A stretch of DNA of 64,000 bases from Candidatus Heimdallarchaeota archaeon. GTDB taxonomy: Archaea; Asgardarchaeota; Heimdallarchaeia; Heimdallarchaeales; Heimdallarchaeaceae. The stretch is from the NCBI GenBank assembly GCA_030603365.1, contig JAUVXV010000010.1, forward strand, positions 64,001 through 128,000. The letters run 5' to 3'. Of this stretch, positions 1 to 64,000 are shown one piece after another (position 1 is the stretch's first letter; every line of letters starts with the position of its first letter). Under the pieces are notes generated by a model. The model was not told the origin of the DNA. It saw only the letters and a program-made list of their open reading frames with translations, and ran no database searches. A program made the position numbers and the translations under genes.

Positions 1-1029
1 ATTAGAGATGGTAAGATATTTGCAAGAGGAGTTTCTGATAACAAAGGAGAAATAATATGCAGACTTCAGGCAATAAAAGCATACAACCATGTTTTCGGGA
101 AACCTCCTGTTAACATCAAATTTGTTATTGAAGGAGAAGAAGAGGTGGGGTCACCAAACCTTGAAGAGTTCGTGAATAATAACAAGAATTTCATTTCAGA
201 TGCTGATGGTTGCATCTGGGAATTTGGTGGTAGAGATGGAGATGGGATACAACAAGTGTATCTAGGGGTAAAAGGGATTCTCTATGTTCACCTAAAAACA
301 AACACTATTGGTAGAGATGTACATAGTGGATATACCCAATTTGTTGACAACGCAGCTTATGAGTTAAGTTGTGCTTTAGCTGCTCTAAAAGATCGAAACG
401 ACAAAATACAAGTACCAGGTTTTTATGATAACATCCCAGAACCTTCTGAAAAAGATATGAGAATAATCGAGGAATTTGAACTGAAAGAAGATCTTTTCAA
501 AGAAAATTTTGGAATTGATCATTTTCGATTAAACTTAACAGGCATGGATATGAAAAAGAAATATTTTCTTGAACCTACCTGCAATATCTGTGGGTTATGG
601 AGTGGATATCAAGGACCAGGTGGAAAAACAGTTACACCAAATGAAGCTTTTGCGAAAGTTGACTTTAGATTAGTTCCAGGTCAAGATCCTAAAGATTTGA
701 TAGAAAAAATTCGTAAATTCTGGGATGATAATAATTTTCAACACATCGAAATAACTGGTTGGGATGGATACATTGCTGCTCAAACTTCAATTGAAAATCC
801 TTTTGCTTTGGCAGTTATAAACACTATCAAAGATGTTGAAGGGCATGATCCCGTCATTTGGCCTATGGTTGGTGGTTCAGGACCAATGTATCTTTTCGAA
901 GGTGTTCCTTGCATATCAATCGGTTGTGGTCACTCCAAAGGCAATGCACATGCACCAAATGAAAATATTTTCATTGATGATTTTGTCATAGGTATGAAAA
1001 CAATAGCAGAACTAATTCATCGGTTCTAA
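1..1029 (+). CDS. M20/M25/M40 metallopeptidase (ArgE/DapE-like), 5'-truncated by the window edge
   Basis: Frame is open from base 1 (IRDGKIFARGVSDNKG...EGEEEVGS); C-terminal NAHAPNE motif. Confidence 0.9.
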   Translation: MRDGKIFARGVSDNKGEIICRLQAIKAYNHVFGKPPVNIKFVIEGEEEVGSPNLEEFVNNNKNFISDADGCIWEFGGRDGDGIQQVYLGVKGILYVHLKTNTIGRDVHSGYTQFVDNAAYELSCALAALKDRNDKIQVPGFYDNIPEPSEKDMRIIEEFELKEDLFKENFGIDHFRLNLTGMDMKKKYFLEPTCNICGLWSGYQGPGGKTVTPNEAFAKVDFRLVPGQDPKDLIEKIRKFWDDNNFQHIEITGWDGYIAAQTSIENPFALAVINTIKDVEGHDPVIWPMVGGSGPMYLFEGVPCISIGCGHSKGNAHAPNENIFIDDFVIGMKTIAELIHRF

Positions 1030-1079
1030 ATTGAATCGGTGCAAACTTTTTTTTATTACTAATACTATCGTTCATTACA

Positions 1080-2483
1080 ATGTGTGATACTGTTGTAGCC
1101 GTTGGTAATTCAACTAAAGACAAAAGCGTAATTTTAGGTAAAAACTCTAACAGATTGCCTAATGAGGCACATAATATAGAATTTGTTAAAGGTAAGAAGC
1201 ATAAAGCAAATTCAAAAGTGAAATGTACTTACATTTCTATTCCTCAAGTTGAACAAACTTTTGATGTCCTCCTACTAAAACCATTTTGGATGTTTGGTTG
1301 TGAAATGGGAGCAAATGAACATGGGGTAACAATAGGTAACGAAGCAGTGTGGAGTAAAGAACCTATCAGAGACACTGGACTATTAGGGATGGATTTGATG
1401 AGATTGGCTCTTGAAAGAACAAAAACAGCTAAAGATGCTTTAACTACAATAACAGATTTATTGGAAAAGCACGGTCAAGGAGGTCAGCATTCATATGGTG
1501 TAGTTGGTAGAGATTATCATAATTCTTACATAATTGCAGATTCTAAAGAAGCGTGGGTTCTAGAAACAGCTGATAAATATTGGATAGCAGAGAAAGTAAA
1601 GGGTATCAGAACTATCTCAAACACCTTATCTATAGGAAGTGAGTATGACTTAATTCATCCAGATCTGGTAAAAAATGCAATCAAAAAAGGTTATACTAAA
1701 TCTAAAGAAGACTTTCACTTTGCAAACGATTTTATCCCTAAATTTAGATTTTATCATGCTCTCAAAGAATCAAGTCCAAGATCACAGTATTTCACAAAAG
1801 GTTTCGACAGACAACAATGTACTACCGCTCTATTACTCAAGAACAAAGGAAAAGTAACTCCTGAGGATGTTATGGCAGTATTAAGAAATCACAATATCCC
1901 TGTGGAAAAGGAAAAAACTTGGTCTGTAGATCAAGCTAAGGCTAGTAGTCCATGTCACCATGCCACTGGAATAACCTTGCCAGACCAATCCATTGGCTCG
2001 TTAGTATCTCACGTTAAGAAAGATATACAAGTACACTGGGTCACCGGATCTGCTGCACCTTGTATTAGTACTTTCAAACCTATTTTCTTCCCCAAACCAG
2101 GACTCAAGAAGAAGCTAAAAACCTCAGATGCGATATTTTATGCAAATACGTTTTGGTGGATGAATGAGAAATTCCAAAGATTAGTTAGTTTAGATTATCA
2201 AAAGCGTCTTAGCACTTTTAGAAAAGAGAGAGATGAATTTGAAGAAAACATTTCAAAACAAGTCCAGAGTATCTTAAAGAAAGTAACTGGAAAACCAACA
2301 GAAGCTAACCTAAAGAAAATGGAAAAAATCACATCTGATGCCTTTTCTAAAAGCATAAAGAATGTTAAGAAATGGACTAAGCAAATTGAGCATTTACCTA
2401 TTGAAGCTAAAACTGGTTTATTTTATAGATCCTACTGGAATAAGCAAAATAAACAAGCTAAGTTGGAACTAAATAGTGCGTAG
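1080..2483 (+). CDS. C69 family dipeptidase / secernin-like Ntn hydrolase
   Basis: N-terminal nucleophile MCDT; GKNSNR, GCEMGANEHGVTIGNEAV and GMDLMRLALER motifs. Confidence 0.9.
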   Translation: MCDTVVAVGNSTKDKSVILGKNSNRLPNEAHNIEFVKGKKHKANSKVKCTYISIPQVEQTFDVLLLKPFWMFGCEMGANEHGVTIGNEAVWSKEPIRDTGLLGMDLMRLALERTKTAKDALTTITDLLEKHGQGGQHSYGVVGRDYHNSYIIADSKEAWVLETADKYWIAEKVKGIRTISNTLSIGSEYDLIHPDLVKNAIKKGYTKSKEDFHFANDFIPKFRFYHALKESSPRSQYFTKGFDRQQCTTALLLKNKGKVTPEDVMAVLRNHNIPVEKEKTWSVDQAKASSPCHHATGITLPDQSIGSLVSHVKKDIQVHWVTGSAAPCISTFKPIFFPKPGLKKKLKTSDAIFYANTFWWMNEKFQRLVSLDYQKRLSTFRKERDEFEENISKQVQSILKKVTGKPTEANLKKMEKITSDAFSKSIKNVKKWTKQIEHLPIEAKTGLFYRSYWNKQNKQAKLELNSA

Positions 2484-2554
2484 ATTCAGTGGTGCCGTTA
2501 TTTTCATCGCATGAAACATGCTCCAACGGTAAAACCTACATCACTATCTACGCA
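2477..2554 (-). ncRNA. Box C/D guide sRNA candidate with a 9-bp terminal stem
   Basis: Minus strand reads TGCGTAGAT-A-GTGATGT(C)-12 nt-TGGA(D')-GCATG/CATGC hairpin-GCGATGA(C')-14 nt-CTGA(D)-ATCTACGCA. Confidence 0.7.
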
Positions 2555-2630
2555 AACTTCAGTTATTTTCTAATAAAATAAAGGTATCTTTTACGATAAC
2601 TTTAATTTATGCTTAATTAAAATATCTGTA

Positions 2631-4421
2631 ATGAAAGATGTTATTCAGCAATTCTTAGAAAAAGTATATCAAGAAGCTAAAAGAGTACACAACCTTCAAC
2701 TCCAGTTTGATAGATATCAAACAATGAGTAAAGACCTGATAGATGAGTTTCAATCAGAGTCGTCTGGTTCTACTACTCTAATTGTTTCAGCATTATATAC
2801 TGCCGATTATATTATAACTTCTTCTGACGTTAAGTTTGAGCTTGAAGATTCAGCAAGAAGAAAAGAAATTATTGAATTATGGTCAAAACTTTCTTTGCCC
2901 AAAGAAGATGTATGGCATGAAGTTACACATCTCGTAGCCTTTTCATACCACGTCGCTTCAATTCTTAGGAAAAGATATTATTATCTTCTAGATAGAGGGG
3001 TGGCAAAGCATGTTGCAGCTGCTCTAGTAGCAGATTATTATACAAGGCACCACCTAAAATTTGTTCGTGATAAATTAACATATATCCCATCTTGGTGGGT
3101 TTCTCTTCTCATGGAAACAGCGCTATGTCAAACGATTTTTTCGACTACAAAAAAGAAATGGGAAAGTATGCAAAAAATACTTCAATCAGGAGAATTTGGA
3201 GTAATTGCGCAAATTATCGCTAGGCACTTTGTTGATGAAACAGAAGGTGAACCAAATCCTGCTGTACCTATTCCTTACTTCAATGAATCAACTTTGTTTT
3301 ACTATTTTACTTGGCAAAGTGGAGAGAGTAAAGGTGATAAGTTTGAATCATTACTCCCTATTTTGAAATCTCCTCAATTAGCAAAAGAATTCAGGAAAAC
3401 TACAAAATTGTTAAGTGGTGATTACCCACATCTACTCAAATACATTAGAATGGGAAGTAAACTTGAAACAATGTCATCAGAAATAAACTTCTTTGTTGTA
3501 CATGCTGAGACAGCTAATGCTGAAGGGTGGATTGGTTTACTAAGTCCATTAGATGATATTAACCTACGCGAAATTGAGTCTTTGCTAAAATTAAAACTAG
3601 AAGATATTGCTTCTTTTGAGTCATATAAGAGTGAGTTACCTCAGTTAAGTGTTCTCACAAGAGAAAAAGAGGAAAGAGAGATTGTTGAAGAAAAAATGGA
3701 ACTTGAGGAAAAACCAAAACCAGTTGGATTCTTTGCCAAATTATTCTCAAAATTCAAGAAGAAACAAAAACCAACTTATAAGAAATCATTTGTTAAGAAG
3801 ACCGTACCAATAGATGCTTGGTCTAGGTTAATACTTGATGAGATCTTGCTTATGAGTGTTTCAGGTATAGGTTTTGGTTTGGAAATTTATGATGCTTATC
3901 GTGAGGATGATTTTGTTATCAGCGGTGTGATTGAATCACAACAGAAGCGAGCTCAAACTTCATCGTTCTATGAAGAACCTGAAGTAAAACCAACAACTTT
4001 CTATTCAGAAGCTCCCATTCAGTTCCCAACAGAGTTTTTAGATCCCGTTATTGGGATACTCAACATTGCAAAGAATTTCATATCTATGAGTTATAGAAAA
4101 AAGGTTATTTCAATCATTCCAGAAGAAGCCTTCTTTGAGAACAAAGTTAACCCAGAGGTATTTAGATTAGTAGAATTTATTAAAGGTGAGAAGGTATTAA
4201 TTGGAATTCTTGGTGAAAAACAAGCAATAACTGCTATGACAGTTGCTCAACCTGAACCAACTTATCAAAGACGATCATTAATTCGAAAGGCAAATGAGAT
4301 GATTCATGCAAGAAGAGTCAATAATATTATTGATGCTGGGAAAAGAACCCTTGCGAGGGAAATTAACTGGGATAGTGTCAACAAAAGCTATGAAGATCAA
4401 CCACTGTTTTATGAGGCTTGA
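2631..4421 (+). CDS. Hypothetical protein (596 aa) with an internal amphipathic basic helix
   Basis: Long ORF with genome-typical composition; no family recognised; GFFAKLFSKFKKK segment. Confidence 0.75.
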   Translation: MKDVIQQFLEKVYQEAKRVHNLQLQFDRYQTMSKDLIDEFQSESSGSTTLIVSALYTADYIITSSDVKFELEDSARRKEIIELWSKLSLPKEDVWHEVTHLVAFSYHVASILRKRYYYLLDRGVAKHVAAALVADYYTRHHLKFVRDKLTYIPSWWVSLLMETALCQTIFSTTKKKWESMQKILQSGEFGVIAQIIARHFVDETEGEPNPAVPIPYFNESTLFYYFTWQSGESKGDKFESLLPILKSPQLAKEFRKTTKLLSGDYPHLLKYIRMGSKLETMSSEINFFVVHAETANAEGWIGLLSPLDDINLREIESLLKLKLEDIASFESYKSELPQLSVLTREKEEREIVEEKMELEEKPKPVGFFAKLFSKFKKKQKPTYKKSFVKKTVPIDAWSRLILDEILLMSVSGIGFGLEIYDAYREDDFVISGVIESQQKRAQTSSFYEEPEVKPTTFYSEAPIQFPTEFLDPVIGILNIAKNFISMSYRKKVISIIPEEAFFENKVNPEVFRLVEFIKGEKVLIGILGEKQAITAMTVAQPEPTYQRRSLIRKANEMIHARRVNNIIDAGKRTLAREINWDSVNKSYEDQPLFYEA

Positions 4422-4484
4422 ATTGTCACTCTTTTTCCTTCTACTTTTTTAATCAAATTGCGGATGAAACTATTAGAAAGTATA

Positions 4485-4514
4485 TATTAATCCAAGGAGC
4501 TATTAATCCAAGGA
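4485..4514. repeat. 14-bp direct repeat TATTAATCCAAGGA x2 (16-bp period), possible operator
   Basis: Exact copies at 4485-4498 and 4501-4514, next to a TATA-like AAAGTATATA upstream of the TPR gene. Confidence 0.55.
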
Positions 4515-4545
4515 AAAGTCGAATAGTGGCTAGGGGTTCTAAGGT

Positions 4546-5346
4546 ATGAGAGACCAAGAAAACAATGCTAACCAATTCTTCATGAGAGGACAACAAGGCT
4601 TCAAGGCTGGTAACTACCAGACTTGCATCAAGGACCTCATCTATGCTCAAGAGATTTTTTCTTCAATTGGTATGAAAGAGCAGTCTGCTCACGCTTTATT
4701 TTTAACAGCTCAAGCTTATCAAAACATTTGTCAATACACCCAAGCTAGACAATTTTACGTTCTTGCGTTTAACAGATACAAAGAACTAAACAATCTTCAC
4801 AAAATAGGTGAATGTACATTGGTTCTAGGAATCATCTATCGTGAAGAAGGAGATTTTAAGAAAAGTAAACAAAGCCTTGCAGAAGCTATAGAGGTATTTA
4901 CTACCTTGAATGATTTTGAGAAACTTGCCGACTCATGGAGAATACTAGCTCTAACATACCAAATAGATTTGAATCAGTATTCTGAACATCCTATGCATTC
5001 AATAAGTGCATATCGAAAAGCCATTCTTCTTTACAAGAAAATCAAACAACTGGAGAAGAAAGCAGAGACCGAACACGATTTGGGTCACATTCTAATTTCA
5101 CAATCTAAATATCATGATGCTCTTGAAGTGTTTCAAGATGCATTGAATTACTATAAAAAGCAAAATGATAAAGAACAGATCATACCTATTTCTATTCTAA
5201 TTGGTCGCATTTATTTTGAGTTGGGAAAGAAGCCAAAAGCAAAAGATTACATGCATAAAGCTATTAATGAAATGAAAAAATACGATTACTCTCCAGAGAA
5301 AATAAATCTACTAAAGCAATCAATAATAGCTATGTTTAGCAGTTAG
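4546..5346 (+). CDS. Tetratricopeptide repeat protein
   Basis: About 40-aa helical repeats (LG..Y...G....A.....A) throughout. Confidence 0.85.
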   Translation: MRDQENNANQFFMRGQQGFKAGNYQTCIKDLIYAQEIFSSIGMKEQSAHALFLTAQAYQNICQYTQARQFYVLAFNRYKELNNLHKIGECTLVLGIIYREEGDFKKSKQSLAEAIEVFTTLNDFEKLADSWRILALTYQIDLNQYSEHPMHSISAYRKAILLYKKIKQLEKKAETEHDLGHILISQSKYHDALEVFQDALNYYKKQNDKEQIIPISILIGRIYFELGKKPKAKDYMHKAINEMKKYDYSPEKINLLKQSIIAMFSS

Positions 5347-5352
5347 TTCTAC

Positions 5353-6942
5353 CTACTTAAACGTTCGAATAAATGTAGTATTTATTTCATCAGTTATAAC
5401 TAGGATTTCTATTTTCTTGAATTTTTGAGGGGCACGGATGAGATTGTTCAAAAACTCCATGTCATAAGCCTCTATGTGTTTTTGTGATTTTAGTGAAGGA
5501 GGTATTATATGTCCTATTATTTGAAAACCAGAAAATACTTTCTTCTTTTTCTTCAGTTCTTTTTCATTCATAGTTGTTCCAACAAAGAGTAGAGATTCTA
5601 ATTCATCACTAATACTAATGGTATTTACTACGAAAAGTTCGAGATTTTCTAGAATATCTTCTCTAGCATTCGAATATCTGAATTGAGTTATATTTCTTTG
5701 AATTTCATACCGATCTTTGATACTAGGCAGAAGGGAATCTTTAATGAATTCTGTACTAATACCAAAAGCAGCATCAGAGTCTTTTACAGCATTGGTAAAA
5801 GAAATAAAATTTCCAGCTTCTGAAGCTAGGTTATCAGTATTAGTCTTTATTCCTAGATTCTTCAACATTTGTGTTGTTTGTGGTGAGGATTGCAAATCAT
5901 ATAGCATTGAAACTCCCAACAACAAAGAAAGAGTGTAGGCATAGTTTTTCTTTATTTTTCTTTGGTTATCATCTTTAGTATATTGTATAAAATCCATTGC
6001 TCTTTCGAAGAAAATTAATGCATATTGATAATCTTTGTAATCTGAAATGCCACTTGCTAAAGCTGAATAGAAAATCGATTTTTTGCTATTGCTAAGCTTA
6101 TCAATGAATGAATCTATTACCTTTAAAGAAGGTTCTACAACTTTCTGTGACAGTTTCAAGAAACTAGCTAAAATTGAAATTCGTCTTGTTGCTTCAAAAT
6201 CATTCTTGAATTGTTTGATTGTTTTTATAACAACTTTAACTCCTTTTAATATGGTTTCGTGATACTTCTCGACAGCCACTAAACCAGGATTTTCTGAAAA
6301 AACTTGTAGAAAATAATCTGTTGGCATCACTAATTTGTTATCTGGAAAGGGTTTTGTGATAATGACTTCCATTATCTCTTTACAATAATCAGCTGCTTTG
6401 TTGAAATCTTCTTTAAAATAGTGCATTAATCCAATATTTACATTACAAAAAACAATATTATCATAAAAATCATTTGCTTCCGAAATCTCCTTTGATTTTA
6501 ACAAGTATCCCATTGCTTTATCTTTTCCAATGGTTCGATGTATAACAAAAAGCATGTTAAAAACCCTAGTCTGTAATCTTGGATCATTTAACCTATTTGC
6601 AATTGAATTAGCTTTATTAACAGATTTCTTAGCTCCCTCGTAATCATTAGCTAAGAGGAAGGAATCAGCTAAAGTCAAATAAAAAAAAGCATCTAAACGA
6701 TCATTTACCTTAGGTAGTAACGGTTTAATATGTTTTAGAATGATTAAAGCTTCTTTTCTCTTTTCTTGGTTAATCAGTTTCTTACATTCTACGAGCATAT
6801 ATTCGACAAAATTGTCAATGGAAAGACTAGTACTCAACTCTAGACGTGTAAGCATTTCTTTATACTTGTTTGCATCGTCAACAAGGGTGACTAGTTCTTG
6901 TGGTTTCTTTGACTTCAAGTAGTTATGTAAAATAACTGTCAT
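5353..6942 (-). CDS. TPR-containing hypothetical protein
   Basis: TPR-like repeats in the N-terminal two thirds (NIGLMHYFKEDFNKAADY); unknown C-terminal domain. Confidence 0.75.
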   Translation of the reverse strand: MTVILHNYLKSKKPQELVTLVDDANKYKEMLTRLELSTSLSIDNFVEYMLVECKKLINQEKRKEALIILKHIKPLLPKVNDRLDAFFYLTLADSFLLANDYEGAKKSVNKANSIANRLNDPRLQTRVFNMLFVIHRTIGKDKAMGYLLKSKEISEANDFYDNIVFCNVNIGLMHYFKEDFNKAADYCKEIMEVIITKPFPDNKLVMPTDYFLQVFSENPGLVAVEKYHETILKGVKVVIKTIKQFKNDFEATRRISILASFLKLSQKVVEPSLKVIDSFIDKLSNSKKSIFYSALASGISDYKDYQYALIFFERAMDFIQYTKDDNQRKIKKNYAYTLSLLLGVSMLYDLQSSPQTTQMLKNLGIKTNTDNLASEAGNFISFTNAVKDSDAAFGISTEFIKDSLLPSIKDRYEIQRNITQFRYSNAREDILENLELFVVNTISISDELESLLFVGTTMNEKELKKKKKVFSGFQIIGHIIPPSLKSQKHIEAYDMEFLNNLIRAPQKFKKIEILVITDEINTTFIRTFK

Positions 6943-7005
6943 TGTTGGTAAGAAAAATAGAATAAATAAATCTGTTTTGTTTAAAGGCTGAAAAATAGGA
7001 AAAAT

Positions 7006-8505
7006 CTAAAGTGATAGCTTTTCCTTGATTTTGAGCTCTAGTTCTGAGAGTAAAATAGCTTCCTGCTCTCCCGTCTTCATATCTCTAAGAGTCACTTTGT
7101 TTTCTTCAAGATCTCTCTTACCAATAATCACCATTAACGGAATGGATCTACTATTCGCATCTTCTAGCTGTCTAGAGAGTTTCCAACCAAACGGATTGAA
7201 TAAAACAGAATAGCTTTTTCTAAGTTTGTTGACTATTTCAGCTGTTTCTTGAATGACATTTTCTGCTATTATTCCTACATAGATCTGTGACGGATGAGTA
7301 TAAGGAGGTGTTCTGTTAAGAGCTTTGAGTATGGAAAGCAGAACAGTTTCACCCATTCCTATTCCAGTACTTGGGATCTTTCCACCACCTAAATCTTCTA
7401 CAAGTTTATCATAGCGTCCTCCTCCTGCGATTGCTCTAGCAACTGAACCAGTTCTGTCAAGAAACTCAAAAACAATCCCAGTGTAGTAATCCAATCCACG
7501 AGCTATGGACATATCAAACTCACAATCTTGTGCAACTTCAAATATCTCTAAATATGTAATGAGTTCTTCAAGATTGTCGATGGCTTTTGTTATTTTCTCA
7601 TTTACATCTAGTGCCCTTAAAGAAGCAATTACATCTCTCGGTTTACCTTTCATTAATGAGAACTCAAATAACTTTGATATCTGTGCTGAATCAAGATTTG
7701 CTTCTTCCATTGCTTTCTTTACTTCTTGTTCCTCTATTTCTGTTAGCTTGTTTAGATAGGATGAAAGATTTGGGTGTTTATCGATTTCTGGATAAACTTT
7801 TGTTATTTGTGGATCTTGATGCCAGACTGTTCTTAACAACTGTGCATGTTCTTTTGCTTCATTTAAAGAAGAGCCTTTTTCCTTTAACTCTGCTTCAATA
7901 GCGGTTTGAACAAACTTTCCCTTTGAATCGATAATTCTAATTACATCTAGATGATTTGAAATCTTCAAGAATTCAATATAGTTTTGAAGGAGATCTCTAC
8001 TGTTTATCACACAGACAAATTCTCCTGTTTTTAATCCTGAAGTTTTGATTATATTTGTAGTCACAGCAATAATCTCTGCATCAGCAGCTGGATGATCGAC
8101 ACCAAAAATATCTGCGTTAAACTGAAAGTGCTCTTTTACCCTACCTCTTTGTGGAGTCTCATCCCTAAAAACTCTAGGAATGCTATACCAACGGAGAGGC
8201 TTGGGGTAACGTTGGTGTTGATTAGAAATTAACCTAGCCAAAGATGGGGTCATCTCAGGTCTGAGCACAAGCTTTCTCTCTTCTCGGTCAAACAATCTGT
8301 ACGTTTCATCAGCTAGTGCTCTACCTGATTTATACTCAATAAGCTTAGCAAATTCAAGTATAGGTCCTTCATAGAGTTCATAGCCAAATTGTTTGGAAAC
8401 AGTGTGCATAGCATCAAAAATCAACTTAATCTCTGCATAATCTTCAGGGTAGAAGTCTCGATTTCCCTTTATACCTTTGAGAACTTCTTTGATTTCTGGA
8501 TCCAT
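7006..8505 (-). CDS. hisS: Histidine--tRNA ligase
   Basis: GNRDFYP, LRPEMTP, FRDETPQRGR, ARGLDYYTG and GGGRYD motifs; C-terminal anticodon-binding domain. Confidence 0.97.
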   Translation of the reverse strand: MDPEIKEVLKGIKGNRDFYPEDYAEIKLIFDAMHTVSKQFGYELYEGPILEFAKLIEYKSGRALADETYRLFDREERKLVLRPEMTPSLARLISNQHQRYPKPLRWYSIPRVFRDETPQRGRVKEHFQFNADIFGVDHPAADAEIIAVTTNIIKTSGLKTGEFVCVINSRDLLQNYIEFLKISNHLDVIRIIDSKGKFVQTAIEAELKEKGSSLNEAKEHAQLLRTVWHQDPQITKVYPEIDKHPNLSSYLNKLTEIEEQEVKKAMEEANLDSAQISKLFEFSLMKGKPRDVIASLRALDVNEKITKAIDNLEELITYLEIFEVAQDCEFDMSIARGLDYYTGIVFEFLDRTGSVARAIAGGGRYDKLVEDLGGGKIPSTGIGMGETVLLSILKALNRTPPYTHPSQIYVGIIAENVIQETAEIVNKLRKSYSVLFNPFGWKLSRQLEDANSRSIPLMVIIGKRDLEENKVTLRDMKTGEQEAILLSELELKIKEKLSL

Positions 8506-8557
8506 GATATAATCAAGGATAGGTGAAATGAAAAATATTTAACACTATTGTTTCTTA

Positions 8558-9550
8558 TTAAAAAATCTCGTCAGTATCGATTGTTGAGATTTCAAACATT
8601 GGTAATTGTTTTTCAGACCAAAAGGTTTGATTGTCAATCATATATTTGATAAGATAACTGGTTAAATCTGATTCAGATATACCATTATCTTTCTGAACTC
8701 GCAAACCTTGAATTTCTTTAATAAATTCAGTCAGAAGTTTCATTAAAAGACTGGTTCCTTTAAATTCTTCACTTCTGGTGGTAATTAACCAGCAAGAAGT
8801 TTGTTCATCGGCGGCCATAACAACTTGTCTACCTCCGATCCTCATGTATTCCAGTATTGATTCTGCATTTGTAGCAAATTTATAACGAATTACTGGGAAT
8901 GAACTTTCATCAACTATGTTATCATCAGCAGTTTTAATTCTAGCTTCAACAATTCCTGTTTCTGTTTTAATATAAGCTACAAAATAATCAACAGTGATAC
9001 CAGCTGTGATCAGAGTAGAAATTATAGCATTAGCTAACCAGTCAACAGTTTTGTTCAAATTCTTTCCTGTAATTGGAGAAATAGACATGTATTCAATATC
9101 ATGACCACCGGAAGGACTTGTAAAGATATTATTGATTGTTTTAACAACCTCTTCATCTATTGGTTTGTCCCAAGTATTAATCAAAACAAGAACAGGGGAA
9201 TTCTGTTTAATCCATTTGAGAGCTCGAACAAACCATTGTTTAGATTCATCTAATTTTTCTTCCTTGGTTCCGTCTACTACATAGATTAGTGCGTCTGAAC
9301 GAGAGAGGTAACTTGGCCAAAGAGAATTACGAAAAGGTTCTTTTCCACCCAAGTCAGTTAAACCAAGTCTCAAGCCATTGATTTTGACAATTTCTTGATT
9401 TATGCCATATGTAGAATAAGTTTCAGATATCTCTTCACGCAGGAGCTTATTGACAATGGAAGTCTTTCCAACTCCATCTAAACCTGCAATCGATACTGTC
9501 ATGTCTCTACTTGACACTGCTAAATCAGTACTTGTTTCTGACCCCAACAA
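8558..9550 (-). CDS. Arf/Sar-like small GTPase with a C-terminal longin-like domain
   Basis: G1 GLDGVGKTS, G3 DLGG, atypical G4 NTWD; about 150-aa alpha/beta C-terminal extension. Confidence 0.85.
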   Translation of the reverse strand: MLGSETSTDLAVSSRDMTVSIAGLDGVGKTSIVNKLLREEISETYSTYGINQEIVKINGLRLGLTDLGGKEPFRNSLWPSYLSRSDALIYVVDGTKEEKLDESKQWFVRALKWIKQNSPVLVLINTWDKPIDEEVVKTINNIFTSPSGGHDIEYMSISPITGKNLNKTVDWLANAIISTLITAGITVDYFVAYIKTETGIVEARIKTADDNIVDESSFPVIRYKFATNAESILEYMRIGGRQVVMAADEQTSCWLITTRSEEFKGTSLLMKLLTEFIKEIQGLRVQKDNGISESDLTSYLIKYMIDNQTFWSEKQLPMFEISTIDTDEIF

Positions 9551-9717
9551 ATCCTTTCACTACCGCTGATTCATACACTAAACTTGAACCGCCAGAATAC
9601 CCCGTATTATTATATTCACTCGGACTCTTAAAAATATTTGCAGAGAGGTAAGAAAGAGGGTTGAGGATTTGTGTCAATATCTAGAAGAAAAATCCGCAAT
9701 TGAAGAGATGAGATAGT

Positions 9718-10866
9718 TTAAACCATTTCTACTCTCTTTTTCAGAACCAATATAATTACTAAGAGAGGAGTAATCATAAATACTAAAATTATAGGTTTCT
9801 CCAATTCGGGAATGACAGGAAGATCTCCAAATGAAAATAAAGGATATAAATCAGCTGATTGCGCATCACCATCAATTTCATAATAACCAACACCATTCCA
9901 ATCGCTCCAATAATTTCCTGTTTGAGTGATAGTATTATACCAATAATTGTGACCTGTTATATTCGATGGTCCTTCATGATAAGCTTGTGATGTTCCACCA
10001 GCATTATCGATAAATACATTTTGATACACTTGTACATTAGTAGAATCGTAGGCTAATACTACTCCAAACAAACCATTAGCTTCAAGCCAATTATAGTATA
10101 CATTGCTCTCATGAGCTGCATCTAGTCTTGTTCCATTTTCACTATTGAAACTGCATGTATTGTTATACACATTTGTATAACTTGTTCTTAGAACATAAAT
10201 CCCAGTAGGATTAAATTTGCATGTATTATTGTAAATCTGGTAGTAATCTCCATCATCAGCTATTATTCCAGCATATACATTATTAGTGACAGTATTATTA
10301 CAAATCAATGCATTCCCCCCAGTAACTGATATTCCTACATGATAACCTGATACTGCGTTATTTACAATAACAGAATTTTGACCTAGTATGTATATACCAT
10401 GATTAAGTCCACCATTAGCAATGATGCAATTTAATATTGTTACATTTCTGGCATACATCACTGAAATGCCAGTTCGTTCAACACTGTCAATAGTAACTCC
10501 ATCAATAACTATAGCCCCTTCTGTAGTATTATATAATCGAATACCTCTAGACTCAGCTCTTATGAAACAATTTCTTATTACGAATTTTTGAGGGACACTT
10601 AATATGTAAATACCCCAATAATTACTAGTTATAATTTCATAATTTTCAATCAGATATGGATCATCAAGAGTCCCATTACCTGGAAAGTTGTATATATCCC
10701 AATCATCTTCATTGTTAATGAAGATACTTGAGTGAGGTGTGAGGTTTGTCCTTAATTGGGATTGATTAAGAGAAGATAGAACACATGTACAAGGCGTTCG
10801 TGTATGTAAGAAAGACAGAACCACGATAAAAAATATCTGAAAACCAACAACTCTAAAATTCCTCAT
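9718..10866 (-). CDS. Secreted right-handed beta-helix (NosD/CASH-like) surface protein
   Basis: Signal peptide; FPGNGT..DPY; repeated N....GI beta-helix turns; GNYWSD; IPEL + TM + basic tail. Confidence 0.85.
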   Translation of the reverse strand: MRNFRVVGFQIFFIVVLSFLHTRTPCTCVLSSLNQSQLRTNLTPHSSIFINNEDDWDIYNFPGNGTLDDPYLIENYEIITSNYWGIYILSVPQKFVIRNCFIRAESRGIRLYNTTEGAIVIDGVTIDSVERTGISVMYARNVTILNCIIANGGLNHGIYILGQNSVIVNNAVSGYHVGISVTGGNALICNNTVTNNVYAGIIADDGDYYQIYNNTCKFNPTGIYVLRTSYTNVYNNTCSFNSENGTRLDAAHESNVYYNWLEANGLFGVVLAYDSTNVQVYQNVFIDNAGGTSQAYHEGPSNITGHNYWYNTITQTGNYWSDWNGVGYYEIDGDAQSADLYPLFSFGDLPVIPELEKPIILVFMITPLLVIILVLKKRVEMV

Positions 10867-11085
10867 AATAATGATTCACCTAACTCAACTAGCAAACTTA
10901 TACGTTTAAATCCTTAAAAGCTTTTATGGAGATTTCCTAAAAATACTGGGATAAACTAATTTTCTTAAAGACTTATTTTCCTTCATAATACTTAATTTGA
11001 ATTATTAAGAAATGCAGGAACAAAAGAAATCTGTGTGAGAAGGTTTTTGTTCTATGGACATATACAGTGTTAGGAGTTTTATCAC

Positions 11086-11247
11086 ATGAATAATGGTGGT
11101 ATTGGAGGATTAGGTGGATTGGAGGAAAGCGAGGATGAACTCACTTCGGAGGAAATTGAAAGAATAAAGGAAGAAAGAAGATTAAAGGAAGAGGAAAAGA
11201 AAAACAAAAAGAAGGAAAAAAAGAGGAAAAAGGAATACGGATATTAA
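11086..11247 (+). CDS. Small charged protein (53 aa), absent from the ORF track
   Basis: ATG at 11086 after an AGGAG; MNNGGIGGLGGLEESEDELTSEEIERIKEERRLKEEEKKNKKKEKKRKKEYGY*. Confidence 0.55.
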   Translation: MNNGGIGGLGGLEESEDELTSEEIERIKEERRLKEEEKKNKKKEKKRKKEYGY

Positions 11248-11302
11248 GCTATATCATCCCTATCTGTTTTTAAAAGATTCACATTTCAGTTTTTCACAAA
11301 AG

Positions 11303-11318
11303 CGTAAAGGTTATATAT
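11303..11318 (+). promoter_or_regulatory. BRE/TATA promoter of the thermosome gene
   Basis: CGTAAAGG-TTATATAT about 65 bp upstream of the ATG. Confidence 0.5.
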
Positions 11319-11380
11319 CAGTGATTAGACACATGAACTTGAAAATTTGATAATCTTACGATTACAAAGAGGTATTTACA

Positions 11381-13006
11381 ATGTATGGTCAACCAGTTTA
11401 TATTATGAAAGAAGGAACTGAAAGAACCCAAGGAAGAGATGCCCAACGCAATAACATCACTGCTGCAAGAGCTGTTTCAGAAGCTATTCGTTCTGCACTT
11501 GGTCCTAAGGGAATGGACAAGATGTTAATTGACAACTTTGGTGATACTACTGTCACCAATGATGGTGCAACTATCCTTAAAGAGATTGAAGTCAGCCATC
11601 CTGCAGCCAAATTCGTGATCGATCTTGCTAAGACTCAAGATCAAGAAACCGGTGATGGCACTACCACTGTTGTGGTTATTGCTGGTGAGTTGCTTAAACA
11701 AGCAGAAGAATTATTGGACTTGGATATTCATCCTAGTATCATTATTGAAGGATATAGATTAGCTCGCTTTAAAGCTGATGAAATCCTTGATGGAATGTCT
11801 ACTGAAGTTCTATTTGATAACGATAAGACTTTGAGAGCTGTAGCTGAAACTTCTATGTCTTCTAAAATCGTTAGTGGTGAAAAAGGTTTACTAGCTGAGA
11901 TTGTTGTTAAGGCTGTTAAAGCCATATCTGAAGACAAAGATGGTAAAAAGTTTGCTGATATTGATAACATTCAAATTCAGAAGAAGAAAGGTGGGAGCCT
12001 TGTTGATGCTGAATTAATTGATGGTATCATTATGGATAAAGAATTCGTTCACTCAGATATGCCTAAGAAGATTGAGGATGCTAAAATTCTTCTACTTGAT
12101 AAGGGATTAGAATTAAGCAAAACCGAAATTGATGCGAAAATCAATATTACCAGTCCTGAACAGATTCAAGCTTTTCTTGATAATGAACATGAAATGCTCA
12201 AAGAAATGGCTGATAAAATCATTGCTTCTGGAGCTAATGTGGTTCTTTGCCAGAAAGGAATTGACGATATTATTCAACACTATTTGGCTAAGAAAGATAT
12301 TTCAGCTGTTCGTAGAATTAAGAAAAGCGACATGGAAAAACTAGCTAAAGCTACAGGTGCACAAATAACTACCAGTTTAGAAGATCTCAAGGATTACATT
12401 GGTAATGCAAATCTTGCTGAAGAGAGATCTATCGGTGATGATAACATGATTTTTGTAACTGGATGCGAAAATCCTAAAGCTGTTTCTATAATCATCCGTG
12501 GTGGAACTGAAATGATAGTTGATGAAGCTGATCGTGCTATTCATGATGCTCTCTGTGTTGTTCGTCAAGTTATTAACGACAAGCAAGTTGTTCCAGGTGG
12601 TGGAGCTCCCGAAATTCGAATTAGCCAAAAACTTGGAGAATTTGCAATGGATTACACCAGTAAAGTACAACTAGCAATCGAGAAGTTCGCAAAAGCTATG
12701 GAAATCATTCCTAGAACTTTAGCAGAAAACGCAGGACTTGATCCAATCGATGTTCTATCAGAATTACATGGACAACATGCAAAAAACGGTCATGTTTTTG
12801 GAGTTAATCCATTTAAATCAAAAGTAGATGATATGGCAAAACTCAATGTTTGGGAACCAATTTCAGTAAAGAAACAAGCTATTAGCGGTGCTGCTGAAGC
12901 TGCTGAAATGATTCTCAGAATTGATGATGTTATTGCTGCTAAGGAATTATCTGGTGGGGCGGGTGGAATGCCTCCAGATCCTGGCGGAATGGATGAGGAT
13001 TTCTAA
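11381..13006 (+). CDS. ths: Thermosome (group II chaperonin) subunit
   Basis: LGPKGMDKM, TNDGATIL and GDGTTT motifs; GGM-type tail. Confidence 0.98.
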   Translation: MYGQPVYIMKEGTERTQGRDAQRNNITAARAVSEAIRSALGPKGMDKMLIDNFGDTTVTNDGATILKEIEVSHPAAKFVIDLAKTQDQETGDGTTTVVVIAGELLKQAEELLDLDIHPSIIIEGYRLARFKADEILDGMSTEVLFDNDKTLRAVAETSMSSKIVSGEKGLLAEIVVKAVKAISEDKDGKKFADIDNIQIQKKKGGSLVDAELIDGIIMDKEFVHSDMPKKIEDAKILLLDKGLELSKTEIDAKINITSPEQIQAFLDNEHEMLKEMADKIIASGANVVLCQKGIDDIIQHYLAKKDISAVRRIKKSDMEKLAKATGAQITTSLEDLKDYIGNANLAEERSIGDDNMIFVTGCENPKAVSIIIRGGTEMIVDEADRAIHDALCVVRQVINDKQVVPGGGAPEIRISQKLGEFAMDYTSKVQLAIEKFAKAMEIIPRTLAENAGLDPIDVLSELHGQHAKNGHVFGVNPFKSKVDDMAKLNVWEPISVKKQAISGAAEAAEMILRIDDVIAAKELSGGAGGMPPDPGGMDEDF

Positions 13007-13044
13007 TATCCTTATTCCTAAATTTTCTCTTTTTAAAACAGAAT

Positions 13045-13263
13045 TTAAAGCCTATATGTTTTCAAGGCACTTGTAACTTTTTGTAACATTTCTTCAGTTA
13101 CTTTATCGGATTCTAACTCCACAATAGCTACCCAAGTAGAGTAAGCTGCTTCTCTTACTTCCTTATTATTATCTTTCATACCATCCACGATAATGTCAAC
13201 TACTTCAGTATTGAGAGTGGATATTTTGTTACCTTTCTTAAGTTCAATAGGAGTGTAAGACAT
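13045..13263 (-). CDS. Small HEAT-repeat-like protein
   Basis: IIVDGMKDNNKEVREAAYSTW matches a HEAT helix pair. Confidence 0.55.
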   Translation of the reverse strand: MSYTPIELKKGNKISTLNTEVVDIIVDGMKDNNKEVREAAYSTWVAIVELESDKVTEEMLQKVTSALKTYRL

Positions 13264-13392
13264 TGTCCCCGTAAAAATTAGAACTAATGACTTTAAAAAT
13301 GTTTTTCAAATCAGACAAAAAACGCAGTTTTAAGTGGTTTTTTTGGGGTTTGGATAAAAAAATGTAATGCAGAGAAGAAGAAATAGAGAGAG

Positions 13393-14568
13393 TTACTCCT
13401 TTACTCTTTGAGCAACTTTCTTTCCTAAATCCTTTGCTTGTTGAAGAATTTCATCAGTTGGTGCTCCTCTAAATTCCAATAGAGGTTCAACAACTTCCCA
13501 ATCCAATTCTTGAACTTGATCTGCTGCTTGTTTAAGAGCTCTCCCACTCCACATAGATGACCCAAAGAAACCTACGATTCTTTCTCTCAAATCTTTTCTT
13601 TTTACTAAGTGAAGATAATAAGATGTGTTAAGAAAAGGTCCTCCATCATAAACTGGGAAACCTAGAATCACTCCTTTGTATTTCCATGTTTCTTTGATTA
13701 GGTAACTCAAATGATCCTTCGAGAAGTTTAGAACAGTAACTGGCAATCCCTCTTCTTTTATCCCATCAACAACACTATTAACAACCTTAGCAGTGTTCCC
13801 ATACATTGATCCCCATATGACTACGACACCTGGTAAAGCCATCCTATCTGAAAGACGAACATACAAATCAAGTATTCGTTGTGGATCTTTTCTCCAAATT
13901 AAACCATGAGCTGGAGCAATAATTTTGATATCTAAAGCTCCGAGTTTTTCCATAGCTTTCTTAACGTATTTAACATATTTAGCAACTATATTGCTAAAAT
14001 AACGTATTGTTTCTTCAAAGAAGATATCAGGGTCACAATCATCATCAAAAATTCCAAAATCAAGAGCTTTATATGAACCAAATGCATCGCATGAAAACAA
14101 GATTTTCTCTTGATTATCATAGGTTATCATTGTTTCAGGCCAGTGAACCAAGGGATCCATGTAGAATGTCAATATTCTTCCTCCCAAGTCCAATGTATCT
14201 CCTTCTCCTACAACTCGAATGTTCTCTGTGATTCTATAGAGACTATTAAGCATATCTTCTGCTTTCTTTGAACAAAGTATTGTTGCATTTGGAACTTTTT
14301 CTAGTAGTCTAGTTAGAGAACTGCTATGATCCGGTTCTATATGGTTCAAAATGATATAATCAATATCAAACGAAGTTACTTCTTCTACTTTGTTCAGAAA
14401 CTCATCAACAAAAGGTATTTTCACGGTTTCTATTAATGCAGTTTTTTCTCCTTTAACCACATAGCTATTATAACTCACACCTTCAGGGATAGGCCAAAGT
14501 CCTTCGAACAAGTCAGTTAAGTGATCATTCACTCCAACATAATATACTTCAGATGCTACTTCCTTCAT
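13393..14568 (-). CDS. fprA: Flavodiiron protein (FprA / A-type flavoprotein)
   Basis: HIEPDH, HWPE, SCDAFG and PAHG motifs; flavodoxin SMYGNT. Confidence 0.95.
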   Translation of the reverse strand: MKEVASEVYYVGVNDHLTDLFEGLWPIPEGVSYNSYVVKGEKTALIETVKIPFVDEFLNKVEEVTSFDIDYIILNHIEPDHSSSLTRLLEKVPNATILCSKKAEDMLNSLYRITENIRVVGEGDTLDLGGRILTFYMDPLVHWPETMITYDNQEKILFSCDAFGSYKALDFGIFDDDCDPDIFFEETIRYFSNIVAKYVKYVKKAMEKLGALDIKIIAPAHGLIWRKDPQRILDLYVRLSDRMALPGVVVIWGSMYGNTAKVVNSVVDGIKEEGLPVTVLNFSKDHLSYLIKETWKYKGVILGFPVYDGGPFLNTSYYLHLVKRKDLRERIVGFFGSSMWSGRALKQAADQVQELDWEVVEPLLEFRGAPTDEILQQAKDLGKKVAQRVKE

Positions 14569-14744
14569 TTCTAACTACTCTTTAATTTATGGATTATATT
14601 TAAGAGAATTAACCTCTCAATTCACATGTAAAAGCACTTAGGAATCTTTTAAAAACGTTAGGTTCTCTCAAACAATTTTGTATATTTTTCTTCTTTTTGA
14701 CCAAAATTCTTAAGGAGTTTAACATAAATCTATCCTTGTAGAAA

Positions 14745-15692
14745 ATGGAACTCAAAGGAATCGATAAGAAAATAACAGAGATACTTGAGAAAGCTAATCT
14801 AAATCTCGAAACAATAGCTGTTTCTACAGCTGAAGAATTATCTTCACTAGCTGAGATAGACAATAAAGAAGCTAAGAAAGTAATCAAAGCTGCTCAAGAA
14901 GAATTAGGTATTCAACCTATGACTGCTTTGAAATTCTTAGAGCATGAGTCAAAGAGAGGAAAGATTACAACATCCTCTACTGAGTTTGATACAATTCTAG
15001 GAGGAGGTATCTGGACTCAAGAGCTTACAGAACTTGCTGGATCCTTTGGTAGTGGAAAAACACAATTATGTTTTCAACTCTGTTTAAATGTTCAACTCCC
15101 AGTTGATGAAGGTGGATTGGAAGGAAATGCATTTTTCATAGATACTGAAAGAACTTTTTCTCCCAGAAGAGTTGTTGAAATTGCTTCTTATAGAGAATTT
15201 GACGTGGAGAAAGCGTTAGGTAATATATACATTGGCTCTGCTCTTAACACTCATCATCTTTTCAGTATAGTAGATGAATTAGAAGAAATCATCCCAGACA
15301 AAAATATCAAACTTCTAATAGTAGATTCCTTTGCATCACATTTCAGATCTGAATTCATTGGGAAGAATCGTTTAGTAGAAAGACAACAGAAGATTATGCA
15401 AATAGCAGAAAAACTTATTGCACTTGCTGTTAAATTTGATCTAGCTGTTGTCGTAACTAATCAGATTATTGCTAATGTTGAAGAGTTTCTTTTTGGTAGT
15501 CCTGAAGAACCAGCTCTTGGATTTGCATGGGCTCACAGACCTCAACAAAGGATTTTTCTCCGAAAATCACGAGGTAGCTCGAGGATTGCAAGACTTTTTG
15601 ACAGTTCAAGAATGCCTGAAAGAGAGGCTCTTTTCTATGTAACTGAAAATGGTTTATCAGATGCACCATTCTCTTCTGATTTCTACTCTTAG
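14745..15692 (+). CDS. RadA/Rad51-family recombinase paralogue
   Basis: N-terminal HhH domain, Walker A GSFGSGKT, FIDTE, LLIVDS, VTNQ; PALGFAWAH replaces PIGGHILAH. Confidence 0.9.
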   Translation: MELKGIDKKITEILEKANLNLETIAVSTAEELSSLAEIDNKEAKKVIKAAQEELGIQPMTALKFLEHESKRGKITTSSTEFDTILGGGIWTQELTELAGSFGSGKTQLCFQLCLNVQLPVDEGGLEGNAFFIDTERTFSPRRVVEIASYREFDVEKALGNIYIGSALNTHHLFSIVDELEEIIPDKNIKLLIVDSFASHFRSEFIGKNRLVERQQKIMQIAEKLIALAVKFDLAVVVTNQIIANVEEFLFGSPEEPALGFAWAHRPQQRIFLRKSRGSSRIARLFDSSRMPEREALFYVTENGLSDAPFSSDFYS

Positions 15693-15749
15693 AAAATAAA
15701 TCTCTATTTAACAATGAAAATCATAAAACTAGAAAAAGATAGATGAGAG

Positions 15750-16061
15750 TTAGCTACTTTCAATGGCAGCTGAATAGACTATTGTTCGTCTAGATTTGGT
15801 TATGATTTTAATAATATTATTTTCTTCTGCTTCACGTAATATCTTCTTAGCAGTACTTACTCTAATATTGTATTTATAAGCTAAGTAAGCAGGAGTAATT
15901 CCTTTAGCTCTTTTTATTTCATCATCTATTTTCTTCTTGGTATCGTCATCAGGTTTTAAATCTCGAATTGTAGGGATAAATTCTACAACTAAACCGAACT
16001 TTTTCTTCTTCCTGACTACTTTTCTTTCGCGTCCAGACATTTCTCTCGATTTTGCGTTCAT
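15750..16061 (-). CDS. rps25e: 30S ribosomal protein eS25
   Basis: Basic N-terminus and winged helix ITPAYLAYKYNIRVSTAKKILRE...IVYS. Confidence 0.88.
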   Translation of the reverse strand: MNAKSREMSGRERKVVRKKKKFGLVVEFIPTIRDLKPDDDTKKKIDDEIKRAKGITPAYLAYKYNIRVSTAKKILREAEENNIIKIITKSRRTIVYSAAIESS

Positions 16062-16183
16062 GTGTTGATTTTTAAGTTATTCGATTGAATGCTTTTTATG
16101 AAGGAAAAATCTGAACTATTAAAAAAGCAAAGCTAACCTCCCGTGAACCAAAATCTTGATAATTCAAGATTTAAAGAAAACAT

Positions 16184-17179
16184 ATGGACAAGTTGGATTT
16201 ACTCTTAGATACTTTTAAAGGAATAAACAGTGATTACCCACTCTTTAGTTTGTGGAAACATTTCCCTAATATCGATAGAGACCCCCAGCAATTAGCTAAA
16301 AACCATGTCGATTTTTATAACAAGTATGATTTTGACTTGATGAAGATTTCTCCCCATGGAAGATTTCCTGTAGTTGATTATGGGTGCACTGTTGGAGCAG
16401 ATTATGATCCCATTACTGGCAGTACTCGTTGTGAGGATTGTTGTATTAAATCAATACAAGATTGGCAATCTTTAGAACCATTAAATGTTAGTGAAGGAGA
16501 ATTAGGAAAACAAATAGAAACAGTCAAACTGATACATAAGAAACTTGAATTTTTGCCAAAAATGATGACAGTGTTCTCTCCCCTGATGGTCGCATCAAAG
16601 ATGGATCCTAATTTAGTTACAAACATAAGAGAGCATCCTGATATTATTATAGATTCTATGTTCATCTTATTGAAAGATATAATAGAATATGCTGAAGCTT
16701 CAAAAGATGCAGGAGCAGAAGGTATTTTTCTAGCATCTCAACATTTTCGAAAAACAGATTTATCATTTGAAGAAGTTCAAAGATTTGAGATAAATTTTCT
16801 GGACAAATTCCTCTCTAGAATCAATAAAAAAGTTGATTTTACAGTTATTCATGTCCATGGTGAGGACATTAAATTCAAAGAAGCAGCTGATAAACTCCAG
16901 GTTGATGCTTTAAACTGGCATGATAGATTGACTTGGCCATCTCTTGCAGAAGCTGCAAAAATGTTCCCAAAGGGTTTATTAGCTGGAATAGATGAAACAA
17001 AATCACTCGTTAATGGAAAACCAGAAGAAATACAGAATAACATTCTAGATGCATTTCAACAATCGATGAATTTTGATAATAGAATAATAATTGCTCCTGG
17101 TTGCGTAATCCCTATAACTGTTCCAGAGAAAAATATAGAGATTATATCAAAAACTATTAAGAAAGCAAGAAGAGGTTAG
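16184..17179 (+). CDS. Uroporphyrinogen decarboxylase / MtaA-CmuA family TIM-barrel protein
   Basis: LWKHFP, TVFSP, IHVHG, LNWH and IIAPGC motifs. Confidence 0.85.
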   Translation: MDKLDLLLDTFKGINSDYPLFSLWKHFPNIDRDPQQLAKNHVDFYNKYDFDLMKISPHGRFPVVDYGCTVGADYDPITGSTRCEDCCIKSIQDWQSLEPLNVSEGELGKQIETVKLIHKKLEFLPKMMTVFSPLMVASKMDPNLVTNIREHPDIIIDSMFILLKDIIEYAEASKDAGAEGIFLASQHFRKTDLSFEEVQRFEINFLDKFLSRINKKVDFTVIHVHGEDIKFKEAADKLQVDALNWHDRLTWPSLAEAAKMFPKGLLAGIDETKSLVNGKPEEIQNNILDAFQQSMNFDNRIIIAPGCVIPITVPEKNIEIISKTIKKARRG

Positions 17180-17185
17180 GTTAAT

Positions 17186-17839
17186 ATGAGCAAGAATAAT
17201 CAGGAAAAGGATATAATAATATCAAAGATGCCGAAGAGAACTGGTTGGAAAGATTTCATCTTGAATCTGGTATTTAGCCTAATTATGATTGCAAGTTTCT
17301 ATGTCTTTGTTATTTATGACCGTCCTGTAGATATTGCAGATTGGTTAATCAAGATTTTTGTTACAGTATTACCGCTTCTAATTTTTGGAAATAGAACAGT
17401 GAAAGAAATTTATTACACTAAGGACTTCATAAGAATAGAAGGAACTAAGATACAGTATAGATCAACCCCATTTGTAATGACTGGTTTCAGGGTAAAGAAG
17501 GGGAGTATTGACATTAAAGAAATAAGAAAATATGGGTTGTCAAGAATTCCCAGAAAATTATCTCTAGATTTTTGGGGTCAGAAAACTAAAGCTATGACAG
17601 TAGTTCAACTTAAGAGTGGAAAAGAGTATTTTATTGGAGAATACTTTTCAAATGAAGACCTTGCTGAAATTTGTCTAAATATTAGACACATCTATCCTAA
17701 AGCAAGATTTACTACAAATATTCCTGATGAATTTCCCGAGTTAACAAAAAAAGAGAAAGATCTTGTTAAATCTAAAAAAATTAAGAAAATTGTTGACGAG
17801 GATGAAGAGCCAGAAGGTGTTGGGGTTCGAAAACGTTGA
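17186..17839 (+). CDS. Membrane protein with two TM helices and a PH-like soluble domain
   Basis: Two N-terminal hydrophobic segments followed by a beta-rich domain and a helix. Confidence 0.65.
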   Translation: MSKNNQEKDIIISKMPKRTGWKDFILNLVFSLIMIASFYVFVIYDRPVDIADWLIKIFVTVLPLLIFGNRTVKEIYYTKDFIRIEGTKIQYRSTPFVMTGFRVKKGSIDIKEIRKYGLSRIPRKLSLDFWGQKTKAMTVVQLKSGKEYFIGEYFSNEDLAEICLNIRHIYPKARFTTNIPDEFPELTKKEKDLVKSKKIKKIVDEDEEPEGVGVRKR

Positions 17840-17884
17840 GAAGAATATCCTAGCTTTTATTAATAGAAAACGATAGAAATTAAC

Positions 17885-18946
17885 ATGATGGAATACAATC
17901 AACCAGTAAGTTTTTCTGTAACAAAAAGAAACATAGCAGTATTAGATTTTGGGGTTACATCTCTCAAAATAGTCATTTTAGACCCAGTCCACCCAGAAGA
18001 GCCTTTACATTTCCAACGTATTTATCTTCCCTTGAGAACTAAAAAAGAGGAAGTTGAAAGTGTCCTCAAAACTCTTCTACGTTCTTATTCTGATTATCAT
18101 ATTCGCAAATTCATAATTACTACTACAAGTCCTCTATTTGCTTCTGCTCAGGAAACAGTTGAATATATTATTATGTCAGTGACTAAATTTATCCATCCAA
18201 CAAACATCACATTATACACTCATGATGAGAAGTTTGTTTCAATAAATGAAGCATTAGTCGATCCAACCAAGGTTGTTTCGGTAGGCTGGAAGGCGCTAGG
18301 AAAAGGATTATGGCATATGGTGAAAAAAGACGGATTAGTAGTTGATTTCTCTACCAGAACCACTAGCTTTATTCCTGTGAAAGATGGAAAAATTCTCTCT
18401 GAATCTCAGTCTGACTTCGAAAGGATGAAAAGAGATGAGTTGATTTTCTTTGGTTTCTTGGAAACAAATGTGGCATTCATACAACCAAGATTCGAGTTTA
18501 ATGGAGAAACATACAATCTTCCATTTGAACCTCATGTAATAATGGCAGATATATTTCTTATCACAGGCGATTTGAAATCTAATGATTATGTAACTGATAC
18601 TCCTGATAAAAAAGCAAAGTTTAGAGAAGATGCCTTAGATAGGTTGAAAAGAATGTTGTGCATAATAGACGATCATTTCAGTGAGAATGATTTAGTCAAA
18701 GTTGCACACATATTAAAAGTTCGAATGTTAGAGAAGATTAATCAGATAATTAATAAGAAATTACAAGAACATAATCTTTCAAGGATTTTGATAACAGGTA
18801 TTGGGTCAAATCTCCTCTATCAGTATCTCTATGAGAAAAATGAATCAAGAGATATCATTAAAGTATCCGATATATTAAAAACTGCAGAGATTAATCCTTC
18901 TTACAGTTTAGCTTTCATATACGCAACAAAAAAAGATGATGAATAA
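17885..18946 (+). CDS. MfnF-like / hydantoinase-oxoprolinase (ASKHA fold) protein with degenerate motifs
   Basis: LDFGVTSLK, VDFSTRTTSFIP, SDFERMKRDELIFFGFLETN and TDTPD align with MfnF-family motifs. Confidence 0.7.
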   Translation: MMEYNQPVSFSVTKRNIAVLDFGVTSLKIVILDPVHPEEPLHFQRIYLPLRTKKEEVESVLKTLLRSYSDYHIRKFIITTTSPLFASAQETVEYIIMSVTKFIHPTNITLYTHDEKFVSINEALVDPTKVVSVGWKALGKGLWHMVKKDGLVVDFSTRTTSFIPVKDGKILSESQSDFERMKRDELIFFGFLETNVAFIQPRFEFNGETYNLPFEPHVIMADIFLITGDLKSNDYVTDTPDKKAKFREDALDRLKRMLCIIDDHFSENDLVKVAHILKVRMLEKINQIINKKLQEHNLSRILITGIGSNLLYQYLYEKNESRDIIKVSDILKTAEINPSYSLAFIYATKKDDE

Positions 18947-20184
18947 TGGCTGAGAGAGCTGATTTGAGGAATAGAATCAATGTGATGTTATTTCACTTTG
19001 ATCAAAGATTAGGTCCAAGGTTACTGTTCAATGTTGCTGAGATTCAAGATACAAGAATAACAGCATCATTAACTCGACTAATGGATTTTAATTTCCTTGA
19101 AGAAATGAAAGCTATAGTTAATGCCATGGCCAATGTTGTATATTCAAGCATGTTCTTCTCCATTCCAAATCCTACAGCAAGAGGTGGAGTAGAGCAATTC
19201 ATGCTTTCTTTTATAATTTTTGATCCTACAATAACCGAATATCTAACAATCTCTTCTTTAGAAGAAGAAATGTCAAAGATAATAAGCAATCTAATTCTTC
19301 TCTCTGAAATGTTCATCATTATAACCTACAGTAATCCAGTGCTTGAGGATTTTCCCGAGGTAGAAAATACACTAAAATCATTGAGAGATAATGCAATTAA
19401 TGTTTTCCAAGACATCTTTTATGGGCAATTTGAGGGAACCAAGGATGCTATATCACAAATATTAGGTAAAATTGGTTTCGAAGCAGGTAAACAAATTGTA
19501 CAAGAACTGCGGATAGATGATGAAGGTTCAGTGAAATCTTATACTGAGGCCCTAGTTAATTCACCAATTCTTACAAGATGGGGAAATATTAACATTCTTC
19601 ATTTTGACCCGGGAGAAAAAGTAGCTACAATATCTTTAGATAGATCTATTTGGACAGAATCTCTTGGAGTAATTGCAACAAAAACCTGTGCATTCATTGA
19701 AGGAATGTTAGAAGCTATTTTCAGTAAAATTTTAGATGAACCAATCATCTGTGATGAGATGAGATGTGCCTCTGAGTATAGTTACGTTAAAGATTGTATA
19801 TTTCAGATAGCTCCAGGAGGAGGAAGTAGGGAGATAATAGCTTATAGAGAAGATCAAACTATCAAAGAGATGGGAGTGCAAGAAAGAGAAAAAACTATGG
19901 AGTTAATCACTTCGGCTATTGGAGAACAATTCTACTATGAACTAGATCCCATGATAAGATTAATCCAATTGTTTAACAAAGCACCATTCATTTCTGACCA
20001 TTTTATCCAAGAGTCAGAGGAAGAAGTAAAATTTCTAGTAGTTTGTAATTACTGGAGATATCCTAATGAAATAATGTGTAACAGCTGTGAAAAGTGGATA
20101 AGAAATTCAAGCAAATTTCCTGTTAAACTAGTTAAGAGTAAACATCGTATTTGTGAAATAACATATGAAACAGAGAGTCAATAG
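18946..20184 (+). CDS. Longin/uDENN-like domain fused to V4R domain(s)
   Basis: FHFDQRLGP and PNPTARGGVEQFMLSFI at the N-terminus; V4R C..IEGMLE...EMRC...C.F; Cys-rich V4R-like tail. Confidence 0.8.
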   Translation: MAERADLRNRINVMLFHFDQRLGPRLLFNVAEIQDTRITASLTRLMDFNFLEEMKAIVNAMANVVYSSMFFSIPNPTARGGVEQFMLSFIIFDPTITEYLTISSLEEEMSKIISNLILLSEMFIIITYSNPVLEDFPEVENTLKSLRDNAINVFQDIFYGQFEGTKDAISQILGKIGFEAGKQIVQELRIDDEGSVKSYTEALVNSPILTRWGNINILHFDPGEKVATISLDRSIWTESLGVIATKTCAFIEGMLEAIFSKILDEPIICDEMRCASEYSYVKDCIFQIAPGGGSREIIAYREDQTIKEMGVQEREKTMELITSAIGEQFYYELDPMIRLIQLFNKAPFISDHFIQESEEEVKFLVVCNYWRYPNEIMCNSCEKWIRNSSKFPVKLVKSKHRICEITYETESQ

Positions 20185-20191
20185 AGACTCT

Positions 20192-20458
20192 TCAAGTATC
20201 AAAGAAATTCTTTAGTTTGGTTTGAACTATTTTAGTTTCAACCTTTTTCCAAATTGTTTTACCTGATATGTATTGACTAACCCACCGGCTCTTAAGTCTA
20301 AGATTTTTACCTACGGCAATTTTAGGAATCCAAACTGGTTCGATTGTTAATCCATCAATTACTCCATAATAGGATTTGATAGAATCTACAAAGAGAAAAT
20401 CTATCTTATATTCAGACAATGCTTCTTCTCTAGATTTAGTAATAACTTGTCCCATCAT
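20192..20458 (-). CDS. Small hypothetical protein with a C-terminal PIP box
   Basis: Ends QTKLKNFFDT; ATGA overlap with the upstream TPR gene. Confidence 0.7.
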   Translation of the reverse strand: MMGQVITKSREEALSEYKIDFLFVDSIKSYYGVIDGLTIEPVWIPKIAVGKNLRLKSRWVSQYISGKTIWKKVETKIVQTKLKNFFDT

Positions 20459-20976
20459 AGTTTCTCCAACAATCTTGTAGCATAGTCAACAATGAGAAGT
20501 TCATCACAAGTGTATGATTGAATGAAATTTTCCGCTCTCTTCAACCAAAGTTTGAGGATTTCTTTATCTGGATAATCCATTGTAACTAAGGTAAAGAGAA
20601 CTTTGGAAGGGAGACGAGGAGCAAGGTCAGGATTGGAATTTGTTTCCCAAGCGAGAGAATAGTAGCCTATAGCTATTTCCAATTCATCCCGTATTGTATG
20701 AAGGTTCCCTAAATAGAAATAAGTTAAATTAGAGGAAAGATCGGATAAAGAAAGTTCTTGGAAGAATCGTATTGCAGAATCAACTTCTCCTTGTTGAATT
20801 AAACTAAGACCTAGAGTTAAAAGCAGGTTATATTCAAAATCAAATAGAGCATCGATTGCAGTTTGTTCTTTTTCTTCTGATTCTAAACTTAGCATGATTA
20901 CTTTCATTAAAGAGTCTAGAAAAATAGTATAAAAACCTAACAAAAAATCTCTCAAGATAAACAGAAGAAAACTCAT
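20455..20976 (-). CDS. Short TPR protein (true start probably downstream, MLSLESEE)
   Basis: LGLSLIQQGEVDSAIRFF and LGNLHTIRDELEIAIGYY repeats. Confidence 0.75.
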   Translation of the reverse strand: MSFLLFILRDFLLGFYTIFLDSLMKVIMLSLESEEKEQTAIDALFDFEYNLLLTLGLSLIQQGEVDSAIRFFQELSLSDLSSNLTYFYLGNLHTIRDELEIAIGYYSLAWETNSNPDLAPRLPSKVLFTLVTMDYPDKEILKLWLKRAENFIQSYTCDELLIVDYATRLLEKL

Positions 20977-21002
20977 CTAATTTCTGTTTATTACTCGTAG
21001 AA

Positions 21003-22100
21003 TTAGAATTTTTTCAAAAACTTCTGTAACTCTTCTTTAGTAAACTCAAAAACTACTTCTGAATTCCATTTCTTGTATCCTAAAATCTCATTTATTTTAT
21101 GCATATGGATGTTAGCTGAAGAACTACCTGTTGACCATGTTCTTACTTGTGTGGTTTTTAACATTCTCTCCAGCATTTGGTACTTTAAAGCTAATCCGAG
21201 ACCATTTCCTCTATGTTCATGTAGAACACCTGTTTCCCACTGCCATGCAACCTGTGGTTGATAATCACTGATTACTGAAACAGTAATGCCAACTGGGTTT
21301 TTTGTTTTTCTTTCAATAGCGACGAAAGACAGAAAAGTTTCCCATCTCTGAAGATTATTATCACATTGCTCATCATAACGCTCTGTAGTTAGTTTTGTAT
21401 TTTCTTCTGAAAGCTTCTCTCTTGGCATGTCATTCCAAACACATTCTATTAAATTGACGAACTTTGGATAGTCTTCTATATTTTCTTTGTAATTCAGATT
21501 ATCAACAATTATTAGATCATAACCTTTCTGAAGTACTTTCTCTTTTTGTTTTTGAGCTTCTAAAGAAATCTCATCTAAATTATGCTCATCAAGATTCGCA
21601 ATGTAAAAAAACTCTTCATAAGCTCGTTCATCCTTAATTTTATCATAAAAGTGCTCTTCTTTTGATTCACTCAAGTACCAAGCATACATTGTTTTGATCT
21701 GCTCTGGAATACTATTCACTATCTCTCTAAACATAATCATTCTGTTATTCTCTTTTTCCTTATTGTCCTGTAAGTGAATAAAATGCCAAGCTTGTTCTAA
21801 ATTGTCATATTTTGTATTCCAGCCTAACCAAGCATAACTCATAACTTCATCATTCTCATTTACTCCTACAAATTGGAGGCTTTTTACCCAAGATAACTCA
21901 GGAACCTTCCAGTTTTTTCTATAGAAATTTAAGTGAGGAGGATCAGCAGGAAGGTATTCTCTTTGAGATTTCTGCATTAATTCGAATATACTCTCAAGAT
22001 ATTTTTCGGGAATGTCTTCCTTCATCCCTGAGATGATGTTCTGAATTCTCATTTTGTCACACTCCAAAGAAATCGTTAAAAATCTGTTGAATTGAAACAA
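21003..22100 (-). CDS. Tandem GNAT-fold acetyltransferase
   Basis: TGVLHEHRGNGLGLALK; N.HMHKINEILGY. Confidence 0.88.
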   Translation of the reverse strand: MFQFNRFLTISLECDKMRIQNIISGMKEDIPEKYLESIFELMQKSQREYLPADPPHLNFYRKNWKVPELSWVKSLQFVGVNENDEVMSYAWLGWNTKYDNLEQAWHFIHLQDNKEKENNRMIMFREIVNSIPEQIKTMYAWYLSESKEEHFYDKIKDERAYEEFFYIANLDEHNLDEISLEAQKQKEKVLQKGYDLIIVDNLNYKENIEDYPKFVNLIECVWNDMPREKLSEENTKLTTERYDEQCDNNLQRWETFLSFVAIERKTKNPVGITVSVISDYQPQVAWQWETGVLHEHRGNGLGLALKYQMLERMLKTTQVRTWSTGSSSANIHMHKINEILGYKKWNSEVVFEFTKEELQKFLKKF

Positions 22101-22141
22101 TTTCAGATAATACTTAAAATAGCTAGAACGAATAATTAATT

Positions 22142-23686
22142 ATGAGAAATCATCTTTCTATCATTTGCTTTATCCTTGTAATTTTAGCTCCATTTACTGG
22201 AACTGGATCAACTTTACAGCAAGCTAGTCCTACAATTGTCGATTATATCTATTGTAATAGTAATATTATAACAATTGATGATTCCAGCTCATTGTTTGAA
22301 GCTATTGCAATTAAAGATGGCATTATAGTTGCCTTAGGTAGTAACGAAGAAATTCTATCAAATTATGAAGCAGAAAATAATCAATGCTATAATCTGGAAG
22401 GACGAACCATTATGCCTGGAATAATCGATGGTCATACACACTATATGGCATCATTATTTTGGATTGGAGAAACAGAAACAATCTATGAATCTCAAATTTT
22501 AGCTTTAGCTAATGGCTATACAACCTTAAATGAAAAAAGTATAGACATGGGTGAATTTCAATGGTTACAGGAAGCAGAACAAAGTAATACGCTTCGTCTT
22601 CGAGTAAACGCTTTTCTTATTTACAATTATGCTTGGCTTGAAAATAATGAATCTGTATTAGTTGAACACTGGAATCCAGATTTAGAACCTCTACTAAATC
22701 ATGACCGCAAGTTTCGTGTTCCTGGATTCAAAATCTATTTAGATGGAGCTTACGGACACCGAGGTTTTCCAGCAATGAGTGACCCTTATACACAGGAAAT
22801 GATAGATTTATGGGGGATTATCAATCCTTATGGAGATCTTTATTTTAATCAATCAGAATTAAATTCAGTAGTAGATTCTTTTCATGATAGAGGTTTTAGT
22901 GTAGCTGTTCACGCAATGGGTGATAGAGCAACTGAAACAATCCTAAATTCTATAGAATATGCTTTGAATGGGACAGATAATGATAATGCACGACATCAGA
23001 TTGAGCATAACAGCTTCATTAGAGAAGATCAAATCGCTAAAGCTTTATCACTTAATACTATTCATTCTGTTAGAGGCTACTTCCCAACTTATTGGCAGCA
23101 AGAATATGCTGATCTTTACAGTTCCATATGGATGGAAAGGACAGTAAACAGATACTCTCTGCCTGGAGAAGGACTTCATTCTTATCTAGAAACTGATTTT
23201 GGTTTTCTTCATGGTTATGATGAAGATAATTGGAGTAAATCAGCTAATATCAGACCTTTCCTACACTTATGGGGTTTGGTTACTAGAAAAGCAATTGATA
23301 TTAATGGTACAATCCATGAACCTGATCCTTGGGTTGCAGAACATGAAATTACAGTTGAACAAGCACTAAGAATGATGACCATAGAAGGAGCGTATGCAGT
23401 AAAACAAGAGGACTATATTGGTTCTTTGGAAGTTGGTAAATATGCAGATATAATAATTTTAACAGCTGATCCTCTAACAATTGATCCTGATGAGCTAAAA
23501 GATATTGAAGTTATGCTTACAATGGTAGAAGGAAAAATAGAATTCCAAATGGCAAGTCACTCATTCCCAATAACATGTGAGCTTTCAACACCAGGGACAG
23601 ATACAACACCATGGACCATTCTCTTATCAATAACTGGAATATGTGTCATTGTTCTAATAACCACAAAAAAGATAAGAATAAAATAA
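22142..23686 (+). CDS. Secreted, membrane-anchored amidohydrolase-3 (YtcJ-like)
   Basis: Signal peptide; PGIIDGHTH, HAMGD, IEH and GSLEVGKYAD motifs; C-terminal TM + basic tail. Confidence 0.9.
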   Translation: MRNHLSIICFILVILAPFTGTGSTLQQASPTIVDYIYCNSNIITIDDSSSLFEAIAIKDGIIVALGSNEEILSNYEAENNQCYNLEGRTIMPGIIDGHTHYMASLFWIGETETIYESQILALANGYTTLNEKSIDMGEFQWLQEAEQSNTLRLRVNAFLIYNYAWLENNESVLVEHWNPDLEPLLNHDRKFRVPGFKIYLDGAYGHRGFPAMSDPYTQEMIDLWGIINPYGDLYFNQSELNSVVDSFHDRGFSVAVHAMGDRATETILNSIEYALNGTDNDNARHQIEHNSFIREDQIAKALSLNTIHSVRGYFPTYWQQEYADLYSSIWMERTVNRYSLPGEGLHSYLETDFGFLHGYDEDNWSKSANIRPFLHLWGLVTRKAIDINGTIHEPDPWVAEHEITVEQALRMMTIEGAYAVKQEDYIGSLEVGKYADIIILTADPLTIDPDELKDIEVMLTMVEGKIEFQMASHSFPITCELSTPGTDTTPWTILLSITGICVIVLITTKKIRIK

Positions 23687-23703
23687 AATGAAATGAAATA
23701 GGA

Positions 23704-23760
23704 TTAATTTAATCCTATAATGTCCCCATCTTCACTGTAGTCCATTCTATTAGCAGTTGG
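23704..23760 (-). pseudogene. 57-bp remnant of the fhs 3' end (copy 3)
   Basis: Translates PTANRMDYSEDGDIIGLN* versus PAANRMDYTEDGNIIGLN* in the intact fhs. Confidence 0.9.
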
Positions 23761-23902
23761 ATTGAAGGGAATTAAGGGATTAAAACAAACTACAGTATAC
23801 AGGAAAAAAGTACGAGCTCCAATGGTAGTCTCTTTCTTCTTTAGAATCTATAGGAGATTTATGAAAGACAACTATAAATAATACAAATGATATAATTTAG
23901 GT

Positions 23903-24274
23903 ATGTCTGAAGAGGAGATTAAAGAACTGGAAGAGTTCCTTTTACCATATGTTAATGACAGACTTGACAAGTGGTACATAGCTACTAAAATTGGAGAGTG
24001 TTTTATGTGGGTTGCTAGAGCCTTGATTAGATGTCTTCTAAATGTTACCGAGAAGATTCATTTGCATGAAATAACGTCGATTTCACTTTCTGAAGTTTAT
24101 TTTATAGAAAAAATTAATATATTTCAGAATAAGGATGGTGCTATTTCCAGCTTTATGGAAATGGACCCACATAAAATTTCAGGAGAAATACACCAATGGA
24201 TTATTCATCTTCAGGAAAATGGAAAACTCTCCGGAATATACGAAAGGCATACTGGATTTTATCGAAATAAATAG
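23903..24274 (+). CDS. Hypothetical protein, possible C-terminal winged-helix/PCI-like end
   Basis: IIHLQENGKLSGIYERHTGFY resembles a wH wing. Confidence 0.6.
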   Translation: MSEEEIKELEEFLLPYVNDRLDKWYIATKIGECFMWVARALIRCLLNVTEKIHLHEITSISLSEVYFIEKINIFQNKDGAISSFMEMDPHKISGEIHQWIIHLQENGKLSGIYERHTGFYRNK

Positions 24275-24468
24275 TTATGATAACTTTTGGGACATATATC
24301 AACTAAACCGCATCATGTTCATGAAAGAGGGAAAAAAGATGCAGTAGAAAGCGAGATGACAGGAAACTCTGATAACGACATACCTCTACTAATTGAAGTT
24401 TTGAAGATATTTCTAGTGTAAAAATGAGCATATTCTGTATGAAGAATTATGACATAGTAAAAGTTTGT

Positions 24469-24520
24469 TAAAAAAAAAGGGGTTTGCTCCAACTTCTGTT
24501 GGATTAGAACAGAGTGGAGT
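24469..24520 (-). terminator. Stem-loop plus T-tract downstream of the 24543-25100 gene
   Basis: Imperfect stem CTCCAACTTCTGTT/AACAGAGTGGAG followed on the minus strand by CCCC and a T run. Confidence 0.5.
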
Positions 24521-24542
24521 GTGTTTCAAAGGTTATTTATGC

Positions 24543-25100
24543 TTAATAAGGCATAAAATAATTGTTCATAAAGGCTAAGTCTACTCCAGGAGTTACATAG
24601 TGTGCCATTCCTGGCATTGGTCCACCGTCGAAGTTGAAGGCTGTTCTGGCTGTATGTTTGAGCCAAATAACTTTATCAGGATGTTCAGCTCCACCATCAA
24701 CTGCTCTCATTTCATGTCTATGAACATATCCCATACTGGCATATGCTTCAGCCTTTTCTGGACTCCATGTATCGATAATACCATGTACTATGAAAAGGAG
24801 TTCACCATCAGCTGCGTCAGAAGACCACCATTGTGCCATTCCAAAAGGACCAGTGTTATAGTGTTTTCCAACGAACTGATTAGGTCCAGCTTGTACCCAG
24901 TAATGACCAGGAACATCGAATTCTCCATTAGGACCATCAGGCGCACCTGCCATGTAATAATCTATTCCATCAACATTGAAAACGATCCCATGTACAAAAC
25001 CTTTAGCGTTTGCTGAGGTTGTTTCTGCAGATGCTAGTGCTGTTAAAGCAAAAATCGAAAGCATAAACAAACTCAGACCGATTGTTTTTGATTTATTCAT
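24543..25100 (-). CDS. Secreted His/Met/Gly-rich hypothetical protein, possible metal binder
   Basis: Signal peptide; PGHYW, KHYNTGP, YVHRHE and LKHTA segments; higher GC than its flanks. Confidence 0.8.
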   Translation of the reverse strand: MNKSKTIGLSLFMLSIFALTALASAETTSANAKGFVHGIVFNVDGIDYYMAGAPDGPNGEFDVPGHYWVQAGPNQFVGKHYNTGPFGMAQWWSSDAADGELLFIVHGIIDTWSPEKAEAYASMGYVHRHEMRAVDGGAEHPDKVIWLKHTARTAFNFDGGPMPGMAHYVTPGVDLAFMNNYFMPY

Positions 25101-25119
25101 AATTCATCAAACCGTTAAG

Positions 25120-25158
25120 TGTTACCAATATAATGGTAACATTACTTATAATTAAGTA
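25120..25158. promoter_or_regulatory. Two adjacent perfect palindromes, candidate operators
   Basis: TGTTACCA-N6-TGGTAACA (25120-25141) and TACTTA-N4-TAAGTA (25143-25158), just upstream of the 25100 ATG. Confidence 0.55.
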
Positions 25159-25274
25159 TCCAACTATAAATATATGTGGTTTAAACAAAAATAAACATAT
25201 GATCAAAAAAACCAACTGCAAAAAAGATTATTGTAAGTTTAAATGTGTCAGTATAGATTGAAAATTCACTATAG

Positions 25275-25538
25275 TTGATTTATTTAACGCTAGGGGAACC
25301 AAAATATACGATGGGGGGGAAATATTTGCTGTTAGTACAATTCAAATTAATACGACATTTATTTTACCATTTGATTTCGATGGTGTATATGAAAAAAATC
25401 GGAAGTGATTATGTTGGTTATTATCATTATACGCTTAAAGTAACTGGAACAACTGAACCTACAGATTTTGGTTTCACAATAATAGGAGTAGTGATAGTCG
25501 TTATCTGGATTACTAAACATAGAAAAAAGAAAATATAA
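25275..25538 (+). pseudogene. 3' remnant of a C-terminally anchored surface-protein gene
   Basis: Only the tail looks protein-like (Thr-rich linker, TM, KHRKKKI*); TTG start, no signal peptide. Confidence 0.5.
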
Positions 25539-25561
25539 GAATGAATAAAAGTAGGGCTAGT

Positions 25562-25873
25562 TTAGTTTAACCCTATAATGTTTCTATCTTCAGTATAGTC
25601 CATTCTGTTAGCTGCTGGAACTGGAGGTAGTCCAGGCAGTAAGAACATGCTACCACAAATGGGAACGATAAAACGAGCACCAGTGTATAATCTGACCTCG
25701 TCAACATTAAGGGTCCAACCCTTGGGTGCACCCATGAGACCAATCTTGTCTGAAAGGTTGAGTTGAGTCTTAGCCATACAGAGAGGGAAGTCAGCAAAAC
25801 CAAGCTTTTCGATGTAAGCAATATCTTGGAGAGCTTGAGGTGAGCATTCTACGCCTTCAACACCATAGATTTT
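25562..25873 (-). pseudogene. 312-bp duplicate of the fhs 3' end (copy 2)
   Basis: Colinear with 27985-28296; KIYGVEGVECSPQALQDIAY...IIGLN* is nearly identical in protein with many third-position changes. Confidence 0.95.
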
Positions 25874-25897
25874 TATTCGAAAAGGAGAAAGAAGCTT

Positions 25898-27976
25898 ATG
25901 AGAGGAACAACTAGAGCAATAATCATGTTATTGATAGGGACCTCTTTGTTCAGTCCTTTGCTGATCGAATCAGATAATCAAAAAGATTTGAATTCATCTC
26001 CTTCTTCTCCTTTTCTTTTTTCTTATTCTAGTGCAATAAATATCGATAATGATTCTGCTTTTATTACATATGGATTTCCAGGAAATGGAACTTTTAGTAA
26101 TCCATTTAGAATTGAAAATCTGGAAATAATCTCAAACGAAACTTACTCGATTCGAATTCAAAATACTAATAGTTTCTTTATCATCACCAACTGTAAACTC
26201 AATTCAACATATAATGGTATTAATTTGAAAAATCTTGCAAACAACACAGCAATTGTAGAAAACAATGTTTTTTCAAATTTTGATCAAGGAATTGGATTAT
26301 ATATAGAAAACTCTTCTTTTACCAAAATTATAGATAATCATTTCTCATACTCAAAGACAGCAATTATGACAAGACTAGATACAGATAATTGTACTATAAT
26401 CAATAACTCCTTTGAGTATATATCAAGTGAATGCTTCTCGATACAAGAATCGGATAATTGTGTAATCATTAGTAATGAATGTTTAATTTCTAGTACCTTT
26501 CTGTACGCCTATTTTTGTGATTATTTGACAGTTGTTAATAATTTCTGTGATGATACGCGACAATTCACTCATGTAAGTCACTCTCAAAATTGTAATATTT
26601 CTAGTAATACATGTTCAAATATTACTGAAAATGGGATATATATTGGAGATACTGATTCATGCGATGTTTTATTCAATGAAATTAATGGAGGTTCAGCTGG
26701 TCTCAGAATTGTATCTTCATCAAATGTAAATATTTGTTGTAATACAATTGAATACTGTAATATTGGATTGGGTTTACGAAAATCCAGAGAATGCTATATT
26801 AAAAAGAATAATTTTACTAAATGCGGCATTTCTATCGATGAAGTAGAAGAACCAGATATTGATACATGGATGTTAGAAGACAATCTAGTTAATGGTAAGT
26901 TACTCGGTTTTTATCGGCACAAAGGAACTAATTTCTTAATTGAAGAAGAATATGGACAACTAATCCTAGTGGATTGTTTCCAAGTGACAGTTAGAAATAT
27001 AAAAATTGAAAACACTAGTATGGGGATAGGTTTATTTTATTGTGATTATTCAATTGTTGAAAACTGCACAATAAGTAATACAGTACAGAATTTTGTCCTC
27101 TATGAATCCTATTCATGTAATATTACAACTAGTTACAGTTTTGCCTCTACTTACGGTCTAGTAGTCTCTCGTTCAGAAAATTGTTATGTTCTAGAAACAG
27201 AAATTTACAACAATGATTATGGGATCCAAATTAGTCTATCAGAATATTGTTACATTAATAAGAATAATATCTTAGCAAATAATCACTATGGAATTGAACT
27301 CCATTTCTCTGATTACTGTGAGATAACAGAAAATACAATCAAAGAGAACATAAAAGGCATTTACCTAAACTTTGTGAGTACAATATTAATTGGAAGTAAT
27401 TACATATCACAAAATTATCCAAATCCCGTTTACAATAATAATTCCGCAGGAATTTATTCAACTGCAGCACTTTGGGTCTCAATTAAACACAATTCTTTTA
27501 CAGATAATGAAAAAGGAATATTGTTGTTGTTTAGTCATTATTTTATGATTTCAGATAATTGTTTTAGGAATAATAACTATGGTATTGTAGGGAAAGAAAT
27601 TTTGGAAAGTGAAATCAAATACAATTGGTTTGAAGAAAACAGCTTTTACGCCATTACTTTAAGTTCTATCTCTACAGGAAACATAATACATCATAATGCA
27701 TTCATAAATAATAATAATGGTAATGTTCAAGTTTTGGATGATGGATTTAATAACACTTGGTATAAAGTGGAAACAGAAGAAGGAAACTATTGGAGTGATT
27801 ATCAAAAAACAGGAAATTATAGTATAGATGGAATGGCAAATTCGTATGATCTCTATCCATTAATGGTAAATCCTTTAAGAAAGAGTTACTCGAGTTATTA
27901 TGCGTTTTTTTCAATGATAATTTTGATTCCAGTAAGTGTTATAGCTTTGAAAAAATATAGAAAAAGAAAAGAGTAA
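25898..27976 (+). CDS. Secreted right-handed beta-helix (NosD/CASH-like) surface protein
   Basis: Signal peptide; GFPGNGT; many PbH1-type repeats; GNYWSDY; C-terminal TM + KKYRKRKE. Confidence 0.88.
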   Translation: MRGTTRAIIMLLIGTSLFSPLLIESDNQKDLNSSPSSPFLFSYSSAINIDNDSAFITYGFPGNGTFSNPFRIENLEIISNETYSIRIQNTNSFFIITNCKLNSTYNGINLKNLANNTAIVENNVFSNFDQGIGLYIENSSFTKIIDNHFSYSKTAIMTRLDTDNCTIINNSFEYISSECFSIQESDNCVIISNECLISSTFLYAYFCDYLTVVNNFCDDTRQFTHVSHSQNCNISSNTCSNITENGIYIGDTDSCDVLFNEINGGSAGLRIVSSSNVNICCNTIEYCNIGLGLRKSRECYIKKNNFTKCGISIDEVEEPDIDTWMLEDNLVNGKLLGFYRHKGTNFLIEEEYGQLILVDCFQVTVRNIKIENTSMGIGLFYCDYSIVENCTISNTVQNFVLYESYSCNITTSYSFASTYGLVVSRSENCYVLETEIYNNDYGIQISLSEYCYINKNNILANNHYGIELHFSDYCEITENTIKENIKGIYLNFVSTILIGSNYISQNYPNPVYNNNSAGIYSTAALWVSIKHNSFTDNEKGILLLFSHYFMISDNCFRNNNYGIVGKEILESEIKYNWFEENSFYAITLSSISTGNIIHHNAFINNNNGNVQVLDDGFNNTWYKVETEEGNYWSDYQKTGNYSIDGMANSYDLYPLMVNPLRKSYSSYYAFFSMIILIPVSVIALKKYRKRKE

Positions 27977-27984
27977 AAGTAGGG

Positions 27985-29676
27985 TTAGTTTAACCCTATT
28001 ATATTCCCATCTTCAGTGTAGTCCATTCTGTTTGCTGCTGGAACTGGAGGGAGTCCAGGCAGTAAGAACATGCTACCACAAATGGGAACGATAAAACGAG
28101 CACCAGTGTATAGACGAACTTCATCTACATTGAGAGTCCAACCTTTTGGAGCACCCATCAAACCAATCTTGTCAGATAGACTTAGTTGGGTTTTAGCCAT
28201 ACACATTGGAAAATCAGCGAAACCAAGTTTTTCGATGTAAGCTATATCTTGGAGAGCTTGTGGTGAGTATTCAACATCATCAGCACCGTAGATTTTGGTG
28301 GCGATTTTCTCGATTTTAACTTTAATAGGATCAGAAAATTCGTAAGCAAATTTAACGTCACCAGTTCCTTTTTCGATAGCTTCTAAAACAGCTTCGGCAA
28401 GTTCTATACCACCTTCGCCACCTTTCATGAAAACTTCACTTTCAGCAGCAGTAACACCGAATTCAGAGCACTTGTCTTTAATCCATTTAATCTCTTCATC
28501 AGAATCAAAGGGGAAGCGGTTAATAGCAACAACAGGGGGTATATTAAAGACATTAAGCATGTTATCAAGATGTTTTTCAACATTCTCGAAACCTTTAGCT
28601 AATTCATCCATATGAATATTTTTAGCTTCATCTAAATCTTTGATACCACCGTGGAGTTTGAGGGCACGAGCAGTAACAACAAGAACTACTGCGTTTGGTA
28701 AGGTATCATATTGACGAGCAACAATATCGACAAATTTTTCGAAACCAAGGTCAGCTGCAAAACCACCTTCAGTGATGGTATAATCTGCAAGCTTGAGGGC
28801 AAGCTTTGTAGCAACGATAGAAGAGTTTCCGTGCGCCACGTTAGCAAATGGGCCTGCGTGTATGAACCCTGGTACTCCTTCAAAGTTTTGTACTAGGTTT
28901 GGTTTTATTGCATCTTTCAGTATTAGTGTCATTGCTCCTACTGCTTCAATATCCCTAGCGAAGACTGGCTTATCATCATAAGTGTATCCTAATAGAATAC
29001 TTCCTAATCTTTCTTTCAGTTCTCCCACATCAGCTGATAGAGCTAAAATAGCCATAATTTCTGAAGCTGCTGTAATAACAAAGCCTGTGTTTCGGACATC
29101 ACCACCCATTCTTCTTCCACCAAGTCCAGTAATGATATTTCTTAATGCTCTATCATTCATATCTATTGCTCTTGGCCAAGTTACTTTGGTTGGATCAATG
29201 TTACACTTATTTCCTTTTGTTAAGTGATTGTCAAGCAAAGCTGCTAGTAAATTATGAGCTGAAGTAATAGCATGTAAATCTCCTGTAAAGTGCAGATTTA
29301 TGTCCCACATTGGAAAAACTTGCGAAAGATGACCTCCTGTTGCTCCTCCTTTTATTCCGAAAGTTGGACCCATACTTGGTTCTCTTAAGGCAAACATAAC
29401 TTTCTTGCCTAATCTGTTAAACGCTTGAGAAAGACCTATTGTTGTAACAGTTTTACCTTCACCTGCTCTTGAAGCAGTCATAGCTGTTACAGCGATGAGT
29501 TTTCCATTAGGTTTATCGGATTTTAATATCTTTAGCATTGTTTGATAATTTATTTTTGCTACATATTTTCCGAATTGCTCGAGGTCATCTTCTTCCAGAC
29601 CTACTTTTGCAGCAATTTCCCTAATATTTTTCATATCTTTTTGCTTTTCTTGAGCAATTTCTATGTCAGTTTTCAT
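27985..29676 (-). CDS. fhs: Formate--tetrahydrofolate ligase
   Basis: MKTDIEIAQ start at 29676; GEGKT, REPSMGP, KGGATGG, INLHFTGD, GPFANVAHG and CMAKTQ motifs. Confidence 0.97.
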   Translation of the reverse strand: MKTDIEIAQEKQKDMKNIREIAAKVGLEEDDLEQFGKYVAKINYQTMLKILKSDKPNGKLIAVTAMTASRAGEGKTVTTIGLSQAFNRLGKKVMFALREPSMGPTFGIKGGATGGHLSQVFPMWDINLHFTGDLHAITSAHNLLAALLDNHLTKGNKCNIDPTKVTWPRAIDMNDRALRNIITGLGGRRMGGDVRNTGFVITAASEIMAILALSADVGELKERLGSILLGYTYDDKPVFARDIEAVGAMTLILKDAIKPNLVQNFEGVPGFIHAGPFANVAHGNSSIVATKLALKLADYTITEGGFAADLGFEKFVDIVARQYDTLPNAVVLVVTARALKLHGGIKDLDEAKNIHMDELAKGFENVEKHLDNMLNVFNIPPVVAINRFPFDSDEEIKWIKDKCSEFGVTAAESEVFMKGGEGGIELAEAVLEAIEKGTGDVKFAYEFSDPIKVKIEKIATKIYGADDVEYSPQALQDIAYIEKLGFADFPMCMAKTQLSLSDKIGLMGAPKGWTLNVDEVRLYTGARFIVPICGSMFLLPGLPPVPAANRMDYTEDGNIIGLN

Positions 29677-29877
29677 AGTAATCATCATCATATCGAGTGT
29701 TAATTGTTTTTTTTCCGAGTTTTGCTTAAAAAGTATTTGCATAGTTATAGAAAACCAAGGTGCCGACGGATTCACTGATGGAGATGCACAGAGTGTCAAT
29801 TCATTGTTTGTCAAATAGATATGTTCTAAAATACCCGTGTTCATTGAGCCATAGAACATTATTAGTGATTATTTCAA

Positions 29878-30861
29878 ATGCAATGTGAACATCCCCAGTG
29901 CAATACTGAAGCAGATATTTTATTCTACTGTCGATTCTGTAGAGGGTCCTTTTGTCAGAATCATAGAGATGCTCATACTCATAACTGCCCCTCGCTCAGT
30001 CAACCAAGTCAGTCAACACAAGGGGCCCAACCAGGTGCACCTCAGGGTCAAGTTAGAGCAGCGGAAGTTATGCGAAAAATAGCTTATGGTGTTGCTCAAG
30101 CTGCTCAACAAGCTGCTCAACAACAAGCTCAGGCTCAGCAACCTATGCACTTTCCCGATGAGAAGAGTAAGAAGGACTTTATTGCAAAAAGACTTACTTC
30201 TTCAGGTGAGCTATTTTCTTTAGGAAATGAGGTATTAGACATACTTTTTGGTTTTACATTAATAGTTCTTGTTTTTGGTTTTTTCCAATATATCAGAGCT
30301 ACAGAGAATAGATGGTGGGGTTTTGCTATTGCTGCAATATTAGTAGGTACCGCTTTCTTACCTCACGAATTAGCTCATAAATTTGTAGCCATCAGAAAAG
30401 GACAGTTTGCTCGATATATTCTATGGGTTAAAGGAATGTTGTTTACAATGCTCACGTTAGTTTTAGGAATTGGACTAATTGTCCCAGGTTTTGTAGCAAT
30501 AGTTCCTATGAGTCGTCAAATGAACAAAAAAGACATAGGCTTGGTTTCATTTGCGGGACCAGCAATAAATGCAGTAATAGGATTTGTTAGTCTAATTATC
30601 GGTTTCTTAACTTATAGTGGCTATGCTGTTGGATTCGCAGGTCCTCTAGCTCTTTATGGTCTTTTTGGTGTTCCTAACATTTTCATCCTTGTTGCGCAGT
30701 TTAATGGTATTATTGCTTTATTCAACTGTATACCTGTTTGGCAATTAGATGGTAAGAAAATCCTTAGTTGGAATAAAATGGCTTATTTTATACTTGTAGC
30801 AATCAATCTTGCAATTGTTATTCCTACATTTATCCTAAATCCAGGTTTCCTATCAGGGTAA
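29878..30861 (+). CDS. AN1-type zinc finger fused to an M50 (site-2) intramembrane metalloprotease
   Basis: C-x4-C...C-x2-C-x4-C-x2-H-x5-H-x-C; Q/A-rich linker; HELAH, AGP and NCIPVWQLDG motifs. Confidence 0.88.
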   Translation: MQCEHPQCNTEADILFYCRFCRGSFCQNHRDAHTHNCPSLSQPSQSTQGAQPGAPQGQVRAAEVMRKIAYGVAQAAQQAAQQQAQAQQPMHFPDEKSKKDFIAKRLTSSGELFSLGNEVLDILFGFTLIVLVFGFFQYIRATENRWWGFAIAAILVGTAFLPHELAHKFVAIRKGQFARYILWVKGMLFTMLTLVLGIGLIVPGFVAIVPMSRQMNKKDIGLVSFAGPAINAVIGFVSLIIGFLTYSGYAVGFAGPLALYGLFGVPNIFILVAQFNGIIALFNCIPVWQLDGKKILSWNKMAYFILVAINLAIVIPTFILNPGFLSG

Positions 30862-30936
30862 GTGGATAAAATCATTTTCTTTCTTCTTTTATTTTCTATC
30901 ACAAAAGATAATTATGAGTAATTTATATGTGATTAG

Positions 30937-30994
30937 AGGATGAACAAGGCATTGCAGAGAGCTTTCGCTCTATGATGAATCATAGTTAGGCTGA
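30937..30994 (+). ncRNA. Box C/D dual-guide sRNA, predicted 23S rRNA targets
   Basis: AGGATGA(C)-ACAAGGCATTG-CAGA(D')-AGAGC/GCTCT hairpin-ATGATGA(C')-ATCATAGTTAGG-CTGA(D); guides complement conserved 23S sequences AAUGCCUUGU and UAACUAUGA. Confidence 0.85.
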
Positions 30995-30999
30995 TAACA

Positions 31000-32049
31000 T
31001 TAAATTTTGTCTAAAATCTTATGCCTTTCTTTTTTTAATTCTTCTAAATTACTTATGTTAAGCATTGCCAATACTGCCTTCATTTCAAGGATGTATGTTG
31101 ATAGGAATTTTCTACAATCATCTATTCCTCCCTTTCCAATGGATCTCAGAATTGGTAGAGCTAAACCAACATAATCTGCTCCTAGAAGTAAAGCTTTTAC
31201 TGCGTCAAATCCACACCACACTCCTCCTGAAGCTATAAGCTTTACGCTTTTATTCTCAGCTAATTCAACTGCATTCAACAGACTGTTTTTCGTAGATATT
31301 CCCCAATTAAGAAACTTATCAGAAAGATATTTTACTTCCTTATTACGATAATATTCTATCCGGGACCAATTAGTCCCCCCTGCTCCTGCAACATCTAGAG
31401 CATAGATTTTCAATTGGGTTAAGGTTTTTGCATCTTCTTTTGTTAACCCCGTTCCTACACCTTTAATGATAATAGGAGAATCCAATTCTTGTTTAAGATC
31501 CACAATTTTCTTTAGAGCTTTTGATTGATTTTTGTCTCCTTCACCTTGAACAAACTCTTGAAGAGGATTGATGTGGATAGCTAAAGCATCAGCTCCAATC
31601 ATAGTAATAGCTTTTTGTGCTTGTACATGATCATATCCTTGAATAAACTGAGCTATTCCTAGATTTGCAATGAGTGGGATATTTGGTGCGATATGCCTAA
31701 CCTTGTAAGTATCGACAAGCTTTGGTTCTTCAATTGCAGCTCTTTGAGATCCAACACCCATACCTATATTGAATTCACTACAAATTCGTGCAACAGATTC
31801 ATTGAAAACCCTACCATTTTCACTTCCTCCAGTCATACCTGAGACTATGATAGGGTAGTTTACTTCCTTAGATAGGAATGTAGTAGATAAATCGACTTCT
31901 TCTGAGGAGAATTGTGTTAGTAAAGTAGGCTCAATAATTATATCATCAAAACCATTTGTTATTCCACTGTATTGAACATCTGATTCTAAACAAAGTAGAA
32001 TATGGTCATCTTTCCTAGAAGAGGTTAATGATGAATCCGTCTGTTTCAT
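31000..32049 (-). CDS. fni: Type 2 isopentenyl-diphosphate delta-isomerase
   Basis: RKDDHI, GMTGG, GVGSQR, HINPLQE, GAGGTNW and ASGG motifs. Confidence 0.95.
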   Translation of the reverse strand: MKQTDSSLTSSRKDDHILLCLESDVQYSGITNGFDDIIIEPTLLTQFSSEEVDLSTTFLSKEVNYPIIVSGMTGGSENGRVFNESVARICSEFNIGMGVGSQRAAIEEPKLVDTYKVRHIAPNIPLIANLGIAQFIQGYDHVQAQKAITMIGADALAIHINPLQEFVQGEGDKNQSKALKKIVDLKQELDSPIIIKGVGTGLTKEDAKTLTQLKIYALDVAGAGGTNWSRIEYYRNKEVKYLSDKFLNWGISTKNSLLNAVELAENKSVKLIASGGVWCGFDAVKALLLGADYVGLALPILRSIGKGGIDDCRKFLSTYILEMKAVLAMLNISNLEELKKERHKILDKI

Positions 32050-32182
32050 GAATGCTAATACGATATCAGAAATATAAAGTTGTAGTTGGAAATTTCATCC
32101 CAAAAAATGTGAGCAATTTTGTATCAAACGGAAAGGTTCATAAGACTGTTACGACATATACGGAAAAAAATCAGACTTCAGA

Positions 32183-32452
32183 GTGTTAAATATGGAATTC
32201 TGCCCCGAATGTGGAAAATTATTAATCCCTAAGAAAAAAGGAAAAGCAAAAATTCTGGTTTGTCCTAAATGTGGAATAGAACTCAAACTCAATAAAGACG
32301 GTGGCTACGAAGTTCAAGATGAAGTTGAACACAAGGCCAGCGATTTAACAGAAGTAGTGGTTGTTGAAGGAGAATCTGGTTTTTCAGAAGCTGAATTAGA
32401 AGCAAGAAGAGAAAGATTTATTGAAGGAATAGACTTCTTTGAAACCGAATAA
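32183..32452 (+). CDS. RpoM/TFS-like N-terminal zinc-ribbon protein lacking the C-terminal ribbon
   Basis: MEFCPECGKLLIP...CPKCG; acidic helical tail; no QxRxxDEP motif. Confidence 0.75.
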   Translation: MLNMEFCPECGKLLIPKKKGKAKILVCPKCGIELKLNKDGGYEVQDEVEHKASDLTEVVVVEGESGFSEAELEARRERFIEGIDFFETE

Positions 32453-32473
32453 TCCGAATGGATAGAACTAACC

Positions 32474-33409
32474 ATGTCGAATTTTTTTCCTATAATCATG
32501 ATACGATTTTCAGAGATAGCAATAAAAGGTGCAAAAACACGAAAATGGTTTACAGACCGTTTAGTCTCTCACATAGACTTCTTATTGAAAGCTCATGAAG
32601 TCTTAGAGTATCAAGTAATAAAGGAATATAGTAGAGTTTTCGTAAAATCCAATGAAACTAAGAAGGTAGAGGAAGTAATTACAGCTCTTACTCCAGGAGC
32701 AGTAAGCACAAGTGAAGTATTCCAGTGTTCGTCCAAAATAGAAGACATACAACTATGTGTAAAAGAGAAATTTTTTACTAAATTCAAGAAGAATTCCACT
32801 TTTGCAGTTCAAGCAAAAAGAACAGGAAAACATCCTTATTCAAGTGTGGAACTTGGTGCAAAAATTGGAGAATTTATTTTGGATAATAATGAAGAAAAGG
32901 GATTGAAAGTAGACCTTACCACTCCAGAATATAAACTTAAGATAGAAGTAAGAGATGACAAAGCTTACGTTTTTGATACAATTAATAGAGGATTAGGAGG
33001 ATTACCTGTTGGTAGTCAAGGGAAAGTTCTAGTTTTAATCTCTGGTGAGAGAGAGGATATCTCAAATATAATTCAGCTCTATAAAAGAGGAGCAGTTACT
33101 CAAATCTACTCCTTGCAGAAAAATTCGGAAATGAATCATGAATTCAAAGAATCTATTACTCGAATCCTGAATTTTCAACCTCAATTGAGTCTTGAAGAAA
33201 AAGAAATTTACTATGTAGAGCACGAATTTGATGTGAAGCATCTATTGCATTACTATACTAAGAATGAATGTTTAGGCTTAGCGGTATCTAAGGCAGTTTT
33301 TAATAAATTAACAAATGAGCTTCCTGTATCATTACCTATATTTGTTCCTCATCTTGTTACCGAAATAGATGAAGAGGAAATATCTAAAATATTAGCAACC
33401 ATTCTCTAG
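32474..33409 (+). CDS. THUMP-domain ThiI-like protein with a degenerate PP-loop
   Basis: IRFSEIAIKG, THUMP (FAVQAKR..VDL..P) and GLGGLPVGSQG; SGGIDS replaced by SGERED. Confidence 0.85.
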   Translation: MSNFFPIIMIRFSEIAIKGAKTRKWFTDRLVSHIDFLLKAHEVLEYQVIKEYSRVFVKSNETKKVEEVITALTPGAVSTSEVFQCSSKIEDIQLCVKEKFFTKFKKNSTFAVQAKRTGKHPYSSVELGAKIGEFILDNNEEKGLKVDLTTPEYKLKIEVRDDKAYVFDTINRGLGGLPVGSQGKVLVLISGEREDISNIIQLYKRGAVTQIYSLQKNSEMNHEFKESITRILNFQPQLSLEEKEIYYVEHEFDVKHLLHYYTKNECLGLAVSKAVFNKLTNELPVSLPIFVPHLVTEIDEEEISKILATIL

Positions 33410-34024
33410 TTCTTGTCTAACTACTGAACCATTTGGTTCTTGTTCTGAAAACACTATTCCTTGGAATTTTTCAACAGATAATTTGTTGTTTTTCCATTCA
33501 TCCATAGGTAGGTAAGCTTTTCTGCATGTATTAGAAAGGAATTCTTCAGTATTCCATCCTTGTTCAACAGGAACTTGAGGCAATAACAATCCTTGATTTG
33601 GACCAAGTTTTACAATAAGTCCATCACCAGGAACTGTAATTTGGCTAAGCAATTCTTGTGGAGAGGAATATTCTATTTTTTGAGGAGGAGTCATAACTGT
33701 TACTTCAAAGATTAACTCAGCTAATTCGTGTTTCTTCACTGGCTGAAATCGAGGATCATTTAAAGTTGATGTCTTAGCTAGTTCAATAACCTCTTTGTAA
33801 AGGGGGTCTATACCAATAGGATAACCAATACATCCTCGAAGAAGATGTTCTGAGCCCTTAATAGCTTTAACTGTTACAAATACCCCTGTTACAAGTTTGG
33901 TCTGTTCAGGTATTGGTTTTAATGGTTGAGGAGTCTTATCTTCTCTAATCCAAATTTCTGCAGCATGGCGTGCTAATTTTACTAAATAAGATCCTGTCTC
34001 ATCCTCGATTTTCATCAATAACAC
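33392..34024 (-). CDS. AMMECR1 domain protein (AmmeMemoRadiSam protein A-like)
   Basis: GVFVT, LRGCIG, DPRF, GLLLPQVP and CRKA motifs. Confidence 0.93.
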   Translation of the reverse strand: MLLMKIEDETGSYLVKLARHAAEIWIREDKTPQPLKPIPEQTKLVTGVFVTVKAIKGSEHLLRGCIGYPIGIDPLYKEVIELAKTSTLNDPRFQPVKKHELAELIFEVTVMTPPQKIEYSSPQELLSQITVPGDGLIVKLGPNQGLLLPQVPVEQGWNTEEFLSNTCRKAYLPMDEWKNNKLSVEKFQGIVFSEQEPNGSVVRQELENGC

Positions 34025-34025
34025 T

Positions 34026-34487
34026 CTACTTTATTTCTTCTATAACCCTTTTAATATCTTCCCAATGGCTTCCTAGCCAGAAAATTTTTGCGCAAGAATC
34101 ACATTCCCAAAATTCATCATAATGTTTTGCAGTTCCTTCAGGTATTCTATCTAATAGCTCTTGTTTTTCCTTAAATGATAGATTCCCATTACACACACTG
34201 CATCTCATAGTTTCAGGTGGAAAAATAATGGAAAGACCTAATGATTCTCTAATTTCCTGTAATTGGCTAGAAATATCTGTTGAGGTTAGATGAATGGATT
34301 GTGTTTTCTTCTTTTCACTTAACAAAATCACTTTTTGAGATTGTGATATCAATATTCTTTTGCTTTGAAAAGATTCTTCTAACATTTCATCTATACTTTC
34401 TTTCGATCGATAAAGAGTATCGTAACCTAAAAAGCGTAAAAAACGGGCTAGTTTTCCAAGCATCGAATCTGTATAGAACTTATACAT
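34026..34487 (-). CDS. Mut7-C RNase (PIN-like) domain protein
   Basis: DSMLGKLARFLRFLGYD, RCSVCNG and C..C.KIFWLGSH motifs. Confidence 0.92.
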   Translation of the reverse strand: MYKFYTDSMLGKLARFLRFLGYDTLYRSKESIDEMLEESFQSKRILISQSQKVILLSEKKKTQSIHLTSTDISSQLQEIRESLGLSIIFPPETMRCSVCNGNLSFKEKQELLDRIPEGTAKHYDEFWECDSCAKIFWLGSHWEDIKRVIEEIK

Positions 34488-35070
34488 TACTTTCTATCAA
34501 CTCTTCCGGAGCACATCTTTTACACACGTACAGTCCCTTACTAAATATCAAACTCTCAGAATACTCTTTACAGTCATCACAGTACCCAGCAATCTCTTCT
34601 TTATCGCTAGAATCAGTTTCTTCTCCCATTACTCTGAGATATTCTTGTTCTAAAAGAATTAACTGTGGAACAACTTTGAAAATATCTGAATCTGTACAAA
34701 TCCCTACTATTTTTCCTTCTTTTCCAACTATGACAAGATGTCTGATACCATCCTTGAACATCGTTTGCATAGCTTGAATAATCGTTAAGGAAGGAGAAGC
34801 TGTTATTAGAGGTGAGGACATTACTTTTTCCACGGTTACTTCGTCCGCTCTCCTATTTAGTGCGAGAACATGTTTTATCAGATTCTCTTTTGTAACTATC
34901 CCTAGTGTCTTTCCCTCTAAATCAACGACCACAACTGAACCGATTTTGTTGTCAATCATTAATTTTGCACAAATATCTGCAGAAGTATTTGGGTGTACTG
35001 TAATAACCTTTTTTGTCATTATTTCTTTTACTGCCATTTCAAATTTTTTCTCATCAAAGACAGATTTCAA
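34480..35070 (-). CDS. CBS-pair protein with a C-terminal zinc ribbon
   Basis: Two CBS repeats; GYCDDC...CKRC. Confidence 0.9.
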   Translation of the reverse strand: MKSVFDEKKFEMAVKEIMTKKVITVHPNTSADICAKLMIDNKIGSVVVVDLEGKTLGIVTKENLIKHVLALNRRADEVTVEKVMSSPLITASPSLTIIQAMQTMFKDGIRHLVIVGKEGKIVGICTDSDIFKVVPQLILLEQEYLRVMGEETDSSDKEEIAGYCDDCKEYSESLIFSKGLYVCKRCAPEELIESNV

Positions 35071-35163
35071 TTTACAAACCTTCCATTGTTTCTATGTTGA
35101 CAAATATCGTATGTTACTTTAAAGGTTTTACACAATTTATCAATTTCTTAGAACCTTAAACAC

Positions 35164-37176
35164 TCATATCAATTCGGAATCTCCTGGTATAAAGGGGAGT
35201 ATATCATTGACCGTTATAGAATCAAATTTGTGGGTGTCCTCATCAGGACATAGTTTTAGTAGTTTATCTCTGATTTCCTTAGCAATTTTACCTTTTTGCA
35301 TATCTCCTGGCTTGATTTGTGTAAAGTATTCTGTTTTTGATTCCACGCTCTCTGTAGGACCACCAATAATTTGTACATATTGATCATAAATAATGAAACC
35401 AATGGAATGTTTTACTTCTACATTTTTGAAGTAATTTTTCGCACCATATATCATTACACTACCTTTAGAGAGATATTGTCCTGAAGGTGCAGTTAGACTA
35501 ACTTGTTCTGGTAAAACATGATATACATCACCAACCAATTTCCTGTCCTTCCAAAGACTTGAATAACTTAAAGCAAATATTGAAATTTCTTTCTTACACT
35601 CTTCGCTTAAATTATTTTGACCATCTTTTACTACTACATATGGTGCCCCATGGACATCAGCATGAAAGAATAAATCATTATCATCTAGATAGGTTTTTAG
35701 AATTCGTTCATTTGTTTTAGCATCGGTTCCACCAATGACAACAAATCCATCACATATAAACCAGTGAAACTTCTCATACCACTTCTTTGATCTCTTAACC
35801 AGCAGTGGTTTGCTTTCAATTTCCTTTTCAATAGTATCCTTCGTAGATTCAACTTCATTCAGCTGTTTCTTTGTTCTCTCTATTGCGGCAAGAGCCCCTG
35901 GAACTTTTCTACGACCTTTTTTCGCTTTTTGATAAAAAGAATTAGCACTATCAGTTAATGTTTGTGTAAAATCTAGTTCCACAATCTCTTCTTCATTAGT
36001 TTCTGGATTAGGTAATTTTACCCAGATTTGCTTGCTCTTAGGTGTTATTCTGTCTAAGATTTGTGCAGAAGGTATGTTTTTTTCCTTTCCTAAAGCCAGT
36101 TTTGCTTCTATCTCTTTCCACGAAACACCTTCTCTTCGTGCTTTGATTATAGTAGATAATAATTCATCAACAACTGCAAAATTAGCATATAGCAAGTCAC
36201 CTTTTTTCTTCTCCACTCTTTCTTGTTCTTTTAGAGTTTCCAGATGCTTTTCTTGACTAGCTAATATTTTTTGAGTTTTAAGCATTTTGCCAGAAACTTC
36301 AGTTTTATCCTTAGTATATTCTGGTTCCTCTTCAGATGGTGAAAAGAAATCATCTAAGGCTGAATCAAATGATGACACAACTTCGTGTTGCAAATCCTCA
36401 TATCGAGAAAGAGTTATTGGAGTAATGTCTACAACTTCATCCTCATCCAGATATTTAGAGTAGATGAATTTCTTGTTAACAATTATTTCTTGGAGTTTTT
36501 TTACTTCAGAAATTAGCTTCTGTTTCTCCTCATCATCTAAATCTTCAATGAGTTTTTTTTCTATTCCAGACTTTGTTACAACATCCTTAGAATAAACAGG
36601 TCCTAGCCCCATTATTTCATTCAAGAAATTTGTGATCTTTCCTTCATAATTTGTGGCTTTTTCTGCTACTTCTGCATCATTGAGATTTAAAATGTTTTTT
36701 TCAGAAGATGGGGGGAATTTATATTCTCTTCCGGGGTGGACATCTCTATCTTTCATACGTCTATAATTATATGCCAAAATTATCTTGTTGCTTGGTCCTA
36801 CTAAAACAACATTTCCTACTCCAAACAATTCAACAATAAGCTTGTAACAACCATCTTTGTAGGCTATTTCAAAAACGACAACTCTATCTAAACCTATTTG
36901 ATAAAAGTCTCTTATCGGCAAGTCTCGAATATGTTTTCTCATGGATAGAATTTTGTTATTTGGAGAGGAAGGTTTCTTCCTATCATACTTAGTTGTGTGA
37001 AATCTTTTCCCTAAATCTATAACGAGCTCAAAGGGACTTTCAGTCGATTTACGAAACCTTAATATAACCAAATTCTTCCCGATTGAATAAATATTGTTAG
37101 TCCAACTATCAATAATCCTAGGGCGTATTTCAGCCACTAAAGCAGCAATATCAATGCTTGAAAGATATGTCTTCAT
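35164..37176 (-). CDS. rqcH: Ribosome rescue factor Rqc2/RqcH (NEMF/NFACT family)
   Basis: LSSIDI, DRVV, ELFG.GN, WYEKFHWF, GGTDAKTNE, FHADVHGAP and SGQYLSKGS motifs. Confidence 0.93.
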   Translation of the reverse strand: MKTYLSSIDIAALVAEIRPRIIDSWTNNIYSIGKNLVILRFRKSTESPFELVIDLGKRFHTTKYDRKKPSSPNNKILSMRKHIRDLPIRDFYQIGLDRVVVFEIAYKDGCYKLIVELFGVGNVVLVGPSNKIILAYNYRRMKDRDVHPGREYKFPPSSEKNILNLNDAEVAEKATNYEGKITNFLNEIMGLGPVYSKDVVTKSGIEKKLIEDLDDEEKQKLISEVKKLQEIIVNKKFIYSKYLDEDEVVDITPITLSRYEDLQHEVVSSFDSALDDFFSPSEEEPEYTKDKTEVSGKMLKTQKILASQEKHLETLKEQERVEKKKGDLLYANFAVVDELLSTIIKARREGVSWKEIEAKLALGKEKNIPSAQILDRITPKSKQIWVKLPNPETNEEEIVELDFTQTLTDSANSFYQKAKKGRRKVPGALAAIERTKKQLNEVESTKDTIEKEIESKPLLVKRSKKWYEKFHWFICDGFVVIGGTDAKTNERILKTYLDDNDLFFHADVHGAPYVVVKDGQNNLSEECKKEISIFALSYSSLWKDRKLVGDVYHVLPEQVSLTAPSGQYLSKGSVMIYGAKNYFKNVEVKHSIGFIIYDQYVQIIGGPTESVESKTEYFTQIKPGDMQKGKIAKEIRDKLLKLCPDEDTHKFDSITVNDILPFIPGDSELI

Positions 37177-37186
37177 TTAAATCACG

Positions 37187-37642
37187 GTGACTAATTTGGG
37201 TTTCGACATAAAAAAAATATTCATAGGAATTAAAAATCTATTCAAACGAATGATAATCTCTATCAAAAATTCGTTTGTTCGAATGTATAAGAATACCAAA
37301 GAGGGATTGAAACCTAAAAACATTAAGGCAAGTATCATAGAAATGCCAAGAATGAACCAAGTTTATTGGTCTAAGCTGATAATTGGATTTTCTGCAGGAT
37401 TGATTTTTGGACTTTCTAACTTTACAAACTGGCTTCCAGGTTTATTATTATTGCTCATTTATATCTCAGTATCTATTGCTTGGTTCCTATCACTTAGAAA
37501 AATAGAAACAGGAATAAAAGTTAGACAATATTTTACTTCAGCAATCTTTCAATATTTCATAACTGCTGTGGCAGTATGGACATTAATTTGGAATATTTTG
37601 TATGTTCCTGAATCACATTTTGAATACCTACCAATTGAATAG
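37187..37642 (+). CDS. EMC6-like three-TM membrane protein
   Basis: VYWSKLIIGFSAGLIFG...YF......WTLIWNILY pattern resembling the EMC6/Rab5ip family. Confidence 0.65.
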   Translation: MTNLGFDIKKIFIGIKNLFKRMIISIKNSFVRMYKNTKEGLKPKNIKASIIEMPRMNQVYWSKLIIGFSAGLIFGLSNFTNWLPGLLLLLIYISVSIAWFLSLRKIETGIKVRQYFTSAIFQYFITAVAVWTLIWNILYVPESHFEYLPIE

Positions 37643-37661
37643 ATTAAAAGAGTGTAAACTC

Positions 37662-37970
37662 ATGAGTCCAAAGAAAGAGAAGAAAAAACCTGAGAAATCT
37701 GAGGAAGAAAAACAACTTCCCTTAATGGAAAGACCAAGGTTTAGGCTTATTTATTCTATAGTGGTTTATTCTTTCTTCGGTGTAGGAATACTACTTCTGA
37801 TACTTTCATATTCTATATGGTCTGATTATCCTTATACATTATTTATTGCATTGGGAATTTTGGGTGTTGGAATCATTCTTTTGACTATGAGATCATCTCG
37901 AAAACATTCAGCTCCACCTCCAGAAGAAGAAGAAGATACTGATACTCTTCAAATGAGGACTAGAAGATAG
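37662..37970 (+). CDS. Small two-TM membrane protein
   Basis: Start MSPKK at 37662 avoids overlap; two hydrophobic helices. Confidence 0.7.
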   Translation: MSPKKEKKKPEKSEEEKQLPLMERPRFRLIYSIVVYSFFGVGILLLILSYSIWSDYPYTLFIALGILGVGIILLTMRSSRKHSAPPPEEEEDTDTLQMRTRR

Positions 37971-37982
37971 ATTTTATTCATT

Positions 37983-38420
37983 TTGACAGATAGTTTTTTA
38001 TGTCGTAATACGTTAGAGTTACCAACAATCAAATATTCCGACATAAATGGTCAGATGATAGAAATGGAAGAAATGGGATTTCAAGAGAAGGTTGGTAAGT
38101 TCCTCAATAGATATGGGAAGGTTCAGAAACTCAAAAAGGATAATATCGACACACAAAGCAGAATTTTACCTTATATTGTTGAAAGTCAAGATCAGAAATT
38201 TGCTGTTTTTGCTTATCATTGGAAAAAAAGTATCGGAACAAATACAATTATCCGTACCGAACATCAAATTAATGACATGAACTGTGATGGAGCAATAATT
38301 ATTGGTAATAGATTCTCTCAGAACTCTTATGATATGGTTAGTGTTACTAATAAGAGAAGAACTAAGAGTATAATTCTTATAAAAATCCAAGAAATGGAAG
38401 AAATTCTTAATGCAAATTAG
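37983..38420 (+). CDS. Mrr-like restriction-endonuclease-fold protein, probably inactive
   Basis: FQEKVGKFL..YG.V, WKKSIG and GAIIIGNRFS pattern; PD-(D/E)xK acidic residues not evident. Confidence 0.6.
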   Translation: MTDSFLCRNTLELPTIKYSDINGQMIEMEEMGFQEKVGKFLNRYGKVQKLKKDNIDTQSRILPYIVESQDQKFAVFAYHWKKSIGTNTIIRTEHQINDMNCDGAIIIGNRFSQNSYDMVSVTNKRRTKSIILIKIQEMEEILNAN

Positions 38421-38559
38421 TTCTTGAAGAAGTAATATAGTGTCCGTTTTGAACAGTATTTCTAAATATTTTCTAATTTCTATTTTTCTTATACTCATAG
38501 ATTGAATATATTTTGGTTTCATACAGATTACAGAAAACTTAAAAAACTCTGACGATAAA

Positions 38560-39246
38560 ATGAATCGGCCAATGATTTCACAGATACGAGAACCCCTATC
38601 TAAGATTGTTCAACCTCTGATTATCTTCTTTGCTAAACTAGGAATTCATCCTACAATATTCACAGTAATTGGACTTTTACTTTCTATAACTTCAGGCGTT
38701 TTTATTGCTCTTAACAACTTTCTAACAGCATTCATAATCATCTGGTTTGCTGGAGCAATGGATTTCATAGATGGTGGTGTAGCTCGATATAACAAACTTG
38801 ATTCCATAAAGGGATCGTTCATTGATAGTATAGCAGATCGTGTTAGTGATGTAGTTGTTTTTGGTGGAGTGATTGCTCGATCAATTTTAGTAGATGATAT
38901 AATTACCATCTATGTAGGCATAATTATGGTAGCTTCAACTCTTTTAATCAGTTATATTAGAGCTAAAGGAGAGAGTATTGGGATTAAGAAAATGGCTGTA
39001 GGAATTATGGAACGCGGAGAGAGATTTATGATATTGATGGTACTAATGTTCGTTGGAATTTTAGTTCCTGAACAAGGCTTTACTACAGCTGTTTATTCTG
39101 TGGGTAGCTTGAATATCTCCTACTTCTCAATCGGATATATGATCCTTACAGCTCTTTGTGTCATAACAGTTATCCAAAGATTTGTTCATGTTTCAATACA
39201 GCTCACTAAAGCAGAAACTGCAGAGAATGTTCAAATCCAAAAATAA
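38560..39246 (+). CDS. pgsA: CDP-alcohol phosphatidyltransferase (archaetidylinositol phosphate synthase-like)
   Basis: DFIDGGVAR...GSFIDSIADRVSD signature; SYIRAKGE and GIMERGER motifs. Confidence 0.9.
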   Translation: MNRPMISQIREPLSKIVQPLIIFFAKLGIHPTIFTVIGLLLSITSGVFIALNNFLTAFIIIWFAGAMDFIDGGVARYNKLDSIKGSFIDSIADRVSDVVVFGGVIARSILVDDIITIYVGIIMVASTLLISYIRAKGESIGIKKMAVGIMERGERFMILMVLMFVGILVPEQGFTTAVYSVGSLNISYFSIGYMILTALCVITVIQRFVHVSIQLTKAETAENVQIQK

Positions 39247-39349
39247 CATTTTTTACAATTTCAAATCACCGATTGTAATTTGTTTATTTTATTGTAAGAT
39301 AATGCATTAAGGTAGCCCGAAGGGTAAATTTTTTATACTTCACAGAGTT

Positions 39350-39688
39350 GTGAACTTGAGAATTGGTGATTTTGTGGCTAAGAAAGGAAAGAAGAAAAAA
39401 CAGAGTATTAATGACGTAAAAGCTGATAAACAAAAAGAACCAATCAAAGATTTTTCTCAAACAAAAGACATAGTTAAGGCGCTTTCAGGAGAGATTGGTC
39501 CACTTGTTGAACAATTCCTTGGTGCTATTTATAACGTAAATTTAGCCGAAACCTTTGCTGATGCTCTAATTAGGATATACAACAAACTTAGAGAAGAAGG
39601 TGTTACTAAACAAACGGCAGAAAAAATAATGATTGAATATTCAGCAAATGTCGATCGTTTCGCAGCAGTACTCAAAAAGAAAGAATAG
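39350..39688 (+). CDS. Hypothetical helical protein
   Basis: ORF in a co-directional run; probable start GTG near 39374. Confidence 0.65.
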   Translation: MNLRIGDFVAKKGKKKKQSINDVKADKQKEPIKDFSQTKDIVKALSGEIGPLVEQFLGAIYNVNLAETFADALIRIYNKLREEGVTKQTAEKIMIEYSANVDRFAAVLKKKE

Positions 39689-39771
39689 CCACAAAAAATT
39701 AACTTTCTAGAGAAAAAATCACATACATTCGCTTCAAGAAATATGGAACCAACAATATTTGAGGTGTTAAA

Positions 39772-40047
39772 GTGGGTATAGTTAGTATGGTTAAGACACT
39801 TTATTATGGCTTTATAATACGAGCAAAGTTAAGTTTGTATACAAGAAAGAAGCGAAAAAGCAAAAAAATTTTTCAAGCAGTTCTTACAGAAAAACTAAGT
39901 AAAGAGAAACTAGATGCAAAAACTATTGAAAAGATCTCAACCAATTACCTGAATATTGGAGAAATTTTCATGGACAGAAAAAATCTCAAATCAGCATTCA
40001 GCCTTAACATGATTTATGAAAAGAGAAGAAATAATTCTAAAAATTGA
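39772..40047 (+). CDS. Hypothetical basic protein
   Basis: GAGGTG RBS-like sequence before the GTG; co-directional with neighbours. Confidence 0.6.
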   Translation: MGIVSMVKTLYYGFIIRAKLSLYTRKKRKSKKIFQAVLTEKLSKEKLDAKTIEKISTNYLNIGEIFMDRKNLKSAFSLNMIYEKRRNNSKN

Positions 40048-40064
40048 TATTATTCTGAACTCAA

Positions 40065-40811
40065 GTGATTTTTTCAGTATTGGATTCTTTCGTAATGTTT
40101 ATTTTAGTTAAAGAAAACAGTTTTTTGGGTTATTCTATGTCTAAACCAAAGAAGTACAAAGGCGAAACAATTTATGATTACATTCCAGATTACTATTCAT
40201 CAGTAAATATTGAAAGTCCTGTTTTTACAAAACTTCCTCCAGGAGAGAAAGATGCGAGATTAAAAGATGTAGAGAGAGAATTAGTTCAATACTGGGAACT
40301 ACTACATCCGATGGTCAGAGAATATCTGACCATGGTTATACGTTATATGAACCAATATGGAGAAGGATCAGAAGATTTAGAGCATTTGAGACGCTCTCTA
40401 GATTTAGAATTAACAAACTCATCAGAGTTATCAGAAGATAATAGAAAACTTAAATCTCAATTATCCGACCTACTGGTAGAGAAAAAAGCATTAGATGAAA
40501 AAATAGATGACTTGCTTGCTGACAGACCACAAATTTCTAATGAAGAAATTAGAGCAATGCAATTAACTCTCTCCTCAAAAGCAGATATAACTGAAAAATC
40601 TATTGAAGAGCTGTTAAAGAAATCAGTTCAAGAGGCTCGAGAAAGCGAAGCAATGAAAAAGGCTAGAGAAGAGAGAGATGAAATGAAAAAGGAACTTGAG
40701 AATGCAAAAGAGCATTTTGAAAAAACTCAAGCTGAAGTAGGAATAACTTTTCAGAAAAAATTACTAGAATGTCAAGCTAGGATAGAAGAACTAGAAGAAG
40801 AACTATCTTAA
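40065..40811 (+). CDS. Coiled-coil protein (probable start MSKPKK)
   Basis: Heptad-rich C-terminal two thirds; directly upstream of the Rab-like GTPase. Confidence 0.75.
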   Translation: MIFSVLDSFVMFILVKENSFLGYSMSKPKKYKGETIYDYIPDYYSSVNIESPVFTKLPPGEKDARLKDVERELVQYWELLHPMVREYLTMVIRYMNQYGEGSEDLEHLRRSLDLELTNSSELSEDNRKLKSQLSDLLVEKKALDEKIDDLLADRPQISNEEIRAMQLTLSSKADITEKSIEELLKKSVQEARESEAMKKAREERDEMKKELENAKEHFEKTQAEVGITFQKKLLECQARIEELEEELS

Positions 40812-40832
40812 TAAATTAAAATCGGTGAAAAC

Positions 40833-41573
40833 ATGAGAAAATGGAATTTCAAAGTAGTTTTAGCTGGTGATGGGGCGGTAGGAAAAACTTCTATTCGAGA
40901 AAGATATATGGGGAAAGGTTTTGAATCCAGTTACTTAAAAACTATAGGTGCAGACTTTTCATCAAAGAAAATTCAAACTGATAAAGATTCCATTACTTTT
41001 CAAATTTGGGATCTAGCAGGTCAAGAAAGTTATCAAGCTGTCCGAAGTACTTTTTACAAGGGTGCTGGAGCAGCTATTTTAGTTTTTGATTGCCAAGATC
41101 CTGCTACTATGACCAATTTGAACAACTGGCTAGAAGAAGCTATGGTTGGATCAAATAATGGGATCCTTATCTATTTTATTATTGCTAACAAAGTGGATTT
41201 AGAAGAGGGAAGAAGAGTTTCTAGAGATATGGCACTTGAATTCTGCAATCGATTAGAAGTAGAAACTGGAATTCACTTCTATTACAGTGAAACTAGTGCT
41301 TTAACTGGTCAGAATATCCAAGAAACATTTGATTTCTTATCTTACAAGCTATTAGAAGCTAATAACATTCAAGATATTGTCCGTCCAGCTAATACTGAAG
41401 GTATAATTGATGTTAGAGAACAGAAGCAAGAAATTGTAATTACTGAAAAAGGAAAAAGTATTTCGCGAGAGGAAATTGACGATATTAATAACAGAATTGA
41501 TGTTATTGAGGGAAGAATGAATACCATTCAAACAATAATAAAGAAAATAGTTCAAAAAATGCAAGAAGAATAG
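40833..41573 (+). CDS. Rab-like small GTPase with a C-terminal coiled coil
   Basis: GDGAVGKTS, TIGADF, WDLAGQE, NKVD and TSAL motifs. Confidence 0.93.
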   Translation: MRKWNFKVVLAGDGAVGKTSIRERYMGKGFESSYLKTIGADFSSKKIQTDKDSITFQIWDLAGQESYQAVRSTFYKGAGAAILVFDCQDPATMTNLNNWLEEAMVGSNNGILIYFIIANKVDLEEGRRVSRDMALEFCNRLEVETGIHFYYSETSALTGQNIQETFDFLSYKLLEANNIQDIVRPANTEGIIDVREQKQEIVITEKGKSISREEIDDINNRIDVIEGRMNTIQTIIKKIVQKMQEE

Positions 41574-41584
41574 AGCTTCTTACT

Positions 41585-42868
41585 CTATTTCACAACTTTT
41601 TTCCCACAGTCTGTACAGAATTCAGCACCTGTTACTAGTATCGATGAGCATACTGGACATCTTTCATCTCTAGATTCCAAAGAATCGGTGGTATCTCTAT
41701 TATAATTTCCAGAACTTTCTTTATCATCTGAATTTGAAGGATTACCTATTCTCTTAACCCAATTAAGACTTGGAGGTTCAATATAGCTTTGGATTGATTG
41801 TTCATAGAAGTAAAACGTATTGACATCTACGAAGTTTGCAAAGGTTATACTTGCTGCTAAGACTAAAATTACTATTCCTACAAGAACATATTCCCAAGCT
41901 GCTACGTTTATTTCTATTGTAGTTGTTAGGAGTGTGGAAACTACGTGTGAGGTAGGAGAAAATGTAGCTATAATTAACGAAGCAGGAAGAATATAAGAGA
42001 ATGCAATTACCTCTACTGTTCGTCTAGCACCTATTTTTGGAAATTGAAAAGCATCTAGAAAATCTTGGAAAACTCCGGCACTTCGTATCAAAGTCAATAT
42101 TTTGGCAATACGAAAAGTTGGAGAAAGAAAAGCAACTAGTAGGATGATTATAATTGAGGGGACATACATTGAGATAGGTGAGCTAATAGGTTCAGAATGG
42201 GGAAAGAACAATTTCAAACAAATAACAGAAATTGTACTTATCAAACCTACTTGAATTGCTTGAATTAGACTAAAGGAAAAGAAATTTGATTTACTCATCT
42301 TGAGAGGCTTTTCATCCCAATTCGAGAGAACTTGTGCAGTTTTGAAACAGCTCAAATAAGAGAGCCCTGAGTATACTAATGCAATAAAAGTGGCTAGAAA
42401 TATTGACAACCAGTTTGAAGGGATCAAATTCAATGTTACTAATAGAATTATACTGGAGAAGAAAAGTAGAGAAACTGAAATTAAGGTATTTAAACCACCT
42501 AAAAGTATGCTTTCAAAGAATGAAAGTTGTTTGAATCTTTTCACATTTAATTTGGGAGACCTAAAGCCTTCACTATAGCTTATTTCCCCCTTCATTTTCA
42601 ATGGAACTATATTTTCAGAAACTTGCCAAGCATATTGAGTTTTATCAACAATGAATCCTCCGTCTATGGGTTTTGTATCCAAAGGTTCATCTCTTAAAAA
42701 TGGTTTGGAATTTGGATGCCCAGAAGGTAGGTCAATTGGAGAATCAAATGTGTCAGTTGGCTTTTTCACTTCTTCTACTAATTCTGTACCACAAACAGAA
42801 CAGAATATCACTTTGTTAGGAAAGGTCGAATTACATATAGCACATTTCTTGTTAGAAATAGGGCTCAC
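41585..42868 (-). CDS. Multi-TM protein with zinc ribbons at both termini
   Basis: CAIC..FCSVCG at the N-terminus, CPVC..FCTDCG at the C-terminus, about six TM helices between. Confidence 0.85.
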   Translation of the reverse strand: MSPISNKKCAICNSTFPNKVIFCSVCGTELVEEVKKPTDTFDSPIDLPSGHPNSKPFLRDEPLDTKPIDGGFIVDKTQYAWQVSENIVPLKMKGEISYSEGFRSPKLNVKRFKQLSFFESILLGGLNTLISVSLLFFSSIILLVTLNLIPSNWLSIFLATFIALVYSGLSYLSCFKTAQVLSNWDEKPLKMSKSNFFSFSLIQAIQVGLISTISVICLKLFFPHSEPISSPISMYVPSIIIILLVAFLSPTFRIAKILTLIRSAGVFQDFLDAFQFPKIGARRTVEVIAFSYILPASLIIATFSPTSHVVSTLLTTTIEINVAAWEYVLVGIVILVLAASITFANFVDVNTFYFYEQSIQSYIEPPSLNWVKRIGNPSNSDDKESSGNYNRDTTDSLESRDERCPVCSSILVTGAEFCTDCGKKVVK

Positions 42869-43033
42869 CTAAGTATACATTGCAACTTTCTTTATATAAT
42901 TCGGCAATACGTGGATATTTTTTAGGAAAATGCTTTTCTTTTTCTAATAAGAGAAAAAACAGTCTCTCGTTCTCTTTTTCCATTTCGAGCAGTTTAAATA
43001 TTCTGGATATTGTATTAGACTTGGTTATTACTG

Positions 43034-44491
43034 ATGAGTGAATCTCCAAAGGAAAAAAACCAAGTGTTTTCCGACTATATTTCTCTTGTTAAAAAAATAG
43101 AGAAAATTGTTGAAGAAACTCCTGATATTATTAAAGGAGATGAACTCAAGGTTGAACAACCAACAGAAAGTGGTTCAGAATCGCAACCAGATTCTATTAC
43201 TCAGAAAGAAGAGATTGTTGAAGTAGAACAACAAACATCAAAGCTTGAAGAAAGAATTTCGGAAGTTGCGGCAAAGGCAGATGGGTCTATTAGTCAAAAA
43301 AAGATTGAGGATCTTATTAGAACTGAAAAAGAATTAATAGAATTCTATTCCAATGCAAAAATCCAGTTATCTGACTTCTATTTCAAAGAAAAGGAGAAAC
43401 AGGAAAATGAAATTATCAATGGAATCAAGACCAAACTTCAATCTCTTGAAAAAATTTCTGTGAAAAAAAGAGAAACATATGGTATACCTTTTGCTTTATG
43501 TAAGTTAGAAGGAAAATACCAAGCTATAATACCCGTTGAAATTGACAAAATCAAACTTCCAACACTAATGGTTGGAGCAAACAAAAATTTCAAATTACTG
43601 CTTGTGAGTAATGATGAGATCTTAAATCTAACACCAAATGAGCAAAACCTTTGGAATCAAGCTTTTAACAGATTCCAGATTAAATTAACTCAGATACTAA
43701 GCAGCAGAGCAAAAGAAAATCTTACTAAAGTCTCTCCGAAAATGAAGTTATTTAAAATCGATTCCTCAAAAATTCATCATTATATCAAGGAATATGAAAC
43801 TAGATTACAAGGTCTTCAGAATTATCAACAAGAGATTTTAAAACATTTACAAGAAATCAACAATTTAATTATCAATGAAAACTCCTTCTGGAAAAATGAT
43901 GATGAGTTTCAAAAAGCAAAACAAGAATTAAAAAACCAACTGATAGAATTTGAAGAAAAACAGAAGAAAATCAGTAGAGAATCTCAAGTGGATTTTATTA
44001 AATTAAAAAGAATACAAAAACGACTAGATGCAAGAACGAAAAAATACAAACTTGATGAGAAGAGGAATAAAAAAATCCCAAGAGAGGAGAAAGAAAAACT
44101 CATCAAGGAAGTTAGAGAATTTCAGAGTAAAAAATTGCACATTCATGAAAATATCGAGCATACAAAAAGAATGGAAGAAACGCTAAGAAAATGGGTTGAA
44201 ATATTCTCTCAGACTGATATAAACCAAGCTAATGAGATGATGCTAGAAAACTATTATCAAGGTTTAGTCGAAAAAATACAAACCTTTACTGAGACACAAG
44301 ATATTGATAGCATCTTAGAAGGATCTATTTTGGTAAGCTCAGACATATCAGAAATAATTTTACATGTTATTTATATCCCCACGACATTATATACTTACAA
44401 GGCAAAACAAGGAGGTCAAGATATAGAAGGTAAAGCAATATTTTTGGCCCCAACTCAAGAAATAATCTTACTAAACCCATCAGTAGTTTAG
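43034..44491 (+). CDS. Hypothetical coiled-coil protein
   Basis: E/K/Q-rich heptads flanked by short beta-rich segments. Confidence 0.75.
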   Translation: MSESPKEKNQVFSDYISLVKKIEKIVEETPDIIKGDELKVEQPTESGSESQPDSITQKEEIVEVEQQTSKLEERISEVAAKADGSISQKKIEDLIRTEKELIEFYSNAKIQLSDFYFKEKEKQENEIINGIKTKLQSLEKISVKKRETYGIPFALCKLEGKYQAIIPVEIDKIKLPTLMVGANKNFKLLLVSNDEILNLTPNEQNLWNQAFNRFQIKLTQILSSRAKENLTKVSPKMKLFKIDSSKIHHYIKEYETRLQGLQNYQQEILKHLQEINNLIINENSFWKNDDEFQKAKQELKNQLIEFEEKQKKISRESQVDFIKLKRIQKRLDARTKKYKLDEKRNKKIPREEKEKLIKEVREFQSKKLHIHENIEHTKRMEETLRKWVEIFSQTDINQANEMMLENYYQGLVEKIQTFTETQDIDSILEGSILVSSDISEIILHVIYIPTTLYTYKAKQGGQDIEGKAIFLAPTQEIILLNPSVV

Positions 44492-44581
44492 TTATTATAA
44501 TAAGCACGTTAGGCTCATTCTAGTATTTTGAAAATAGGGCTTTGAACAACTTTATTAGTGCTTGTTTGTCTAATGAAATAG

Positions 44582-45307
44582 ATGAGAACAGAAATTGTTG
44601 AATGTGACAATGTTTCAAAACACTTCATCATAGGTACAAATGTTGTGAAAGCTGTTCAAGGGGTAGATATGATTCTAAGAGAAGGAGAATTCACATCAAT
44701 AGTTGGACCAAGTGGGAGTGGAAAAACAACCTTACTCAACCTAATTGGAACTTTAGAGGTACCAACTAGAGGTAAAATTATTATTAACAATACAGACTTA
44801 AGCAGTTTCTCGAACTATGAATTAACTAATTTTAGAAGAAAAAACCTAGGATTTGTGTTCCAATTCTTTAACTTAATTGAAGGATTAACATCAGAAGAAA
44901 ATATAGAACTTCCTTTGATATTTGATTCTGTACCTTACGAGGAAAGAAAAACTAGAGTGAATCAAATAATTAAAGAATTTGATTTAGAACATCTGAATGG
45001 AAAATTCCCCGAAGAGTTAAGCTCTGGAGAGAGACAAAGGGTTGCAATTATGCGTGCTTTAATCAATAATCCAGTAATGCTTCTTGCTGATGAACCAACA
45101 GGAAATCTGGACACAAAGACAGGACAAGCAGTACTAGATCTATTCAAAGAATTGAATGAAGAAAGAGGAACATCCATCGCTTTGGTAACACATGATTTAG
45201 CAGCAGCAAAAAGAGCAAAACGTATTCTTCATATGCACGATGGTAAAATAACCTTTGATCAACAAGATTTAGATGTTGAGATTCCAGAACCAAAATCCAA
45301 GATTTAA
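44582..45307 (+). CDS. ABC transporter ATP-binding protein (LolD/MacB-like)
   Basis: GPSGSGKT, LSSGERQRVAI, LADEPTGNLD and VTHD motifs. Confidence 0.93.
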   Translation: MRTEIVECDNVSKHFIIGTNVVKAVQGVDMILREGEFTSIVGPSGSGKTTLLNLIGTLEVPTRGKIIINNTDLSSFSNYELTNFRRKNLGFVFQFFNLIEGLTSEENIELPLIFDSVPYEERKTRVNQIIKEFDLEHLNGKFPEELSSGERQRVAIMRALINNPVMLLADEPTGNLDTKTGQAVLDLFKELNEERGTSIALVTHDLAAAKRAKRILHMHDGKITFDQQDLDVEIPEPKSKI

Positions 45308-45467
45308 GAAAAACCAGTTTATTTTAGTGATAGCCCGACCTTCAACCCATTTATATATCTTTCCCCTAGTTAGAAGATAATACTTATAAAAGCACGTAGA
45401 TTTTTGAGTATAATTAGTGACTCACTATTACTCAAATTTCGAGTAAAAACTTCGCGGAGAAAAATAA

Positions 45468-46475
45468 ATGTCATTAAGAGGATTTATAGTTAGAAGAACC
45501 ATTTATATTGTCCCTGTTATGCTAGGTATTACATTGATGAATTTTACTCTAATCAATGTAAGCCCAGGTGACCCGGTTGTTGTAAGAATAGGTCTGATTC
45601 ATTGTGAATCACCGGAATGTTACAACCAGGCGTATAACAAAGAAGCTATAGAAATGGGTCTCTTAGATCGTGAAATGTATACTGTTCCATGGTTTACTAG
45701 ATATGTTGATTTCGTTAATGATTTATTGCACTTTGATCTGGGGAATAGTTGGTATAATACTCAGGCGGGAGAGGGAATACCTATCGCGCAAATTATCTCA
45801 GAACGTGCAATATATACTATAACACTCAATGTTATATCGTTTGTTTTATCGCTTTTACTGGCTACAGCAATAGGTGTAGTCTCTGCTACAAGACAAAATT
45901 CATTTTGGGACAGATCACTTACAATAGCGATGCTACTAGGATACTCCATGCCACTGTTTTGGCTAGCTAAGCTTCTGATGTTATTATCGTTTAGCTTGTT
46001 TAATTTTACCGGAGTAGCCAACAAGGACGCTTTCAGAAAACCACTGTTTTTAAATCCAGCTTTCTATAAATATCTAATACTACCAACATTAGCACTAACT
46101 CTTGGTGGGTTAGTGTTCATGGCAAGATTGATTAGATCACAACTACTGGAGATTTTAAGACAAGATTACATTACAACGGCGAAAGCGAAAGGGTTGGATA
46201 ATCGAGCGGTAATTTACAAACATGCATTCAGAAACGGGCTATTACCAATAGTTACAATCATTGGTAATTCACTACCTGGATTACTAGCAGGTTCAGTCAT
46301 GATTGAAAGTGTTTTCGGATGGCCAGGATTAGGTACAGTATTCCTTGAAGGAGCTCTCTTTAGAGATTATCCTTTGATGATGGCAACTAACACGATATTT
46401 CCGCTGCTTTTTTTGATAGCGCGGTTACTTACGGATATCACGTACGTGTTTATTGACCCGAGGATTAAGTATTAG
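45468..46475 (+). CDS. oppB: Peptide ABC transporter permease (OppB/DppB)
   Basis: PGDP, DLGNS, DYITTAKAKG, HAFRN, FGWPGLG and DPRIKY motifs. Confidence 0.93.
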   Translation: MSLRGFIVRRTIYIVPVMLGITLMNFTLINVSPGDPVVVRIGLIHCESPECYNQAYNKEAIEMGLLDREMYTVPWFTRYVDFVNDLLHFDLGNSWYNTQAGEGIPIAQIISERAIYTITLNVISFVLSLLLATAIGVVSATRQNSFWDRSLTIAMLLGYSMPLFWLAKLLMLLSFSLFNFTGVANKDAFRKPLFLNPAFYKYLILPTLALTLGGLVFMARLIRSQLLEILRQDYITTAKAKGLDNRAVIYKHAFRNGLLPIVTIIGNSLPGLLAGSVMIESVFGWPGLGTVFLEGALFRDYPLMMATNTIFPLLFLIARLLTDITYVFIDPRIKY

Positions 46476-46486
46476 AGGTGTAAAGT

Positions 46487-47548
46487 GTGGCAACTGTAGA
46501 CAGAGAAGAAAGAGAAGAATTTCTACTTGATGAGAAGACATTAAGAGAAATCGATACAATGAAAGGAGCTGGACAATGGTCAATTGTTTGGCGCCGTATT
46601 AAGAAAGACAAGATGGGTATGCTTGGTCTTTACATCGTCCTATTTTTAATTCTGATGGCTTTTACATCATGGATACTGCTATCATTCGACCAATTTTTAA
46701 CAGACAGAGACATTCTTTTTGGAGACCCCAACAACTCTATCAGTTTGAATAACTTATATGTCGAACTGTGGGTGCCGGGTATGCCTAAAGAGAATCCCAT
46801 TGTCTTATTCAACCATCCTAGATATCAATTCGCAGATCAAGCCAAATTACCTCCATCATTTGAACATCCCTTTGGAACTGATAGAAATGGACAAGACATG
46901 TTATCCAGAGTTTTCTTTGGAGCAACCGTTTCATTAGCCCTTGGGTTTTTAGGTCAGATGACGACAGTAATTATTGGTACATTCTTAGGAGCGATAGCTG
47001 GATTTTATGGTGGTTTAATCGACGAAGTTCTGCAAAGAATTATCGAAATACTATATTCAATGCCTGGATTCATATTGATGATCTTCATCATTGTGCTATT
47101 CGAAGACGTGAATATACCGGGTGGGCGGTACGCGGTTGTAGTTATCTTCTTCTCCCTAATCGGATGGGGAGGCACGGCGTTGATCGTGCGGTCGAACTTC
47201 TTCTCGCTGAAACAGCAAGATTTTGTGGAAGCGGAAAAAGCGCTAGGAGCGAGCGACATGAGGATTATCTTCAAACATATACTACCGAACTCACTAGCAC
47301 CACTGATTATTATCGTAACGCTTGGAATTGCGGGAACGATTTTCCTATTTGCGGCGTTGGCATTCTTCGGTTTCGGAGATCCAAATGCAGTAAGTTGGGG
47401 AGACGATCTCAACAAGTGGCAAAACGATTTAATCGAATATCCGTGGATGCCGATGTTTCCGGCTCTATTTATATTCTTCACGGTGTTAGGCTTTAATCTA
47501 CTCGGTGATTCCCTCAGGGACGCATTAGACCCAAGACTGAAGGATTAA
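46487..47548 (+). CDS. oppC: Peptide ABC transporter permease (OppC/DppC)
   Basis: HPFGTDRNGQD, FVEAEKALGA, HILPN and GDSLRDALDP motifs. Confidence 0.93.
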   Translation: MATVDREEREEFLLDEKTLREIDTMKGAGQWSIVWRRIKKDKMGMLGLYIVLFLILMAFTSWILLSFDQFLTDRDILFGDPNNSISLNNLYVELWVPGMPKENPIVLFNHPRYQFADQAKLPPSFEHPFGTDRNGQDMLSRVFFGATVSLALGFLGQMTTVIIGTFLGAIAGFYGGLIDEVLQRIIEILYSMPGFILMIFIIVLFEDVNIPGGRYAVVVIFFSLIGWGGTALIVRSNFFSLKQQDFVEAEKALGASDMRIIFKHILPNSLAPLIIIVTLGIAGTIFLFAALAFFGFGDPNAVSWGDDLNKWQNDLIEYPWMPMFPALFIFFTVLGFNLLGDSLRDALDPRLKD

Positions 47549-47867
47549 TATCCCTTCTTTCAAACCTTTTTTCTCATTTTATTTTTATTTCATGAGACAA
47601 TTTTGTTGACATTTAAACTAAAAACTGCAAACTAGCTGCAGCGATATTTACCTAGTTTATTAATTAATTTGAGAATTAAAGGTTGATAAGCTTCTGCTTA
47701 TCTTTGTTTAGTCGCAAATCTTGTAGAATGGGTGTAGATAAGAAAGGGAGGGAGTCACCACCACCTATTCCATTTGATTGCCTGCTCTATTGGTTTCTTT
47801 CTTCTCTATAGGTAAAAAATTCTTTTGACTATATAAACCAAAGTCCCTATTATTCAGTGAGGAAGAA

Positions 47868-48653
47868 ATGACCACTATCATAGACAATGTGCAACTGCAA
47901 CCCCTCGTTAACAGTTTGCGAGAACTGCATTCCCCCCTCTTTCTTGTTAATGGAAAGTTGGAACACATAAACAGAAGTTCAGACCAAAGGCATGTTTTTA
48001 GGTTTGTTGAGATTATTGCCAGCCTGACTAAACATACCATTTCTGAGAATATCTTTACTGAAGCTTTTCTCCAGTTTCAATATTTGAATGATCTTCTACA
48101 GGAAAGTCACTCTAATGATATGAGTTTCAATAATGATGATATGCTAGCATATTTTCTGGCGATGTTAGATACAACACTGACCATCCATGGTAAAGAACTA
48201 CAAATGAAGCACATTCACAGAATTTTGAAATTCTGGGGAGTTGATAAAGACTTAGATGTTTTTTCTAGAAAGCTCACACAAGCAAAAACCATTCTAGACA
48301 ACGCTGGTCTTCTTCGAGACAATAGTAGGAAATGTACCGAAGAGCTCCTTTCGAAAGCTAATTTGTTATTCAGTTATCTCAAAGACATTTTCCCACACCA
48401 AACTTATCAGCTAGAACAGATTTTTGAACGTATTGAAATACTTGTTCAAAAGAAAATTCTCCCATATGCTAGTATTAGTAATGCAGCTCTAATCATGATA
48501 GTGTCGTTTTTCCCCTTATATTTAGAAATGCCAGCTGTTAAGCTATGTATTATGCTTCAGCTGAAAAAAGATTTGAATATAAATCTCACAAATCTAAAGA
48601 AGGATGTGGAAAGATTCCAGAACAAACTAGAGAAATATGATATGTTGAAGTGA
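47868..48653 (+). CDS. All-helical hypothetical protein, possibly cyclin/TFB-fold-like
   Basis: 261-aa ORF between oppC and oppD; helical pattern only, fold assignment tentative. Confidence 0.6.
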   Translation: MTTIIDNVQLQPLVNSLRELHSPLFLVNGKLEHINRSSDQRHVFRFVEIIASLTKHTISENIFTEAFLQFQYLNDLLQESHSNDMSFNNDDMLAYFLAMLDTTLTIHGKELQMKHIHRILKFWGVDKDLDVFSRKLTQAKTILDNAGLLRDNSRKCTEELLSKANLLFSYLKDIFPHQTYQLEQIFERIEILVQKKILPYASISNAALIMIVSFFPLYLEMPAVKLCIMLQLKKDLNINLTNLKKDVERFQNKLEKYDMLK

Positions 48654-48828
48654 TATTTCTCAAGGTACTAAATGAAATCAAATAACTTATTTTTTCTGTT
48701 TAGGATTTTTTTCCCTAATGTCTAATGTTTTTTTCAACTTCCGAGTAAAAATAGACAAACTTATAAAAGTTAGAAAAACACAATCAACAAAGTATCATAA
48801 TTATTAGCTAATAAAATAAAGTGATTCT

Positions 48829-49887
48829 ATGAGTAGACCCCCTGAAGATATACTTTTAGAGATTAATGGACTTAAGACTTACTTTTTTACAGAAGAGGGT
48901 GTAGTAAAAGCTATTGAGTCAGTAGATCTTGTAGTTTATAAATCTGAAACATTGGGCTTAGTTGGTGAATCAGGTTCAGGTAAATCAGTTACTGCTTTAT
49001 CAATTCTGGGGATTGTTCCTGACCCTCCAGGTAAAGTCCTAAGTGGTGAAGTGATGTTTCATGGTCAAGATTTGCGACATCTAAGTGACTCTGATATGCG
49101 AAAAATCAGAGGAAATCAAATCGCAATGATCTTCCAAGATCCAATGACCAGTCTTAATCCAGTATTCACCGTTGGTGATCAAATCAGTGAGGCTATCATG
49201 CTTCATCAAAAAGTTACTAAAAAGGAAGCCAGAGAGAAATCTGTTAAAATTATGTCTCTTGTAGGTATTCCTAGTGCTGATGAGCGTGTAGATAATTATC
49301 CCTTTGAATTTTCAGGTGGAATGAGACAAAGAGTAATGATTGCTATGAGTTTAAGTTGTAATCCTGAGCTTTTGATTGCTGACGAACCTTCAACTTCATT
49401 AGATGTGACAATTCAAGCACAGATTCTCGAACTCTTAAAAGCTACAAGCGAAGAGTTCGATATGAGTATTATTCTTATCACTCACGATATGGGTGTTATA
49501 GCTGAAATGTGTGACCGTGTAGCTGTAATGTATGCGGGTTTCATTTGCGAAATTGGTGATATTATGGTTATTTTCAAATCACCTTATCATCCTTATACAC
49601 GAGGGTTACTAGGTGCAATTCCGCGACCTGATGCAGCAAGAGAAGATCTGACGATTATCAGAGGTTCGATTCCAAATCTTATCAATCCTCCATCTGCATG
49701 TAGATTCCATCCGAGATGTGATTACATGATGCGAGGGTTGTGTGAGACGGTACTTCCTGGTTTAGTTGAGATAGAATCAGGTCACAGGGTAAGATGCCAC
49801 CTTTATACAGAAGAAGGAAAAGCTTGGATGCAAGAACGTGGTGAGAAGAGAGAGATTGGCCATGTGCCAAAAGCAGCAGTTATCTAG
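48829..49887 (+). CDS. oppD: Peptide ABC transporter ATPase (OppD/DppD)
   Basis: GESGSGKS, FQDPMTSLNP and FSGGMRQR motifs; C-terminal CRFHPRC...C...CH. Confidence 0.95.
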   Translation: MSRPPEDILLEINGLKTYFFTEEGVVKAIESVDLVVYKSETLGLVGESGSGKSVTALSILGIVPDPPGKVLSGEVMFHGQDLRHLSDSDMRKIRGNQIAMIFQDPMTSLNPVFTVGDQISEAIMLHQKVTKKEAREKSVKIMSLVGIPSADERVDNYPFEFSGGMRQRVMIAMSLSCNPELLIADEPSTSLDVTIQAQILELLKATSEEFDMSIILITHDMGVIAEMCDRVAVMYAGFICEIGDIMVIFKSPYHPYTRGLLGAIPRPDAAREDLTIIRGSIPNLINPPSACRFHPRCDYMMRGLCETVLPGLVEIESGHRVRCHLYTEEGKAWMQERGEKREIGHVPKAAVI

Positions 49888-51120
49888 GTGACAAAAATGG
49901 GTAGTTCAGAATCTTTAATAGAAAAAATCGCTTCCAAACAACAACAAAGAGGCCTGTTAGCCGATCGTATTAGAACTAAAGAAATGGAAGAAGATGTAAT
50001 TTTAGAAGTTATCAATTTGAAAAAATTCTTTGATATTCCTGTCCCCTTTGAAACCACTTGGTTTATGATTGCCTTTGTTGGTGCAATTGTTTTATTTGCA
50101 TTTTACCAAGCTTATGGATTAATCGCGATTGGTGCAATCATCGTTTTGTACTTTGGTTTGCCTTATGTACCTCCATTCAACAAGAGACCCAGAGTAGCGC
50201 ACCTTAAAGCGGTTGACGGGATTGATCTTCGAATTAAAAAAGGTAGAATTGTAGGCTTGGTTGGTGAATCAGGTTGTGGTAAAAGTACAGCTGCAAAAAC
50301 AATTATCAGGTTACATGAACCTACAGCAGGTGCTGTTTATTTCAAGGGAATTGATATTAACCGTTTAACTTCTGAGGAAATGAAAGAAATCAGAAGACAT
50401 CTGCAGATAGTATTTCAAGACCCATATGCTTCATTAAACCCTCGAGCAACAGCACATGATATTATTATCGAACCTTTTGATATTCATGGAGTAGCTTCTG
50501 GAGATGAAGCCAGTTATCGAGTGCTTACACTTCTGAAAGATGTAGGACTTGCTCCACATCATGCATATCGTTATCCTCACGAATTTAGTGGGGGACAAAG
50601 ACAGAGATTAGGGATTGCAAGAGCATTAGCTTTAGAACCTGATTTCATTGTAATGGACGAACCAGTCTCAAACCTAGATGTATCAGTTCGAGCTGCTATT
50701 ATTCAGCTAATTCTCGAACTTCAAAGAAAAATGGGTTTGACCTACTTATTCATTGCTCATGATTTATCTCTAGTTAAAATCCTCTGTGATGAGGTTAATG
50801 TAATGTATTTAGGAAAAATTATGGAAGCAGGAACTAGTGATGAAATCTTTGAGTCTATGATGCATCCTTATACCAAGGCTCTAATCTCAGCAGTACCTAT
50901 TGCTGATCCTACCAAACGTTCAAAGAAAATCTTCCTTACTGGAGATATTCCAACTCCAATTAATCCCCCACCAGGATGCAAATTCCAAACAAGATGTCCT
51001 CTAGTATCGGATGTATGTCGTGTTGAGGAGCCCATAGCTAGATGGTATTCTGAGTCTCATGTCGCATACTGTCATAACATTGAAGGGGGCGAGGAAAATC
51101 CCGACTTCTTCATACAATAA
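49888..51120 (+). CDS. oppF: Peptide ABC transporter ATPase (OppF/DppF) with an inserted hydrophobic hairpin
   Basis: GESGCGKS, YPHEFSGGQRQR and CKFQTRC motifs; two TM-like segments before KAVDG. Confidence 0.93.
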   Translation: MTKMGSSESLIEKIASKQQQRGLLADRIRTKEMEEDVILEVINLKKFFDIPVPFETTWFMIAFVGAIVLFAFYQAYGLIAIGAIIVLYFGLPYVPPFNKRPRVAHLKAVDGIDLRIKKGRIVGLVGESGCGKSTAAKTIIRLHEPTAGAVYFKGIDINRLTSEEMKEIRRHLQIVFQDPYASLNPRATAHDIIIEPFDIHGVASGDEASYRVLTLLKDVGLAPHHAYRYPHEFSGGQRQRLGIARALALEPDFIVMDEPVSNLDVSVRAAIIQLILELQRKMGLTYLFIAHDLSLVKILCDEVNVMYLGKIMEAGTSDEIFESMMHPYTKALISAVPIADPTKRSKKIFLTGDIPTPINPPPGCKFQTRCPLVSDVCRVEEPIARWYSESHVAYCHNIEGGEENPDFFIQ

Positions 51121-51233
51121 TTTTCCTTATTTTTCTTTTCCTTTTTCTCTTTAAACTAAAACAAGATTTATTTAGTCTAATTTAGAGTATAAGATAACAT
51201 TGTACTAGTACTTACTACTGTGAGGAAATAACC

Positions 51234-51986
51234 ATGAGTAGAGTAAATCTTGAATCAGCTCAAAATAATATTGAGCGGTTATCAAATAACCTTAATGAAT
51301 TGCAGCAAATTCTTTCTAGTAAAACGGATGAGTTGAATGTTAAAATTAGAGAATTCAATGATGTGCTCTCTTCCTTCTCCAGAGAAGCAGAAGAGAAAAA
51401 TCAATCCATCAATAGTTTAGAAGAAATAAAGAGTAAGAATAATGAAGAGTTGGAACAACTTAACAAGGATCTCCAAGAATTAACTTACAGAAAGGATGTT
51501 TTACAATCAGAAATAGCAAGTAAACGGAAGGATATTGAACAAATATCTGCTCTAGTTCTTGAAAGAGAAAAAACAAATACAGAAGCTAATCTACAAGTAG
51601 ATTCTCTCACTGAAAGAGTAGCTAATTTCAATAGAAAAGTGGAAGAGTTTGAAGTTCTAACAAACGCTTTAGTAGAAGAAACTAAAGAACAAACTAGAAC
51701 AAGGGAAATTAAAAATGCTGAGCTGTCAGAACAGTATACTAGAATAATCTCACGTTCTAAAGCTTTGCAATATCTTGTCAAAAAAGATATCATCTCACTA
51801 CCTGAAATTCAAGTTATTAGGAGTTTAAATACACCAGGCATTGATACAATTGATAATCTTCGTAAAACATCCGGTGTTTCGGAAGATATTATTCGTAAAA
51901 TTCTACAAGATTTAGACCGACGAGAAGTCATTGCTTTCAATCCATCTACTGGAAAAATTCAGGTTCTAACAAGGATAGATATTTAG
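51234..51986 (+). CDS. Long coiled-coil protein with a C-terminal winged helix
   Basis: About 180 aa of heptads, then PEIQVIRSL...IDNLRKTSGV...LQDLDRREVI wHTH. Confidence 0.8.
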   Translation: MSRVNLESAQNNIERLSNNLNELQQILSSKTDELNVKIREFNDVLSSFSREAEEKNQSINSLEEIKSKNNEELEQLNKDLQELTYRKDVLQSEIASKRKDIEQISALVLEREKTNTEANLQVDSLTERVANFNRKVEEFEVLTNALVEETKEQTRTREIKNAELSEQYTRIISRSKALQYLVKKDIISLPEIQVIRSLNTPGIDTIDNLRKTSGVSEDIIRKILQDLDRREVIAFNPSTGKIQVLTRIDI

Positions 51987-51997
51987 GAGGAAAGAAG

Positions 51998-52750
51998 ATG
52001 TCAATAGAAAAATTAAATGAAATATTAAGTGAGTTAAAAAGAGGAATAGAAGAATTATCTTCACGCTCTTCATCTGTTGTTGCTAACTCTAATGTCACCA
52101 TCGAATCAATAACTGATGATGTGAGAGTTGTTCCTGAATATCTTCTATCACTTCAAAATACTATAAATGAGTTGCAAAAAAGCAATTCTGAACTAGAAGA
52201 AAAGAGAATGACAACTAAACAGTCCATTGATACAGTTACCACTGAAATTGAAATAAATGAAAGCAACAAAACTGATCTTTCAGAAGCCGAAATCAAGAAA
52301 AGAACTTACAAAGATGAGCTAGATCGAAAAATACTCGAATTTCAACAGAAGAACACGCAACTTGAAGCTGAATTCAATGAGACTGGAGCTCTAGCATCTA
52401 AAAAAGAACAAGAGTATAATCAAATACAGATTGATTCAAAGGAAGAAATAGAACGCTTAGATCAGAAAATCGATGAAGCTACTGCTAGAGTACAACAAGC
52501 TGAAGCAGAAAATAAGCTGATTGTGTATCTTATGGACGCTGGTTTAATGGATGTTCCTGAAGCTGAAGTTGTTTCAATCATAGCCTCATATCCTGATGGT
52601 TTAAAGATTGATGAGATTAAACAAAAGGTCAATATGCCACCTGTAAGAGTTCAACCAACGATCAATAATCTTTTAGAAACTGTGATAGAATATGATGCAT
52701 TATCAGATTCCTATAGAATTTTGGATATAATTAAGAAAGAGTTAGTATAG
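51998..52750 (+). CDS. Long coiled-coil protein with a C-terminal winged helix (paralogue of the upstream gene)
   Basis: Same 250-aa length; YLMDAGLMDVPEAEVV parallels YLVKKDIISLPEIQVI; wHTH tail. Confidence 0.8.
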   Translation: MSIEKLNEILSELKRGIEELSSRSSSVVANSNVTIESITDDVRVVPEYLLSLQNTINELQKSNSELEEKRMTTKQSIDTVTTEIEINESNKTDLSEAEIKKRTYKDELDRKILEFQQKNTQLEAEFNETGALASKKEQEYNQIQIDSKEEIERLDQKIDEATARVQQAEAENKLIVYLMDAGLMDVPEAEVVSIIASYPDGLKIDEIKQKVNMPPVRVQPTINNLLETVIEYDALSDSYRILDIIKKELV

Positions 52751-52889
52751 ACTTTTTCTTTTATTTTATTTCTTTAAAAAAAATAAGACTAGACATAGTC
52801 TTAAGCAATATTTGCCCTATTCTCGTCAGTAATGTACATTTTATTTATGTGTGAATTTATTTCCAAAATACATATTTTCAGAGTGATAG

Positions 52890-54302
<1,413 letters not shown>

Positions 54303-54327
54303 TTAATTGAAAGATAGGAATAACCTA

Positions 54328-57303
54328 TCATTCTTTTTTATCTTCTTTTTTAATTATCATTCCTTCTCTATTTTGAGCATCTATTCTGACAATTAAAGGT
54401 TGATTTAATCTAACATGGGTCACATATTTGAGCTCTTTCTCTGGTTTCTTAGCTTGCAACCATTCCCAATCAATGAAATGGTTCTGAGCTGTATGTTTAA
54501 TATGGAAATAACCAATATTTGCTGTAACAATATTGTGGAAAAAATGTGTCCCTTGAGAAAAATCAACTAGAAAATTATCTAAGGAAGTTTCAATAATTGC
54601 CCTTGCACCGTTGATATTATTCCATTTAACAGGGATGCCTAGGAAACGATCTGCGGTCCCCCAACGACCAAACCCAATGAGAAGATAAGGTTTATTTTCT
54701 TTAGTTAATATTGAATTTAGTTCGTCTATCTCAGCTACAATTTCTTCTGTTTGAGTTTTATCAAATGTTTCAGGTTTTACATAAATAACATCTGAAATGT
54801 CTTTTCTTAATAAATTTCCAGACACATGGTTTGAATAAGCAAGCACTTGACTTACATCCACAGAAGTGTAATCTTCAGTCAAAAGAACTTCTTGTTGCAA
54901 AAATGGACGTATTTGAAGAATAGAAAAAATGTTTTTTTCGCCTGGGGAATTCTTAAAAGTTCCAGCGAACTCAATTTCTATTGAGGATCCAAGAGATCTT
55001 TCTCCAAGTGTTAAAATCCGAGTAAGAAGTTTAGCTAGAGGAAAAATATCATATTTTAATTGCTGACTAAAGGTAATTACCGGAGATCCTTCACCATAAA
55101 AACCTTCTCTTAGAGATTCAGATTCAAAATCATAGGAATCAGCTATATTAGTTAAAGTTCCATCCTTAATCCCATCAGCTAGATTAAATCTTTGTATGTA
55201 AGGGTCATCTTTTAGAATATCAAATTCCCTTTTTGTTAGATCAATTGCATAATAGTATTTTTGACTCTGCTCTAGAAGTATATCAGGGGTTGAGAAAAAG
55301 TTTATTTTGGGATACTTTGGACAAAACCTTACAGATGATTCTCCTTCAACTATTGTCTTTCCTAGCCCTAAAGCGATATGTGCTATACGATCCTCAGGTT
55401 TCATATAATCTCCAAAGGGATAGTAATTGTATGAAGAAGCTGTTCCAGAAAAGTCTGGGTAAAAACGATTATTATGTTGTCGTCCAACAACTTCTTGAAT
55501 TACAACTGCCATTTTAGATTCTTCGACTGTCTGTTGAATAGTCTCTGCATAGGATTTTGCAAGTTCCAGAAATTGTGATGCATATACCAATTTAATCGCG
55601 GTACAAAGTTGTTTAATTCTGTCTTTATCACTTGCTTGATTATTAGGAATCATATATGTATCAAAAATACCAGCAAAGGGTTGATACGCAGAGTCTTCGA
55701 GAAGGCTAGATGATCTAACTGCCAAAGGTCCTTTAAGGTCATTCAACAAAAACAACAAGTCTTTTTGAATACTTTTAGAAAGTTTTGCTTCAACGAATCT
55801 TTTTCGGATTGCATCATCACTATTTTTAGATAAAGCAAATTCATAGAGATTATTTTCTTCCATAAATTTATCATATTCGTCCGTTCCGATGACAATTGTT
55901 CTTGGAATTTCAATAGAGACATCTTCAAATTCTGATTCAACCATAAAAGAATTCAATATGAACATTAGAAAAGCAATTCCTCTACCTTTACCACCTAGAG
56001 ATCCAGGACGCAAACGTAGAAAAAGAATTTCAGGATGGTAATTCTCATAAGCGAAATCGTTGATTACCCCTTTGGTTTTTTCACGAACTATTTTATTGAT
56101 TGTTTGCAGTAAAAATGCCTTAAGTTCTTCTTTAGTGAATTCAGATACTTTTCTAGGTTTAAGAGTCTCAGCAATATCAAATTCTCCTCTCGCATGTAAC
56201 CAATGTGAGAAATGATCATTTTTTCCATGAAAAACAAGACATTCCAAAGACACTTCGGATATTTTATTGTAAAATGTTATTACATCATTAGCTTTACCTA
56301 AAACCTCTCCATCTTGATTTTTAAAAATAAAATCACCAAATCCCACATAGCCAAGAAGCCATTTACGCAAATCCCAAATCATTCCATGAGATCGTTTATG
56401 AATGTAATAACAGCCCATTTCCTCTGCTTCTTCTCTATAAATTTCTTTACTTGATTGAAGAACTATTGGGAGATTAATGTTTTCTTCTTTAATTTTTTTA
56501 GCAAATAAGAAACCAGCATTTTTATTGAGTTTACCATCAACAGGGAACTCGATATCAGAAATTACACCCATCAAATAATCTTTGTATTTTTCATAATATG
56601 TAAGAGCTTCTTCATAGGTTTCTGCTAGAAGAATTTTAGGTCTCACTCTCATTTTCAAAAGATCTTGATAATCATTGGTTCCTTCAGTTAGTAAACGATG
56701 AGTTTGTCTCATAATTTCCCCATAGATTTCAGGTAAAAGGAGTGAATAGAAACGGGTAGAGTCGTCAACAAAGATAAAAACTCTAACATTGCCTTTCTGT
56801 GTGTCATAATCTGCATTAAACTTATCTTCAAGGTGTTTAATAATTGCAACGAAGATTTTAGAATCACCGTTCCATACAAAAACACGGTCAATACCTTTCC
56901 TCTTTTCAAATTCAGGAAGATATTTTATTTCAACTACACTGTTTAATAATAGAATTACAGGAATATCTTGAATTGATTTCACATTAGCTCCAAAAGAGAA
57001 AGCATCCATATCACCTAGTCGTCTCATGGTTATAACCAAATCAAACTCCCTTTCTTCTAATAAGTCTAGAGCTTCATTTGCCGAAGAAACACGAGTGATT
57101 CTAGGTAAGGTTCTGAGATTGAGACTTTGAAACTCTTCGTAGATTTGATCAGACAGACGACCATCTTCTTCGAGCATAAAACTATCATAGATACTCGAAA
57201 CAAGAAGAACATTTCTCATTCTGATATTCATTAACTCATGAAATATTTTGTACTTAGGTTTATATTCAAGAAAGAAGCTTTCTGCATCTTGGTGTGAAGA
57301 CAA
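54328..57303 (-). CDS. Receiver-like domains plus PEP/pyruvate-binding (PPDK_N ATP-grasp) domain protein
   Basis: LLVSSIYDSFMLEEDG, GSLGGKGRG, AVRSSSLLED, LGLGKTIV, LQIRP and GRWG...SQGTHFFHN motifs. Confidence 0.88.
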   Translation of the reverse strand: MSSHQDAESFFLEYKPKYKIFHELMNIRMRNVLLVSSIYDSFMLEEDGRLSDQIYEEFQSLNLRTLPRITRVSSANEALDLLEEREFDLVITMRRLGDMDAFSFGANVKSIQDIPVILLLNSVVEIKYLPEFEKRKGIDRVFVWNGDSKIFVAIIKHLEDKFNADYDTQKGNVRVFIFVDDSTRFYSLLLPEIYGEIMRQTHRLLTEGTNDYQDLLKMRVRPKILLAETYEEALTYYEKYKDYLMGVISDIEFPVDGKLNKNAGFLFAKKIKEENINLPIVLQSSKEIYREEAEEMGCYYIHKRSHGMIWDLRKWLLGYVGFGDFIFKNQDGEVLGKANDVITFYNKISEVSLECLVFHGKNDHFSHWLHARGEFDIAETLKPRKVSEFTKEELKAFLLQTINKIVREKTKGVINDFAYENYHPEILFLRLRPGSLGGKGRGIAFLMFILNSFMVESEFEDVSIEIPRTIVIGTDEYDKFMEENNLYEFALSKNSDDAIRKRFVEAKLSKSIQKDLLFLLNDLKGPLAVRSSSLLEDSAYQPFAGIFDTYMIPNNQASDKDRIKQLCTAIKLVYASQFLELAKSYAETIQQTVEESKMAVVIQEVVGRQHNNRFYPDFSGTASSYNYYPFGDYMKPEDRIAHIALGLGKTIVEGESSVRFCPKYPKINFFSTPDILLEQSQKYYYAIDLTKREFDILKDDPYIQRFNLADGIKDGTLTNIADSYDFESESLREGFYGEGSPVITFSQQLKYDIFPLAKLLTRILTLGERSLGSSIEIEFAGTFKNSPGEKNIFSILQIRPFLQQEVLLTEDYTSVDVSQVLAYSNHVSGNLLRKDISDVIYVKPETFDKTQTEEIVAEIDELNSILTKENKPYLLIGFGRWGTADRFLGIPVKWNNINGARAIIETSLDNFLVDFSQGTHFFHNIVTANIGYFHIKHTAQNHFIDWEWLQAKKPEKELKYVTHVRLNQPLIVRIDAQNREGMIIKKEDKKE

Positions 57304-57683
57304 TATTTAACCTCCTAATCAAAGAAAGTACTTATAGTAAGAAATACTGGTTCCTCTAATTTAAATATGTTGAACAAAAATAAAAAAAATGAGAGATTTC
57401 TCATTTATTTTGCTAGTGTTTAATCATCATGACTCTTCTGAAGAACGACATAATACAAGAGAAATTCAGCGTCTATAAAATATTTATGCAGAAGAATCTA
57501 GCATATAAGGAAAACAGAAAACCACCAATTTGCGATATTTTTCCATTCTTTGCTAGTTTGGGGGGGTTTATATTAACCATTCCAATTATTGGAAGATTCC
57601 GAAAAAATTTTTAATGTCTAAACTTCTCATTTAAGTAGAGCTAACTTAACTTATTTATGCTAAGTTGAGAATAAAAGTGTGAT

Positions 57684-58349
57684 GTGCTAACAATGGAACC
57701 AGATAATAGAGGAAATGACACTTTAATCCATGAAGATGATTTCCTTGATTCAAGCGTTATTGTTCCATTGTCTCAGAGGGATGCTTTAATCATTGAAATG
57801 TATGAAGATGGTTTGTCTACGTATGAAATTGCTTTAGAATTAGAACTAAACAGACACACAGTTTCCAGAGTTCTTAAGGAGAATAAAATAGAAACAAGAA
57901 CTATTGCGGATTACCATAAACTCAAACATGAAGATATTGAATTACTTTTTAAAGAAGGAAAAACTAAACACGAGATCTCAAAAGAATTAGGATTAACTTA
58001 TTACACAGTAAGAAAAGTTCTGGAAGATAAAGGACTAATATTGAACAAGAAAGACAGAGAATCCGTTGCAATTGCTCGATATATTCAAATGAAGAATAAA
58101 GGGTATGAAAATGGATACATTGCTGTTTTTTTGGATTTATCTGAAAAGCAATTAAATAAGCTAGTACGTAATTCAGGTGTTAATGTTACGGCTGTCAGGC
58201 ATAGAACAAAGGATATTGAAGTTTTACCTGAAATCGTACTTCAAAAATTGCAAGGAATGTCTATAAGTGAAATTTCGATGAAATATGAGATAGATATTGT
58301 TTTAGTTCGAGAAATTTTGTATGAATTTGGTTTAAGCAATCAAAAATAA
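57684..58349 (+). CDS. Multi-HTH DNA-binding protein
   Basis: Four G.S..EIA..L-type helix-turn-helix repeats. Confidence 0.8.
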   Translation: MLTMEPDNRGNDTLIHEDDFLDSSVIVPLSQRDALIIEMYEDGLSTYEIALELELNRHTVSRVLKENKIETRTIADYHKLKHEDIELLFKEGKTKHEISKELGLTYYTVRKVLEDKGLILNKKDRESVAIARYIQMKNKGYENGYIAVFLDLSEKQLNKLVRNSGVNVTAVRHRTKDIEVLPEIVLQKLQGMSISEISMKYEIDIVLVREILYEFGLSNQK

Positions 58350-58518
58350 GCTTCAATACTGATGTGATTGTAATCTTTTTTCAGGCAAATTTTGTCTATA
58401 GAATAAGAATAATCTTATTGATTATTGTATTATAATTCAAATTTATTTAAATATAAGATAAATTATAAGATAATTAGTTTAATGTAAAATTAACAAAAAA
58501 AGAATTTTAGGTGATAAA

Positions 58519-58887
58519 ATGGGCAAACTTGGAAAATCTATAACTCGTCTTATCTTCTTGGGCATTTTTGGTTCTTGGTTTGTTTTTACAATTTGGGGTA
58601 TTAGTTATTGGAATGATCCTACTAGTTTTGTACCTCATGTAACAACTATTGCTTTGATGTATGTGCCACTCTTCATTGGAATGTTTATCCTATTCATAAT
58701 AGGTGTGGTAATAGGAGCAATTCCTAAGGGTAAAAAGAAGAAGAAAGAAGAAAAGGAAGCTGAGAAAAAAATATCTAAAGAATTTAAAGACTTAAAGGAT
58801 ATTAAAGACTTTAAAGAGCTTAAGGAATTTATACCTGACGAATGGAAAGAGAAGTTCAAGAAATTTGTTGAAAGTCAAGAAAAATAA
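58519..58887 (+). CDS. Small two-TM membrane protein with a charged tail
   Basis: Two hydrophobic helices; KEFKDLKDIKDFKELKEF tripeptide repeat. Confidence 0.7.
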   Translation: MGKLGKSITRLIFLGIFGSWFVFTIWGISYWNDPTSFVPHVTTIALMYVPLFIGMFILFIIGVVIGAIPKGKKKKKEEKEAEKKISKEFKDLKDIKDFKELKEFIPDEWKEKFKKFVESQEK

Positions 58888-58938
58888 TATGATTCACGGG
58901 GTTTTAGAAATTCTTTAAAAGAGAAAAAGAAAAGTATC

Positions 58939-60573
58939 TTGAAAAGAATGGACATCCCTGTTGAGTTTGAAAACAAAATTGAAGAATTAACAATAGAAAA
59001 AAGAGATTATCAGTTAGCTGCTGTAAAAGAGATAATGGAAGCTTTACCCGATAACTCTATTCTGTTGAATTATCCTTATGGAACAGGAAAAACCATAGTT
59101 GCACTTTTATCTTTCTTAGCTGTAAAAATCCACAAACCTAATGCAAAATTCATTTTTACCTCCGCACGAGAAGCAGCAGGTCTACGCTGCCGTCAAGCAT
59201 TGGAAATGGGTAAGAAATTCGGATATATTGAGAATCTTGGTTATTTGTATGACCCAACTGGGAAGGGATTGAGTTTAAGACAGAAAAGTAAGATGTACGA
59301 AGCATCTACAGTAATATTTTCTCCCATTACTTCTCTGATGAACGACTATTTTGAAATTAAAACAAAACTCCGAATAAATATTCTTGAAAACATTGACATA
59401 TGTGTTATTGATGAAGCGACTGATATTTTAGCAAGAGATATGTCTGGTTTTCGTCAAAGTAAATATTTTGAAGGGTTGTTCAAATTAAGAGAAAAAGGCT
59501 ACAAATTCCCTATTTTAGGATTATCCGGAACAAGAGATAAACAAAGAGCTAGTGCAATACTTAGGCTATTAGGTAAGGATACTCTGATGATGCAAAGACT
59601 TGATTTATCTCCTTATGAGACTGTAACAAAGATTCATAAAATTAGGAGAGAAGATTACATTAAGATTGATCAACAGATTTCTACACAATTAACAAAACCA
59701 ATAGAAATAATACAAAAAGCTCTTGGTGAAAAACTTTCGCGTTTAGAAATAATAAAGATGTCATACAGTGGAGCTTTAGAAAAATTAGAAAGAATTAACC
59801 AATTTCCTGGAAAACTGGGGAAGTATCAAATAAAAGATGAGGAAACTAAAAGTGAACTTATACTTGCTTTTCGAAGATTATTCAAATTTAGTCATTCAAG
59901 ACTGCTCTTACTCGAATCTACACCCGGTGAATTTCTTAAATACATTGAAAAAGATGATAATAAGGATATTTTCAAGAGTATTATTGAACATAGTAAAGAA
60001 TTGATCACCTACAGAGTTGATCTTCCCAAATACGAAAATCCCGAAGAAAAAGTTACTCGAGCATTAGTACATCCTAAAGTCTATACTGCTATTGATATCA
60101 TCCATGAACATCTATTCAGAGGAGCAAAAGTACTCATATTTACCAGATATCTAGCTTTAGGAAATTATTTGCATAGACTTCTACACAATCTTGGTTTTCC
60201 TGAAGTTAAATATTTATCAGGTCAGAGTACGGAAGATAACAGAAGGATTACTCTAAAGAACTTCGATGAGGGAAATGTGAATGTGTTAATCTTCACACCT
60301 CTTGGTGGTAGAGGATTGAATCTGGAAGCAGCAGATGTTGTAATTCATTTAGATATTACAACAAACATAGATGACATGATTCAAAGAAGGGAAAGAGCGA
60401 GAGGGTGTATAGAATATGTTCTAGTTCTAGAGGAAACAAGTGAAGAAGGAAAAATAAAGGATTATAAGAAATTAATAGAAGAAGATGATGATGAAGAGGG
60501 AGAAAAACAAGATGGGGAAGAAGAACAACTAGAAGGAGAAGAAGAATCTTCTGAAAATGTGCAAGAATCATGA
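58939..60573 (+). CDS. Divergent Hef/FANCM-like SF2 helicase without a nuclease domain
   Basis: RDYQ, GTGKT, DEAT, GLSGT, HPK, KVLIFT, RGLNL and QRRERAR motifs; acidic tail. Confidence 0.8.
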   Translation: MKRMDIPVEFENKIEELTIEKRDYQLAAVKEIMEALPDNSILLNYPYGTGKTIVALLSFLAVKIHKPNAKFIFTSAREAAGLRCRQALEMGKKFGYIENLGYLYDPTGKGLSLRQKSKMYEASTVIFSPITSLMNDYFEIKTKLRINILENIDICVIDEATDILARDMSGFRQSKYFEGLFKLREKGYKFPILGLSGTRDKQRASAILRLLGKDTLMMQRLDLSPYETVTKIHKIRREDYIKIDQQISTQLTKPIEIIQKALGEKLSRLEIIKMSYSGALEKLERINQFPGKLGKYQIKDEETKSELILAFRRLFKFSHSRLLLLESTPGEFLKYIEKDDNKDIFKSIIEHSKELITYRVDLPKYENPEEKVTRALVHPKVYTAIDIIHEHLFRGAKVLIFTRYLALGNYLHRLLHNLGFPEVKYLSGQSTEDNRRITLKNFDEGNVNVLIFTPLGGRGLNLEAADVVIHLDITTNIDDMIQRRERARGCIEYVLVLEETSEEGKIKDYKKLIEEDDDEEGEKQDGEEEQLEGEEESSENVQES

Positions 60574-60590
60574 ATATCTATAAGAAGTGT

Positions 60591-60637
60591 AAAGGGAGGG
60601 AAGAAGAGAGAAGAGAACAATCTCCCTCCCTTTTTTT
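60591..60637 (+). terminator. Stem-loop plus T-tract between convergent genes
   Basis: 11-bp stem AAAGGGAGGGA/TCCCTCCCTTT running into a T tract. Confidence 0.6.
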
Positions 60638-60685
60638 GGTTTGCTTAAATACTAGACTCAGCGATTTCTCGCATAGTCAGCGTCA

Positions 60686-61621
60686 TTAAGTCAGTTCCTT
60701 TTCGAACAAAGCTGCACTGGGTTGACCATATTTGAAATTCAAAGCATCAAAGTGCTTCTTAAGTTTCAGTCGTCCTTTATATAACCAGACGAAGAAAAGA
60801 TCAATCTGTTCTTTTTTGCCTATTTCTTTAACTCTAGCTGCCAACTTATGCAAGTACTTTGTTTCAGTGACATAAGTAAATGGCAGATTAGCAGAAGATG
60901 GCTTAATATCATTTCGATAAATTAGAGTTGTTCCAACAATCTCACCATCTTTTTCGATTACTAAGTGAGCTATAACATTACCAGTTTCATTCTTTAATTC
61001 TTTAAGGATCTGCTTTTCTGTTTCTTCGGAAATCTCATCATATTCTCGAACAAGTGATAACCATTTTTCGAGATCTTTATCTTGGTCAAAGTCTCTGATA
61101 TCTGCTTCTTCATCGATTTCCTTTAAATCAACACCATTTAAGATGTATACAAGATTATCTTGATCTTTGATGTGTTTATACCCCCATTCCTGGGTTAACT
61201 CATAGTTGTTCCCAGAAATAGCAGAAACATAGGTTTCAACGACCTGCACTCCCTTATCTTTTAGAGTATCGAGAGCTCTACCCACAAGTAATTCTGTAAC
61301 CTCCTCATGACCAGGTAAGATAGAGGGGAAGACGAGACTAGCTCTCTTCCTTCCATCTTCTTTGGGCTCAATGACTTTCGAGGTTAGAAAACCAATCATC
61401 TCATTTCCTTTGAAACAATAATGTCTTGTCTCAGAATCGAAATTTGGTCTTGAGTAGATTTCCTTCAGTCTTTCAACGGGAGTTTGGTGAGCAAACTGCC
61501 AAGTTTGTGCTACCTGATAACCTACAGTAGCTTGCTCAACCTCGAAACCCTTCTGATAATTCTTGAGGGTAAACTCTTCCATATCTCGACTCGCTCTCAA
61601 ACATTTATAAGTATTTCTCAT
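60686..61621 (-). CDS. Tandem GNAT-like protein (probable start MEEFTL)
   Basis: Two GNAT-like halves (EMIGFL.. and GEIVGTT..); acetyl-CoA loop poorly conserved. Confidence 0.7.
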   Translation of the reverse strand: MRNTYKCLRASRDMEEFTLKNYQKGFEVEQATVGYQVAQTWQFAHQTPVERLKEIYSRPNFDSETRHYCFKGNEMIGFLTSKVIEPKEDGRKRASLVFPSILPGHEEVTELLVGRALDTLKDKGVQVVETYVSAISGNNYELTQEWGYKHIKDQDNLVYILNGVDLKEIDEEADIRDFDQDKDLEKWLSLVREYDEISEETEKQILKELKNETGNVIAHLVIEKDGEIVGTTLIYRNDIKPSSANLPFTYVTETKYLHKLAARVKEIGKKEQIDLFFVWLYKGRLKLKKHFDALNFKYGQPSAALFEKELT

Positions 61622-61898
61622 AACTTGAGAATGTCTTCCCTTATAAGAGAATAACTGTCTCTAATGTCGAGAACAAAATTAGAAAAACGCATTAAAAATC
61701 CGGCAGACGGGAGTTAAATTAAATTTGGAGCATTAGAAATGCGCTTGTTTGATAAAAATTGTTTTCGATTAACATTTTAATGGTGGGGTGTGGTGGCTCA
61801 AGGTCCTCCTGAGGAGATTGTTAAAGTAAAAGAATCATATATGTGTCGGTTTCTTAAGTCCTGCCTATAGTTTTTTATTATTTTTGATTCTTTTCGTA

Positions 61899-63449
61899 TT
61901 ATTTTCGTAATTTTCTTTTCAATCCAATGATAGTTACTACTGTTATGCTGAATAGTGACAATAAAAGTATCTTGAAAGTTGTTGATGAGAATTCAGGTAT
62001 CATAGGAACCCCTTGGGGATAAGGATCTTCATTATTTGCAGATCCATCAATAGGATAAGTAGTTGTACCAGTCCAATCCGTCCACCAGTTTCCCTCTAAT
62101 GTTATAATATCATAAAAAATATTATTCAAACCATTATCATATCCTTGTGAGGATCCACCTAAATTATTATCTGTAAAGTTATTGTGATGAAGGATGTTAT
62201 TTTGCGACAAATCATTTAAGTAAACACCATATTGGGCACAGCCTTCTATTTTATTATAGGTAATAATACATGTATCTGAAGTTTGTAAGTAGATTCCCCA
62301 CATATTGCTTTCAATACAGGTGTTGTTTTCTACATTGATGCCTGAACTAGACCACAGATATATTGACATTAATCCACTATAATGTATCGTATTGTTGTAA
62401 GCATCACAATTATCAGTAATATGAAGATGTATTCCTCTCAATCTGCTGTTATTACAGGTGTTGTTTGTTAATGTTGAACCAAAATTTTGTACCACTCCGA
62501 TACCAACATCATTACCATTACAGTGATTATTCTCAATGGTGCTATAATCTGAATATTCTAGATGAATACCTCTGTCTGTGTTATTGTTACAGGTGTTATT
62601 CATGATTATTGCATCGTCACAAAAATAAAGAAAGACACCTGTTGCAGCATTGGATAGATTCTGATTGTAAATAGCAGGTTTTTGGCAATAAATCAAAATT
62701 AATTGTCCATAAATTGGATCAGAGAAGGTTAGGTCATTAGTGTCAGTGAAATAACCTAGAATTTTTCCATTTATCCAGTTATTTACCATGCTAAAGTTAC
62801 GATAGTTTTCTATACTAACATCATACAACTTAACGCCATCATTGACCAAAACATTGTTTGTTAATGTTGAATTACTAGAATGCCACAGGTTTATACCTAT
62901 TTCAGAATTATCGCTTATTTTGTTATTTTCAAGTATAGCTCCTGGAGAATTGGAGAGATAAATACCATTCACATCACTATTAGTAACTGTTGAATTGAAT
63001 ATACTAACACTAGGAGAATATTTGATATACACCCCATCCCAGATGTTTCCATTGAGTGTAGTGTTAACAATGCTGGCTGTTCCTGAAGCAATAGAATCAA
63101 ACTCAATCCCATATCCTTCCGATTCTATGTAGCAAAAACTAATGATAAAATGTTTAGATGTACTTTTTACGAGAATACCCCTATTTGCTGTTGTTGTAAT
63201 ATTATAATTTGTAATAAGAAATGGGTCATTGGAAGATCCTGTACCAGAAAAACCATAGTCTGTAAAATTATCATCTGATATTATTCTTATGGCAACTTGT
63301 TCCTCAAAATTGATAATAGGTTCAAACCGGTTCGTATAATCAGAGCTCAAATAACTTGCATTTGAACTGTTATTCAAAGAAATTGCACTAAAGGACACTA
63401 ATAACAAGAAGAAAATAATTATTTTAGTAAAACCAAGACTTTTTGACAT
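61899..63449 (-). CDS. Secreted right-handed beta-helix (NosD/CASH-like) surface protein with a PEF-CTERM-like tail
   Basis: Signal peptide; GFSGTGS..DPF; PbH1 repeats; GNWWTDW; IPEF + TM + KRKLRK. Confidence 0.88.
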   Translation of the reverse strand: MSKSLGFTKIIIFFLLLVSFSAISLNNSSNASYLSSDYTNRFEPIINFEEQVAIRIISDDNFTDYGFSGTGSSNDPFLITNYNITTTANRGILVKSTSKHFIISFCYIESEGYGIEFDSIASGTASIVNTTLNGNIWDGVYIKYSPSVSIFNSTVTNSDVNGIYLSNSPGAILENNKISDNSEIGINLWHSSNSTLTNNVLVNDGVKLYDVSIENYRNFSMVNNWINGKILGYFTDTNDLTFSDPIYGQLILIYCQKPAIYNQNLSNAATGVFLYFCDDAIIMNNTCNNNTDRGIHLEYSDYSTIENNHCNGNDVGIGVVQNFGSTLTNNTCNNSRLRGIHLHITDNCDAYNNTIHYSGLMSIYLWSSSGINVENNTCIESNMWGIYLQTSDTCIITYNKIEGCAQYGVYLNDLSQNNILHHNNFTDNNLGGSSQGYDNGLNNIFYDIITLEGNWWTDWTGTTTYPIDGSANNEDPYPQGVPMIPEFSSTTFKILLLSLFSITVVTIIGLKRKLRK

Positions 63450-63595
63450 AAATCACCCTCAGTGAAATGAAGTCAATCTAACTATTTAAACATTATACAA
63501 ATGAGAGGATTATATTGATTGTATTCAATTATACTGGGAAAATTACGAAAATAATACGAAAAGAATCAAAAACAATAAAGGGAAAAAGAGGGAGT

Positions 63596-64000
63596 TTATG
63601 CTATTTCAAACATATTTCCTCTGTTGAACAAAGCGTGAGGATCTAGAACCTTCTTTACTTCTTTCATTTGATTTACGCCTTCTTCCCCATACATAACAAT
63701 GAGATATTCTGCTTTAATCTTTCCAATACCATGTTCAGCTGAAACAGAGCCACCAAACTCTACTGCTTTCTTTGCGAATTTCTTATAGAGTTTCTTACCA
63801 AGATTCAATTCTTCTATATTTCTTGGAAGAATATTTACATGGACATGAGAATCACCAATGTGCCCCCACATCACATATTCTAGATTGTGTTCTTTAAGTG
63901 TTGAATGGTAAATGTCCATTATTTCTCTGAAGTGTTCATGTTCAACAGACATATCTGTCCCAAGTTTGTGGATACCTGGATATTCATTCTTTCTTTTTGC
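63596..64000 (-). CDS. FAD-linked oxidase C-terminal domain (GlcD / D-lactate dehydrogenase-like), 5' part outside the window
   Basis: GHIGDSHVHVN, SAEHGIGK and LDP..LFNRG motifs; frame open to the window end. Confidence 0.9.
   Translation of the reverse strand, partial: AKRKNEYPGIHKLGTDMSVEHEHFREIMDIYHSTLKEHNLEYVMWGHIGDSHVHVNILPRNIEELNLGKKLYKKFAKKAVEFGGSVSAEHGIGKIKAEYLIVMYGEEGVNQMKEVKKVLDPHALFNRGNMFEIA

Follow-up and report, generated by a model that had tools for sequence, protein, structure and literature searches.

The human RAD51 paralogues RAD51B, RAD51C, RAD51D and XRCC3 are cancer-risk genes. The standard model derives the eukaryotic RAD51 paralogues from RadB and places the RAD-alpha/RAD-beta split before eukaryotes (PMC3637515), so that an early separation of recombinase and mediator, offered by the initial annotation as an implication of the gene described here, was already the accepted view. 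A recent structural paper likewise treats RadB as the archaeal counterpart of these paralogues (PMC7618403). The human BCDX2 subunits lack FxxA and have an occluded pocket, and XRCC3 puts a smaller residue into a shallow pocket (PMC13186703). Among Asgard archaea, Matsuo et al. 2025 (PMC12722695) described a second RadA clade, and Ferlez et al. grouped the Asgard recombinases without reference to RAD51 paralogues, reporting that valine-glutamate loops are rare in Asgard RadA.

The window analysed here, a 64,000-nucleotide stretch from a Candidatus Heimdallarchaeota archaeon, contains a RadA paralogue gene (Table 1) whose product carries PALGFAWAH at 15510-15536, just where the initial annotation had placed it; we refer to this gene and its homologues as the PALG clade. 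This gene is probably the nearest living relative of RAD51B, RAD51C, RAD51D and XRCC3. Our literature search, the coverage of which was incomplete and which does not prove novelty, returned no report linking the clade to RAD51 paralogues. Matsuo et al. saw their second RadA clade, like the PALG clade a RadA duplication, in Heimdallarchaea and Gerdarchaea; it may coincide with the PALG clade or contain it, but that study compared RAD51 and DMC1 only and considered neither RAD51C, XRCC3 nor the motif.

The protein scores 307 bits against the NCBIfam RadA model (TIGR02236, cut-off 361) and 96 bits against the RadB model (TIGR02237, cut-off 172), falling below both thresholds. Its AlphaFold model (pLDDT 87.8) has the RadA/RAD51 fold in full, N-terminal domain included, and can be aligned over its whole length with RAD51 26-339 (Z 36.8). 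The N-terminal HhH domain that had been described as retained is so as a fold, residues 8-54 forming four helices with pLDDT about 90, but its HhH sequence is degenerate and gave no match to Pfam HHH_5. The Walker motifs are intact, as had also been noted, and with them the Walker A lysine, E135, D194, Q240, H264, D286, R201, R213 and Q214. Missing are the FxxA phenylalanine and the L1, Walker A and FRPER arginines. The altered FxxA seen earlier reads QPMTA (14913-14927), with proline at a position that is phenylalanine in 80-90% of RadA, RAD51 and DMC1, and the L1 arginine position holds K, D or E in 152 of 170 homologues. We take the equivalent RAD51 arginine, R235, to be required for strand exchange, and RAD51 M158, the position occupied here by F130, is presumably part of the FxxA-accepting pocket. 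The equivalents of R201, R213 and Q214 are DNA contacts, namely R229, R241 and Q242 in RAD51 and R249 and R258 in RAD51C (PMC7618403). Residues 245-246 in L2 are V-E or V-D, resembling RAD51 V273-D274, and the rare valine-glutamate loops of Ferlez et al. may be PALG-clade proteins.

Table 1. Features of the PALG-clade gene, in positions of the window
Feature	Position	Strand	Basis
RadA paralogue gene (PALG clade), 315 aa	14745..15692	+	intact ORF; Pfam Rad51 E=1.7e-66
N-terminal helical domain, residues 8-54, RadA/RAD51-like fold, degenerate HhH sequence	14766..14906	+	AlphaFold model, structure alignment
Altered polymerisation motif PMTA (PxxA replacing FxxA)	14916..14927	+	P58 in 153/170, A61 in 168/170 homologues
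Walker A GSFGSGKT, without the arginine of RadA/RAD51 GEFRTGKT	15039..15062	+	sequence comparison
QLPxxxGG segment with 6-residue insert	15093..15116	+	alignment
F130, RAD51 M158 position	15132..15134	+	Y or F in 149/170 homologues
Catalytic glutamate E135	15147..15149	+	169/170 homologues
Walker B D194 to A197 (DSxA); A197 is a signature state	15324..15335	+	sequence comparison
L1 region: R201, R213, Q214 kept; K207 replaces RadA/RAD51 arginine (RAD51 R235)	15345..15386	+	alignment
A221, signature state (L or I in RadA/RAD51/DMC1)	15405..15407	+	alignment
PALGFAWAH and clade-specific invariant R265-P266	15510..15542	+	homologue alignment
D286, RadA-type ATP-cap aspartate	15600..15602	+	167/170 homologues

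The motif PALG-x-[AS]-W-x-H followed by an invariant RP occurs in 168 of the 170 homologues, the two exceptions being incomplete sequences, and is not a chance pattern. Close homologues are found in Heimdallarchaeaceae. When a profile of the L2 region was run on 400 Asgard genomes, members of the clade scored at least 73 bits and every other RadA at most 58; the gene was detected in single copy in 77 of 83 Heimdallarchaeia genomes and, outside this class, in three genomes, two from the family of Wukongarchaeum yapensis and one (G397) from another class with 9% contamination, with no member in the 314 other Asgard genomes. Carriers by name include Heimdallarchaeum, Kariarchaeota, Hodarchaeum and Wukongarchaeum. 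The motif was absent from all sampled prokaryotic RadA, RadB and RecA sequences outside the clade. In published trees (PMC12222021) eukaryotes either fall within Heimdallarchaeia or form the sister group of this class or of Heimdall plus Wukong, and the distribution of the clade fits all three placements. Conservation of the paralogue is close to that of canonical RadA (71% versus 76% within the family, 55% versus 56% to Hodarchaeales). The gene neighbourhood consists of housekeeping genes in a synteny that differs by family, and its comparison revealed no conserved repair gene near the PALG-clade loci.

The same genome encodes three further RadA-like proteins and one short RadB-like protein. 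The separate canonical radA that the initial annotation had suggested looking for is present among them, on contig C16 (FQNA, GRG, PIGGHIVAH; 406 bits against TIGR02236), and therefore the PALG gene is an additional gene, not the recombinase. A canonical radA over the cut-off was found in 59 of the 83 genomes of the class. Genomes G027, G029, G031 and those of family f3, in two families of the order, contain no RadA reaching the TIGR02236 cut-off, and their best RadA-like genes are divergent (L174, L178, L179). Two more conserved RadA paralogue families occur in Heimdallarchaeaceae and Kariarchaeaceae (G000:C1:146492-147820, minus strand, and G000:C15:100007-101203, plus strand; loci L175, L180, L218-L220). 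In one of them the N-terminal HhH domain is duplicated and L2 is followed by GHW, and this family adjoins RAD51/DMC1 with weak support in several trees; the other is very divergent (GAPQSGKT, GGFVLGH).

Compared with the RAD51 paralogues of the BCDX2 and CX3/XRCC3 complexes, the PALG protein has in common ALGxxW after L2, DSxA after Walker B, A221, the loss of the FxxA phenylalanine and L1 arginine, the retention of the R229 and R241 equivalents and, with RAD51B, RAD51C and RAD51D, the N-terminal domain. It differs from them in that core identity is only 31-36%, its L1 is complete, the RQQ motif and the ATP-cap aspartate are retained, it has an invariant HRP of its own, and it is one gene, not a heteromeric chain of four. 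With RadA and RAD51/DMC1 it shares domain layout, fold, Walker motifs, catalytic glutamate, H264, D286 and the QLP-GG insert, and its best raw similarity is to RadA (41% to Sulfolobus RadA), but it lacks FxxA, the GG after L2 and the GRG arginine. RadB is likewise a non-canonical RadA relative without several recombinase arginines, likely doing the same kind of job; it has, however, neither N-terminal domain, insert nor ALGxxW, and RadB-like genes are separate genes in these genomes. In phmmer, profile and Foldseek/VIA searches against the PDB, RadA and RAD51 ranked at the top, sequence and fold being far nearer to these than to the paralogues, and this ranking is unable to decide ancestry. 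A relative-identity test that seemed supportive was dropped, since the effect was equally seen with three other divergent RadA groups.

Residue states were compared among 35 eukaryotic paralogues, 20 RAD51/DMC1, 54 other RadA-like proteins and 24 RadB. Four states, A197, A221, L258 and W262, are common to the PALG clade and RAD51B/C/D/XRCC3 and have a frequency of 0.00 in RadA/RAD51/DMC1. The eukaryotic motifs given in the initial annotation agree with PDB sequences: PALGESWGH in human RAD51C, PALGRSWSF in RAD51D, AALGNTWSH in RAD51B and PTLGISWAN in XRCC3 (entry 8gja). As controls, six RadA subclades and RAD51/DMC1 have only 0-2 weaker states in common with the paralogues. RadB has four weaker ones, K286 among them, where the PALG clade keeps the RadA aspartate; lysine occupies this position (RAD51 D316) in RAD51B/C/D, RadB and RecA, not in XRCC3. 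Since RecA has alanine at 197 and lysine at 286, neither position is a clean derived character. The four signature positions may represent one co-adapted repacking instead of four independent characters. The 6-residue insert, located ahead of the catalytic strand, is carried by RadA, RAD51/DMC1, the PALG clade, RAD51C and XRCC3 and is missing in all 24 RadB, in RecA and in RAD51D. Together with the N-terminal domain, the insert points to a RadA-type, not RadB-type, ancestor for RAD51C and XRCC3.

Phylogenies based on all columns recovered the PALG clade as sister to RAD51B/C/D/XRCC3 with 116 sequences (LG+G4, SH-aLRT 96) and with 148 sequences (PMSF, SH-aLRT 91), and in no case nested in canonical RadA, the position that the initial annotation had named as refuting its reading. 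A 57-sequence LG+C20 PMSF tree that included the N-terminal domain, RadB and divergent RadAs again joined the clade to the eukaryotic paralogues (SH-aLRT 96.2, bootstrap 97). Small LG+G4 sets on all columns grouped the eukaryotic paralogues with RadB instead, among them LG+G4 on the 57-sequence set (92.7), and the mixture model guided by that very tree reversed the grouping, a usual sign of long-branch attraction. Most eukaryotic and non-Asgard sequences were assigned by tree position with anchor sequences, and coverage was minimal or nil for XRCC2, aRadC, yeast Rad55/57 and named euryarchaeal RadA/RadB (one halophile each). The eukaryotic paralogues had been gathered by a search with the PALG-clade L2 region, a possible bias toward the clade for which removal of L2 served as control. 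With signature and L2 removed from core alignments lacking RadB, the sisterhood stayed (93.5/87; SH-aLRT 80 and 89 in the large set; 69). When the signature was taken out of sets containing RadB, the paralogues joined RadB (support 65-98); when it was taken out of an alignment extended by the N-terminal domain, they joined the divergent RadA-like P0244 (79/90), with the PALG clade close by. Because of this instability, the link to the eukaryotic paralogues rests mainly on the signature plus the distribution. P0244, from a Logan contig (run SRR22387873), is RadA-like and full-length; its ATP-cap residue is lysine, its Walker A is degenerate, it is encoded amid small unknown ORFs, and it attracts eukaryotic paralogues once the signature is removed.

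In simulations, which leave out parallel loss of function, the main rival, the PALG clade was recovered as sister in 12 of 14 data sets when this was true and in 2 of 36 when it was false. A grouping of the paralogues with RadB appeared in 4 of 14 data sets with the PALG clade as true sister and in 10 of 14 with RAD51/DMC1 as true sister; it thus arises as a long-branch artefact, and it carries little information because it is produced where another sister is true. In AU tests on the 57-sequence set P0244 was barely rejected as sister (p=0.049); the constrained searches behind all AU tests were short, so that the p-values of the rivals may be too low.

A common origin of the PALG clade and RAD51B/C/D/XRCC3, with the signature arising a single time, is in our view likely on the sequence evidence. 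Otherwise, a Heimdall-specific RadA duplicate would have lost recombinase function and reached the same repacked helix separately, perhaps as a mediator unrelated to RAD51B/C/D/XRCC3, which would then come from RadB or another lost lineage. We regard such convergence as unlikely. A RadB origin was never rejected by the AU test (p=0.26 in the smallest core-only set, 0.17 with 148 sequences, 0.099 with 57), it agrees with the placement of the eukaryotic paralogues in the literature (PMC3637515) and with the four weaker states including K286, and other relaxed RadA paralogues (P0244, P0228) also drift toward the eukaryotic ones. However, the RadB grouping behaves as described in the simulations and under the mixture model, RadB lacks both the N-terminal domain and the insert, the motif is absent from the sampled prokaryotic sequences outside the clade, and convergence does not account for its restriction to the lineages nearest eukaryotes. 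Descent of the eukaryotic paralogues from RAD51/DMC1 within eukaryotes, the archaeal motif being convergent or transferred from a proto-eukaryote, appears very improbable. It withstood the AU test in the smallest core-only set (p=0.34) and in the set without RadB and signature (p=0.24), but was rejected in the fullest, 57-sequence analysis (p=0.007) and in the core-only set without signature (p=0.008), with p=0.06 for 148 sequences, and the archaeal clade keeps RadA states lost by all paralogues, which argues against transfer from them. The pro-orthologue reading of the initial annotation is the best supported one, by the best trees and the distribution, and neither of the two outcomes that the annotation had named as refuting it was observed; it is weakened by the unrejected RadB origin (p=0.10-0.26) and by unstable support outside the signature, and membership in the RAD51B/C/D/XRCC3 lineage is likely but not established.

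The ancestry could also be right and the function different, the protein being a second self-contained recombinase or DNA-binding ATPase whose altered interface (linker proline, aromatic in the pocket) allows it to polymerise with no partner but itself. Its catalytic residues, H264 and D286 are invariant or nearly so, it is about as conserved as canonical RadA, and changes paired across the interface could give a private polymer; but the protein shares with the eukaryotic paralogues and RadB the loss of the L1, Walker A and FRPER arginines, and a canonical radA co-occurs in most genomes, and we consider this quite improbable. A nucleating or capping role seems most likely because the ATPase and single-stranded DNA residues are kept and the FxxA phenylalanine and L1 arginine are lost, so that by inference the PALG protein may work like a RAD51 paralogue.

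We propose that one duplication of full-length radA took place in the ancestor of Heimdallarchaeia, Wukongarchaeia and eukaryotes. The first copy would have remained the recombinase, canonical RadA, with RAD51 and DMC1 coming from a RadA of that kind. The second copy would have rebuilt the helix after L2 (GG to LG, a tryptophan and two alanines), lost the FxxA phenylalanine and L1 arginine, and survived as the PALG gene in archaea while expanding into RAD51B, RAD51C, RAD51D and XRCC3 in eukaryotes. The PALG protein would bind single-stranded DNA and ATP, join its neighbour without the normal FxxA contact, and nucleate or cap the RadA filament, alone or as a short homo-oligomer, with no strand exchange by itself. 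Given the shared ancestry, this helper mechanism seems likely; ancestry and RadA-helper role taken jointly are reasonably probable. On balance we favour the view that RAD51B, RAD51C, RAD51D and XRCC3 came from this RadA duplicate and not from RadB; the PALG gene would then be the single-subunit form in which the BCDX2/CX3 filament loader and cap survives, and the RAD-beta clade would be a long-branch artefact. What would be new, if true, is that the paralogues go back to a RadA duplication close to the Heimdall-Wukong stem and not to an ancient RadB. The accepted origin of RAD51 paralogues would then change, a eukaryotic-type DNA-repair component would be added to the archaea nearest eukaryotes, along with a phylogenetic marker for these lineages, a one-protein prokaryotic model of the four-subunit human complex would be available, and the change from recombinase to loader or cap could be tested with two genes of one genome.

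In Hodarchaeales (loci L082-L106) a conserved block unites the PALG-clade gene with uS2, RimK-like and PAC2-like genes and an AAA ATPase of the Vps4/katanin type, as identified by eye. The window itself also encodes an Arf-like small GTPase with a C-terminal extension (8558-9550, minus strand) and a V4R-domain protein (18946-20184, plus strand) with an N-terminus that, judged by eye, resembles longin/DENN, both typical Asgard eukaryotic-signature genes.

Follow-up and report, generated by a model that had tools for sequence, protein, structure and literature searches.

How does a housekeeping gene of an archaeon come to be followed by displaced copies of its own 3' end, each of them facing a different gene? 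This question is raised by fhs, the gene for formate-tetrahydrofolate ligase, in a metagenome-assembled genome (MAG) of Candidatus Heimdallarchaeota (GCA_030603365.1). We have analyzed a stretch of 64,000 nucleotides, here called the window (contig JAUVXV010000010.1, positions 64,001 to 128,000 of the forward strand; coordinates given below count from its first letter), together with the fhs loci of relatives from the genus Heimdallarchaeum. All genomes compared are MAGs. In our preferred reading, to which we assign a probability of roughly 55%, the interval between fhs and a gene for a longin/V4R protein is an additive gene-capture island filled through homologous recombination that is anchored in the 3' part of fhs.

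The features of the locus are compiled in Table 1. The open reading frame of fhs has 624 codons and reaches position 29859; because the Pfam match spans residues 63–623 and the proteins of relatives consist of 567 amino acids, the true start was set at about codon 63, at position 29673.

Table 1. Features of the fhs locus in the window, ordered by position; nt, nucleotide of fhs
Feature	Position	Strand	Remarks
Longin/V4R protein, 412 aa; conserved distal border of the island	18946..20184	+	V4R domain
GNAT-domain protein, TPR protein, 88-aa ORF; outer variable interval	20192..22100	-	common to some relatives only
Amidohydrolase with C-terminal anchor, next to the oldest tail	22142..23686	+	Pfam Amidohydro_3 4e-39
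Displaced fhs tail 2 (nt 1598-1689), oldest	23704..23793	-	blastn 77%; clear 23704-23760, weak to 23793
Cassette 2: 123-aa ORF	23903..24274	+	
Cassette 2: 185-aa protein, signal peptide-like N-terminus	24543..25100	-	
Cassette 2: 3' remnant (87 codons) of a gene for a membrane-anchored protein	25275..25538	+	three-frame translation; upstream part frameshifted; faces tail 1
Displaced fhs tail 1 (nt 1378-1689)	25562..25873	-	blastn 85.9% nt, 312 bp, in frame
61-nt identical block, tail 1 copy	25629..25689	-	identical to intact gene
Junction of tail 1 and cassette 1, 24 nt ahead of the beta-helix ATG	25874..25897	.	A/T-rich TATA-like box TTTTTATT
Cassette 1: NosD / right-handed beta-helix protein	25898..27976	+	Pfam NosD 2.1e-47, Beta_helix 3.9e-36
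Hairpin across the fhs stop codon (TAGGGTTA..TAACCCTA), then T-rich run	27980..27998	-	
Intact fhs (formate-tetrahydrofolate ligase), anchor gene	27985..29673	-	Pfam FTHFS E=2.8e-235, residues 63-623
61-nt identical block, intact fhs copy (nt 1562-1622)	28052..28112	-	longest identical run, codon-permutation P=0.0025
AN1 zinc finger / M50 protease fusion, proximal neighbor	29878..30861	+	divergent from fhs; conserved in relatives

Three fhs 3' ends in the same orientation had been described in a first-pass annotation of this DNA. Both a repeat search and blastn confirmed them, and the shortest copy, then given as 57 bp, was found to extend further. The repeat search paired 25562–25861 with 27985–28284 at 86% identity and detected a family of three members (23680–23761, 25538–25619, and 27961–28042); the whole genome contains these three matches to the fhs tail only. 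Tail 1 is open over 104 codons with neither a stop codon nor an indel, and its translation shares 93% amino acid identity with the live tail. The two copies differ at 46 nucleotides, of which 35.5 are counted as synonymous and 10.5 as non-synonymous (dS 0.83, dN 0.045, dN/dS 0.054). This ratio indicates purifying selection and, together with the undamaged reading frame of tail 1, implies that the divergence arose in working fhs genes, as had been supposed earlier from the predominance of synonymous differences. Tail 2 is more decayed, its 57-bp part showing two gaps, one stop codon, and a dN/dS of 0.16.

The hairpin across the fhs stop codon can be folded in about 28 of 35 tails of the genus and shows compensatory variants (GGG/CCC, GGA/TCC, GGTT/AACC, and ATTGAA/TTCAAT); tail 2 also retains it by compensatory change. 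Judged by sequence, hairpin and T-run probably form a terminator or an RNA 3'-end element that travels with the tails. Integron-like attC recombination at this hairpin was considered as well and rejected, as long and variable coding repeats would be unexpected and a hairpin with a T-run fits a terminator better.

The window contains two cassettes of 2.4 kb and 1.9 kb bounded by the 312-bp and 57–90-bp repeats. Each fhs copy faces the 3' end of a convergent gene encoding a hydrophobic stretch and a basic tail, just as annotated before; these genes are the beta-helix gene, the remnant, and the amidohydrolase gene. The beta-helix protein of cassette 1 additionally possesses a signal-like N-terminal segment, its C-terminal stretch being a membrane anchor, and kindred genes occupy the same position in G010, G013, G020, and L076. 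Homology to fhs ends at 25873, directly before the junction. A tail similar to that of the cassette 2 remnant is present in G020:C69; none of the three cassette 2 ORFs (23903–24274, 24543–25100, and 25275–25538) gave a match in Pfam. Throughout the genus, cargo includes transporters, methyltransferases, a metal-efflux pair, hydrolases, and a restriction enzyme. The initial label of surface-protein cassettes is too narrow for this diverse cargo.

The interval from fhs to the longin/V4R gene varies between 0.9 and about 10 kb across the genus. Its border gene shows 75–90% amino acid identity in 11 loci and adjoins the interval in most relatives. Displaced fhs tails, one to three in each case, were found at this interval in at least eight other species, and their lengths range from 50 to 867 nt across genomes. 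The genes downstream of fhs had been expected to vary, and the interval is indeed hypervariable; no invariant gene follows fhs in the relatives. It had also been proposed that older cassettes lie further out. Consistent with this, the outermost tail is the most decayed, and old pairs of tail and neighbor are still live or basal in relatives: tail 2 beside the amidohydrolase gene corresponds to the live arrangement in G023, where the intact fhs directly adjoins the amidohydrolase gene, and the inner tail of G007 still abuts the basal neighbor cl10-orf412, which matches the basal state of G004, G022, and G017. In G012 and G013, the tail types are reciprocal.

Furthermore, displaced tails occur at six or more other genes of this genome, namely those for fumarase alpha, fumarase beta, an aminotransferase, an M28 peptidase, a metallophosphoesterase, and an unknown protein of 386 amino acids, with dN/dS values of 0.05–0.26. 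Tails at several anchor genes are better accounted for by recombination acting in a general way than by a single dedicated site.

The fhs gene itself is an interspecies mosaic; it contains segments 98–100% identical to G004/G008, whereas identity in the flanks is 64–73%. Mismatches to G004/G008 were counted along its 3' part. Over nt 1451–1564, tail 1 shows 28–29 mismatches per 114 nt and the intact gene 4–5. In the 61-nt block, here analyzed as nt 1565–1625, both copies are of the G004/G008 type with 1–4 mismatches per 61 nt, and the last 64 nt of the intact gene are again far from G004/G008 with 10–11 mismatches per 64. Tail 1 is thus of foreign type in its 5' two-thirds, up to about nt 1561, and of G004/G008 type in the block. 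We propose that the 61-nt block is the footprint of a crossover or of gene conversion. The corresponding pair in G012 shares an identical block of 68 nt near nt 1096–1163 (codon permutation, P=0.0014). The significant blocks of the window and of G012 lie at different positions and thus do not point to a common core; most other pairs of intact gene and tail show no significant identity block.

The mosaic of the window is what a single crossover with a conversion tract should produce if likeness to G004/G008 defines what is resident; this label is insecure, since segments of the G004/G008 type could be recent imports in their turn. The mosaic points to single-crossover (Campbell-like) homologous capture and not to a fixed att core. 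It also fits the earlier suggestion that fhs has served as a homology anchor for repeated capture, a suggestion in which homologous recombination is deduced from the sequences.

The proposed capture would proceed as follows. DNA from a related lineage would bring its own fhs end plus the gene or genes behind it, arriving as a small circle or, alternatively, in linear form from a genome with an array of its own. Between the incoming DNA and the resident fhs, an exchange of the single-crossover type would take place; we infer both the form of the donor DNA and RadA-type homologous recombination as the exchange. The live fhs would retain its own front and gain the incoming end with the cargo, and a promoter-less hybrid tail, incoming in its 5' part and resident in its 3' part, would remain behind the cargo, joined to the former downstream genes. 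Repeated events would stack the tails with the oldest outermost. Old tails would erode from the 5' side, the final 50–100 nt with the terminator hairpin persisting.

One feature is at odds with this route. Tails starting at fhs nt 823–826 were found with unrelated flanks in at least seven genomes, and no displaced tail starts upstream of these positions. This recurrent boundary counts against plain homologous recombination, because a fixed boundary is not predicted by it. Common descent of all junctions of this type was rejected as an explanation, their flanks being unrelated except within G020. The other tail boundaries (nt 1140, 1378, 1449, 1486, 1507, and about 1595) share no motif.

The recurrent boundary would be accommodated if the cassettes were decayed site-specific integrative elements, or cassettes mobilized in trans by a recombinase with its gene elsewhere, with an att site that mimics the fhs 3' end and integrases that have since been lost. 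We consider this unlikely, even though such elements classically leave a surrogate 3' end together with a displaced pseudo-end, the palindrome at the tail ends is conserved, and one tyrosine and five serine recombinase genes are located elsewhere in the genome of G000. The window had been reported to be devoid of integrases and transposases, and searches for PF00589 (tyrosine recombinase), PF00239 (serine recombinase), PF07282 (TnpB), PF01609 (DDE_Tnp_1), and PF00665 (rve) indeed gave no match within it. PF00589 is also absent from the fhs contigs of 25 genomes of the genus (about 20 contigs), as is PF00239 from the fhs contigs of the five genomes checked for it, and five stack-bearing genomes have no PF00589 match genome-wide. 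About 60 cargo ORFs from the window and from relatives were scanned with Pfam and none proved to be a mobility gene; likewise, a scan of viral contigs in IMG/VR revealed no viral or plasmid carrier of the fhs back half or tail. Additionally, the wide range of tail lengths, the differing positions of the identity blocks among genomes, and the small size of the window cassettes (just 1.9–2.4 kb) argue against integrative elements, and each of the other anchor genes would require an enzyme of its own. A recombinase may nevertheless be hidden among the unannotated ORFs, or an enzyme may act in trans. Aloposons and other mobile elements of Heimdallarchaeum (Wu et al. 2022, PMC8813620), which use tRNA genes as integration sites and bear giant genes, were found to be unrelated.

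Still somewhat less probable is the one-ended repair of a double-strand break in fhs, i.e., homology-facilitated illegitimate recombination. Here, the upstream end would copy a foreign fhs end with its cargo from a donor, and the newly made DNA would then be end-joined to the downstream side of the break, leaving a displaced tail that is purely resident and begins at the break. A site-specific nuclease acting at codon 274/275 would account for the nt 823–826 class with its fixed boundary and unrelated flanks. In agreement with such a break, pairs of intact fhs genes show sharp identity breaks at about nt 810–825; G010 and G013, for example, are 96–100% identical before and about 78% identical after it. 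Furthermore, the displaced half in G012 is 96–99% identical to the live tail of its relative G013 over nt 1140–1600. However, the foreign 5' two-thirds of the 312-bp tail in the window are not predicted by break repair, nor is the lack of a shared motif at the other tail boundaries in its favor. The sequence GGNCC is found at nt 820–824 in 15 of 15 intact fhs genes and is the sole conserved GGNCC in the 3' part of fhs; the island of G013 contains a restriction gene of the TdeIII family, which we take to cut GGNCC. Yet the genome of G000 does not avoid GGNCC (observed/expected 1.02) and the restriction family occurs in only 2 of 25 genomes, so that a restriction cut as the origin of the boundary is a weak lead. 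A motif resembling a CRISPR repeat, located upstream of the tails in G020, was rejected as well; it is cassette-specific and lies in the promoter region of a cargo gene.

A chimeric assembly of co-existing strains, or a tandem duplication in place followed by decay, is very improbable and was dismissed on the basis of dN/dS, junction structure, and recurrence. All genomes are derived from metagenomes and the contigs of several relatives break inside fhs. At the junction 25873/25874, however, fhs nt 1378 meets sequence unrelated to it, and the 184 nt next to the junction share only about 80% identity with the live gene, which leaves a false join no k-mer path in common. The array lies in the interior of a contig of 144 kb in an assembly of 17 contigs, and assemblies made independently in different studies show this architecture again. 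A duplicate in place would drift to a dN/dS of about 0.5 and acquire stops, as opposed to the 0.05 and the open frame observed.

Homologous capture anchored in the fhs 3' part can also be widened into a more speculative proposal, about as doubtful as the integrative elements. Integrase-free cassette capture would then be general in Heimdallarchaeum, using gene tails as handles at many loci, and at fhs it would be coupled with a putative site-specific break or joining activity at codon 274/275 that swaps the back half of the gene.

The genomes of Asgard archaea are large and rich in acquired genes, and to our knowledge few routes of DNA gain are known in them. The fhs locus provides a readable record of repeated integrase-free gene gain from which the sequence of events can still be read. 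Sequence of donor type can probably be distinguished from that of resident type at fhs, and the signature is present in many species and at more than one housekeeping gene. [quoted passage not shown] For finding a novel nuclease or recombinase, the junction at nt 823–826 offers a definite starting point, and displaced tails may serve as natural markers for strain-level gene flow in metagenomes.

Among known systems, insertion with long target duplication (Nobusato et al. 2000; Furuta, Abe and Kobayashi 2010) involves DNA of a few kb between direct target repeats of 46–423 bp, lacks an integrase or transposase, and has repeats that often overlap gene 3' ends (PMC2853133). These repeats are near-identical to the recipient's own sequence and were proposed to permit amplification and release; the cargo is a restriction-modification system, and the survey recovered no archaeal case (PMC2853133). 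The fhs array likewise shows direct target repeats longer than 30 bp (312 bp and 57–90 bp) and no mobility gene was found with it. It differs in that tail 1 is a foreign allele (86% identity, dS 0.83), the cargo is varied, successive events form a stack, and the array belongs to an archaeon.

With integrons, the fhs locus has in common an ordered array of small cassettes and a palindromic element at each end. However, it has neither IntI nor attI; the gene upstream of fhs encodes the AN1/M50 protease, and PF00589 is absent from the contig. Unlike integron cassettes, which lack promoters and share one orientation, those at fhs face the anchor gene and have their own promoter (the TATA-like box before the beta-helix gene), and the repeat is a coding sequence of 50–867 nt instead of an attC site.

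Stacked partial tRNA copies mark the borders in tRNA-anchored islands and tycheposon-type arrays, some cassettes of which consist of cargo only. Recurrent insertion at one anchor and displaced copies as cassette borders are found at fhs, too, but the anchor is a protein-coding tail of 50–867 nt and no integrase-bearing member was found in the genomes searched. At the 3' end of icd in Escherichia coli, prophage e14 and phage 21 provide a surrogate end with mostly synonymous differences, and the pseudo-end is displaced downstream; this system comprises an integrase, a defined att core, and an element of prophage size. Similarly, fhs has kept a full-length FTHFS match, and its displaced tail is in frame with a dN/dS of 0.05; in contrast to icd, neither an integrase, as searched for on the contigs, nor a common core was found. 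In arrays of Rhs, CdiA, and T6SS effectors, new ends are acquired by recombination in a conserved upstream region and old ends are orphaned downstream, the variable gene end itself being the payload (toxin plus immunity). New ends also arrive at fhs and old ones are pushed downstream, but here the anchor is no toxin and its end is conserved (93% at the amino acid level); it serves as a handle, and the payload consists of the genes behind it.

The formate-tetrahydrofolate ligase gene fhs and displaced copies of its 3' end (tails) were located by repeat search and blastn. Three fhs 3' ends in the same orientation were found where the first-pass annotation had placed them, and the 3.65-Mb genome contained no further tail matches. 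Homology of the outermost tail is clear at 23704-23760 only. In the 312-bp copy, 104 codons are in frame and the 46 differences from the end of intact fhs (live tail) comprise 35.5 synonymous and 10.5 non-synonymous changes (dS 0.83, dN 0.045, dN/dS 0.054). Selection cannot act on a promoter-less gene fragment; therefore, this divergence accrued while both tails belonged to working genes, in agreement with the annotated divergence as functional fhs alleles. As also annotated, each tail is opposed by the 3' end of a different convergent gene ending in a hydrophobic segment and a basic tail (3/3): a NosD/beta-helix protein gene at the live tail, an 87-codon frameshifted remnant at the 312-bp copy and an amidohydrolase gene at the outermost tail. 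Upstream, the remnant continues in a different reading frame past an A-run (gaaaaaaatcgg); it is therefore the 3' part, now frameshifted, of a formerly longer gene for an anchored protein.

Coordinates of fhs, its displaced tails and associated features (window positions unless a locus, L, is given)
Feature	Position	Remarks
Intact fhs	27985-29673	minus strand; start placed by family match at codon 63
fhs ORF	27985-29859	longer than gene
312-bp tail	25562-25873	orientation of fhs; fhs nt 1378-1689, 85.9% identity
Outermost tail	23704-23793	orientation of fhs; fhs nt 1598-1689, 77% identity
61-nt identical block	28052-28112, 25629-25689	fhs nt 1562-1622; codon-permutation P 0.0025
Remnant with upstream frame	25300-25538	
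Border gene	18946-20184	412-aa longin/V4R
Tails starting at nt 823-826	L039:12312; L041:5062, 9035; L044:2386; L059:1628; L077:11709; L078:9449; L159:2705	displaced fhs halves
TdeIII-family gene (G013)	L044:5521-6276	
Internal fhs fragment (G013)	L044:4126-4275	
Border-gene remnant, TnpB-like gene (G010)	L038:1300-2868	
75-nt element (G020)	L041:4960-5040, 8940-9020	
Fumarase subunit genes	L070:4506-5393, 8480-9076	tails L070:3525-3738, 5392-5526
Aminotransferase gene	L071:2572-3807	tail 7375-7470; dN/dS 0.05
Metallophosphoesterase gene	L072:5377-7179	tail 2524-2594; dN/dS 0.12
M28 peptidase gene	L069:12721-13917	stacked tails L069:11229-11613, 8984-9174
386-aa gene, unknown family	L068:8685-9845 (contig C16)	stacked tails L068:6260-6726, 4432-4725
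GIY-YIG-domain ORF	L068:10080-10958	weak match

The closest public contigs belong to Candidatus Heimdallarchaeota MAGs, AB_125 among them. Across 24 further genomes of the genus, fhs is flanked on one side by a conserved AN1/M50 protease gene and on the other by a variable interval closed by the conserved border gene. The interval is shortest in G004, G022 and G017, where a single 251-aa gene separates fhs from the border gene, and reaches about 10 kb in other genomes. Displaced fhs tails are present in G006, G007, G009, G010, G012, G013 and G020; G016 has them at contig breaks, and metagenome contigs L076-L078 carry them as well. The annotated reading, which an invariant gene downstream of fhs in relatives would contradict, is thus compatible with the genus: the interval is variable and tails recur. 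Its cargo encodes beta-helix and CarboxypepD_reg-domain proteins, a P-type ATPase with TRASH regulator, a beta-lactamase-fold hydrolase, methyltransferases, an MFS transporter, an epimerase, ABC components, a solute-binding protein, a subtilase, a HAD-aldolase fusion and a TdeIII-family restriction enzyme. Given this diversity, the island is a general accessory-gene site; of the surface-protein cassettes proposed earlier it remains that secreted or anchored proteins are common, but they are not the rule.

In G010, the border gene has shrunk to a 75-nt remnant adjoined by a TnpB-like (Cas12f1-like TNB) gene. In G020, a near-invariant 75-nt element, closed by an 8-bp stem (GGAGCTAG..CTAGCTCC), sits upstream of both copies of a CarboxypepD_reg-domain cargo gene, and its inner motif TTCACTTACCGAAT recurs at the cargo gene start; the two cargo proteins share only 40-55% identity.

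Old tails retain their old neighbours. Intact fhs of G023 lies directly beside an amidohydrolase gene whose product is 69% identical to that of the window; the window shows this arrangement at its outermost remnant. Downstream of the inner tail of G007 come the 251-aa gene and the border gene, just as downstream of intact fhs in G004, G022 and G017, and the sequence past the stop codon is near-identical. Tail types of G012 and G013 are reciprocal: over nt 1140-1600, the displaced tail of either genome matches the other's live tail at 96-99% identity. Furthermore, a 50-nt remnant in G010 and a 550-nt tail in G013 have their upstream flank in common; short remnants are therefore eroded long ones. 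In the window, the outermost tail, which keeps the G023-type neighbour, is the most decayed (two gaps, one stop codon, dN/dS 0.16), consistent with older cassettes being pushed outward.

Recombinase and transposase families PF00589, PF00239, PF07282, PF01609 and PF00665 were searched in G000, the window's own genome. None matched within the window, as annotated, and the nearest match on the contig was a TnpB-like gene about 60 kb off. Tyrosine recombinases were absent from every fhs contig of 25 genus genomes and, at their completeness level, from five stack-bearing genomes altogether; a Pfam scan of about 60 island ORFs revealed no mobility gene. The array is genuine, it recurs across genomes, and these searches detected no integrase in association with it.

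Divergence between live tail and 312-bp copy is sharply uneven: dS reaches about 2 in fhs nt 1375-1560, the first 186 nt of the comparison, and falls to 0.28 in the other 126 nt, where the 61-nt identical block lies. Segments were compared with G004 and G008, in which long stretches of fhs match that of the window at 98-100% identity. Mismatches to this reference in the intact gene and the 312-bp copy amounted to 4-5 and 28-29 per 114 over nt 1451-1564, 2-4 and 1-3 per 61 in the block (analysed as nt 1565-1625), and 10-11 and 9-12 per 64 over the last 64 nt. Such a pattern would be expected from a single homologous crossover with an adjoining conversion tract, by which live fhs would combine a resident front with an incoming end and the displaced copy an incoming front with a resident end. 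A significantly long identical block of 68 nt also occurs in the G012 pair, near nt 1096-1163 (P = 0.0014), and none was seen in other intact/tail pairs; since blocks differ in place or are absent, a shared core such as a site-specific enzyme needs seems to be lacking. Moreover, fhs is an interspecies patchwork with segments 98-100% identical amid adjacent genes at 64-73%; interspecies recombination at fhs is therefore frequent. In a comparison with L034, L035, L054 and L056, the window's fhs shows 97-100% identity to G004/G008 over nt 301-806, 900-1260 and 1451-1620, and short foreign patches lie at about nt 807-890, 1263-1340 and 1376-1450. Hybrid tail, patchwork and the apparent lack of a core would fit the annotated role of fhs as homology anchor for repeated capture. 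Homologous capture with tail swapping is, in our estimation, the best explanation of the array, at slightly better than even odds (about 0.55).

A site-specific break or joining activity at fhs nt 823-826 is possible but unsupported. Tails start there, between Gly274 and Pro275/Phe276, in at least seven genomes; none starts further upstream, their flanks are unrelated except internally in G020, and identity between intact fhs genes of close relatives drops at this point. Nucleotides 820-824 form the sole conserved GGNCC in the 3' part of fhs, kept in all intact genes. Both displaced tails of the window begin at other positions, nt 1378 and about nt 1598; its intact fhs has one of the foreign patches around nt 823-826. 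No genome-wide avoidance of GGNCC was found, and the TdeIII restriction family, which may match GGNCC, occurs in only 2 of 25 genomes. Within the G013 island, an 823-type tail and an internal fragment of fhs lie next to a gene for a type II restriction endonuclease of the TdeIII family; a 382-aa ORF beside this gene, without Pfam match, might encode the methyltransferase partner of the endonuclease.

About 28 of 35 tails carry a palindrome across the fhs stop codon followed by a T-rich run, and the palindrome shows compensatory variants among tails. Judging from these sequences, we read it as a terminator-like element common to fhs and the convergent cargo gene, which would also account for the persistence of the final 50-100 nt in old tails.

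Comparison of G000 with itself revealed 12 truncated 3' tails downstream and four truncated 5' heads upstream of their own intact genes. Arrays of paralogues may account for some of the 12 tail cases; those with good support show that the capture route is not specific to fhs. Codon-aligned, the non-fhs tails have dN/dS values of 0.05-0.26 and no stop codons. The fumarase alpha and beta subunit genes both have displaced tails and are separated by an insert of about 3 kb; the aminotransferase and metallophosphoesterase tails are short and lie 3-4 kb downstream. Among the cargo enclosed by the M28 peptidase tails are genes for an Amidohydro_2 enzyme and for a further NosD/beta-helix protein, which has a CBM56 domain. 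Tails of the 386-aa gene, just upstream of which lies the GIY-YIG-domain ORF, show 86% and 84% identity (dN/dS 0.09 and 0.22).

A literature search found no description of the fhs island. It has some features in common with each of prophage integration into icd, tRNA-anchored additive islands, Rhs/CdiA displacement arrays and integrons, but lacks traits that define them. Among described phenomena, insertion with long target duplication comes closest; it is reported, without a mobility gene, for bacterial restriction-modification systems (PMC2853133). There both repeats are the recipient's own sequence, and in this the fhs island differs.
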